NCBI GenBank assembly: GCA_002269645.1
Contig: NIVC01000049.1
Coordinates: forward strand, 186,001 to 250,000
Length of the DNA: 64,000 bases
Direction of reading: 5' to 3'
Source of the DNA: Macrostomum lignano
Taxonomy: Eukaryota
Shown here: piece after piece, positions 1 to 64,000 of the stretch
Layout of the letters: every line of letters starts with the position of its first letter
Numbering within the stretch: the stretch's first letter is position 1
Position numbers and translations under genes: made by a program
Notes under the pieces: generated by a model
What the model was told of the DNA's origin: nothing
The model's input: the letters and a program-made list of their open reading frames with translations, nothing else
Databases searched by the model: none

Positions 1-815
1 TTAGGGTGTCAAGAGCTTCAATCTGGGTGTCAGTATAGCTTCAATCTGGGTGTCAGTATAGCTTCAATCTGGGTGTCAGTATAGCTTCAATCTGGGTGTT
101 AGTATAGCTTCAATCTGGGTGTCAGTATAGCTTCAATCTGGGTGTCACTATAGCTTCAATCAGGGTGTCAGTATAGCTTCGATTAGGGTGTCAGGAGCTT
201 CAATATGGGTGTCAGTATAGCTTCAATCTGGGTGTCAGGAGCTTCAATCTGGGTGTCAGTATAGCTTCAATCTGGATGTCAGTATAGCTTCGATCTGGGT
301 GTCAGGAGCTTCAATCTGAGTGTCAGTATAGCTTCAATCTGGATGTCAGTATAGCTTCGATCTGGGTGTCTGTATAGCTCCGATTAGGGTGTCAGTATAG
401 CTTCAATCTGGATGTCAGTATAGCTTCAATATGGGTGTTAGTATAGCTTCAATCTGGGTGTCAGTATAGCTTCGATTAGGGTGTCAGGAGCTTCAATCTG
501 GGTGTCAGTATAGCTTCAATATGGGTGTCAGTAAAGCTTCAATATGGGTGTCAGTATAGCTTCAATCTGGGTGTCAGTATAGCTTCGATTAGGGTGTCAG
601 TATAGCTTCGATTAGGGTGTCAGTATAGCTTCGATTAGGGTGTCAGTATAGCTTCGATTAGGGTGTCAGTATAGCTTCGATTAGGGTGTCAGTATAGCTT
701 CGATTAGGGTGTCAGTATAGCTTCAATCTGGGTGTCACCTAGCTTCAATCTGGGTGTCACTATAGCTTCAATCTGGGTGTCACTATAGCTTCAATTTGGG
801 TGTCAGTATAGCTTC
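1..815. repeat. 23-bp minisatellite (GGGTGTCAGTATAGCTTCAATCT) with 21-bp and TTAGGG-containing variants; runs off the window start
   Basis: About 35 directly visible tandem units without unique spacers. Confidence 0.95.
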
Positions 816-1549
816 GATTTTGGTTATTAAGCTATATTAAGCTGGTTATTAAGTGTATCTCGCAAAAACGTTGACTAAAATAATATGTATTCTGCTTATA
901 ACGGGTTTAGACAACCATGATACGCCCTCATTTACTGGCTACATGTAGAAAAAGTTTATTTTTTAGTTTCTCTGTCGTTTCCTCGAATTGCCAGCTCTTG
1001 TTTCGGCTCTCTGTACCCAACCGCCCACCCCAATAATTTAGTTGTTTGCTGTTTCAAGCTAATATTAATGGCAACATATAGCTAGAAGACCCAAATTCAG
1101 CCCTCTTCAGCCCAAACTATAAGCATTCGAAGCATTAGTCATGCTGCATAAGTAAGTGGGCCTTATTGGCTGCAGGCATCAGGGCTGTCAGGGCTCAGCA
1201 CTGAGAGTTGGCTGTGCCGCAAATGCAGCAGCCCTCCGTCTGCCGAACAACCCTCCACGCTCAGTGATGAAAAACAGCCAGCTTAGCGCACATTTATTGT
1301 TTATCAATTTGCAATTCCTTAGATGGCGGATTGCTAAGGAGAAAGCGTCAGTTGGATCAGGCAGTCGCCAAGTCAGCAACCGCAGCACGCTTAGGCCTGA
1401 AACCTTCTTCACTTCCTGCCGCTTACTTAAATGGGCACTGCAGCAATATAAAAGGAAAGAAACAAAGCAAGGCAGCAAGCGAAGGCCGCACGAAGCTGAC
1501 TTGCTTATTTGACTTTCTTCAACTAAAGTGAGACACCAGTCTCCTCGGA

Positions 1550-4500
1550 ATGAAGTCGCAGTTGTTATTGCTATTAGCCTTACTACTAGTGACTCGAACT
1601 CATTGTCGCAACGGAGACTCTACAATTCGATTTCTAGTAGCAGATTCTGCTTTTGTGCTTCGCGGCGACAACAGCGCCGCTAGTGGAAAGTCTCTGTTAG
1701 GTTATCGAGTTGCAGTACTCAAGCAGTCAAACGATCACTACCTGCTGGTCTCCGATCCCAGAGCTGCAGCCGCCGGTACATCTGTCACTAGCGGAGTTGT
1801 CTACAGAGTCAAACTAACGGGCGACGAGTTCAACACGACTAAGGAGCTGCGCAGCGTTAGCGCAGAGATTTCGTTTGACTTCGCTAGCCAAGACCGAGAC
1901 CTGCACGCGAACAGAAGCGTAGTTCAATTCGGAGCGAGCATTTCTACTCTACGAAATGGTCAGTTCGCGGTGTGCGCTCCTGGCTACAACTTTGCTAATA
2001 GTTTCAATCACTCGGTCACGCCGGGTCTCTGCGCCTATTGGCGATCGGTGAACTCTCGGCCGCGTTGGATACAGAAGGTATTCAAATACGAGCCCAATCA
2101 CGTGCATGACAAGATGTTTGGCAACTGCATGGGCGGCTTTGACGCGATGCTATACGATCCCGTGGCGCCGAAACTGGCCATCTCTGGCCCGTTCTGCATG
2201 AAGGGCGGGCTAGCCTCAGTGTCCTTGACAACTAACGAGACGACTTACGAAGAGTTTAAGATGGGAGACGAAAATGACTACTCAGGTTTTTCGTTGACTT
2301 GTGAGCCAGAAAAGCAGAACCCAGATCTGTACGCAACGGTGCCGCACTCCGCCAGCATAACCTTCACTTTGATGTGGCGAACACGACCGTCAAAAGTAGA
2401 TCTTCAAAGAATCGTTATGAGAAGTGAAAACCCATACTATAGTCACCTTAGAAAAGCATTTAACTACATGGGCTATTCGAGCGCTACAATAAAGTCAGTG
2501 AATCCGGTAACTAGAATAAACACTACCGCCATAATACTGGGCGCACCGTTTGAATCGAACAATTCGACCGTGAATTTCGGCTGCGTCTACGTTGTGCCCG
2601 TTGAAGCCGACTGGACCGACAGTCAAAGGGATTCACTGGCTTTGAAGTCCGCTCCGGTTCGGTACTGCGGCAGCGACCCCGGTGGTCGACTCGGCATATC
2701 CGTGGTTAACATCGGCGACATCAACCACGACGGCAGTGAGGACTTTGCGGTTGGTTGTCCGGGCTGCGGCCCTAACGCCACGGGAGCTGTATACCTGTTT
2801 CTGGGACAGGGAAGCTATCGAGCTGAGCAAACACTAGAGCCGTTTGAGATTTTAGAAGCGACCACCGACTTATTCCCAGGCGTGTCTGGCCTGGGCTGGA
2901 GTCTGGCCGTAGCCGATGATCTTGATAAAAACGGAGAAAATGAAATTGTAGCCACTGCCATCAACAGCGGTCACGTACTTCTCCTGCCAGCAAGGATTCT
3001 CATGAAAATGTCCATCGAGATTAAATCCCACGGAACTTTTATTAAAGATGTGAAATTTAGTGATCTTGAAAATCGAGAATCTATGGAAGTTGATATGGTT
3101 ATTTCCTTCCGCACCGGCCCAGGTAGCGATGCCAGAAAGTACAAATTTGATTTCGAGGTGAAGCTTCAGGAATTCGTCGAAGCGCAGAGTCTTAAACGTT
3201 TTGACATCGAACCTGTTAGTCCCTCAACATCCAGACTTGATTACTGGCAGCAAGTGGCTCGCAACGTCGACCCAAAGCAGATTAATTTGTTAGAATTCCC
3301 ACTTAAATTTCGCATTAGTTTTCGATCGAATTCGACGCGACATTTGCCAGCAAATATTCTGATGCGAGATCTTGCAGTTCTAGTTCGGTGGCGCATGAAT
3401 AACCGCAAAGTCCAAGGCGGTCCTAATCATTTTTCCCGGCTATTCTGTATGAAAATAAAGTGTTTCCAAATTATGACAACCAATTGACAGCTCGGATTTT
3501 TGGATTTCTGCCCGGTGTCTGTGAAGGTTCTTTTTGCGAATCGAAAGGCAACCTGAAACTGGAGCTACTGAATTCATCTCAGCTCACATTGAGCTCCTTC
3601 CAACCGATTACTGTGGCACTATTAGTTCGCAAGACAACGCCAAGCATTTACTATGGCGGCTCGGCGATTCAGTTCGTCTTGTCCGACGGAATAAGTGTGA
3701 TTGGTAACGCTGAAATTCACCAGAGAGGAGTCAGAAGCAAAGTTGCCTACTGGAGTGAGCACAATGAGTTGCTCATTACTGAACCGTACCCATTTCAGAA
3801 CGATCTCTTAACTGAGAGCAATGAAGGCTACCTGAATGTCTACCTGCAGCTTCGTTTCGATGGAATGCGTTCAAACTATCGAGCTAGGTTCAATCTGATC
3901 AATATATTAGCCAATGAGGGATACGAATCCTACGTTACAGAAGAAATAGACGAAACTGATAACGTACAATCGATTGATATTACGTTCAACACTTCACTTC
4001 TGTTAAAACTGCTGCCTCAGAATGAAAACACCACCGTGGTTGATCAGCGGAAAAGTACGGACGAGGCCTACTTAAAATCGCTGAGACAACGCGTGTCAGG
4101 AAGCGTCATTGGGCCGCCGTTGCAGCACACCTACGAGTTGTTCGCCGCCTCCAAGCCGATGCTGCCAGTCCGCGATCTGTCACTAACCGTGCGAGTGCCG
4201 TTCGCGACCGCGGACAACAAACTGCTGCTGTACTTTCCCAGGAAGAGCATCGGCTCATCGGTTCATACGGCGACGAGTCAAATACAGCCTGGCTTGCCGT
4301 TCCTTAGCAACGATATGGAAGGCTTTGCTGATAACAGCGGCTACGAATGCCAACCGGTGGAGCGGGATTTAAGCGAACTTCTGTTCAAGCCGGACCTGGT
4401 GCTGCTGGAGATGAAGCACCGGACTAATGCATCAGCAACCATGGCGCGACGGAGACGCGAGGCTCAGCAAACCAGCGCTGGAGCGGAAACCTCTCTGGCT

Positions 4501-5079
4501 GCTTTCAATTCCAGTTCCTTCGCAACTAGTGATTCGAAGGTGCTGCCTAAAAACAAAGAAGTAGAAACTATTCCATTGTTTGACTGTGAGAAGCCGCAGC
4601 AGGCCCCGTTCGCGTTCAAGTGCATCACCTTCAACTGTCGGGTGCGCACTATGATTAGTCGAAACGGTTCAGCGGACATCACGGCCGACAAAGTCTATCT
4701 GCACGTGCACGCAAAGATTTGGTCGCCAACGTTTTTCGATGCCCGATTGAAAACGTTCAGCATTAGAAGCCACGTTGCTCTTCACTGGACGCGCTCCTTG
4801 GCCTTTCTGTCTGTGGACAAGACGGACAATTCCAGCATCATGGAGACATTCCACTTTATCAACGCCGAATTCCCAATTGATGAGGAGATTCCTTGGGGCT
4901 ACATTGTGCTAGCGATATTCCTTGGCATCTGGCTTCTGCTGCTGTGTATTCTGCTTCTGTGGTACTGCAACTTCTTTAAACGCAACAGGCTCGACTATAA
5001 CTCCTTGCCGCAAAAGGAGCCCGAAAGTCAAGCTGATCAAGATCCATTCTATTACATTGAGAACACGGATGCCACGTAA
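1550..5079 (+). CDS. Integrin alpha subunit, intronless, split by a single frameshift near 3430-3436 (about 1176 aa if repaired)
   Basis: Signal peptide; FG-GAP repeats with Ca-binding loops (LGISVVNIGDINHDGSEDFAVG, LGWSLAVADDLDKNGENE); knee-like PAIL...C....C..GNLKL in the second frame, which is open from 3427; furin site RRRR; TM helix followed by NFFKR (GFFKR variant). Confidence 0.92.
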
Positions 5080-5499
5080 AAACACATTGAATGCGAATAC
5101 AAAAAGGTCTATATTGGTACACTATTGGGGTCTATTAGCCAAGCTGATGTCAAGCTTTTTCTCGGTATCTCATTTGACTTGTAAAGCTAATAGTTAATAC
5201 GAATTTTTTTCTATTTTTGTGCAACGAAATTCTAAATTTCTTACCGCGACTACGTGTACACTGTATATGAATTTGCTACTAAGTCAGTAGTCCTGCTTGG
5301 GAAAATATCTTTCAATCTAAATATAATACTGTCAAGCTTTCTATCCTGCGAAATTAATCTATTTATGAGCCAATGAACGTGGTCAAGTCATTTAAGTCAT
5401 GCATTTAGCCTGTGTTTTTGCTTTGTACGGGTATTGCAAAGTCATGCAGACTCTAAGCTATCTAGCTTATTTAACTGTAAACAGTTAAATTCAGCCTGC

Positions 5500-5712
5500 G
5501 GGGCAATGAGTGCCTGCCTGCGGCGCTAAAAATGAGTGTCTGAATGCGGCACCAAAATGACTGTCTGAATGCGGCGCCAAAATGAGTGCCTGTGGCGCCA
5601 AAAATGAGTGTCTGAATGCGGCACCAAAATGACTGTCTGAATGCGGCGCCAAAATGAGTGCCTGTGGCGCCAAAAATGAGTGTCTGAATGCGGCGCCAAA
5701 ATGAGTGCTTGC
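5500..5712. repeat. Short tandem array with a 72-bp higher-order period (25+25+22 bp subunits, core AAAATGAGTG..TGAATGCGGCGCC)
   Basis: Repeats visible directly; 24-aa periodicity in overlapping ORFs. Confidence 0.85.
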
Positions 5713-6941
5713 AACACCGATAATTTAGAAATTTAGTAATGTAGAATTCTTGGCTCTTGTCCTCCTCCACGATAAAATCGATGGCGGCGCCCCTGAGGAG
5801 TCGCATAAACTTCTGAAGCACTCTACAATATAGTATAATTCTTTTATACTCCATTCTGATACTGTCAGGACTGGTTTCTGCCCCAATAGCCTCCCTAGAC
5901 TTCTGCACCTATTTAGCTAAGGCTGAACGGAACTTCTACTTGTACTCTGCGCTCTCGCTTAGCGACATTTTCTTGCCCACCATGCAAGCTTTTCGAGTCG
6001 CACTCTAAACTTTCTACTTATCAGTAGACGAACTCGGACAAATGTCATGTCCAGGACAATATCGCTCATGGATTTCTCCGTTCTCCGGATTTTCTTCAAG
6101 TTCCAACGATCCGCATTTTACCATATGTTACATATTAATCAAAAAGCATAGTTGCTTGCAGAAGAGTGACAGGAAGGTTTCTTTAAACAATAAAAGTTGA
6201 ACGTGCACTTGTCGAATGACAGTTTTTTGAAGACGGGAGAAAGTTTCGCCGGCTTTACATGTAGATGGGGCTGAATTGAGACGTTGCCCGCAATGCTTTT
6301 TCCTGCAGCGCATTTAGCCCCTTTTGAGTAAGTTGGCAACACACTGCCGGCCAGCCTCGAACTGTTCGATCCACCTGTAAACCAGGTTTTCGTGAATTTC
6401 AGAGCATTTTTGACCAAGACTCCAAAGTGTAAAAATTGCGTGTCTCTGCCCTTCTGTAGAGTGAATGTTAGGGTCCATGACTGGAACAAATATTGCAAGC
6501 TGCTGTCTTGCACCTCTGTGCTTGATCAGCTCTACTTGTGGCTTTCTTCTGAGTGAGCATGAAGCACTATGCAGTGTGTATTATACCAATATTGATGGGC
6601 TGCAGAGGGCAGAAATGAGCTATAACGCCGAGGAGTGTTAGCTCGTTTCTGCCCGATGCGGCCCATCTATATTAGTGGTATAGTTAGCGGGCGTGAAACC
6701 GCGTTTCACGGGCCGCTGAGACTGTCTATGGTAAAATCCCATTTACTTCAATGCATTCAGTCGGTTTTATCTATGGCAAAGTCAGAAGAAAGCGGGGTCA
6801 AGGGGGCGCTGAGCCCCCTTGCGGGGGGTGTTGGGGCGGAGCACCCACATTAGCACATCAGCACACAAGACAAAGAAAGAAATAATGAAATCCAAAAATT
6901 GTCTATGGCCAAAACTCCTTATTTTGCGAATTGAAAAAATA

Positions 6942-7687
6942 TAGCTTTTTGCAGCCCATTTGGGCTTACGCGCATTGAATTTAATCCAAGATATGTTTGC
7001 CAATGTAACAGAGCTTTTGTCTATGGTAGCAAGGCTGGCACAGCGGCATTTATTTTAGTCCAACAAGCATCAATTTGGTCCATTTAGTTCATTTGCAGCT
7101 CAGTCCCAGAATTGTGGACCATATGCTAGGCTATTGAATGAATTTCATTGGCTTGTGATCGAAGCACTCGACGGAGGTGAACACCCAAAGGACATTGCAA
7201 GGTTGCTGAATGTAAAAGAAAAGGTGGTTTACAGCATCCAGCAGCGCGTTGAAACTCTGCCGGCAGAGATTGCCTGCGAAAGGGTGGCAATCGCCAAGGA
7301 AAGTTGCTCGAGAGCCTCAGGTCCAACTGCTACTCGATGCAGTGGAGACGAACCCTTTGTTGACGTTGCAGAAAATGCAGCAGAAGTTGAGGGAACAGCT
7401 CCAGTTGGTTATCAGATTTCTACTATCAGCAGAGCTCTGGAAAAGCAACTGAAAATTTTTGGTAGAGACGCTGACATTCCAGCGGTGCGCAACAACCTGC
7501 AGACGGTTGAGATAAGGCAGGAGTTTGTACAATGGCTCACGAGTGTTTGGACCAAATTGATGCTTGTTGGACCAAATTAAATGCCGCTGCGCCAGCCTTG
7601 CTACCATAGACAAAAGCTCTGTTACATGGCAAACGTATCTTGGATTAAATTAAATGCGCGTAAGCCCAAATGGGCTGCAAAATGCTA
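6942..7687 (+). mobile_element. TA-flanked inverted-repeat cassette 1 (about 140-bp arms) with a frameshifted Tc1/IS630-like transposase N-terminal HTH fragment
   Basis: Arms 6942-7081 and 7549-7687 are reverse complements ending in TA; internal pieces IEALDGGEHPKDIARLLNV, DAVETNPLLTLQKMQQKL, ISTISRAL and RNNLQTVEIRQEF lie in two frames; no DDE core. Confidence 0.7.
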
Positions 7688-7708
7688 GCTGATAACTGAT
7701 GTAACTGA

Positions 7709-8454
7709 TATTGGTTTTGACAATCAATATGAGAAAATGGACAATCAAAATGAAAACAGCCGTAGATCTGCATGCAGCAGCTCAGCTCAGCTTCGCAGCA
7801 GCTGCGGCTTAGGCCATAGACTTTTGACGATCGAAATGAGAATTGGACAATCAAAATGGCAACGCGCGGTTAGTTTAGCGAGGCAGCACATTTAAGCATT
7901 AGCCAGCCATCTTTCTCAGCCATCTCTCCAGTTTGCTGGTGATGGCATCACCTGTGAGCCCAGATGACAGACGTCGGCTCATCGAGGCAATAGATCGAGG
8001 CACACCGGTCACGGACGCAGCAATAATCCTTCAGCTGTCAAGTTCAACTGCTCATCGCATCGTGAGGCTGTACAGGAATGAGGGAAGGATGAACGGTATG
8101 CCTGACATCGTTGAGGAAGAGGCAGTTGCCCCAGAAGGCGTGAACCAGGAAGAGTGGCGTTACATGCTGCTGGAGAGAGTGGCGCGTGAGTCATTGCCTG
8201 AAGCCGTGACTCCAGACAAGGCAGCTGCGTGGGAATTGCGCTGCTTCCGTCAGCTTGGACGCTGCCTTGCTGGGCAGGAGTTCTGAACCTATGCTGCTGG
8301 ACTGCTGTGTTTCCATCATTTTTCTGACTGTGTTGCCATTTCTGTTTGTCAATTTCTCGTTTCTATTGTTAAAATTTCATTCAAATAAACGCGCACACTG
8401 CTCCCGTTGCCATTTTGATTGTCCATTTTCTCATATTGATTGTCAAAACCAATA
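7709..8454 (+). mobile_element. TA-flanked inverted-repeat cassette 2 (perfect 44-bp arms including TA) with an intact HTH-only ORF
   Basis: 7709-7752 is the exact reverse complement of 8411-8454; a partial inner copy of the arm occurs near 7844-7864. Confidence 0.75.
7942..8286 (+). CDS. Small protein with a Tc1/paired-like helix-turn-helix and an acidic C-terminal region
   Basis: ATG at 7942; VSPDDRRRLIEAIDRGTPVTDAAIILQLSSSTAHRIVRLYRNEG fits a transposase-type HTH and aligns with the HTH in cassette 1. Confidence 0.55.
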   Translation: MASPVSPDDRRRLIEAIDRGTPVTDAAIILQLSSSTAHRIVRLYRNEGRMNGMPDIVEEEAVAPEGVNQEEWRYMLLERVARESLPEAVTPDKAAAWELRCFRQLGRCLAGQEF

Positions 8455-8950
8455 CTAAGAATTATTAAGCAGCACTAAGCTTTACTTTTAACGACTACGA
8501 GGCTGACATTAACTAGATACTTATATGCATACGAGTTTTTTTTTACTTACTGAAGTTGGCCATAGATTATTGCAGCGGGCGGGATGCTGTGCGTTTCTCC
8601 CCGTTTCAACACGCCTAGGCTGACTATAATTCTATGGCCAAGGGTATGCGAACAAATGCATGCTGCTTACAGCAGGAAGCACTTAAAAAAATCGGAATTT
8701 CGTGGCATGAAAGCTAAAATAAGCCGCTAAATTTTAAGGCATATGATTTTTTAACACACACTAATACTTTTGGAAGCAAGCAAAAGTGACACAACTTCTG
8801 GGACACCCCTCGTACATAAATATTAGTGCGTCACTGTCTAGAAGAGTACGAGCTAGCATTATTGGAAAAACTGTATTTTTTCTGCAGTAGCAAATACTTC
8901 CACGCGCAAAGAATTTTGAGCCTATGTCTCTATGCATTATTTGGCGCGTT

Positions 8951-9366
8951 TGAGTAGTTAAGAGGATTAGTGAAGATGTTTGAGTAGCCATGAGGATTAG
9001 TGAAGATGATTGAGTAGCCATGAGGATTAGTGAAGATGATTGAGTAGCCATGAGGATTAGTGAAGATGATTAAGTAGCCATGAGGATTAGTGAAGATGAT
9101 TGAGTAGCCATGAGGATTAGTGAAGATGATTGAGTAGCCATGAGGATTAGTGAAGATGATTGAGTAGCCAAGAGGATTAGTGAAGATGTTTAAGTAGACA
9201 AGAGGATTAGTGAAGATGATTGAGTAGCCATGAGGATTAGTGAAGATGATTGAGTAGCCATGAGGATTAGTGAAGATGATTGAGTAGCCAAGAGGATTAG
9301 TGAAGATGTTTAAGTAGACAAGAGGATTAGTGAAGATGATTGAGTAGTCAAGAGGATTAGTGAAGA
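8951..9366. repeat. 30-bp minisatellite (TGAGTAGCCATGAGGATTAGTGAAGATGAT), about 14 copies
   Basis: Directly visible. Confidence 0.95.
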
Positions 9367-9577
9367 GGGGGGTTGCAACACAGCAACACAAACCCTGGCC
9401 CTCCCAAACGCACCCCGACACAACATGGAAGTGATCTCACCTCAACTACAAGGCAAATTATAAACTTTACCATCGATATTTAAACATTAAGTTTTGCCGA
9501 TAATTCACCGATAAAAAACCGAGAATCAAATGTGCGTACTCTTCTTTGATGTGTAATTCACTTAATGTAATTTCACT

Positions 9578-9653
9578 AGGGGGTTGCAGCCTAGTGGTTA
9601 AGATCGCGTCAGACTCATAACTGAAAGCTCGGGGTTCGATTCTCGACCCCCTC
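9578..9653 (+). tRNA. Degenerate elongator tRNA-Met(CAT)-like sequence (pseudo-tRNA or SINE head)
   Basis: AGGGGGT/ACCCCCT acceptor stem, A-box TAGTGGTTAAG, GCGTCAGACTCATAACTGA anticodon arm with CAT, B-box GGTTCGATTC; D-arm and T-stem pair imperfectly. Confidence 0.6.
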
Positions 9654-10164
9654 GATAAACTTACTTGATTAAACTTAATTGCAAGTGTGCATCTCAAAGG
9701 AAGAACCAATGCTTACTTCGTTTGAGATTCTGACGTTCAGAAGGTGAGGCATTAGGAATTTAGGTAAAAAAAACGAAAAAAACATGCATATCTACCTTGC
9801 TAGCGAAAAACGAATTTTGATGATAATATTTTAGTGTACTTTTACTTGTGCTTCGTTGTCTGTAATTGGTCTTGCATCCATTTGTTTATTAGCGTGACTC
9901 AGAATTGGCCAAAACAAGATTTCATCTGTCAGAGTTTCATGAACTTCACGTTTATCACAATTTCAATGTTCAATGCAGACAGTTGGTTTGTAAACTGGAA
10001 ACTTGAAATGCTGACCAGAGAGAATCTCTAACCGAACTTCCTGCACTCTCTGCTGTGCAAAGCACCGTGCTGGACTTTATTTATTGGCATTTTCCGTCAA
10101 GCATTAGACAAGCGTGCAACTGCAGACTTCAGAAAATGAAATTTTCAAATACCATTAGAGCGAT

Positions 10165-12292
10165 ATGAAGTTTCTGGCTTACATTCTGCTTACTGTATCT
10201 GCCATTGAAGGTTTCACAGCCGCGCCTTCGGGACTGTGTAAGATGGGCGATGGCGGCAGTGTGGTGATTGTCCATATTCTTTTGAATAATTAGAATTTGA
10301 AGGAAAATTTTTTATATAAATTTAAATGCTTCAGGTCGACTAAAAATCGCTCACAACAGGATCGACAGCACATGGCAGTCATCTTACTATACAACAGCCA
10401 ATAATGAATCAACGTGCTTTTACTCTCAATCAGAAAGCAAGTCGGGACAATGGGACTTCATTCATTCTGGTGAATACAGCTCATCGGCAGTTGACGGATT
10501 TCATTGGTTTGTCATTTTGCTAAATCAGAGTGAAAAAATTCGGTCGGTCTCTGTTGAAAGTAGAGGTAAGGACTTCAGAAGCTTACTGAACATCGGTGGC
10601 TTGCTGTGCATGCGATGGCTTAATGAAACTTTTCAATAAAACATTTCAGCTGATTCCATAGTAAAAGGCCGCGCAGTAGACGTTGAGCTTTACGCCTCAC
10701 AGTTGGATTTGAGCAGCCAGCTCGGCCCCGAGCACTGCAGCTCTGAGCAAATCCGTTCGGTTTTCATTTTGAACCCGTCAGCTTGGAACTACTGCGGCAA
10801 AACAAAACCACATGCACGTGTGAATGACAACTACCTGACTGTAAGATGCGACCAAACGGTGCGTATAAGCTAGTCGCAGTAATCTGTCTACTTTGCCATT
10901 CTCTTTTTATATAAAACTATTATCTACTTTAAACTTATTCAGGTTCGTATGTTGCTGCTTAGAAAGTTCGTTAGGAACTTGTCGAATAGGGATCATCAGT
11001 GCATGAATATTGTGAACATGTGGTTGAATCGCGTTTATATAAACTGTAAGTTTTTTTCAGTATAATTTTATTGCTTGCAAAAAACATATTTGATTCTTTT
11101 GTCTTAGGACTCTTGTTTGAATTCTTATTTCTAGTATATAGGACTAGTAATCTATTGCCCCCTTTCGGGGGGCTAATAAGCAAGGGACGGAAATTATTTA
11201 TGTGAATCCTGTTTTCCTGCAATTCTGGGGGATTTTAGTGTTAGTATATAAGATTGCTCATTTCGCTTTTGTTATTATTTTGGAATAGATCAGTCACTAG
11301 CATTTCAAACTATCAATAATTTTTTGTTTAGCTTCGTACAAAAACAGCTTCAAAATAATGCAACCTACATACGTCAGATCTGCCAGGCCGATACAAAATC
11401 ACCACAGAATTCGGCAACTGCAATGCAGCATCAGCTCCAAGCGCTGATATCGAATTCACCTTTGAGTCTCCAGATGCATCCACGCACCTGTGCAGAGCAT
11501 CAGACTCTAACGGCAAGCTTTTGACAACTACGGCCGAGAAAAGTCCAACCTGCGATGTGGCTGACAATGTCCTGAGGTCCCAGTGGCTGTGCTCGAATTG
11601 TAGCAGCTCAGCCAATGTGTCAGTAATCTGCCAAGCAGATAGTCAGCATCAAGTTAAAAAGTTCATTACTACGGATTGCGCGAAAAGTAGTAAGTTCTTT
11701 TTTAAACTTACATGCAACAAATGTTTATCATATTTGTCGTCAAAATTTTAGATATTTTGTTTGTGGTCAAGGTGCTGACAGTTATTTTCACTTCGTTAGT
11801 ATTGGCGTGCGTCTTAATCATCTTTGCTCTCAAGAAGGTAAGAATTATGCAATGCAGAACTTCAGTCTGCTAAACAGAGTGCTACCAGTAAACTAACTTG
11901 AGCTCCATTTATACTCGTACAAACCATCAGTTCTGCAGTCAGCCTCGGAGCAGCAAAAAAGAACTCCCAGATGAACCTCCAGCAGCGGTCCCTTCTCAGC
12001 CAATGACCGACTTGAACCGCGATGCCGAGCAAGCCGGGGCAGCAACAACCACAGCCAATGTCGCCCAGCCCAGCATATCAATGCAAGCAGCAGCTGCCGA
12101 TGAGTTTTACATTAACTCTAAACTCTTTCGGGTGAGTCTGGAGATTATCAAAACAAGATTGGTCCCTTTATTTTCAAGTTTACATTGTCCATTCCCATCA
12201 ATACTTGCGTGTCGCAGAGCAGAAGGCTCAACGGAGACGTCACCGAATATTTGGACATCGTCTCAATTGGCGTTGTGCGGCAACCAAAATGA
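10165..12292 (+). CDS. Predicted 8-exon type I membrane protein: signal peptide, F5/8 type C/fucolectin-like domain, Cys-rich region, TM helix, cytoplasmic tail
   Basis: Manual exons 10165-10237, 10335-10565, 10650-10858, 10943-11045, ~11378-11689, 11752-11837, ~11931-12131, 12218-12292; all introns GT-AG and phase-compatible; MKFLAYILLTVSAIEG signal; WFVILLNQSEKIRSVSVESR motif; ILFVVKVLTVIFTSLVLACVLIIFALKK TM; acceptors of exons 5 and 7 uncertain. Confidence 0.7.
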
Positions 12293-12555
12293 TTTTTGGC
12301 ATGTTCAATGAACAAAAAAATGTTTCGTTCAGAACTACTAATTGGATCGTGGGTTCTGACAGTCTATTGGCTAGTGATTTTTGTAATTATTAAATGAAAG
12401 GTTTAATTCGAAAACTCGCTGCCACCTCTAGAATTTGTGGCTTTTTAATCCTAGTACGTAAGGTAAAAAACACACTAAGCAATAATGCCTTAATTTAATT
12501 TTTCTGAGTAATTTAAGTCTCCTAAAGAGGCGTAATCACTTGTAATCAATAACTT

Positions 12556-12783
12556 ATCCTGAACTTTGTTATCCTTCTTATTTAATGTTTTCCAATACCG
12601 TCTGCTTTGTCAGAGCATTCATTTCATTCATTTGGTAAGTTGAGGCTTTCAAGGGGCCCTGCGCATCAGCCCTGGGGAGGGCTCTTACGCAACTAATTTA
12701 TTTTAGTTTCCAGTTTGAGCGATCCTGAACTTTGTTATCCTTCTTATTTATTGTTTTCCAATACCGTCTGCTTTGTCAGAGCA
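12556..12783. repeat. 62-bp direct repeat pair (12556-12617, 12722-12783, one mismatch) around a 104-bp spacer
   Basis: Directly visible. Confidence 0.85.
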
Positions 12784-13480
12784 AAGTCCAACTGCTTTCT
12801 ATTTTTTGCTATCTCAGCAGCCCACCATTTAATCTAACTACTAACATTTCCCCTGAAAAAAGCTACTTACAGTAGCGTAAAAGCAAATCTGCTTATTACG
12901 TAATTATATTAACCACTACACTTACTCAATCGCTGGCTTCTGATTAGCAATCGAGAAAGTAAATGCATACGCATAATTACGCTGTTTTGTGTAGGTACTC
13001 GTAATGATAAAATGGCGGTATTTTAGTTTTTTAAATGTAAATAATGTAAATGTAAATTTTTACTTAAATTTTGTTAACACACCCATTATCCATATATACT
13101 CGTACTTTCACTAACCAAGTATACATTTAATGAAAACGCCTATTAATTCGTCATTGCACTAGTAATAACTATATCCAAGAGCTTTCAATTTTGATTCCAA
13201 GGAAAAACCTTGTAGTGTTCATCAACGCAAAGGCTGTGCGTGTAATGTAATTTCATTCACGTTAATCTCATTAACAGTGATCTTTTTTCAAAAATCAAAT
13301 CAAAAAAACAATCTACAACAAAAAAAAGAAAATTCAAGTAGCGGATGAGAATTCTAATTTTGCAATGTACACTTTTTCTCATGTATTACCAAATGGAGTA
13401 GGGTCTTGCATCGATTAGATTTTCTTACAAGGAATATAAGGAAAATATAGTGTGATAGGAAAAGGGACATAAACTGGTGC

Positions 13481-13540
13481 AGGGACAGTGACAGGGACAG
13501 GGACAGTGACAGCAGGGACAGGGACAGGGACAGGGACAGG

Positions 13541-13576
<36 letters not shown>

Positions 13577-13666
13577 TGCAGGGACAGGGACAGGGACAGG
13601 GACATGTGCAAGGACAGGTGCAGGGACAGGGACATGTGCAAGGACAGGTGCAGGGACAGGGACATG
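13481..13666. repeat. (GGGACA)n microsatellite with GGTGCA/TGTGCA interruptions, abutting the copia 5' LTR
   Basis: Directly visible. Confidence 0.95.
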
Positions 13667-13948
13667 TGTTGTTTATAGTATATAGCTCGTACTTTTAGTA
13701 CTTTATATAGTAATTGTCAGATACATAATATTGATTAATATTGTTAATGCAAATAGCTGTACGTATCCCTTTCTAGAAAGTTCAATAAATATCCAATACA
13801 GTATCGTACCGATATATCTATGGTTGTTAGTTCATATCGCAAATACGCTAATACTTTAAGTGCCCCCCCAAACTGCTCAATTTTTCATCTTGTGTATTTT
13901 TGTTGAAACTGATAAAATATACTTAATTAAAAGAAGCAAACATCAACA

Positions 13949-13962
13949 GGTTATGGGCCCAG
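13949..13962 (+). other. Copia primer-binding site GGTTATGGGCCCAG (half-tRNA-iMet type)
   Basis: Immediately follows the 5' LTR; matches the PBS known from Drosophila copia-type elements. Confidence 0.85.
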
Positions 13963-14019
13963 CACGCTTCCACTGCGAGTACTTCGATGTACTAGATCAT
14001 TCTGGTAATCTGGTTCTTT

Positions 14020-17000
14020 GTGCCATCTGGAAACTTGATCGCTCGGTCGATCAGTTACGTTGCTATGGCTGCAAGCGAAGAAAAATGGCACATAGAGAAG
14101 CTCACGAAGGACAATTGGATGACGTGGAAAATCCAAATGAAACATTGCTTAATCGCAAGAAGACTCTGGGGCATAGCTACCGGAGAAGATGTTCTTCAGC
14201 AAGACGCAAATGAAGCACGACGCAATGAATTCAAGGAACAGCAACAGCGAGCAGCAGCAATGATAGTTCTGTCTCTCAGCAGTGAGTACATCTACCTTGT
14301 GACTACATGCGATGATGATCCGAGGCAGATGTGGCAAATTTTATGTGGTCATTTCGAACGTGACTCGACTGCCAACAAGTTGTTTTTGAAGAAAAAACTA
14401 TTTAGACTGCAGATGACTGATGGGACTCCAGTTCAGGAGCACATTCGCTGTCTGAAGGAGTTAACTGACAAGCTGGCGTCCATTAATGCTGCTGTGTCTG
14501 ACGAAGACCAGGTTGTGATTCTTCTTAGCAGTCTACCTGACAGCTACAGTTATCTGGTTACGGCTCTGGAGACCCGAAAGGAAGAGGAGCTGACTTTGCT
14601 GACGGTTCAACAAGCACTGCTTAATGAAGAAATGAAACGAAGTGAAACTATGAAATACGAATCCCGTGACTCGGAATCTGCTCTTCGTGTTGACAAATTT
14701 AAGGGACGCAGACCAATTAAGTGCTACACATGTGGCAAGGAAGGACACTTCAGTAGAGAGTGCAGGTTCAACGTGAGCAACAGGCAGCAAAACTCAAAAT
14801 CGACTCTGTATAAAGCCAAAACTGCAGAAAGTACGAGTCATTCGAATCCGAACCCGGACAACGAGACAGCCGATAGTGCCGCTACATTTCTTACCTCTGA
14901 AGAAACTGGTCTTCAGGACACAACTGCACGGTGGATAATTGACTCTGGTGCCACAAGACATATGACCTGTCAAAGGAATGCTCTAAAAGACTACACTGAA
15001 TTCGATGAACCGGAAAATGTAGGGCTCGGAGACGGGCGAACAGTTCAAGTTTACGGAACTGGACGAGTGGACATCGTCACGAGACTCCCTGGCGGTGAGC
15101 GTTCTAACGCAGTACTTGGATCTGTACTTTTCGTACCTAGACTAGCCTGCAATCTGTTCAGTGTACGTGCGGCTACACTTAAGAACAATGTCATTCAGTT
15201 TGGTCACACTAGGTGCTGGATTCGAAACCAAACAGGGAAGCTAGTAGGCTTTGGAACACTAGTTGATCGATTGTACCAACTTGAGTGTGATGTAGATTGC
15301 AACTTAGCTACAGCTGCAGTAACGACTACAAAGTCAGAGCTCGAAACTGCCAATTTGTGGCATCAACGTCTAGGACATCTCCACAGAAATCAACTCGAAC
15401 AACTATTCAAGAAAAGGTACGTCGAGGGTACTGACACTTCCATATTTGCCGACACTTCCATTGTGAGTGATATGAATTTCTGTGAAGCGCGCGTTGAAGG
15501 AAAGGCACATCGAAAGAATCACAAATCAGTGGGAGAAATTCGCTCATCAGAAGTACTGCAACTTGTGCACAGTGACATTTGTGGACCAATGCAGACGCAG
15601 TCGTTTGGCGGGAATCGATTTTTTGCGACTTTCATCGATGACTTCTCTCGCATTGTGAAGGTCTATTTTCTGAAGACTAAGTCTGAAGTCTTCCAGAAGT
15701 TTAAGGAATTCGAAGCGCAGGTGACTAATGAGACTGAAAAAACAATAAAAGTTCTCCGAACTGATGGTGGAGGAGAGTACATGTCCAAGGAATTTTCTGC
15801 GTTTTTACTTGCAAAAGGAATTCGACACGAAATTTCGGTTGCCCACACACCAGAACAGAACGGTGTTGCTGAAAGAATGAACCGTACTCTCATCGAATCT
15901 GCTAGAACAATGATAACTCATGCTGGTCTTAGCAATGTTTATTGGGAAGAAGCCATCAACACAGCCGCGTATATCCGCAACAGAGTCCCGACGAACTCGG
16001 TAGCGCCAACGATGACACCCTACGAAAGATGGTGTGGACGAAAGCCAAACATCTCACACCTTCGAACGTTTTGCTGTGTAGCTTATGCTCACATTCCTAC
16101 AGTAGAGAGACAAAAACTTGATAAGAAGACTACCAAGCTTAGGTTCGTTGGCTACAGTGACAATCAAAAGGGCTACAGATTGTTTGACGAAAGAACTAGG
16201 AAAACAGTTGTTCGTTACGATGTCATCTTCAATGAGAGAGACTTCGGAAAGTTGAATGATTTCCAGCAGAACAATGAAAAGATAAATCCACATATGGAAG
16301 TGAACCTCGACGAGCACAACAGCCGAACAACTCCGAATGAAGAAATTGAAACTGAAATTCAACAAATTCTGCCAACGACCACGCGACAAAGGAAAACCCC
16401 AGAGCGTTTTCAATACAATGAGAACTTCGAAGTAGCTAGCCTAAGTACAACAGAGCCACAACATCGTGTTTTTCGAGCCATGGAGATTTTGGAACCCAGA
16501 TCGATTGACGAGGCTTGGAGTTGTGACAATGCGAAGGAATGGAAAGAAGCAACAGACTCGGAATACAACTCTCTGATAGAAAATGATACGTGGGAATTAG
16601 TTTCTCTTCCAGAAGGACGAAAGACTGTTGGCTGCAAGTGGGTATTCAAAGTGAAGCATGACAGCTGCGGAAACATTGAACGATTCAAAGGACGCCTGGT
16701 TGCCAAAGGATATTCTCAACAACCTGGAGTGGATTATGACGAGACGTTTTCTCCTGTGGTAAGATACTCATCAATCCGTACTATACTGGCATTCGCAACT
16801 CAACGAGAAATGCACATTCATCAAATGGATGTGGTCACTGCATTTCTAAACGGACATTTAACAGAAGAAATCTTCATGGATCAACCACCCGGATACGTTA
16901 AATGCGACGAAGAGAATTTGGTCTGCAAGCTGAAAAGATCGCTATATGGTCTAAAGCAATCACCCCGGTGTTGGAACAAGGCCCTCTGTGATTACCTAAT

Positions 17001-18009
17001 CTCGATTGGATTCAAGGAAAGTGGAGCAGACCCATGTGTGTTCACTCGCAAACTTGGAAACATGTCAATCATTGCGGTTTATGTTGACGACTTGGTGATG
17101 GCTACTGATACTATGGATGAAATGCAGAGTATCAAGTAGGAATTCACTCGACGATTCAAGATGAAAGATATGGGAGAGCTTCATTACTGTTTAGGAGTGA
17201 CAATAGTGATTGACTCAGAGAGACGATTTCTTCAACTTCATCAGAAGCAATACAATATGCAACTACTGAAGAAGTTTAAAATGTTGGAAGCAAACCCAGC
17301 CACAACTCCAATGGATTCAAGCGTCAAGCTCGTTGAAAACGATGGCTACAGCAAATTCGTGGATCCAAAGGCCTATCAATCAATTTTAGGCAGCCTATTG
17401 TACGCAGCGATCGCTACACGGCCAGACATTGCTCAAGCAGTGGGAGCAGTATCGAAATTCAATTCCAAACCAACTGAGGCTCATCTCATCGCTGCCAAGA
17501 GAACTCTTCGATACCTGAAAGGCTCATCGGACGTCGTTCTGAAATATGAGAAGTCTGGAAGTAACGAGATCATTGGCTACTCAGACGCTGATTGGGCGTC
17601 GGACTTGGATAGCAGACGCTCAGTCACTGGAAGTGTCTTCATTATGGCCGGTGGAGCAGTAACATGGTTAAGTCAAAAGCAAACCACGGTGGCGTTGTCA
17701 ACGACAGAAGCGGAGTACATGGCCCTTGCGTCTGCGACACAGGAGGCAATATGGCTTCGTCGACTTGTAAGCGATTTGGGTGCCAATGTCACTGGGTCAA
17801 CTGTAATTAAGGAAGACAATCAAGGAGCCATTGCAATGTCAAAAAATCCGATTCGACACAAGCGGACAAAGCATATTGACATCCGCTATCATTTTATTCG
17901 AGATGCTATTCAAGCTGGTACTGTGAAACTGGAATACTGTCCGACAAAGGAAATGCTGGTGGACATTCTGACAAAGCCAATTCCAAGGCATCAGTTTGAA
18001 AATCTGTGA
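14020..18009 (+). pseudogene. Copia gag-pol polyprotein with an in-frame TAG (17137-17139) in RT and a premature TGA near the RNase H end
   Basis: CYTCGKEGHFSREC knuckle, WIIDSGATRHM protease, LWHQRLGH, VHSDICGP/TDGGGEY/NGVAERMNRTL integrase, YVDD RT, GYSDADWA RNase H; both ORF-track segments are in the same frame. Confidence 0.95.
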
Positions 18010-18161
18010 TCAATGCTTGGGATTAAGTGTATGGATATGAATTGAAGTAACTGGAGTAACTGAAGTAACTAATGTCATTGTCATCCATTTTTAATATCAG
18101 AGACTACTGAGTAACCTACCGCGGTTAACTTAAATCTTCCAATGATAAGTTTCTGACAATT

Positions 18162-18170
18162 AAGTGGGAG
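18162..18170 (+). other. Copia polypurine tract (AAGTGGGAG)
   Basis: Directly precedes the 3' LTR. Confidence 0.75.
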
Positions 18171-18452
18171 TGTTGTTTATAGTATATAGCTCGTACTTTT
18201 AGTACTTTATATAGTAATTGTCAGATACATAATATTGATTAATATTGTTAATGCAAATAGCTGTGCGTATCCCTTTCTAGAAAGTTCAATAAATATCCAA
18301 TACAGTATCGTACCGATATATCTATGGTTGTTAGTTCATATCGCAAATGCGCTAATACTTTAAGTGCCCCCCAAACTGCTCAATTTTTCATCTTGTGTAT
18401 TTTTTGTTGAAACTGATAAAATATACTTAATTAAAAGAAGCAAACATCAACA

Positions 18453-19500
18453 GAATGTCTCCGCTGCTACAGTATATCAATGCCACCGCAGTGTGCAATC
18501 CCTCTCAGTCCTTAACAGGGACACGGCTCGGCTGGTTAGGTCCCTCAGTCACGATACGCTTTCTTAGTGCAACTCCTATCTGCACCTTGATGACAACTAT
18601 ACTACCAATGCCGAAAGCTCGCTAAATATTCTATTCTACACCTGCTTTCCGGAGTGTGTGGTCGACGACGACAGACCCAGCGACCGCCCACTCTTTCAGC
18701 AGTGCGCCACAACCTGGCTGCTTCAGCTGGCGGTGAACTCGTTTAAACCGTTCAAATCCCCAGGCCATCGCCCTCTTGTATTCTTCAGTAGGGGCTTCTC
18801 TTTAAGCTTCTTGTTGACTGTTTTACAACAGGATACATTCCCACTACCTGGAGAACGTTCAGCTCTGTATTTATCCCAAAGTACGATCTTCTGACCGCTG
18901 ATATTCCCATTAGCAGGATTAGAATCCTCCTATAAATGGAGGATTCATTTGGATCCTTAACAGGATCAGAATAATTTGGATACCCGGTCACAGCAATATC
19001 CTGGGCAACGAGCTCCCGGATTCTCTCGCCAAGGAGGGCAGCAACCCAGACGGCAACCACCGTTTGATGAGACTACCCATGCCTAGGTCGCATATCCCCG
19101 CATATTAACAGGTGGCTCCATCAGTACCACCAGCTCCACTAGGAACAGCTGCACAGGCAGACCCGCTCTGCCATGCCTAACCTGAACAGGAAAGTCTCTG
19201 AATATCTGATTTCGCTTATCAGAGCGGACTTCAGGAAGATGTTCATGGTCCTAACCGGCCATGGATTCTTCCAGAGACATATCTCGTTGCAAACCGGTTG
19301 CCCTCCCACCTTTCATAGGAGAGGAGACAACGGAGCATAACGTCACCTTCTTCCCTTACTTCAATAAGGCGCGGCACAGATACCTCGGCCACCCCCAGCT
19401 GAGTGAAACTCCTAAGGTTTGATCTTAATTTCTTGGGGTTGCGATGCGGGTCTCGCGGCCTAACTGCGGCGCATACGCCCCCCGTCAGTAGTAATTCAGT
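18453..19500 (+). mobile_element. Degenerate, internally rearranged copy of the I-group LINE (RNase H fragment, EN-RT linker fragment, 3' end)
   Basis: Segments match about 59666-59730, 57700-57960 and 59740-60405 of the intact copy; ends in CCCCCGTCAGTAGTAA. Confidence 0.85.
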
Positions 19501-19818
19501 ACCCACGCTAGTATGGACTGTTTCAAAACGTGAGCCTTGAGAATACTATCTGGGTGATTTTATCACTGCAGTAAACCAATTTGAGATATCCGTGGCGTCA
19601 GCTTATGTGAGTCGTTTTTCTAACTCATAGGTTGAGATAAGAATGCATGGTTGGTAGAAAAATAGTTACAGCACATAATACAGCATACTCGTACAAACCA
19701 AAATCTTTTTCTGCGCGATTTCTGGCTTGCTTGACACTTTTTAGTTTAGTTTAAAGTCAGTCCGTCATTGACCATGCTTAAATTTAATCGCACGTATTTT
19801 TGGTAGAGAATAAGAGAC

Positions 19819-20940
19819 ATGCTCGGCATTATAACATGGAAGCAAAAGCGTCTGCTAATTCTAATTGTCCTGACAGTCGTGTCAGTTAGAACAGCGTATT
19901 TCATTGCGCAAACGACTCGTACCTATAAATGTAAAGCACATGAGGTTGCTGCACGTACGCCGACGTCTCTACCGTTGCACGACGGGCTGCCTTGCGGCGA
20001 GCTGCCCTCCCGGTTCCCAGACTCCATCCCGCCGCTGGTGCACTGGACCAGCAAAGACGGTCGAGTGCCAGCCAAGCTGGTTCCCATTGTGCGCTCCTGG
20101 GCACGGCTGAGTAACGGTAGCCAAATCCAGGCCTGGCACTTCATGCACTGGGACGACAAGCAGATCTCCGAGCTCATCTCGAAGCACTATCCGTACCTTG
20201 TTCAAAGCTACCGCAAGCTGGTCAACGGGCTGGAGCGATCGGACATTGGCCGTCTGGTCGTGCTGCACCACGTCGGCGGTCTGTACGTCGACACGGATGT
20301 GGAGCTGCTTCGAGATCCGACACCGCTGCTGAGACCGTCGCAGCTTCAGGGAGCGGGGCTGACTCCGAACTTCGACTGTGAGTGAGCCGTGTGGAGTCAG
20401 GAGCCTACTGAGCACGCAGTCTTCACGTTCAACCTTCCGGCACTGATTTCGAATGCGGTGATGATGAGCCGAGCGAATCACAGCTTCCTGAGCTTCGTGC
20501 TGATGAACTGGCCGACATGGTTCGAGAAGAATTGGGCCAGTAACACCAAGAGAGTTCATAACGATGCGGTGCACGTCACGGGACCCAGAATGCTGCACAC
20601 ATTCTACGAGAAGTACACGGCACTGGAGCAGAGCGACCGACCTGTGGACTGGTGCGGCAACATGCTGGCCGAGGCAGACGCCTTCCAGCCCCTCTGGGAT
20701 GTGGTATGGATTCCAAAAATGCTGAAGAAACTTTGCCGGGCAAAGAATCTGGGGAGCCTTCCCAAGATGAAGCAGCAGCACTGCAAACGGCTCAATGCTA
20801 CCAACTTTGAGACAAAGAAAATACCGAACAGTTCTTTCACAGTTCACAAGTTCATGCACCTGAGCTACACTCACAAGATGTTAATGGGTAACTCCATGAC
20901 AATTTCCCGGATTCTACCGACTCTTACATGCAGACTGTAG
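19819..20940 (+). pseudogene. GT32 (OCH1/Sur1-like DXD) glycosyltransferase copy 1 with a single in-frame TGA at 20383-20385
   Basis: N-terminal signal anchor, IPPLVHWT, RSDIGRLVVLHHVGGLYVDTDV; both halves are in one frame; the paralogue has Ser (TCA) at this codon. Confidence 0.85.
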
Positions 20941-21276
20941 GATTACCATCGACATGAAAGGGCAAGGCAGTTTGTGCTTTTTTGTTCACCTGTAGAACAG
21001 TTTATATTTAATTAGCACAGTTTTTTTTGTTAAGTAATATGCAGCCTAATTGCAGTTGCAAGGATTAAATAAATCGCCCAATTCGTTACTCGTTATATTT
21101 CTCTTTTTACTGATTAACTTCTTATTTTCAATAAACATTACAATTTAACATGCATGAAACGATCGAACAAAAGCTTCTTTGCCATTCTATTTTTAGTAGC
21201 ACGCCAACTTTATTTCAATTTCCAAAATCATGAAACTGAAGAATACAAAAGGCCGGCTCCGTTGGGGTGGGGCGAT

Positions 21277-21517
21277 GCTTGCGGAAAATCAATAACAACA
21301 GACGCCAATTTAAAGCCATGAGAAGTCTTTTCAATTTAAATATGGGCTTCTTAATTGTCTATGGCTGAACCGGCTTCGGTGGCAGCACGAAGTACATCAA
21401 AGAAAGATAAGGGCAGAGTATGTAAAGGGTTCAGCCATAGACAAGAAGCCCTTATTTAAATTGAAAAGGCTTCGTCTGTTTTGAATTGGCGTTTGTTTTT
21501 ATTAATTTTCCGCAAGC
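21277..21517. repeat. Fold-back element with imperfect arms of about 90 bp, including TGTCTATGG/CCATAGACA, around a unique loop; second copy inverted at 42333-42552
   Basis: Arm complementarity and the reverse-complement copy are readable directly. Confidence 0.8.
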
Positions 21518-21935
21518 GTTGGCCCAGACTGTATAGTCTGAATTGAATTTCGGCTATAGTTAGTTTATTGGAACCTAACTTTGATTAAAATTGAAGGTAA
21601 AAAAGTGACGTCAATTTTTAATTGCATTTTTTGTGCGCAGGTAAAAACGTGAAAGGTGAAACGTTTAGTTTGTTTAATTCGATTTTGTTTCCGAGAAATC
21701 CTACTAGTATTTGAACATTCAATTTGTGGCTACTTACTTACTTACTACTGACGGGGGGGGCGCAGGCGCCGCGAATAGGCCACGAGGCCCCTATCGAAAT
21801 TTCAAGGTAAAAGAGCACAAGGATTAACCTTGGGGTGCGCCCAGTCCCCGCCAGTAGTCGGCAGGTTCGCAGTGGAGGCATCGGCGACCCTCATCCGGCG
21901 GGAGTCCCGGCACAAGGCCGTACTTGTGCCGCGCC

Positions 21936-22847
<912 letters not shown>

Positions 22848-22850
22848 TCA

Positions 22851-22991
<141 letters not shown>

Positions 22992-23826
22992 TCAGGTTAG
23001 GCATGGCAGAGCGCGGGTTTGCCTGTACTCGGTGCAGCTGTTCCAGTGGAGCTGGCTGCTGATAGAGCCACCTGTTGATATGGCGGGTGACTTGCGACCT
23101 GGGAGTGGGTAGCCTCATCAGACGGTGGTTGCCGTCTGGGTTGCTGCCCTCCTTGGCGAAAGAGTCCGCGAGCTCGTTGCCCAGGATGTTGCTGTGACCG
23201 GGTGTCCAGATAATTCTAATCCTTGAGGCTGGCGCAATGGGTCTTCTAGGTGGTCTTCTTAGCCCTTCGAATGCTACTTTTGTAGGTGCCTAGAGCAGAT
23301 TGGTAGTCGGATATTCGAGCCGTTCGCTAGGCGTTGCAGCTGGAGGGGCGTTAGGGGGGTTTAGTGCGTATGGCGGTGTTCAGTGACTCAACGAGGGAGT
23401 TGCATCGGTGCTCGATGCTAGCGAGGTCCTCGACGGAGTCCGTTAGATGTTAAGCGAAAACGTTAGGAGTTTCAGCAGGTCTCTGCGGAAACCTGTCCAG
23501 TCGGCCTTCTTCAGGTTGCATGAGGCGGTTTCGGCCCACCATCTGTCGGAGCTGATGTTGTACTGAATATACGAGTGGCCGGAAAGCGAGGGGATATCAA
23601 CCCTAACCGGCCAGATGTGGACTTTGTTAAGGGCGTTATTAGAAACGATAAAGAGTTCAAAAACCTCACTTCGGCTGAAAACTAGCTCGTGTAAAAATAG
23701 ACTTGCTGCCCCCGTTTAAAGATGCGTAACGAGAAGTGAATCAAATCGATTAGTAATTCATCACGCCTGTTGGTTTCACACTAGACCAGGCAGTGTTATG
23801 GGCGTCGCATCTGACGATTAGCTTCC

Positions 23827-25877
23827 TGTCATGAAGGTTATGATGTAACCACGCTCTGTAACTTTTTCAAAAGTGCCTCCTATCGCCGTGCACCCCCTGC
23901 ACAGAGCTGTTGAGACTCGGCCAGGTCTTTCACCAGGCCTGGAGACTCCCGCTCTGCTGCACCCCCTGCTGCTTTGGCTCCGTCTCCCCTGCCGCCACAC
24001 TTACCTTTCCGGAGCTCCCCCTCCCTCTCTGTACCTCCCCCTCTACCCTATCTCTTCTGCTTTCCGCCCTATTCTTCGTGTACTTTTCCTGTCTCCCCTC
24101 TTTTTGCCCGTTTCCGCACTATTTTCCTGCGCTGTCCCCCCTTCTCTGCGTCTACTTACAGTATTTTGTGTGTTCACCGTCACCCTATCCCTTCTCAAAC
24201 TCCCAAACGGTGACGCAAGTCGTGTGACCCCTTCTTCCCCTCGATGACTCATCGATGACTCATCCTCTTGCGCAACCTTTTCTCATGCTATTGTTCTCCT
24301 CCCCAAATTTCTCATGCGACACCCACCCCACCTCCGATTCTATTGTTCTCGTTTTTTATTCTTTTGTTCTCTTTACCCCCCACGAATTATCAGATTTTCT
24401 CCGATTTTCTCTTTCTATTGTTCTCGTTTTCGCACCTAATTATCACCTTTTCTCCAATGTTTGCTTTTCTATTGTTCTCGATTCTCCCCAATTATCCCCG
24501 TTTTCCAATTCCTTTGTTCTCGACCCCAGCCCCATTGTTCTCAATGTTTGCTTGCGCAACACTTTCTCGACCTCCCGCTGCGCCAATTATCCCCCCCGCC
24601 TCACCTCCGGATTGCGCAATTCTCCCATTTCTCATGTTGCTATGCCGTTCTCATGCTTCTCATCATGACTCATTCTGACGTCATTCTGCCGGCAGCCAAT
24701 CAGAGAGAGGGAGTCATGGAAACGACCTTGGAGCGGCGGCTGGGATGGCTATATAAGGAAGCGATTTTCGGCATGAGAATCCTCAACTCTCGCTTCGGGC
24801 CGGTCTCCTCAGACTGTGTTCCTGCTCTTCCTACTGTGGACTTGCTGTCAGACCTTGATCTGACCTATTCGTCTATAGGACGAACCTCTGCCGGTCCGCG
24901 GTCTGATACCGCCAAGTTACCTCTGCTCCCCAAGTAAGCTCGCCTATCGGCCAGCGGTCTGATACCGCCCAGCATCATCAGCATCGCCTGATCTACATCA
25001 GCGCCTCGTCGCTTCAGCGCATCGCCGCTTCACCATCTGCCTGACTGCAGCCTACAGCCGTCCCCGGTCACTCCATCGCTCTCTCTCTCTCTGTGCAGCT
25101 GCCGGTAAGTTCCTGTTACTAATTTCTGCTTAATTGCCTCTGCTTATCCGGGGTTTGCCTATTTTCCATTGCTTAATTAGAAAGCTGAGCCAATTGTGAT
25201 ACCGTATCTTTTGCTGTACTTTTACTCAATAGTGAAGCCGCCTAATTGCCTGATTATTTTCCTAAGGGCCTAATTATTAACTATTAACTAACCTCATCAT
25301 TATTCACTCTTTCACCATCATTTCACTCATGGCTTGCTAAGCCTTTCTCCCGGGGTGGCGAAGCATAAGGAAGTTTGGGTAAGCTAATGGCCTCTTCCCG
25401 TGCAAAGCCCACCTGTGAGTGCGTGCTGCGGGGCCGTGTGTGCGTGCAGTAGAGTGATTAGCGAGTCTTGGCACAGAATGGCAGTAGGAAGGTTGCAACC
25501 CCATGCTAACACGTCCCTTCGCCCTGAGAAATCTAAACTATAGACAGTACATGTTCGCCTCATACTACTCTTAGTAATCAAAGTCGCAAGTCAGCCTCGC
25601 TCACAGCCACAAAGGATCCCCTGCTGAGAAATCCTCCAGATTGAGCCCAGAGTTCCCGATCATGCCCCAAGCAGAGTCCCTGTACTCGGCTGCATGTGTC
25701 TCCCCTGTTAGCCTAAATCCCCTGGTAACCAATCCAGGCGGGGCTCTAGCCTCGAGAGGTCTGGTAGTAAGATCCAGGTGCGCCAGCTCACATAGAGTGG
25801 TGGCAGCCACTCGGTCATACTATGACCGAGTGACCAACTATTGCACCTTGGCTACAGGTGGGGCCATGTGGGTCCTT
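23827..25877 (+). mobile_element. Probable LTR/5' region of an unclassified retroelement; continues at 34178-~34430 after the Polinton
   Basis: Begins with TG exactly where LINE homology stops; pyrimidine-rich U3-like region and promoter cluster; no recognisable coding domain. Confidence 0.45.
24666..24757 (+). promoter_or_regulatory. Pol II promoter-like cluster: AP-1 (TGACTCA), CRE (TGACGTCA), CCAAT and TATA (TATATAAG)
   Basis: Four consensus motifs in canonical order within about 90 bp (24666, 24676, 24696, 24750). Confidence 0.6.
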
Positions 25878-26406
25878 ACTACGTAATGTGCAGAAACTGC
25901 CGGGTTTTGGAGGTGAGGTGGGTGTCAGAGCCAATGCAAATTCAACGCCTATCTAAATACATTAGACCTCTTCTAATTGGTCCAGACCCTGTAAGTCATT
26001 ATGAGACATTTATGCATGTAACTCTCATGTAAATCTAATTATACATGTAATCAGTGTACATTCCTAATTGTGTCGTACAGAAGCGACGACCAGTACTATA
26101 TAGTACGCATAATTAGCGCTTCACCGTAGCAGTTGTACGCAGAAGCGCTCGCGCGCCCAGCCCCGCACAATGCAGCATTGGTGTACGCAGAATTAACTGT
26201 ACATATTAACTGTCCATATACTCAAAATTGGCAGAATTAACGCGCGCCCACCCACCCCATAACTGTTTATATACCAAACTTCGTGTACGCGCAGAATTGT
26301 AGCGCCCACTCATCCAAGAAAATATTATGTGACCCCACAAAATTGGCGGCCCCCCCCCGCACGCGCGTAGGCATGATGAGTCAGCCGCTGTAAATCGCTG
26401 CTGTCC
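25878..26406. repeat. Left terminal inverted repeat of the Polinton-like element
   Basis: Reverse complement of 33492-34177 from ACTACGTAAT to CGCTGCTGTCC. Confidence 0.95.
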
Positions 26407-26656
26407 GTACTGTTATATCCACTCCTTTCATACTTCACCCCTCTAGAATTCTGTCCTCCGTAGCCACTCCGGGGCAATTACGTCATCCCCAATCCCTCTC
26501 CCAGAGTCAAATAAGTTTTCAAAAGGCGTATATATATTAACACAAAAAGCCGGCCGAGCTTTGATACGTATACGATTTATTTAGCATACACAATTGGGTG
26601 ATAACCCAAAACGTTTGAATAATAGCGAGCAGGAGCATTTTGCAAACAGTTTACAA

Positions 26657-27080
26657 TCAAGTATGAGTAGGGGTCGCGAGTAGCATATCCTCATACGTTT
26701 TGACTAAACTTTTTGGATTAGTGGGGACAAGCTGCCTTGCAATATGAGACACTGTGCTGGCATCCCGTACATTGCGGAATAAAACAAGGTAGTTCGAATT
26801 GAGCGACTGAGTTCGGTGCTCCTTACCCTTTGCAAACAGGTTTTGCACAAGATACCAAAGTCGGAACCCCACGTGGGAGACTTTGCGCGTGAAAAAAAGT
26901 TGTAAAAGCGCCACTCTTTTTTATGGCATGCATTTGGTCGTCGACGACAAGTAGAATATTTGGTTCAGGGACATTTTGTTCAGGGTCAAATGTACACGAA
27001 CGAAAATTTACAGGGTACGGCAATTCAAACAGTTCAGGATCCGGATAGTGGCCAAACCAGTCTACGCGAATCGGCGTAGA
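26657..27080 (-). pseudogene. Packaging ATPase (A32/FtsK-like) remnant: Walker A region missing, frameshift in a T7 run near 26892-26898
   Basis: LLVVDD Walker B; LVQNLFAKGKEHRTQSLNSNYLVLFRNVRD...IARQ motifs; upstream frame starts STPIRVDWFGHY directly after a stop. Confidence 0.85.
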
Positions 27081-27424
27081 CTAAAAAAAAATGGTTTTTC
27101 AGCCACAAATATTACATGAGCCCCGCAGGTCACACTTAGCGGATGCTGTACAGGATGCCGGTTCATGGCCACCTCCACAGGGACATACTTTGCGATCCAC
27201 AACTTTAATAAATCTGGCACAGGATCGATACACAAGGGGTCAAAAAATGTCACGCTCTCATCGGCATGAAGACAAATCAAAGCCCAGTGAGTGCCTGGTA
27301 GATTGCCAGTGTCAAAGTTAATCACGTATGCAGCAGGATAAACAGGCTGCGGAATCCTGTCAACTGGTGTTACTCGAACAGGGACAGGTAGTATTAGACG
27401 TTCTAATATATCTAGACTATTCAT
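27062..27424 (-). CDS. Adenain-like cysteine protease, C-terminally shortened
   Basis: GTHW, FFD, VQ and CG catalytic motifs in the expected order. Confidence 0.88.
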   Translation of the reverse strand: MNSLDILERLILPVPVRVTPVDRIPQPVYPAAYVINFDTGNLPGTHWALICLHADESVTFFDPLCIDPVPDLLKLWIAKYVPVEVAMNRHPVQHPLSVTCGAHVIFVAEKPFFFSLRRFA

Positions 27425-27492
27425 ATCGGCATGAATATGGCCGTTATTCGGGAATAAAAAGATGTTTGTTTCTACACGTAGTCTAGAATAAC

Positions 27493-28755
27493 CTAACGAC
27501 CGCGAGTGATTTGCACAGTATTGTCAAAGTAGCCAAACACCAACACGTTGATTCCTGCAGCTAAAGCAGCAGAAAACTTTATTTGTAGCGTCAGATTCCC
27601 TCGCTCGCGAGGCATGCTATGCCCGCCCAGCTCCATGTCGGGCATGAGATTCCAGGCGAAGAAGCAGTAGCCAGCTCCATAGTCAGAATATGATACGTCA
27701 ATATCCAGGTCCCGATTCATCTTTCCTAGGCTTTTTAGCAGCATGGCATACTCGCGAGCATAGTTATGAACACCGAATCGAGGAGTAAACGGTTGTCCAC
27801 ACAGACTGACTCCGTCCTTATACAGAGCGACACTGTCTGCCCCAAACGGTTCAAAATTAAACGGGTTATGTGTAGCCACACCGTTGTATGCGCCGCTGTT
27901 CACCATGCCAACAACCACTAGTTTAGGCTTTTGTTCAGGAAATATATTATTGATTGACATGTCCCGAACACCGCCAGCCACTGAAGTATTGTGCACAACA
28001 AGTCGCTCAATCGGATAGATTGCATTCTGTTTGCCTAGTTGTTCTTCAATCTCCAATGCCAATTGGGGGTTTGCCTTGACGCGGCGCACATGTAGTTTGG
28101 CACTCTCGAGTACCAGCCGCGCATCAACCCCGTCTGCGTGGTTTTCCAGAACGAAGCCGGAATTGTGCATGGTCAGCGTAATTACCATATCAGTGTATGG
28201 CAGTAGCATTCGGTCGTTGGTAACAAAAAAGTCTAAACTCAGAGGTCCATAAAGGTGAAAGGTGCGTGAGTTTGCCGCCATCGCCTTGCGAGCTACAAAG
28301 CCAGGATTTCCAACCACAGCCATTTGACCTCCAGCGTCCTTTGCGTAGCCCATCATTCTCAGTTGATTGGTTTTTGAATCGTGTCCGTAATTCAAACACG
28401 TGCGAATATAGGCCTTGTAAGCGTGGTTGTTATTGCTCGACTCTACGTGTGTCCCGTTGATTGTCAACGTGACGTTTTTAAACATGCTTTCAAGGACGTA
28501 ATTGACCGGCGCAACATTCGAATCAGCAGCAAGATTTGTGCCATTAGACTGCTTAACGCGGGCCTTTATCTCGAGGTCAATGTCGTTAAGATCGATAAAC
28601 GTCTCACGACCGACAATCCTAAATTCGACCACGCTGGCATTTTCAACACTGGACACAGGGTGAACTTCTTCAGTGGTAGCGCTAATTGCAGCAATTTGGT
28701 GTGCGCGAGGAGCAAATAGCTCGAATTCCGACTTTGTACACAGGCACTCAGTCAT
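27493..28755 (-). CDS. Polinton major capsid protein (double jelly-roll), intact 420 aa
   Basis: CTKSEFELF...HPVSS...VEFRI...IDL N-terminus and PKLVVVGMV...NPFNF...Y..LL signature of Polinton MCP. Confidence 0.92.
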   Translation of the reverse strand: MTECLCTKSEFELFAPRAHQIAAISATTEEVHPVSSVENASVVEFRIVGRETFIDLNDIDLEIKARVKQSNGTNLAADSNVAPVNYVLESMFKNVTLTINGTHVESSNNNHAYKAYIRTCLNYGHDSKTNQLRMMGYAKDAGGQMAVVGNPGFVARKAMAANSRTFHLYGPLSLDFFVTNDRMLLPYTDMVITLTMHNSGFVLENHADGVDARLVLESAKLHVRRVKANPQLALEIEEQLGKQNAIYPIERLVVHNTSVAGGVRDMSINNIFPEQKPKLVVVGMVNSGAYNGVATHNPFNFEPFGADSVALYKDGVSLCGQPFTPRFGVHNYAREYAMLLKSLGKMNRDLDIDVSYSDYGAGYCFFAWNLMPDMELGGHSMPRERGNLTLQIKFSAALAAGINVLVFGYFDNTVQITRGR

Positions 28756-28798
28756 TTTTCTTTCAACAGCGGCTTAGTGTGATGCTCTAATAGACAGA

Positions 28799-29167
28799 TC
28801 AGTTATTGGCACGGGTTTTTTTATTTATAGAGTCGAAAATATCAGAATGCTGCAGTCTTTTTCTCGTTTTTTTGTTAGTCATCTTTCTTCGTCTTTGTCT
28901 GCCGCTACCTCGTTGTGCGACTGTGTCCTTGAAAGCATCTTTAGCTGCCTGGACAGAGTTACGCAATGTCGCTTCTTTCAAGTTCCCGCCTTGATCGAGT
29001 GTGTCGCTAACTGTTGTAGCTAGGGCTCGTGTTCCGTGGCGAAGAATATTTTTGCCAAAACTCTTTAAAATTGGCAGGGCAAATCGGGCAATGCTGCCAA
29101 ACAGGCCGTTGCCGCGCTGTGCACCGGAAAATACCGGTAAAGCTCCTCCGATCAAGATTGAAGGCAT
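28799..29167 (-). CDS. Conserved small Polinton virion protein with QRGxG protease-site motifs, amphipathic helix and basic tail
   Basis: QRGNGLFGSIARFALPILK and QRGSG...RRRK; lies between the mCP and MCP genes. Confidence 0.75.
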   Translation of the reverse strand: MPSILIGGALPVFSGAQRGNGLFGSIARFALPILKSFGKNILRHGTRALATTVSDTLDQGGNLKEATLRNSVQAAKDAFKDTVAQRGSGRQRRRKMTNKKTRKRLQHSDIFDSINKKTRANN

Positions 29168-29211
29168 ATTGTCGATCAGTTGCTACCTTTTTTTCGTGAA
29201 AACTTCTTTAT

Positions 29212-29540
29212 TTATAGCTTAATTTCACGAATGTTGATCGATAAAACAGTTTTGCCTCGAAGAATCCGATCCATTAACTTGCCCATATCGTCACAGATTT
29301 GCACCTCAATGGTTTTGAATGGGTGTTTCACCAACGGTAAGTAGGATGGATTGACAAACTCGTAGTACTCTCGTTCGCCGTATACCTTTTCATTCAAAGG
29401 AATTGCCCCAAGCAGGGGGACTTTGACGTCTCCAACAATGGCAGAGTCGACAATATTTGAATAGATGTACATAGTTTGTACACCATTTGTTAAATCGATT
29501 GGTCGTTTAGCGGTCTTTGGAGTTTCATTGAAAAATCTTT
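29212..29540 (-). pseudogene. Minor capsid (penton) protein, C-terminal half only
   Basis: MYIYSNIVDSAIVGDVKVPLL...YLP...IEVQICDDMG signature; N-terminal part replaced by integrase tail sequence. Confidence 0.85.
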
Positions 29541-30449
29541 GCGAAAGAAGTAGAATTGACCCTCGATTTGTTCTCCAGATAGGTCGGAAATCCGATAAAA
29601 ATGAGGTGGTCCCGGGCATACTTGAGACACAACGTAAACTTCTTCGCTGTACATATCGTATGCTTCCTTGTCAAAGGCTCGACGAGATTTTGAAATTCTG
29701 ACGAAGTCCCCTTCTTAGTAAACTGGTTCATCATATTCAGGATCCTTGTAGAGCTTTTCCCACAATTCTTTTTGGTTGTGCAGACCGACACTCGAAGGTT
29801 TCATTTCAATAGTAGAGTTTACTGTGTTGTTGTAACTTTTAACCAATATTGGTAAATAGTCGATCCAGCGCCACGTGTTTTTATGCTCAAAGTAGCGAGC
29901 TAAACGTTTTCGGAAAGTTCTAATTAACCTTTCAGCCATATTTGCCTTGTATACAGAGTTTGTACTGTACATTTTGATATTATGGGCTTTCAGTAAGTTC
30001 TGCATGCGATTGTTATAAAACTCGGTACCTCGATCAACGTGTAGATATAAAGGCTCAATAGGGAAGTCTTTGATCATACTTTCAAAAGCCTTTGGAGTGT
30101 CGCTTTTCAATTTTATTGGCTGGCAAAAAGCCAATTTACTAAGCACGTCAATTGCAACTAGAATATATCGATGACCATCATTCCATTGTTCGTATCGTGA
30201 CATGTCCATCAAATCCGCTTGCACAGTTTCCATGAAGCCTCCTGACATTACTTTTCCGGTTCGGAAATTTCTTTTGACCCTCTTGTGCCGGGTGTAGCTC
30301 GCTTGAGCTTTCAGCCATTCGTCGGTTTGGCGTCTCGTCAGGGAGGGGACCAGCCGTTTGGCCTCCTGATATACACGGGCAGCATTTGTAAAAGCGGCGT
30401 CCCCCTGTTCGTACACTCTCCGAAGAGCGGTTTTCACCCTCATTCGCAA
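29541..30449 (-). pseudogene. Retroviral-like (rve) integrase with an in-frame TAA at 29715-29717; frame continues EGDFVRISK...GEQIEGQFY
   Basis: QADLMDM, IDVLSK, HVDRGTEF and AERLIRT (D-D-E); C-terminal domain read manually past the stop. Confidence 0.92.
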
Positions 30450-30576
30450 CTAGATTCGATGCACAGCATGAGTAATTACACTTGAACTCCACAGACGGTT
30501 TGTCTGAGCAAAGCTTTGAAGTTACAGCTGCGGCACCCATGATCCAAAAACAGATTATAAATCATGAAAATGATTT

Positions 30577-31231
30577 CTATTTATAGTTTTTTAACGTCTC
30601 GTATTTTACTGCTGGTTTCTGCCGCCTCTTTGGTTCGCGAAGTTGGTATGAAGCATGCCTGTAGGCATCGCTGCCACGATCTTCATATTTTTTAATTTCA
30701 TTCAGGCCACTGGCTTGGTCTTTGTGGAAGTCGTTGTGGAAATCACTAGTTCCAATTGCTTGCTCGACTAAAAAATCGTCTCGATCCGGATCCGTGCCGA
30801 CTTCTTTTTTCACACTGATTTCTTCTTGTTGGCGTCGTCCTAGTGGAGCTTTTGCAATATCTGCCTCTTCAGCCAGGGCCCAAAAAGCGGTACTATATTT
30901 CGGGCTTGGGCGGTCGCGCCTTTCATTAGATTTAGTCTCCTTCAGTATATCGAAAATATTGCTTCCTGGCCAGGTTCTTCCATCAAATACAATTTCCCAC
31001 GACTTGTTGTACTCCAAATTTGGGTATCTTTCTGTCAGCATGTCCCAAATACGTTGTTGTCGTTCAGGAAAACGAATATTCTTCTTTTGCTTGATCTGAC
31101 TTAGTTTATTTTGGAGTTGAGTGTTGTATTTAATGAGTTTTTCATATTCTGTTTTAGATACAATTTCTCGGGGTGCGCCTTGACTTAGTCTATTAAATTC
31201 TTCTTCTGGTACAACAACGTATTTATCTCAT
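30577..31231 (-). CDS. Conserved Polinton accessory protein; start probably disrupted by a 1-nt insertion after ATG
   Basis: Frame open from DKYVVVPEEEF; WEIVFDGRTWPGSNIFDIL resembles the G..IPGSNI.DL motif of Polinton hypothetical proteins. Confidence 0.65.
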
Positions 31232-31232
31232 T

Positions 31233-31661
31233 TTAGCGACCGAGTAGTCCGCCAAACAGGCTTGATATTAGCGGTGCAGCAACAGATGCAAGGATGGGTA
31301 GAAAGCCACCGACTTGAGGATTCGAGAGAAGCATATTCTTCTTCCTATTTATAGACAATTTTGTGTCTGCCAATTCACGCAACGATCTTCTGTATCGCTT
31401 TAATCGCAGATACTGTTTCGGAGAAAGATCGATATTTCCCCGGAGCACGTTGTGACTCAATTCACAGAGACAATGAATCAGTTCCTTGCCTGCACCTCGA
31501 ATAATTGCCCGCCGAAGAGCGGGACGGGCTTTGGCGAGCTCTGCGAGCTCGCCGCGACAAGAACATAGTCTGGAGATTCCGTTTGTCCTTTTGTTTAGCA
31601 CAAAGATGTTGGTTGCAGTGCACCGCAATTTATGCACAATATATTTATAGACAACTTTCAT
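31233..31661 (-). CDS. Polinton conserved protein with an adenovirus pX-like C-terminus
   Basis: LIHCLCELSHNVLRGN core and QVGGFLPILASVAAPLISSLF tail; true start uncertain. Confidence 0.75.
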   Translation of the reverse strand: MKVVYKYIVHKLRCTATNIFVLNKRTNGISRLCSCRGELAELAKARPALRRAIIRGAGKELIHCLCELSHNVLRGNIDLSPKQYLRLKRYRRSLRELADTKLSINRKKNMLLSNPQVGGFLPILASVAAPLISSLFGGLLGR

Positions 31662-31730
31662 AGCAGTTTGTACGTACCTACAAATTCAGTACAGTAGTAA
31701 AACAGTAAAGTTACGCAACAGCTACATGGA

Positions 31731-32231
31731 TTAGACATGCAAAACGCTAGTCACATGATCGTACATTTGACAGAGCTCTTTAAAGTTTCGTATTCCAAGG
31801 AAAACAAGGCGGCCATTCTTTCCGCATAATAAACATTTAGCCTTGCGAAATGGAGACTTTATTACTATTCCATTGAAAACTTCGCACTCCCACTTCACCC
31901 AGCGGGACCCGGAGTATGCAATTTGGAAAAAATTTGGCCATCTGTCTACTTCAGCGCGGTAAGTACTAGTGGTAACAACAACAGAAATTGGTTTACATTG
32001 AGGAAAAAGACGCAAAACTTGGTTGACTGAGCGACAACCGAATACAATTGCAGACAAAGAACGCTGAAAAAAGTTGATTGTACATCTTCCTATTCGCAAA
32101 TTGAAAAGATTCGCAAAAATTCGCAAATTCGCTCTTGGTCTGCAAAATGTCCGTGCGCTCGCCCAGTCCAAGTCAGGCATGCGGCTCCATTTCGCGCAAA
32201 ACACTCGGTTCACACACTCGACGTTCTGCAA
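31731..32231 (-). CDS. Unknown Cys-containing ORF inside the Polinton
   Basis: 166-aa ORF co-oriented with the viral genes; no family recognised. Confidence 0.4.
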   Translation of the reverse strand: MQNVECVNRVFCAKWSRMPDLDWASARTFCRPRANLRIFANLFNLRIGRCTINFFQRSLSAIVFGCRSVNQVLRLFPQCKPISVVVTTSTYRAEVDRWPNFFQIAYSGSRWVKWECEVFNGIVIKSPFRKAKCLLCGKNGRLVFLGIRNFKELCQMYDHVTSVLHV

Positions 32232-32334
32232 GTAGATTTTTCGGCAGTTTTTACTTCCTATCCTTCTTGAGGGCTTTCGACCGCTTCTTTATTGGTTCGT
32301 TGGCTGCTACTACTTTCGATTGATGCTGTCGCTT

Positions 32335-32969
32335 TCAGGCCTGATTTTTAGGCACCTTTGGCTGCTTCTCCTTGACAAGCTTTGGTGGTTTCTTTGCTTT
32401 CTTGCTTACTTTCTTGGTGCCTACCTTGATTTTTGGAGGTGGCGTCCAATAGCAACGATCGAATGCCTGTTTGGCTTCTTCGACAAACTGTAGCTGTTGA
32501 ATTTTTGGCATTGCGGTCAAAACAGCGTCTCGAATCACGGCCGTATCGAGCGTGAACAGAATCCTGTAGTAGCCGCTCTTGTTTTTGTAATCCTCTGATC
32601 TACAGGCAGTCCGTTTTGGTCGTAAATTTTAAAGTCGTGAGCCAACCCAAACGCTGCACTGTCACCTCCAAACGCTGGGTTGTAGCCCAGCAGAGCTAGA
32701 CTTTCGCTGGAAAGGTGCTCCGCCACAGTGTTGAAAGTGTAGGGTATGCAGCTCTCAATGTGTTTTTGTGCAATGATGATGAATTCGCGACCTTCGTTGT
32801 CAGTACGCACGCCCTTGACGATCAAAACAGGGACCGCATTGGTCAAGTAGAGAGGTCCCTGTTCGTCATATTCAATGTCAAACGTTTCAACCCCGTTGAA
32901 GCTCGGACCTCGCGGTTTGAGCGCCAGCAGCTCTCGCTTGACGCAGTTGAAGTCTTGCACTGTCTCCAT
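32335..32969 (-). CDS. Unknown protein, probably one gene split by a frameshift near 32540, with a Lys-rich C-terminus
   Basis: Two abutting ORFs (144 and 67 aa); ATG at 32969 has a TATA upstream. Confidence 0.5.
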
Positions 32970-33030
32970 GTCTCTTGTCTGTTTAGAAAAATTTGCAGGT
33001 ACGGGCGCTTGCAGATGCTCTGGGCTGGTG

Positions 33031-33038
33031 CTTATATA
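33031..33038 (-). promoter_or_regulatory. TATA box (TATATAAG) upstream of the first Polinton ORF
   Basis: About 60 nt upstream of the ATG at 32969. Confidence 0.4.
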
Positions 33039-33491
33039 CCCGAGAGTCTCAATATTTTTTTGTTTTAATTACACGATAACGAGCTTTTTACGGTGTCGTC
33101 GTTATCAGGAATTCCGGAAAAAATGAACCTTTTGTTCCTATTTTCGGGTGCTGGCGTTGGAGGTGTGCTGAAATCCTTGCTCCAAGTTGATGGTAGTTCA
33201 AGCTTTGGCGGCCTGATCCTCGTGCTTTGGCAACCAAAAAATTTCTTGTCAAAAACTGCGTTGTCTAGACGATTGGGGTGTTAATTGAGCTTGGTGAATT
33301 TAGAGAACCGCCGAGAATCCAAATTTTCTTTATTTATAGTTTGCTGTCTGAACAAAAATGACCTGGCATTTACAAGAATATTTTCAGACCTTGATGACGT
33401 GTCTGGCTATAAAGTTAGCATTGTGTCTCGACCGGGTTGTTGCGTAACCCTGCTGCAGGTAGCTATAGTGAGCCGCGCAGGGCAAAGGGGT

Positions 33492-34177
33492 GGACAGCAG
33501 CGATTTACAGCGGCTGACTCATCATGCCTCCGCGCGCGCGGGGGGCCGCCAATTAATTGTGAGGGGCGACAGAATATTTTCTTGGATGGGTGGGCGCTAC
33601 AATTCTGCGTGTACACAAATTTTGGGTATGATCGAACAGTTATGGGGTGGGCGGGCGCTACAATTCTGCGTGTACACAAATTTTGGGTATGATCGAACAG
33701 TTATGGGGTGGGCGGGCGCTACAATTCTGCGCGTACACCAATTTTGGGTGTATATATGGACAGTAAATATGGACAAGTAATAATATGGACAATTATGGGG
33801 TGGGTGGACGCCCTAATTCTGCGTACACCAATTTTAGGTATATGGACAGTTATGGGTGGGTGGGTACGCTACACCAATGCTGCATTGTGCGGGGCTGGGC
33901 GCGCGCGCGCTTCTGCGTACAACTGCTACGGTGAAGCGCTAATTATGCGTACTATATTGTACTGGTCGTCGCTTCTATACGACACAATTAGGAATGTACA
34001 CTGATTACATGTACAATTAGATTTACATGAGAGTTACATGCATAAATGTCTCATAATGACTTACAGGGTCTGGACCAATTAGAAGAGGTCTAATGTATTT
34101 AGATAGGCGTTGAATTTGCATTGGCTCTGACACCCACCTCACCTCCAAAACCCGGCAGTTTCTGCACATTACGTAGT
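33492..34177. repeat. Right terminal inverted repeat with extra internal tandem repeats
   Basis: Complementary to the left TIR; the roughly 59-bp unit at 33590-33745 is duplicated. Confidence 0.95.
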
Positions 34178-36715
34178 GTCCTTGGCCCTCTGGTCACGAA
34201 GCGCTACCAAAGCTATCAATCATGTGGGCGGGACAGTCTGGTGCTGGAGGTCCGTCAGGTCATTGCCCGGTCATAGGCAGCCTACGGTCATTGCCCCCTC
34301 TAGTCACGCGTTCGTCTCTCAACGGAGCGGACAGGCGACAAGGGCGGTTACATCAGTTACAGATAACCGCCAGCTCCTGAAGAAGGGTGGAGTGACGTCT
34401 CCTTGGATATCCAGGTAGGTTGAAGCAAATGTTAGTTAAAAAACTGAGAATGTACCACATATCTTTAAAAAAAACATGGGCACGATCGTGACCGGTAGGT
34501 CGTTTTGGCGAGAGCGATGGCCCTTGGAGTGTTGTTCATGCAATGGTAAAGAACCTCGTAGCCTGGTTTCAGGCAGACCGGCTTTCATTTGCGGGTATAC
34601 GGTTTCTGAGGTAGATGTCAACATCCATGTTGCCGAAGGTGCTGGATAGGTTGCAGGATGCTGCGAGAGCGTGATGCAGATAATGTGCAGGTTGACTGGT
34701 TGGTTCGCCGGAGGCGGATCATTTATTTGGTTGCTAGTGGCAGTGTCATCATTGGGCTGGCCAGCAGGGTTCCCTCAGAGCTCCGCAGAGTTTGGCGCGG
34801 GGTTGGGAACGGCATTGCTCGTCTCCAGAGCTATCCGAGCGCACGAACTCACCTCGGCGTCGATCGCCGGCCGGGTGACGCCTTGGCAGCAGGTGGAAGA
34901 CGATCGTCCACGCCCCAATATAGACGCGGCAAAATCGCTCTTCTTCAGAGAATCTTCCCACTGCGCGGAGAAACCTATGAATAGGGTTTTGCCCGGAGCG
35001 TCTTTCGCCGGAACCTCCTTGAAAGCCCGGATTCCGTACTGAGGTAGGTCAGGATTTTTGCTGAGGAGCCGAGCACAGATCATCTCGATGTTCCTCGAGC
35101 CGGAGTAAAAGGCTCGGTAGCGCCGGCGATCGGGTGCGCTCCACGACACGTCGGCGATCGGGTGCGTCGGAGGGCCGTCGCACGAGTTGATGGACACGAT
35201 CGGTTCACCAGCGCGAGTTCGAGTTGAACCTCAGCTTTGAAGGGCGTCGAGGGCGTCGTTTTCCCAGAGGGACATCGATCACTCCGATCGTTGCTTTTAT
35301 CTCGGCGATGGTCAGCGTGCCGCTAGCCGCGCGTACGCTGTGGGGGCTGGATAGGATATACTCGTACCTCAGACAGCTCCGAGGATAAGCAGCAAAGGAT
35401 AAAACAGTTGCCGTTTTACCCTAGGATTGCTCCAAGGCGAGGCTCCGACGGAGGATTCTGCAAGATCAGGTGGCAGGAGGCCTGTTGCAGGTTTGGGACA
35501 CAGCCATCAGGTCGGGTTGACAGCCGATGCGCTCAAGCCCTCCTCAGCAGGAGCGGCCCTCTGGAACCAGTGTGGCACCAGTTGCAACTATAGGCTGTCG
35601 ATGAATAGTTGGCCCTTAGTCAGCAGCCAACTACTTAGCAGCCACCTGCCCTGCAAAAAGCAGCAGGGGGGTCCGTCCTTCACCAGCAGGAGGCCAGGTC
35701 TAAGCCAGTCTTTGTTGATCAAAAACAGCAATTTTATCAATAGAGGCCATAATTTTAGCAGCTAAACTGGCGTAAATTGGCGTTGGTAAGTGGTGTGTTG
35801 GCGTCAGTAAAAAATGAAGTATTTTCGTAGCTGCCGAAGAGAAGATGGTTTTGGAAACAGACATTGTATTTTGAGCGCTCGTCTTTGAAAGACTCTGGCT
35901 CGGTGCCGAATGCCCCGAGCTCTGGGTTCATAGAGGAAGCGGATTTAAGAGGGCAGGTTGTCTCAGAGGAAGTGGTAATCGCACATTCCAGAGAGGAGGG
36001 GAGATCTTTCACGTTATGGCAGTCAGAGATGTCAGTGGGGTGGGGAGGTCAAGATCCCAAAGGCCGTAGCTCAGCTTCGAGCTTTACTCCCACATCCCCA
36101 TTCCTACAGATCCCCACTCCCACATCCCCACTCCTGTAGATCCCCTACCCTATAGATCCTCACTCCTTCAGATCCCCTATCCCAAATCCACACTCACAGA
36201 ATCCCGATGAAGTGTATATATAGTCTGGTTCCTTAAAGTTCCCTTGATCATATCTATTCAATGCTTACCGAACATCTCTGACCGTCTCTCTCGCTTAAGA
36301 ATTAGTGGCTCAGCCAGGATTTGTTTAGAATGCCAGAAGCATTAGAAGCGGGGGCTTTTGTTGGAGTTGGAGATGAAGGAAGATGAGGAAGATGAGAAAC
36401 TTATTTGTCTATGGCAATACGTACAGTGTATTCGCGAGTCGCTAAGCTGCGAAATCAAAAATATGCTTAAGCGGTGCATAAGGTCTCAGCAAAACCGGAG
36501 TATTACACCATTTTACCTCCTATTTTTAACAAAGTCTTGTTCAAAAGAAACAAGCAGAACTTCAATTCAAACACTAAGAAATATCAGCCATTGCGGAAGT
36601 TCAAATCAAACAAAGTCCTTTTCTATTGAAGTTCTGCTTGTTTCTTTTGAACAGGACTTTGTTCAATATGGGAGGTAAAATGGTGTTATCGTCTGGCCTA
36701 ATCACTGAACAAACA

Positions 36716-37250
36716 ACAACTTTAGCAGCAGGGGCTTTAGCAGCAAAGGCTTTAGCACCAGAGGCTTTAGCACCAGAGGCTTTAGCACCAGAGGCGCCAG
36801 CACCAGAGGCTTTAGCACCAGAGGCTTTAGCACCAGAGGCTTTAGCACCAGAGGCGCCAGCACCAGAGGCGCCAGCACCAGAGGCGCCAGCACCAGAGGC
36901 GCCAGCACCAGAGGCGCCAGCACCAGAGGCGCCAGCACCAGAGGCGCCAGCACCAGAGGCGCCAGCACCAGAGGCGCCAGCACCAGAGGCGCCAGCACCA
37001 GAGGCGCCAGCACCAGAGGCGCCAGCACCAGAGGCGCCAGCACCAGAGGCGCCAGCACCAGAGGCGCCAGCACCAGAGGCGCCAGCACCAGAGGCGCCAG
37101 CACCAGAGGCGCCAGCACCAGAGGCGCCAGCACCAGAGGCGCCAGCACCAGAGGCGCCAGCACCAGAGGCGCCAGCACCAGAGGCGCCAGCACCAGAGGC
37201 GCCAGCACCTGAGGCGCCAGCACCAGAGGCGCCAGTACCAGAGACGCCAA
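36716..37250. repeat. 15-bp minisatellite (GCACCAGAGGCGCCA), about 35 copies
   Basis: Directly visible; produces APEAP, GASGA and PLVLA repeat ORFs. Confidence 0.95.
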
Positions 37251-37764
37251 ATCTATACTGCAAAGAAGCGCCATATAATGCAGCCACCCGATCGTTGGCG
37301 CCCCAGCGCAACCGGGGGTGCTCACACCTACTCATAAATACAGAATCCCTCATTTTCTCTACTTGCAGTGCAGAGGCCGCATAGCCAACCATAAGCATTC
37401 TCACAATTACAGATAAGCGTTGTGTTCAGGCGGAGTATAACTACGGTACATTTAACCAGATTACTTTTAATGCACATCAATTGACTAAAACAACTGCCTA
37501 GCGACGTACTCGAAAAGTATAATTTTGTAGTTACTTTCAGCTCGAAGGAATCTGATTTTAATAAAGGTAAGCTTATAATCAATATACACATCTAAAATCA
37601 TATATACGAGTATAAAGGTATTTTCGACAAAATTCCCAAGGCTTACGAATAAGTTTATGACGCTAAAAACAGTTAGCATTTTTGTATTTGACTGTCTCTG
37701 TGTCGAGAGTACAGTGAGGTGTCTAGAGGGTACACTGGCACTGGCATTCAATGACATGCAGTGC

Positions 37765-39904
37765 TACAGGCCTTCAAAAGGCACTGCTACAGGCTTTCAT
37801 AAGGCACTGCAACAGGCCTTCAAAAGTCACTGCTACAGGCTTTCATAAGGCACTGCAACAGGCCTTCAAAAGTCACTGCTACAGGCTTTCATAAGGCACT
37901 GCAACAGGCTTTCATAAGGCACTGCAACAGGCCTTCAAAAGGCACTGCAACAGGCCTTCAAAAGGCACTGCAACAGGCTTTCATAAGGCACTGCAACAGG
38001 CATTCAAAAGGCACTGCTACAGGCTTTCATAAGGCACTGCAACAGGCTTTCAAAAGGCACTGCTACAGGCTTTCATAAGGCACTGCAACAGGCCTTCAAA
38101 AGGCACTGCTACAGGCTTTCATAAGGCACTGCAACAGGCTTTCATAAGGCACTGCAACAGGCCTTCAAAAGGCACTGCTACAGGCTTTCATAAGGCACTG
38201 CAACAGGCCTTCAAAAGTCACTGCTACAGGCTTTCATAAGGCACTGCAACAGGCTTTCATAAGGCACTGCAACAGGCCTTCAAAAGGCACTGCAACAGGC
38301 TTTCATAAGGCACTGCAACAGGCATTCAAAAGGCACTGCTACAGGCTTTCATAAGGCACTGCAACAGGCTTTCATAAGGCACTGCAACAGGCCTTCAAAA
38401 GGCACTGCAACAGGCCTTCAAAAGGCACTGCAACAGGCTTTCATAAGGCACTGCAACAGGCATTCAAAAGGCACTGCTACAGGCTTTCATAAGGCACTGC
38501 AACAGGCCTTCAAAAGGCACTGCTACAGGCTTTCATAAGGCACTGCAACAGGCTTTCATAAGGCACTGCAACAGGCCTTCAAAAGGCACTGCAACAGGCT
38601 TTCATAAGGCACTGCAACAGGCCTTCAAAAGGCACTGCTACAGGCTTTCATAAGGCACTGCAACAGGCTTTCATAAGGCACTGCTACAGGCCTTCAAAAG
38701 GCACTGCAACAGGCTTTCATAAGGCACTGCAACAGGCTTTCATAAGGCACTGCAACAGGCCTTCAAAAGGCACTGCAACAGGCCTTCAAAAGGCACTGCA
38801 ACAGGCTTTCATAAGGCACTGCAACAGGCCTTCAAAAGGCACTGCAACAGGCATTCAAAAGGCACTGCTACAGGCTTTCATAAGGCACTGCAACAGGCCT
38901 TCAAAAGGCACTGCTACAGGCTTTCATAAGGCACTGCAACAGGCTTTCATAAGGCACTGCAACAGGCATTCAAAAGGCACTGCTACAGGCTTTCATAAGG
39001 CACTGCAACAGGCTTTCATAAGGCACTGCAACAGGCATTTAAAAGGCACTGCAACAGGCTTTCATAAGGCCCTGCAACAGGCTTTCATAAGGCACTGCAA
39101 CAGGCCTTCAAAAGGTACTGCAACAGGCTTTCATAAGGCACTGCAACAGGCCTTCAAAAGGCACTGCTACAGGCTTTCATAAGGCACTGCAACAGGCCTT
39201 CAAAAGGCACTGCAACAGGCATTCAAAAGGCACTGCTACAGGCTTTCATAAGGCACTGCAACAGGCCTTCAAAAGGCACTGCTACAGGCTTTCATAAGGC
39301 ACTGCAACAGGCTTTCATAAGGCACTGCAACAGGCCTTCAAAAGGCACTGCTACAGGCTTTCATAAGGCACTGCAACAGGCTTTCATAAGGCACTGCAAC
39401 AGGCATTCAAAAGGCACTGCAACAGGCTTTCATAAGGCACTGCAACAGGCTTTCATAAGGCACTGCAACAGGCCTTCAAAAGGTACTGCAACAGGCTTTC
39501 ATAAGGCACTGCAACAGGCCTTCAAAAGGCACTGCTACAGGCTTTCATAAGGCACTGCAACAGGCTTTCATAAGGCGCTGCTACAGGCTTTCATAAGGCA
39601 CTACAACAGGCTTTCATAAGGCACTGCAACAGGCCTTCAAAAGGCACTGCTACAGGCTTTCATAAGGCACTGCAACAGGCTTTCATAAGGCACTGCTACA
39701 GGCCTTCAAAAGGCACTGCTACAGGCTTTCATAAGGCACTACAACAGGCTTTCATAAGGCACTGCAACAGGCCTTCAAAAGGCACTGCTACAGGCTTTCA
39801 TAAGGCACTGCAACAGACCTTCAAAAGGCACTGCTACAGGCTTTCATAAGGCACTGCTACAGGCCTTCATAAGGCACTGCAACAGGCTTTCATAAGGCAC
39901 TGCT
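37765..39904. repeat. 23-bp minisatellite (AAGGCACTGCAACAGGCTTTCAT and variants), about 90 copies
   Basis: Directly visible; variation is concentrated at a few positions. Confidence 0.97.
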
Positions 39905-40057
39905 AGCATTATCAGATAACCAAAGAAAGGCCGCGTATTTTACATCTGTAGTTTGGCTACACATCAGTAAGGTGTACACATTATCAATAAAACATTTGCA
40001 ACGGCCAAAATATCAAATTTTCAGACTGCACCGCGTGAGTTACCCATCGAATTCACC

Positions 40058-41167
40058 ATGCCATTGATAAGACTGACAAAGCCAGTGCTGTTCCTGCTGG
40101 CGCTACTGCTGCTGGCCCTGGGCACGCATCGAAAGATCTTCAGCGATCGCGGCCATTCTGTCATTTCTCCAAGCCGCAGCGCCATGAAAACAAAGGACAC
40201 GGTGCCAGCGACTGTTGACAACCCGCTACTGTCGGGTGCCTGCGGCGCCTACAGTGAGCTCCGCAGCGTCAACTTTCTGCACAAGTCCATCAGCGAGAGC
40301 ATCTGCGAAGGCGTCGCCGCCTACACCATCGTGGACAGCGCGTTTCCGCTTTGCCGACTCAAGCAGCACCTGCCGCTGGTCCTCACCGAAGGCGTCAGAG
40401 CTGCAAGCGTGCAGACCTTCATCAGAAGCCCCCTCACCCAGAGAAACGTCTCCAGCTTCGTCTACTCGAGTCCCGACTTCATCTCGACCAGCATCCGCAA
40501 AGAGCACATCTTCGAGGAGAGGAACGTCCGTAACATGCAGCGAATCATTCAGAAGCTGGCCGCCAAGTCGCCCGTCACCTTTGTGGACGTCGGCTCGAAC
40601 ATCGGCGTGTTCACCCTGTCGATGCTCGATCTCGGAGTGCCCGTCATCGCGCTGGATGCGAACATCCGCAACTTGATTCGAATCAAGCTGTCAGCCGAGG
40701 CGGTTGAGCCGCCTCACAAGCTGCACCTGCTGTGGAACTTCGTCAGCAGGCAGGTGTCGCTCATGTACCTGAACTTTCCGAAGGATTGCAACATCGGCGG
40801 CGCTACCAAGTTCGGCAGGGCCGTCGTCGACACGATCCCAGTTATGTCGTCGACCGCGGACTCCATCGTGCCGCTTATCGACACCAAGCTGGTCGTGTTG
40901 AAGGTCGACATCGAAGGAGGCGAAGGCGAGTTCTTCAAGAGCGCGAAGAAGCTGTTCGAAAGCTTCACAATTCCCGTGGTGCACATGGAGTGGCTGAAGA
41001 AGCACATGAGCGAGGAGGAGCGCCAGTTCATGATCAGCTTCTTCGCTGGGAGGCGCTACAGCCCGAGGACCATGAAAGATCTAACCAAGTTGATAAACAT
41101 CAGCCACACAGGGTATCAGGGAGACGACCTCATTTGGGTGCACAAGAACTTTGAAGGTGGAATATGA
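40058..41167 (+). CDS. FkbM-family (Methyltransf_21) SAM-dependent methyltransferase with an N-terminal signal anchor, intronless
   Basis: TFVDVGSNIGVFTL motif I, IALDAN, LKVDIEGGE and VHMEW motifs; hydrophobic N-terminus. Confidence 0.88.
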   Translation: MPLIRLTKPVLFLLALLLLALGTHRKIFSDRGHSVISPSRSAMKTKDTVPATVDNPLLSGACGAYSELRSVNFLHKSISESICEGVAAYTIVDSAFPLCRLKQHLPLVLTEGVRAASVQTFIRSPLTQRNVSSFVYSSPDFISTSIRKEHIFEERNVRNMQRIIQKLAAKSPVTFVDVGSNIGVFTLSMLDLGVPVIALDANIRNLIRIKLSAEAVEPPHKLHLLWNFVSRQVSLMYLNFPKDCNIGGATKFGRAVVDTIPVMSSTADSIVPLIDTKLVVLKVDIEGGEGEFFKSAKKLFESFTIPVVHMEWLKKHMSEEERQFMISFFAGRRYSPRTMKDLTKLINISHTGYQGDDLIWVHKNFEGGI

Positions 41168-42799
41168 GTGCTTTTATATGACAGAACTTGTATGGGCTTC
41201 AAGGCAATGCTGAAATTTGGCTTCCTAAGCTTCTTATTTCGCTTCCTATTCCGGCGAACTGTACTACATGTAACTATAATAATTGACTAGCTGTAAGATC
41301 AGCTTCTGTTGGTGTGGCTCTGCTATGTAGCTTGAGTTGAATTTGTATAATCAATCAATGCTTACTAGCTACTTTGGATTGTGAACTTACGCTCGTATTT
41401 TGCTATCATCAGCCTGGTTGGAATTTCATAAACCACTGGTAAATCTACGCGCGTACTGCAGCTAACAGTTACAGTGAATTATATCAATCTGACCGTGTCT
41501 GTTAGCCCTGTGTGGCTCAAATAGAGTTTCCATTGAATTCTCGTGTGCTTTGCCAGTCCGATAAGAATTTACGAATTATAGATTCGAGTATTCAACTATA
41601 GCTATAACATTTTTTATCAATAGTTAGCCGTATGCACATGACGTTTAACATTGTATGCAGGTTGAGCTACACGGAAAAGTCTGAGACCATATTTTGGTTT
41701 GTACGAATATATGCTGCATGGCGTCTTAATCGTCGTCTCAATACTTCAAAGTTTAGTTTAACGCTTTTTCTACTAACCATGCATTCTTATCTCTACCCAT
41801 GAGCTAGAAAAACTACTTGCATAAGCATGGACGCCAGGTGTCTGGAATCAGTATTTTAACAGTGATAAAAGCACCCGGATAATACATATAGGGTACGCGT
41901 TGTGAGATACGCCCTACTAGTTTATTGTGTAAGGAGTCCGGTGCGTATTTGCTTAGTGAAGGTGGCTAGGGTACAGTACTAGTAACAGTCAGTAAAGTGA
42001 CAATTTACTAGTAGAAAGAATTATCTTATCATTAACTCGCGTTATACTTGAGCAACTCTGACTGTTTATTAAAATGACATGGATCTCATTTAGACTTGCT
42101 GGTCTACGCCTAAGGCACGTCAACACTATATAGTAGGATTTCTCGGAAACAGAATCGAAATAAACAAACTAAACGTTTCACCTTTCACGTTTTCATCTAC
42201 ATTTACGCACAAAATTTGCAATTAAGAATTGACGTACACAGCCTTTTATCTTCAATTTTTATCAGCCAGATCCTAATAAAAATTACTATGTGGAAATTCA
42301 ATTCAGACTACGAGCATTCAGTCTGGGCCAAAGCTTACGGAAAATCAATAAAAACAAACACCAATTCACAACAGACGAAGCCTTTTTAATTTAAATATGG
42401 GCTTTTTGTCTATGGCTAAACCCTTTACATACTCTGCCTTTATCTTTCTTTGATGTACTTCGTGCTGGCACCGAAGCCGGTTCAGCCATAGACAAGAAGT
42501 CCATATTTAAATTAAAAAGGCTCGGCTTTAAATTGGCCGTCTGTTGTTATTGTACCATGACCTTTGTGCCCGCTGGGCACTTATTCTTGCCTTTTAATGC
42601 CATAGACTACATTTAAGCCCGCTTGCTTTAATGCTTTAAACTTACTTTAATGCAAATTAGCTGGCAGTCAAGTATAAGATATTCCATGGGTTTGAGGTCG
42701 TTATGATTTAAGTGAAATACCGACCCAAAAAACACATAGAATATCTTATTTGAACTACTTTAATTTTTCGGGATGTATTCAGATAAATCCCGGAGCCAT

Positions 42800-42902
42800 A
42801 CTTGTATGTCTATGGTTGAAGTTGGGGATGGGGTGTGGGGGCGAAGCCCCTGCTGGGGGTGTGGGGACGAAGCCCCCACATTCTTACCATAGACAAAATT
42901 TC
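42800..42902. repeat. Double GC-rich hairpin (GGGGTGTGGGGGCGAAGCCCC twice) between TGTCTATGG and CCATAGACA; related hairpin pair at 6790-6850
   Basis: Directly visible. Confidence 0.65.
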
Positions 42903-45405
42903 ATTAAGAAATTTCTCGAGTCACGAAGGAAGAGAAGAGAGAAGCTCGCTTATTTCGATACATACAATAATCCTTGCAATATGTCCGGGAAAGTGATCGA
43001 TTGAATCCCGCAAAATAAAATCTGTCAATAACCTCCCTGAAAGTGAGCTTTAAAGTGGCTGATTGGTGAAAAAGGCAGGCAAGGTCAGTACTTCATCCTA
43101 CGCTTGCTCAAAGGCCGCGATGTCGTGTCGACTGTCATCATTTGGTCATAGTGATGAGGATGCACTTTTTTCAAAGTTCACGCTCGCACATGGGCTTCAA
43201 ACTTGCCTACCAACAGCAGTCTACATGTATATGGGCATTTTTCTCCTTTTTATGTAATTTTCTTAGAATTCATACTAGTAGGATTTTTGTAGCTACATGT
43301 ACATGCAGTATATGATTTTTCCATACTTGTAGTTATCATAACATAGGCGCGGTTTTAGCTACTTTTGGGGTCATAAATCATTGCTTGTGATCTGGTCTGA
43401 CAGCCATCTGCGCCTCACTCAGTGTTGAGGCTGGCGCCAGATGGTCTGAGCAGTCGAGCAGATGTGGGCGGTAGCTTTTTTCTCATCATTTTTGACAGGC
43501 CATCAGATTTATGAGGTCAGGGCCTATTGTTCATGTTCACTCAAGCGTGTGACAGCTTTGACAGCTATGCGTTTTACCCCTAAAAGTACTTTGGTATTAG
43601 TGATTAGCGATTTCTCTTCCCCATCTTCACTTTCTACTTAATAAGATCTTTCAATGTATATTTTTTCATTAATTTTTGTAATTCTTACGCGAAAAGTCAT
43701 AAATCATCCTGTAGCGATTTTGAGTGGTTTATGATCGACTGCACCTGGCGTATTTTTATGGCCCCGAGGGAACTGATAGGATCTTTTGATCACGTGAGTT
43801 TGGGTGGCAACAAGCTCAGCCAATCAGAAAATTCGACGTCGGTTATAAAAAATCGGCTCAGCCAATCACCCAAGAGGACATTCTGCTTCTCAAACTTAGC
43901 AGATCTTGTATCTGTGCCATTCTTAGCAGATCTTCTCAATCTCAATCTCAATCTTCTCAGTCAATGTCTTCTAGGGCAGCGTCGAGGTGTTCCATTTTAA
44001 CAAATTGCGGTCCAGTTGGCGGCTATTTAAACCGATGTTTTTGGCCCGCTCGGACTCAACCTTCCACCGGCTCTTACCTCTGACAAAACCTCGCTCCTCC
44101 GGAGTCACGACCGTCGTCTCTTGATCCTCGGATTGCGACCCACCCCCCTCATCTGCAAGGACGAATCGGACCCCCGGTCGACGGCATCGATCATCGAGGT
44201 TAATATCATCACCTGCTAGCTATCAGCAAGACTGTGACATTATCATCCCGGGTCTACAGCTGCGAAGCTAAGCCGATTCGGTCACTGTGGATTACCTGGT
44301 ATTCGGCTGTTGAGTATCTGATTGGTTGGGTGAGATCGGCTATCTAGACTTGCTTGATTGGGTGATTCCTTATCTGTCCTCCACAAATGTACATGTATTT
44401 CAGTAGCTGGATTAGGCGCACACTTTTGCTCATTTTGTTCATTAGTGGTTATTGAGGCAGAAATCACTTAATAATACTGTTAGTAGTCTGATACTCCAAT
44501 TCAAGCTGAAGTGAGAAAAGATTAAGTGAGAAGGTTAAATCTGACAGTTATTTTTATCGGTTTTATTTCTTTGTTCGCCGATGGCTCAGATGAGTAGCTA
44601 AGCTAGTAGGCGCCGGTCGCAGTAGTGGACCAACGGAAAGGCAGTTCTCAGTCGATCAATCTAGTAGCTACCCCATAGTCTCGCCACACTGCAAGAATCC
44701 CCTTGCACAAGTCCCCTCGATCTGTACCTGCATGGCCAATGCGATCAAGTCCCAGCAGTGTCGCTTATCATCGGCTATGACTTCGAGATTGACAGCAAAA
44801 AGACACTATAGTTGGCAGGTAAGCGCTAAGCACCTTCTAGTCGGAAGCCCAATTTCGAAAGCGAAAGCGGATTAGCTGGTCTCTACCTTCGAAATTCTCC
44901 CTGCTCGTCTCTCGCTGTCCCTCTCTTAGCTATAGGACCTAGACTGCTCGCCACAGATCAAGCTACCATGGGGCTGACCATCTGACAGGAGTGGGGGGCC
45001 AGGACTCCAATTGTTTTATTTCTGAGACCTGAGGCCCAAAGGCTTCCTCAAAAGGCCGACACCCATCAATAGCAAGTCGAATTCCGGATGCCTAAAGCGC
45101 AGTTTACTCAGCTGTGGATTCAGCACCGAAATTCTGGCGAGCCTAGCAGGTTCAGCAACTCTGCTGATATTTGCTGCACTAACAATCAAGCTCGATATTG
45201 AGCCCAAATTTTAGGAAGGAAATTGCACTTCTACAGAAGTTTGTAAATTGGGTTCAACAAGTTATAACTTTACAGGGATAATCTGATTTATTTAATCCTT
45301 GCAACTGCAATTAGGCATATTACTACACAACCAAAACTGTGCTAATTAAATATAAACTGTTCTACAGGTGAACAAAAAAGCACAAACTGCCTTGCGATGG
45401 TAATC

Positions 45406-46527
45406 CTACAGTCTGCATGTAAGAATCGGTAGAATCCTGGAAATTGTCATGGAGTTATCCATTAACATCTTGTGAGTGTAGCTCAGGTGCATGAACTTGT
45501 GAACTGTGTAAGAACTGTTCGGTATTTTCTTTGTCTCAAAGTTGGTAGCATTGAGCCTTTTGCAGTGCTGCTGCTTCATCTTGGGAAGAATCCCCAGATT
45601 CTTTGCCCGGCAAAGTTTCTTCAGCCTTTTTGGAATCCATGCCACATCCCAGAGGGGCTGGAAGGCGTCTGCCTCGGCCAGCATGTTGCCGCACCAGTCC
45701 ACAGGTCGGTCGCTCTGCTCCAGTGCCGTGTAATTCTTGTAGAATGTGTGCAGCATTCTGGGTCCCATGACGTACACCGCATCGCGATGACCTCTCTTGG
45801 TCTTGTTGGCCCAATTCTGCTCAAACCATGTCGGCCAGGTCTTCAGCACGAAGCTCAGGAAGCTGTGATTCGCTCGGCTCATCATCACCGCATTTGAAAT
45901 CAGTGCCGGAAGATTGAACGTGAAAACTGCGTGCTCACTAGGCTCCTGACTCCACACTGCTGACTCACAGTCGAAATTCGAAGTCAGCCCCGCTTCCTGA
46001 AGCTGCGACGGTCTCAGCAGCGGTGTCGGATCTCGAAGCAGCTCCACATCCGTGTCGACGTACAGACCGCCGACGTGGTGCAGCACGACCAGACGGCCGA
46101 TGTCCGATCGCTCCAGCCCGTTGACCAGCTTGCGGTAGCTTTGAAGAAGGTACGGATAGTGCTTCGAGATGAGCTCGGAGATCTGCTTGTCGTCCCAGTG
46201 CATGAAATGCCAGGCCTGGATTCGGCTACCGTTACTCAGCCGTGCCCAGGAGCGCACAATGGGAACCAGCTTGGCTGGCACTCGTCCGTCTTTGCTGGTC
46301 CAGTGCACCAGCGGCGGGATGGAGTCCGGGAACTGGGAGGGCAGCTCGCCGCAAGGCAGCCCGTCGTGCAACGGTAGAGACGTCGGCGTACGTGCAGCAA
46401 CCTCATGTGCTTTACATTTATAGGTACGAGTCGTTTGTGCAATGAAATACGCTGTTCTAACTGACACGAATGTCAGGACAATTAAAATTAGCAGACGCTT
46501 TTGCTTCCATGTTATAATGTCGAGCAT
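45406..46527 (-). CDS. GT32 (OCH1/Sur1-like DXD) glycosyltransferase copy 2, intact 373 aa, intronless
   Basis: Signal anchor and GGLYVDTDV DXD motif; near-identical to 19819-20940. Confidence 0.9.
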   Translation of the reverse strand: MLDIITWKQKRLLILIVLTFVSVRTAYFIAQTTRTYKCKAHEVAARTPTSLPLHDGLPCGELPSQFPDSIPPLVHWTSKDGRVPAKLVPIVRSWARLSNGSRIQAWHFMHWDDKQISELISKHYPYLLQSYRKLVNGLERSDIGRLVVLHHVGGLYVDTDVELLRDPTPLLRPSQLQEAGLTSNFDCESAVWSQEPSEHAVFTFNLPALISNAVMMSRANHSFLSFVLKTWPTWFEQNWANKTKRGHRDAVYVMGPRMLHTFYKNYTALEQSDRPVDWCGNMLAEADAFQPLWDVAWIPKRLKKLCRAKNLGILPKMKQQHCKRLNATNFETKKIPNSSYTVHKFMHLSYTHKMLMDNSMTISRILPILTCRL

Positions 46528-47358
46528 GACGCATGTGACAAATTCTGCATTTGTGCTCAGTGAGGGAACCTAATTAATCTTTTCTACATCAGACGCAGAA
46601 GACGCCTGAGACAAATCATTCACGGGCCTTACGTAGTACACGCGGTCATGCCTGTTAAGCATAATGGACCAATTGTACAGGTTTGTGCCGCCAGTGCAAA
46701 CAGGCTTTAGTCAGCCAGCCCAGCTTGTGTTTGGGGGTGGTCGCTCTGGGTTCTGCTTACAATCCCACGGAGTATCAGTTGGGGTGGCTTTTCGTCCGCG
46801 CTCACGCTCGCCCGGACTAATATGCTCGTAGCATAAAGCCACTCTGTCAGTGCTGTAATCTGCAGATTGACAGTCAATACACCCATAACAAACATATATG
46901 AGCTAGTTTATAACGCACAGAAAATAAATTCATAACTTCATATCTTAATATTGTATTTTCATTCCATTCGCAAATATGATAAGAGTATGAAAGATATTGT
47001 AGCAAACAGCTGGACATAAAGATGACAGCTCACAAGGAAAAACTGCACAATATTTGCCAGTAATTTTCTACGCGATTCGAGCAAAAATGAAACGCAATTT
47101 AATCTTTTCGAAAATTGAATTGAATCAAAAATTACAATATTTTAAACGGTTCCCATACGGACAGAGGGGCAACAGGCACACAAAACATAAGTAGTATAGA
47201 GCGAGTATCTATTTGAAAAAAATAAATCAGAGAAAATTATTGTTACAGTTGAACATTATTACAAAAATAACTGTTTTCACAGATCTGATACAAACAAAAA
47301 ATATTTCAATTTATACAAGTAAATTGGTAGGAGAAAACAAGTGGAGACTTTGAAAAGG

Positions 47359-48887
47359 TTAATCAAACGGATAGGCTGTCGACGATACAGTCCATGTAAC
47401 GCTAGAACTACCGATTGCGCTACTTGTAGTACTATCAGTAGTAGTAGAAGCAGTAGTTGTCGGCTGTATAGTTGTAGCCGGTACAAGGGTTGTGGGCACC
47501 ACTGTGTTGGAACAGTTCACAATCTGTACAGCCGAGATTGTGGCCTCCTCCTTGTGGTCCAGCATGTAGCTGGAGGTTACGGCGAAGTTGAATCGCAGGT
47601 AGACCAAATTCTCGTCCGTGGGTAGGGAGCAGAACCGGCTGGGTGAATGGGGAAGCATGGGATTGGGACTTCTGCTCAATTGGTGCTCTTCATCATAAGT
47701 CAAAAATAGTCTTAAGGGTGGATTCTCAATAAAGATAAATATCGTATCAAGGTGAGATTTTTTAATCTGAGTAAGTCTCAAGGGTGAGATTCGCAATGAA
47801 GATAAACACAATCTCAAGGGTGAGATTCTCAATGAAGATAAACATAATCTCAAGGGTGAGATTCTCAATGTAGATGAACAATCTCAAGGATGAGATTCTC
47901 AATGAAAATTAACATAATCTCAAAGATGAGATTCTCAGTGAAGATAAGCACAATCTTAAAGGTAAGATTCTCAATGAAGATAAACACAATCTCAGGGGTG
48001 AGCTTCTCAATGATGATTAACATAATCTTAAAAGATTCTCAATGAAGATAATCACAATCTCAAGAATGAGATTCTGAATGAAAATTAACATAATCTCAAA
48101 GGTGAGATTCTCAGTGAAGATAAACACAATGTCAGGGGTGAGATTCTCAATAAAGATAATCATAATCTTAAGGGTGAGATTCTCAATGAAGATAAACGTA
48201 ATTTCAAGGGTGAGATTCGCAATGAAGATAAACATAATCTCAAGGGTGAGATTCTCAATAAAGATAAACATAATCTCAAAGGTGAGATTCTCAATGAAGA
48301 TAAACATAATCCCAAGGGTGAGATTCTCAATGTAGATGAACAATCTCAAGGGTGAGATTCTCAATGAAGATAAACACAATCTCAAGGGTGAGATTCTCAG
48401 TGAAGATAAGCACAATCTCAAGGTGAGATTCTCCCTACACACAAGACTCACACAAGAGACTCGGTGCTGTCAGTGGCAACCCTACAGACCAGCCGAGACG
48501 AAAGCAGGTGCAACGATCTCGGCCCAACGCTGGTTGTCAGAGTGTCATTGGCGGTCTCGCACAGGCTGGTGTCTCCGTAGGCAATGGACATTTCAATTTT
48601 GGTAACCGTGATAGAAAAATAATTATCGTTAGTTAAATTAACATGATTTTGTATGTCCATTGTCATTACTCGCTCTCTGTGGCTAAAGTACACAGCATAC
48701 GGTTGTAACAGAGGCTTAGTGGAAGTTAGAACAATTGATCTCGGCAATAGAAAGAACAATGAGCAGAAGGTGCCAATGAGCAGCAGCAGGCAGATGCTCA
48801 CAGTGACACCAATCCATAGTACAGTGCGTCTAGGTTTCAGCCGCTTGTCAGACAGTGGGATCAGGGCGACGTACTCGCGTTCTGAGT
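47359..48887 (-). CDS. TMEM106: TMEM106-family protein, last two exons (48887-48452 and 47638-47359); N-terminal exon not located
   Basis: YVALIPLSDKRLKPRRT, TM helix, FFLLPRSI, NDNYFSITV, FC...TSSY..H.E...S.VQ.VNC; GT-AG intron with matching phase 2. Confidence 0.85.
47774..48432. repeat. 36-bp intronic minisatellite (TCTCAAGGGTGAGATTCTCAATGAAGATAAACATAA)
   Basis: Directly visible inside the TMEM106 intron. Confidence 0.9.
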
Positions 48888-49814
48888 CTGGGTTGAATGT
48901 AGTACAAGTAAACAAACTTTTACATGTAAATGAACATATCAAGTATGTAAAATGCAAAATATTGAAAAAGGAAAACATGCAAATAAGATTAATATGATTC
49001 TTTAAAATTAACTTAGTGTTTATAATTTCTGATCAGGTTTCTTTTATCTAGACTACTTATAGTAAGTAGTTTTGCGGATTATATGAGTATTTTAAAGTTA
49101 TAAAATAAGAATATAGGTGAATAATAATATTAGTATTAAAAATTCAAACATTAATTCTTACCTGTTAGTGATGTGAAATTCATTGAATATGCCTTCTAAT
49201 ATTGATTGACTCTTAACATTTTTTAAATTACTGGATGGGAAATCCTTGTTTTTTCTTCCCATTATACTTAGCTTGTACGAGTATATAAAACAGATATAAA
49301 TAAAGCTAAATAAAAATTATCACTTTTTTTAGCATATAAATTTCTTTATTTCTCCTTCATCTTTATTTAGTGGAAATAGGATTAGCATAAAGGTTAAATA
49401 ATGCTAGACAGTTGTTCCTTAAAGAAAAATGGGATTCAACAAGTTATCTAAATATACTATACTTATCTAATAATTAATATAGATATATTTATTAACTATC
49501 TAAAGCAACCACAATAAAAAGAGCACTGTGAACTTAAGAGACTAAATGGAGCCCAAAATATTTGGTCCCAATTTCTCCATGCCAATCCCTACATTTGGAG
49601 CCAAATAGCTCCTGTTATGCCTAAAACTGACCACTTTAGAATTCGGGGATCTCTGTGGGGAGAAATGGGGATTTCATGTGAACTTAAGACTTTAGAATGG
49701 AGTCTGAAGCATTGGGTCCCAGTTTCTCTATGCCAATCCTTTCATTTGGAGCTTCAAATGCTTAAATAACGAAATGACCATGATAAATGCTCTTTTTATA
49801 TGTTTGTATGAAGG

Positions 49815-51352
49815 AATGAATTGCGCGACTTCGTGAACGCACCCGCGTCACCGCTGCCTGCTAGTTTTGCGCTCCCACTGGACACGCCGCTCCCAGATGA
49901 GGAGGACTTCTGCACCAGACCAGTCACCACGGAGGACGTTGTGCTTTTCGCTCGGAAAGCATCAGGCGGCAAGGCGCTCGGCCCCGACGAAGTTCCGGTC
50001 GAAGTGCTGCGGCTCCCCTGTGTGGCCTCCCAGGTCACAGGCGTCATGAACCGCGTGCTCGCCGGCGCTCCTGCGCGGCCTGCGCCCACCGAGTGGACCG
50101 TCGCACACATCGTGCTGATCCCGAAGAAGGCAGGGACAACGCGGAAAGAAGACCACCGCGGGATCTCGCTGATGTCCTGTACGGCAAAGCTCTTCAACCG
50201 GCTGCTGCTCGATCGCCTGCAGTCGGTGCTGGACCCATACCTGCGGTACGAGCAGAACGGATTCCGGCCGCAACGCGGTACAGTGACACAGATCCTCGCA
50301 CTCCGCCGTGTCATCGAGGAGGCGCACATCCGCCCAGTCTACGCTGATCATTGTCTTCGTTGACTTTCGAAAGACGTTTGACTCGGTGTCGTCGCTTCCC
50401 TTTGACCTTCGATCCTACCGGGTCCCGCATCAGCTAATCGACCCTGTATTGCGATACTCGAGCTGCTGTGGTGACGGCGGATGGCCTGTCTGACCTGTTC
50501 GATACTTCATTGGGAGTTCTGCAAGGCGACACGCTAGCACCGTTTCTCTTTGTGCTGCTGCTGGACTGGGTGCTTCGGACTGCACTCCCCTCGGCTGACG
50601 ACGGCTTCCTATTGCGCAGACGCATCGGTCGACGCTACGGCGAAAAGCGCCTGAGCGTGCTTGGCTACGCCGACGACCTCGCCCTTCTGTCCTCGTCCGT
50701 TGAAGGTGCCCAGCGCCAGATCGACAGGCTGGTCGAGGTGGCATCGAGAGTCGGTCTGGTTGTCAACACGCTGAAGACCGAGGTGCTGACTGTGCCGGCC
50801 GACATCCCAGCGGACCTGACCTGCCGCAGCGCAGACAGGCAGACGACCAGGCTCGCACGCTGTCAGCGGTTCACCTACCTCAGCGGTCTGGTGCCTCACG
50901 TGGAGGAAGACCTCCGGCGGCGCAGAGGACTAGCCTGGGCGGCCTTCCGTTCGATCCGGGCCGTCGTCCAGTCCGAGACGTGGACGCTGACGGCTACGCT
51001 GGAGCGACAGCTGGACTCAACGCACTCATGGCTGCTCCGTGCGGCCTTTCGAGCTGACCAGAGCGTCGGGACCGAGGCCCTGTACGATCGGGCCAAGCTG
51101 CAGCGCCCGTCCACCATCCTGCGCCGGCGGCCACTTCAACTGGCGGGCCACGTGATCCGGGCCGAGGGCTACTGCCCCCAACCTGTTCAGGACGTTCTGC
51201 TGTTCACCTTGCAGGGCCCGTTCAGGCGGGGTCAGGCCTGAACCCGTCGATACATGGACTGCCTCCTACGCGACGCCGGGGCGCCAGACACTGCCAACGG
51301 GGCAAGCTTTGTGAATTTGCTTGTGGGGCTGCGTAATTTGTTGTTGTTGTTG
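49815..51352 (+). mobile_element. 5'-truncated, frameshifted RTE-clade LINE (RT domain), same family as 21936-22788
   Basis: KALGPD, HRGISL, QNGFR, VDFRKTFDSV, GVLQGDTLAP and YADD motifs; (TTG)n tail. Confidence 0.9.
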
Positions 51353-51949
51353 TAATGATAGTTCCGTGAGTAGTAAATGTGGTTCTTTAAATCAAGAGAC
51401 AATGTTAGAGCTGACATAGTGCAAAATGCAAGATATGTGTGTGCTTTTTTCGACTCAGCTGGAGATGTACTGCTTTTTGTATCTAAAACCCTAACCTGTT
51501 TCCGGACATTTCCAAAGGAAATATAATTGAATGAATTCACTCTTGGGTTGGTGTTTTTGATCCACTGTTGCAAGGAAAGAAGCTAATGCTGCTTGTTGGT
51601 GACCATACATATTCTATTGGCCCAAAAGGGACTGTCACCATGCACAGACTTGCGCCTACTCTTCTCACAAGAATGCCAATGTTATCAAGAAAATGGCTTT
51701 GGTTAATAGTCGCAGTCATATTAACTACTAATACCTGATGACTGGTTCAATCTCACTAGCGCTTGGAGATTGGAATCTAGTTGTACTGCAAGTGAAGATG
51801 GAATCAGATAAGGTAATTGAGCCCAATCTCCTGCACCTTCTTTGCTGTGCCTCAAGGGACTATCACATTGTTGCCATGTTTGACAAAGGCTATTATTGCC
51901 AACCCTGCTCTCCTACCAATATCAATTTTGTTGACTTTGTACATTAGGC

Positions 51950-53020
51950 AAGTGAAGGAAGAATGCTTTTAATGTTTTCTCACTGGCTCAGGGCCTATGA
52001 AATGTAGATAACCACTGCACCTATAATTATTTGTGGATTATGGAAAGAAGTCCTCTTGCCCCAACTCTGGCCAATCTGTGTTTAGCCCACTGGGAGAAAG
52101 AATGGATGGCTCTTGACTGTGCTCCTACTTTTTACAAGGGCTATGTTGATAATACTTTTGCTGTTTTTGATAACCATGCTAAGCATGTTGAGTTTTTAAA
52201 TGCATTAAATTCTACTCATGAAAATATTAAGTTTACTATTGAGATTGGAAAGAATAAGAAGCTTCCTTTTTGGATGTTAAAGTTGATCTTAGTAGTGACT
52301 TGATTTCTACTTAAGTGTATTGCAAACCAACTTTTACTGGCCTTTTGCTGAACTACAATGCTCTTTGTCCAAGGCAGTGGAAACTTGGTCTGATCAAGTG
52401 CATGCTTCATCAGGCTTTCTCTATCTGCAGCTGCTGGCCGAGCTTTCATTGTGAGGTTGAAACTCTGTCAATTTTTTTCTTTCCAACAGTTATCCCCAAA
52501 AATTGCTGGACTATATGATCAATAGTTTTGTCAGTGAGAAAGTTACTGGAAAGAGTAAGTCTAAGTGCAATGAAGATGCAAACACAAATTATCCTCTGAT
52601 TGTTCTTCCTTTTCTTGGCCTTCTGTCTATGCAGTTCAAGAAGAGACTGGAAAAACTGTTTTGGAAAGGGTTTGAATGTTGCATGAGAATTGTCTTCCAT
52701 ACTAACAAGATTAGCCAATACGTGACCAAGCTAAAGTCCTCTGTTCCTCAGGCTCTATGTGCTGATGTTGTCTATAAATTTAACTGTTCCAGTGATTGGA
52801 GCATTTCTTACATTGGAAAAACTAAAAGACACTTGCACACCAGGGCCAGAGAACATTGGCTAAAAACTCAGCCATATATGAACACCTTCTTGGCTGTGAT
52901 TAGTGCTGTAGGAGTGAGCCTATTGATTATTTAACATTATTGATTGCAGCAACTCTGATTTTAAAATAACTATTCTTGAAGCTTTGCAAATTAAGAAACA
53001 GAATCCTAGTTTGAACATGC
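51950..53020 (+). mobile_element. Decayed Penelope-like element (RT C-terminal half plus GIY-YIG endonuclease)
   Basis: SPLAPTLANL, YVDNTF, NIKFTIE, VYCKPTFTG, VVYKFNC...YIGKTKRHLHTRAREH and EALQIKKQNPSLN across frameshifts. Confidence 0.85.
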
Positions 53021-53439
53021 AACTTACATACAGTGGTGCAGGCCACCTTCTGAGGGTGTTCTAGACTGCACTCTCTACTTGGACTCTGATTGGCCCTGAT
53101 TTGCTCACAAGCCCCAGCCCATTTTGATCTGAACTACACAGTGACATTTAATCCCCTATTGGTATTTTGTACACTTTGCAATAATTACAAATTTAATTTT
53201 GTAAAATTTCACTTGCAATAAAATAAAATAAAATTGCTGCTTGAAAATGGTCCATGTTGACCAAAACACATTGCAAATTTAGGAAGAAATACATTAAATT
53301 TTGATTTTAAGCTTTCTATCCAATCATCTAAAATTGTCATTTATAGACACAATTTATTGTCTATTATTTTTTTGGCCTGCCACCTCAGCCTAGTCTTCCA
53401 ATCTAGCTTGCACTAAAAAAGTTTGCCAACCCCAGATCT

Positions 53440-53775
53440 AAAGCATATGTTGGTAAACTTTGGCTTCTACCTCTCTTTATTTCCTTTGGGTTTTTTTGAA
53501 ACCTTTCTTCTCTCTTTCTTTTCTTGTTTCATCTTTTCTCTCCTTTTCTTATCTTTTCTTTTATCTTTCCTCTTTTTCATCTCATCTCTGCTTTATCCTC
53601 TTTACTTTTCTTTTTTGTTTCTGTTCTCTTTTTTATACTATTTTTTTCTAATCTTTGCTTTTGCACCTCTTTTTTCTCCATTGCTCTCTTTTATCTTTCT
53701 TCTCTATTTTCTTGTTTCTTCTTTCTACCTTTTGCTTTTACAACTCTCCTTTTTCCTTTATTCTGGCTTCTCTGA
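53440..53775. repeat. Low-complexity pyrimidine (T/C) tract
   Basis: Directly visible. Confidence 0.8.
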
Positions 53776-55222
53776 ATAGAAATACTCTCATGGACTGTCT
53801 TCAATAAAATTGAATAAATGATTAAAAATGAAACAAAGCAAAAATAACATTATATTGGCTAGGCTAAGTTGTGCATGTATAAGCCTAATAGGAATATTTT
53901 GATTTTGTTCTTTTATTAAATTTTAAGTTATTGATAAATATAAAACTTTATTATATAATTATAGTTTAAGACTAACATAGAACTAACAAATATAAAAAAC
54001 TATAAAAAATTCTATATCAAGCCCACACTCAGGAAGGTATACATAATGATAGAAAATTCTGGCGTATATCAACAAAAAGGTGCGCAAAGTGGCACACACG
54101 GCGCATAACAAAGGCTTAGTAAAAATTTTAAGCGCATAGTGGCACACAGCAAAAGCTGATCAGAAAAACTTAGCTTACAATGAGTCACCTAAATGTATAA
54201 TCTGCATATGCAGTGTATAAAATAAGCTTTTAGATTACATTTTTTCCAAGCATAACAATTAAAAAATTGTTTCTTGGTAAGTGAAATGAATTATAAAATT
54301 CAAATTGGGATTTTACCATAAAGTTTAAGCTAATTCTTTTGACAAATTTCTATATGAGCTAAAATAAAGCACAAAGTTTTGAGTTAAAAAAACCTACAAA
54401 AGATATGAAAATTTTTCTGTTTTTTATTTTTGTTTTAATAGGACTTTTACTAAGTTTTTTATTGCTACAGCACATTAGTACTCTAGCTATGTATTTTTCA
54501 ATAAACAAATGTAGGCCTTAGCACACACAAATTCATTTTTAGCTTTGCGCACAGTGCACACTCCAAAAATATGCTAAAATATATTCTCGTGCACAAGTGA
54601 CACCGGCATTCCTTTGGTTTACGATCATTTTTCCACCCACATTTCGGTTCACGATCCCCATATAATTTTTCATATAAATGATCATAGCTTGCTTGAAATA
54701 AACAAAAATTGTTAAACTTAGCTTATTCGTTACATTAGAAAAAACTGAACGGAATAGCCGACAAATGGTTTCTTTAATGGCATTGCGATGACGAGGATCC
54801 TATATATCCACTTTGGTTCATGATCATTTACATGTATTTCTTCAATTTAAATGATCGTGAACCAAAGCTAAGGGGGGTGTCGAAGATATATGTAGTCATA
54901 TATTTATTTGTTGGCTTGTTGGCAATTGAAATGTCATCTTGAGTTAACGTGCGCTCCCAAGTAACTTGATGCTTTATTATTCTCTGCATGCTGCCATCCC
55001 CTCTCAGCTTCGGTTTACGATCATTTACATGTATTTCGGGGGGCAAACGGCAACTTAAACCGAGGGACTCTGTGACATCCGCCAGCTTTTCGTTTTTCGA
55101 GGAGGCTCTTCCCCCTCCTTTTCGTTCTGGCCTGGCGTGGAAGCGGCTAGCTTCCTCGTCTTGGTCTGCTGGTGGGGGACGGATCCCCCCTGCTGCTTTT
55201 TTGCGGGGCAGGTGGCTGCTAA

Positions 55223-60326
<5,104 letters not shown>

Positions 60327-60417
60327 TCCTTGTGCTCTTTTACCTTGGGGTTGCGATAGGGGCCTCGCGGCCTATTCGCGGCGCCTGCGCCCCCCGTCAG
60401 TAGTAAGTAAGTAAGTA

Positions 60418-60720
60418 CATGTATTTCTGCCATTTAAATGATCGTAAACCGAAGTGGATATAAAGGATCGTCTTCATGGAACAGTTCTGAGATGTGAAAT
60501 GGTACACTAAAACCCCCTACTTTTGGTTTACGATCATTTACTTGTATTTCTGCCATTTAAACGATCGTAAACCGAAGTGGATATATAGGATCATCTTCAT
60601 AGAACAGTTCTGAGACGTGAAATGGTACACTAAAACCCCCTACCTTCAGTTCACGATCATTTACATGTATTTCTGCCATTTAAATGATCGTAAACTGAAG
60701 TGGATATATAGGATCCTCTG
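60418..60720. repeat. About 123-bp tandem units, each with an internal inverted repeat related to the host element TIR
   Basis: Units start near 60418, 60541 and 60665; ATGATCGTAAACC...GGTTTACGATCAT within each. Confidence 0.85.
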
Positions 60721-63432
60721 CATGGAACAGTTCTAAAACGAGTTCTGTAACGAGCAACTCTTTCAATTTGATGAATGTATGCGAATGAATAGATCTCTTT
60801 GCATCGTTTCATTCTGGTTGGCATTCGATCATTTGATGACAGAAAAATAAAAAGGCTTGGAGTGATTTTCAGTGCTGTTTTAAAAATTGATTAAAAAACA
60901 CGAATTTCTTACTCTTGCGTATCTTTCTTATGGGGATCGTCACCAATTTCAGGGATCGTAAACCGAAGGAATGCCGTGACACCTTCCTAAGTGTGGCAAA
61001 TAGCCAAGTATATTTGTTGTTCAACAAAAAGGTAAGCCATGTCAAGTACTGCCATGTCATAATATACAAGCCCTAGGGCCTAGGCTTGCCTTGCTTAGTC
61101 TAGGACTAAGTCCTAAGATTAAGATCAAAAGAAAAATATCTAAGCTAGGCCTAGATAACACTTTTACAGAATTTTTTTAAATCAATGAATCTAACATAGA
61201 AAATCAATAAATTCAATAACTTAAATTCAGGTTACACAGCAATAAGTTTCTTACAATCAGAGAATTGTATAAAATTTACCTCGAGGTACTTTTCCAGTTC
61301 CATTGCATGTTGGACAGTTCACTCCAGTAACTAGCTCTTCATATTGGGGCATACTATGATTGACAGAATCATTCTCTAAGCTGGAAGATTGCATTTTCTA
61401 AAGTTTATTTCTATCAAGTATATTTACTAAAAAATAATCCTTTATACTACTGATTACGTAGCGTTTTCTATATAAAAGTTTATAGAAGTAGCTCTGAGCC
61501 TTTAACGACAAAATACAATAACTGCCTACAACTAGCCACTAGAAACTGTTAACCGGTAAGTTTATTGCTTCAAAAGTTTATTTTAAATAGGCTTTTCAAT
61601 AATTTTTTCGCTCAGTCCTCAGTTACGTAAACCTCGGCTGTTATTTGGATCTTCACTGTGGGTTACCAACCAAATTTAATTTTTTATGTCTGCTTTCGAA
61701 GAAAAACTATACTTTTGAATTTTAAAGTTATAAAGTTTAACAAATATGAACTATGAATTTTCGTTAATAACTTACTCGAAATATAAAATTTTACTACGAG
61801 CAGAGAGAAATTAAGTTATTTTTTTGAAAGAATTTATTGAAACATTTTAAAATTCTAGCAACCTTTCGCAATTCCTTTACCTGTATACAGACAATAATTA
61901 TGTTAATTTGTAGTGAACTTGTACTAAACCTTCACTAACTTACCGACCGTATGCAGACAAAATTTCATTCTAGAAATTTTCGCTACAAGTTCTGGCAAAA
62001 CTAACTAACATGTAGATATAAAGCACTCGCAATCAAACGGTTCTCACTTTCCGCCCTACCTTGAGAGCTCTAGTCAACAAACCTAAGAACCTTCACGCCT
62101 CGTTTATTTTGTTTGCTCCTTACAAATTTCGTTGATATCCTATTTGGTGATATGATTGTTTACCAAGTATACGCTCGTACTTCCCGTCAAAACCCCAACA
62201 ATGATTTTTACATATTAGAGGGGCTAATGGGGAGGGTATAATTGTGTAGTCGCACTTTATTTTGGAATAGATATTCCAATAATTGAGCTATCATTACAAT
62301 CCTACTCAATCCTATTGAGTAGTCCTTTAATTACATATGATTCCAATTGTACCACTACCATGCACAATCAAAACTTCAAAGACCCGAACGTGGCCTTGAA
62401 ATAATTAAAATTAAAAACAGTAATGCGCCTTTATTAACAGAAACATTTTTATCGACAGTTTTGCAATAAAGGTATGTAATTGCACTTGAAAAGCACTCTC
62501 TTTTATAAATCAAGTTGATATTAAAAAGCCTAAAGTTAGATATTGAAAAATAGACGATTTTTGTTAAATCAAAAAGTATTTAGTTGAAAAAATCTGCTAG
62601 AAGAGATTTTGGCGCAAATGGTGCGCCAAATATTTTTATTCTCAGTTTAAGTCTGTAGTTTCCTCTGATAATTAATTGAATTCATTTTACAGTACGAATT
62701 GTTGGTTCCGTTAAAATGATGAGAAGCTGTCGAAAAATAGCTAGGGCTTCAATAAAAAATAGATGCTGAAAATATATATGGGTAATTGTGTAAGAAAAGG
62801 ACGAAGGACTATACTAACAATGTAGCTATTGAGTATCAAGCGCTCCTATTTTAGCATACTGTCTAGTCTGTCTATATGCCTATGGTATTGTCAAGGACCA
62901 CTGTCAAGGACCAATCCTTGGGTATTGTGTTGCATGTCACATCCCCCCCCCCTCGCTTGCACATGGTGCAGGTGTTTATGGTATTTGTGTTGCATGTGAA
63001 TATCTCCCATATAATTTAAAAACCAAAAGTTTACAAAAATCGATTATTGTCATAAACGTGCGACATGAAAAGTAAGAAAATTGGTTGTGCAGATTAGCAA
63101 AAATCAGTTTAAACACAGGAAAAATCTACTCAACAAGCTAGAGAACGATCGACCAGCGGTGAATACGATTGTACAATATTATAACAAAACTGGTCATGTA
63201 AATGAAATAAATAGTATAGGTACACAGAAGAATAAATAGAGATAGAGCTTTATAACTGTGTTCCTTATATATAGGTTAGAAAAGGAAAAATACCATAAAA
63301 ACTGAGATTACAAACTTCTGTCCAAGAAGGTGTCCGTAAAAATGTTCTTTAATTTCCTTTTTTCCTCCGAGTCTCTCTATTCGGACGGTTTTATAAACTA
63401 TAGGAATTCCATCAAGTGACGTCATGGGTAAA

Positions 63433-63512
63433 TCAGAAGTAGGTCAGATCTCTGGTGTCGTGCCTGCCGAACTGTCTCAGACTGATGTCACCTTCGGGAT
63501 CGGCTGGTGGCT
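63433..63512 (-). CDS. Possible terminal exon of a gene that starts beyond the window (EPPADPEGDISLRQFGRHDTRDLTYF*)
   Basis: Strong polypyrimidine/AG acceptor and a GC-richer open frame to TGA in an AT-rich background. Confidence 0.35.
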
Positions 63513-63839
63513 CTAAAAACATAAAGAGAAAAACATCTTAGTTTCAATTGACATTATTGAGAGCATTAGTTTTGATAGCAAACAACAGTTGTAGGCAGAT
63601 AGAAGTTGACAGACACTGCAATTTTGACAAAAATTATAGTAGATTTTTTAATTACTATACGAGCGCGTAAATTTTTGTATACGATCCCTACTTATAAACA
63701 GATCGACAAGTGAAAACGGTTTTATAGCACATCTATATTCAATAAAAAATAAATTTCTATTGATAATAATCTATTAATCAAAGAGTACAGAATGAAAGCT
63801 TTCGGTGATAAAAATAGGTCACTTATAAACTTTATGGGG

Positions 63840-64000
63840 GTCACTGTGGTCGAAGGCGCTGCAGGATCAAGGAGAGTCACTGGCGGGAAGGCACTGAAGG
63901 ATCAAGAGGGGTCACTGGCGGGAAGGCACTGCAGGATCAAGGAGAGTCACTGGCGGGAAGGCACTGAAGGATCAAGGAGAGTCACTGGCGGGAAGGCACT
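63840..64000. repeat. 35-bp tandem repeat running off the window end
   Basis: Directly visible (CACTGCAGGATCAAGGAGAGTCACTGGCGGGAAGG). Confidence 0.9.

What the first reader, a model, noticed from the sequence alone, without database searches (positions are those of the whole stretch)
25878..34177. Polymerase-less Polinton/Maverick-like virus with intact ends
Seen: 8.3 kb, perfect 6-bp TSD, long TIRs, and all genes on one strand: two orphan ORFs, a pX-like gene, a conserved hypothetical, integrase, mCP, a QRGxG protein, MCP, protease and ATPase. There is no pPolB or space for one. Known: Polintons are usually about 15-20 kb and defined by pPolB plus integrase. Inference: either a deletion derivative or a satellite/defective-interfering lineage replicated in trans while keeping its own capsid module. 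Because TIRs and TSD are intact, the element may have integrated in this short form.
Basis: partly seen in the sequence, partly recalled or inferred. Interest (0 to 1): 0.8.

Follow-up and report, generated by a model that had tools for sequence, protein, structure and literature searches.

The report
Broken Polinton virus with TBP-like gene
This is a virus-like jumping element in an animal genome that lacks a DNA polymerase and has lost parts of its capsid and packaging genes, so it is a common kind of relic, though it carries an unusual TATA-binding-protein-like gene and a matching TATA box in front of most of its genes.

Summary
The outline is confirmed: 8,300 bp, GTCCTT target duplication, terminal inverted repeats (304 of 308 outer bases match), ten minus-strand genes, and no room for pPolB.

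The claim that it keeps its own capsid module is not supported. Comparison with relatives shows two further internal deletions. One removes the integrase chromodomain and about the first 135 residues of the penton. The other removes the protease end and the first 45 ATPase residues, including Walker A. There are also five in-frame stops and at least three frameshifts.

It is a defective Beta-class Polinton/Maverick. Such relics are the norm (96% of vertebrate loci), and mobile polB-less Polintons have been described in butterflies. Point damage roughly fits the TIR clock. Whether the deletions came before insertion could not be tested without the genome.

The new point is that the second "orphan" is a compact TATA-binding-protein homologue (profile hits to solved TBPs, E about 1e-5; a 64%-identical relative passes the Pfam TBP cut-off). 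CTATAAATA occurs six times in the element, all on the coding strand, and nowhere else in the window. A viral TBP acting on these boxes is plausible but untested.

The parts
25872..25877 (.). left target-site duplication GTCCTT
25878..26412 (+). left TIR; outer 308 nt match the right arm at 304 positions, inner part imperfect
26529..26538 (+). inward-facing TATA-like motif with no gene behind it; possibly the promoter of a lost plus-strand module (inference)
   Evidence: motif only
26577..27074 (-). packaging ATPase remnant: residues 46-209 of the relatives, no Walker A, frameshifts near 26897 and 26686
   Evidence: pieces match P0019 at 54 of 59, 61 of 68 and 24 of 34 residues
27075..27100 (-). 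deletion junction 1 (protease end joined to the ATPase interior), at a run of 9 T
   Evidence: only 53 nt lie between the protease Cys codon and ATPase residue 46
27062..27424 (-). adenain-like cysteine protease; His, Asp and Cys motifs present, C-terminus cut
   Evidence: weak, E 0.99; L001, E 0.001; family name from motif and position
27472..28755 (-). major capsid protein (F54H12.2-like); premature stop at 27493-27495, giving 420 of 427 residues
28799..29167 (-). QRGxG protein, PW/cupiennin-like; open frame of 122 aa
   Evidence: matches the gene between mCP and MCP in L001-L004, E down to 7e-9; PW name from position
29212..29559 (-). minor capsid (penton) remnant: last ~110 residues only
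   Evidence: residues 136-245 of a 252-aa penton in L001; published PX alignment
29545..29559 (-). deletion junction 2 (integrase joined to the penton interior); at least ~580 nt of coding sequence missing
29546..30443 (-). rve integrase: core open for 242 aa, in-frame stop at 29715-29717, chromodomain absent
   Evidence: residues 26-291 of the 349-aa L003 integrase; Chromo at 305-345 in L003
30577..31234 (-). conserved hypothetical (PM-like by position); 216 open codons, apparently broken at its start
   Evidence: (weak local match to the same gene in L002 and L003; 0 and 1 of 300 shuffles reach the score)
31233..31661 (-). pX-like (PZ-like) gene; start uncertain, possibly broken
   Evidence: 39% identity to the L002 gene, E 3e-21
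31731..32180 (-). TBP-like gene ('orphan 2'); open frame of 149 aa, relatives 125-128 aa
32140..32969 (-). conserved gene of unknown function ('orphan 1'); frameshift near 32600, stops at 32337, 32253 and 32175
28822..33339 (-). six CTATAAATA boxes (28822-30, 29209-17, 30578-86, 31346-54, 31642-50, 33331-39); five lie 50-143 nt upstream of the likely start codon of a gene
33487..34177 (-). right TIR with 2.7 copies of a 61-bp repeat in its inner part
34178..34183 (.). right target-site duplication GTCCTT

Best explanation
An endogenous Polinton/Maverick with a Beta-class virion module that is now a relic. Shown: integrase-type insertion marks (6-bp TSD, TIRs), no replicase gene, two internal deletions that cut integrase/penton and protease/ATPase, and scattered stops and frameshifts. 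Inferred: a parent of roughly 13-20 kb integrated by its rve integrase; a pPolB module was deleted, most simply from the 164-nt gap beside the left TIR; the point damage built up after insertion. The copy cannot replicate, package or integrate itself, and only its ends could still be used by a helper. The parent lineage carried a compact TBP-like gene and TATA-box promoters.
For: Deletions are defined against real relatives: 209-aa ATPases with Walker A, a 349-aa integrase with chromodomain and a 252-aa penton. The gene order pX-PM-INT-mCP-PW-MCP matches L002 and L003 and the vertebrate int-mcp-pw-Mcp-pro module. Four TIR mismatches predict 1.3-1.7 stops in 5,892 coding nt; 5 are seen, but 3 cluster in the low-complexity tail of orphan 1 and only 2 lie elsewhere. 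MCP shows no excess of private changes (9 of 164 against 4-11 for three relatives). 96% of 3,511 vertebrate Maverick loci are degraded. There is no second copy in the window.
Against: Counting all 5 stops, the excess over the TIR clock is borderline (P 0.03-0.07). The ATPase remnant has 12 private changes in 129 columns against 0-5 for four relatives, hinting that it decayed longer than MCP. Three large deletions within about 0.65% divergence is many (inference). No direct parent sequence was seen, so the lost pPolB and its position are inferred.
Confidence: 0.6

Rival explanations
1. Non-autonomous short form. The deletions arose during replication of a helper-supported genome, and the 8.3-kb molecule was copied, possibly packaged, and integrated in trans through its TIRs. 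The broken capsid genes are passengers.
For: Near-perfect outer TIRs beside three large losses; ATPase decay above MCP decay (different reference sets, so weak); borderline excess of stops. Precedent: polB-less Polintons that stayed mobile in Pieris, and Repbase families named N1/1N1 in the table (reading N as non-autonomous is recalled).
Against: Only one copy in 64 kb (weak, a small sample). Point damage outside orphan 1 fits the TIR clock. No helper was seen.
Confidence: 0.3
2. Satellite lineage that replicates in trans but makes its own virion.
For: MCP is 420 of 427 residues long and 78-80% identical to three relatives; PW is open.
Against: The penton lacks ~135 N-terminal residues, the ATPase lacks Walker A, the protease is cut, and the integrase is stopped and lacks its chromodomain.
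Confidence: 0.03
3. Assembly error: collapses or read errors produced the junctions and frameshifts.
For: Junction 1 lies at a 9-base homopolymer and one ATPase frameshift at a 7-base run; runs of 7 or more occur in 0.3% of background windows.
Against: Five of the seven break points examined have runs of 4 or fewer. In-frame stops are substitutions. Collapse needs repeats, and the interior has none.
Confidence: 0.07

Closest known systems
Beta-class adintovirus / vertebrate-type Maverick virion module (Starrett 2021, PMC8502044; Barreat and Katzourakis 2021, PMC8097293)
   Same: int-penton-PW/cupiennin-hexon-adenain order, pX-bearing gene, TIRs, 6-bp TSD; an AC-starting end motif has precedent in one fish family.
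   Different: No pPolB; 8.3 kb against 12.7-24.6 kb for intact vertebrate elements; ATPase lies after the protease on the capsid strand, whereas it lies before the pX gene in L002; carries a TBP-like gene.
polB-less mobile Polintons of Pieris mannii (Pannagram preprint, 10.1101/2025.02.07.637071)
   Same: TIR-flanked, lack polB, keep structural genes.
   Different: Those show multi-copy mobility and carry LINE or LTR cargo. Here there is no cargo, mobility is untested, and the structural genes are cut.
Degraded Maverick fossils and Repbase N-type Polinton families (PMC8097293; Table S1 of PMC4028283)
   Same: Stops, frameshifts and missing core genes.
   Different: This copy keeps young TIRs and a perfect TSD.
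Helicase- or primase-substituted Maverick-Polintons, Tlr1 and PLVs (10.64898/2026.06.19.733378; PMC11161782)
   Same: No pPolB.
   Different: They carry another replicase; this element has none and no space for one.
Viral TBP mimics such as KSHV ORF24 (PMC12529657, abstract only) and TBP-labelled genes in MELD virus maps (PMC8502044, figure legend)
   Same: A virus-borne TBP fold; ORF24 recognises viral late promoters.
   Different: Here a stand-alone protein of ~125 aa in an animal Polinton, shorter than the ~180-aa TBP core; function untested.

Membership tests
Polinton/Maverick (autonomous) | protein-primed DNA polymerase B | tested here: not met
   largest gaps 517 and 164 nt; no polymerase family in six frames
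Polinton/Maverick (autonomous) | rve integrase with C-terminal chromodomain | tested here: not met
   rve core present; in-frame stop, and the chromodomain of the reference is absent
Polinton/Maverick (lineage) | TIRs of 100-1500 bp and a 5-8 bp TSD | tested here: met
   ranges
Polinton/Maverick (lineage) | Polinton-type major capsid protein | tested here: met
   15 relatives over 96-100% of its length; related genes sit beside integrase and penton in L001-L004. The jelly-roll fold itself was not modelled and a PDB sequence search found nothing
Polinton/Maverick (virion-competent) | whole penton, packaging ATPase and maturation protease | tested here: not met
Beta-class virion module | cupiennin/PW gene between penton and hexon, and a pX-bearing gene | tested here: met
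   no gasdermin-like domain seen or tested
Non-autonomous Polinton family | several insertions sharing the same deletions | not testable with these tools
Satellite / defective-interfering virus | a co-resident helper with the same TIRs | not testable with these tools
   no genome or reads available
TBP family (orphan 2) | sequence match to the TBP repeat | tested here: met
   relative P0023: 24.6 bits against a Pfam cut-off of 22.9; 35 of 38 PDB hits of profile A3 are TBP chains, best E 1.1e-5. The window protein alone scores only E ~1 and has no Pfam hit
TBP family (orphan 2) | two-repeat saddle fold | tested here: inconclusive
   model pLDDT 42.5; fold searches uninformative; only one repeat matches by HMM
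TBP family (orphan 2) | binds TATA DNA | not testable with these tools
   needs a binding assay

The most novel reading that the evidence does not exclude
This Polinton lineage encodes its own compact TBP, which recognises the CTATAAATA box placed before its virion and integrase genes. That would be a virus-made basal transcription factor in an animal Polinton, working like the herpesvirus late-gene TBP mimics. In addition, the 8.3-kb form may be a non-autonomous family spread in trans by a full-length helper.
Probability: 0.25. Interest if true: 0.65.

Novelty: new variant of a known kind. Interest (0 to 1): 0.33.

Why it matters
As a polymerase-less Polinton it matters little: such relics are common, and mobile polB-less forms are in print. 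It does show that intact ends say nothing about an intact capsid module.

The 'variant' rating rests on the TBP-like gene and the six identical TATA boxes, not on the missing polymerase. How Polintons switch on their virion genes is poorly known (my knowledge; one search says a clear picture of their expression is lacking). A candidate factor with a candidate site makes that question testable.

Tried and rejected
Orphan 1 as an OB-fold single-strand binding protein (an impression by eye) found no support: model pLDDT 34.9, and no hit in the Atlas (42), PDB, PHROGs or NCBIfam, or Pfam (0 families for P0016). It stays unassigned.

Atlas search of orphan 2: best score 0.79, not usable. Fold searches with the poor TBP-like model gave nothing clear; an archaeal TBP ranked 9th at E 0.52, and no TBP was among the 50 rows.

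Orphan 1 and orphan 2 are unrelated. The TIR has no unusual fold (z -0.94). The ATPase has no match among phages. GTDB held no close relative (0 of 36 candidates). A wider scan gave 4 distant loci from 54 candidates; no pPolB or TBP-like gene was found in them in the parts examined.

The L001 protease is itself broken, so the length of the missing protease tail was not measured.

Reading the CTATAAATA boxes as stop codon plus poly(A) signal was rejected: only 3 of 6 continue as AATAAA. As a control against a special TBP link, distant loci also have TATAAA shortly before MCP in 3 of 4 cases, so host TBP could serve these promoters.

Host species was not determined. A flatworm (Macrostomum) is a recalled impression only, and two paper searches gave nothing relevant. 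Cluster membership and source names of the close relatives stayed unchecked, as did the viral and metagenome contig collections, so the gene order and pPolB content of the closest relatives were not seen.
Full report
Outline. The element spans 25878-34177 (8,300 bp) between two copies of GTCCTT (a chance 6-mer match is about 2 in 10,000). The outer 308 nt of the two ends differ at 4 positions. An imperfect inner part extends the repeat to about 26412 and 33487 and holds 2.7 copies of a 61-bp unit on the right. The ends read ACTACG...CGTAGT. Vertebrate Mavericks mostly start with AG, but an AC-starting family is described (PMC8097293, parts 1-2 of 8 read). The host is an animal: flanking frames match FG-GAP (integrin-like) and TMEM106. 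The element sits in a ~2.2-kb insert that itself splits an old LINE copy.

No polymerase. Ten genes fill the minus strand, and the largest gaps are 517 and 164 nt, against about 3 kb for a pPolB (recalled). A six-frame Pfam scan with stops read as X found rve and one sub-threshold DUF. Because Pfam also misses MCP and ATPase here, space is the stronger argument. There is no substitute replicase of the kind described for some Maverick-Polintons (10.64898/2026.06.19.733378, section 5).

The capsid module is not intact. (1) ATPase: four relatives of 209 aa, 80-92% identical over the query piece, carry Walker A near their start. The window matches only from residue 46, in three frames. Only 53 nt separate the protease's catalytic Cys codon from that point, so a deletion joined the two genes. 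(2) Integrase and penton: a 349-aa integrase from locus L003 matches over residues 26-291, and its chromodomain (305-345) has no counterpart. A 252-aa penton from L001 matches only over 136-245, and the two matches meet at 29545-29559. The published PX alignment puts the surviving motif at about the same place (PMC4028283, supplement 3, part 1). At least ~580 coding nt are missing. The integrase also has an in-frame stop at 29715-29717. (3) MCP is 78-80% identical to three 427-aa relatives but stops 7 codons early. (4) Orphan 1 has three relatives of 229-271 aa and carries a frameshift and three stops. Of the ten genes, five are shown broken against whole relatives, the protease by its junction, two more are doubtful at their starts, and two (PW and the TBP-like gene) are open. 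L001-L004 are titled as bacterial MAG contigs; I take them to be Polinton DNA from animal hosts (inference).

Family. The order pX-like, PM-like, integrase, penton, PW, MCP is the same in L002 and L003. It matches the int-mcp-pw-Mcp-pro module of vertebrate Mavericks and the labels of the Beta adintovirus maps (PMC8502044, supplement text). The ATPase lies after the protease here but before the pX gene in L002. P0003 (MCP) and P0020 (ATPase) list the same longest contig length of 3,422 bp, which hints that the order seen here is natural in close relatives (inference). By the defining test it is not an autonomous Polinton; by descent it is a defective one.

Timing. Four TIR mismatches give about 0.65% change per arm, which predicts 1.3-1.7 stops in 5,892 coding nt. 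Five are seen (P 0.03-0.07), three of them in the Lys-rich tail of orphan 1. MCP has 9 private changes in 164 conserved columns against 4-11 for relatives, and 27 in 315 against 13-21 without the outgroup. The ATPase remnant has 12 in 129 against 0-5 (different reference sets). So most point damage fits decay after insertion, with a weak hint that the ATPase died earlier. The deletions cannot be dated from one copy, and the window holds no second copy. Two of seven break points lie at long homopolymers, so some read error is possible.

Prior art. 96% of 3,511 vertebrate Maverick loci are degraded, and 134 are intact at 12.7-24.6 kb. Most nematode Mavericks are incomplete or pseudogenised (10.1101/2022.07.12.499685, passages). 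Two groups of polB-less Polintons that stayed mobile are described in insects (10.1101/2025.02.07.637071, passages). Elements under 10 kb were dropped as incomplete in PMC4028283 (passages), whose Table S1 lists N-type families. A polymerase-less Polinton with intact ends is therefore a known kind.

The TBP-like gene. All 6 PDB hits of orphan 2 at E up to 10 were TBP chains (best E ~1). A search of 1.84 billion representatives gave 2 relatives, of 125 aa (64%) and 128 aa (43%). The first passes the Pfam TBP cut-off and the second scores below it. All 7 NCBIfam hits of the first are TBP models, far below their cut-offs. A three-sequence profile hits solved TBPs at E down to 1.1e-5 (35 of 38 hits). 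Only the C-terminal repeat matches by HMM; by eye the N-terminal repeat is shortened. The fold model was poor and gave no support.

The TATA boxes. TATAAATA occurs 7 times in the window, 6 of them in the element and all on its coding strand (0 of 100 shuffles reach 7). Shuffles of the element alone give a mean of 0.16 and a maximum of 2 in 1,000. All six read CTATAAATA, which occurs 0 times in the other 55.7 kb. Five lie 50-143 nt before the likely start of a gene and one has no ATG within 260 nt. Against a special link, TATAAA also precedes MCP in 3 of 4 distant loci where no TBP-like gene was found, so host TBP may suffice.

Is the TBP gene in print? I found no report of a TBP gene in an animal Polinton in four library searches (read as listings) or in term look-ups in six further papers or supplements (passages). 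TBP does appear as a gene label in figure legends for MELD viruses in the section on non-animal datasets (PMC8502044 and 10.1101/697771). I could not see which genomes carry it: figures are not held, that supplement was cut short, and bioRxiv supplements are closed. Subscription papers were not searched. The functional analogy is KSHV ORF24 (PMC12529657, abstract only). Passages of 10.1101/2024.01.15.575659 added nothing used here; 10.1101/2023.08.22.554363 gave the TIR and TSD ranges.

Verdict. A real, young, multiply deleted Polinton relic. The self-packaging satellite reading fails for this copy (0.03). Decay in place is the most likely history (0.6), spread of the short form in trans is open (0.3), and assembly error is minor (0.07). 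The feature worth following is the TBP-like gene with its six TATA boxes. Interest 0.33.

Noticed in passing
window 22789-23840 and 34357-35689 (minus) against 55166-60326 (plus): An old LINE copy is split by a ~10.5-kb block: the Polinton nested in a ~2.2-kb insert that begins TGTAAC and ends GTTACA (LTR-like). The copy at 56493-60326 has an open 1,277-aa endonuclease-RT-RNase H frame.
   Followed up: partly
window 1532-5079 (+): Two long overlapping frames (651 and 550 aa) that look like an intronless integrin alpha; FG-GAP match.
   Followed up: partly
window 13666-18453: Copia-type LTR retrotransposon with LTRs 98.6% identical and one stop in pol near 17139.
   Followed up: partly
window 19818-21075 and 45285-46528: Inverted duplicate (95%) of an intronless DXD glycosyltransferase gene; the left copy has a stop. 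An intronless FkbM-type methyltransferase lies at 39971-41167. Possibly horizontally acquired; not tested.
   Followed up: no
window 37758-39903, 14-815, 36754-37249, 47776-48433: Tandem arrays with units of 23 bp (two different arrays), 15 bp and 36 bp.
   Followed up: no
window 33065-33339 (-): The sixth CTATAAATA box is followed by a 71-codon open stretch with no ATG; possibly the remnant of a further gene.
   Followed up: partly
L001, L002, L003, L004: Four GTDB bacterial genome contigs hold animal-type Polinton genes, probably host contamination of symbiont MAGs.
   Followed up: partly
P0016 (relative of window 32140-32969): Its longest contig is 8,848 bp, close to the size of this element; this may be chance or a short relative.
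   Followed up: no
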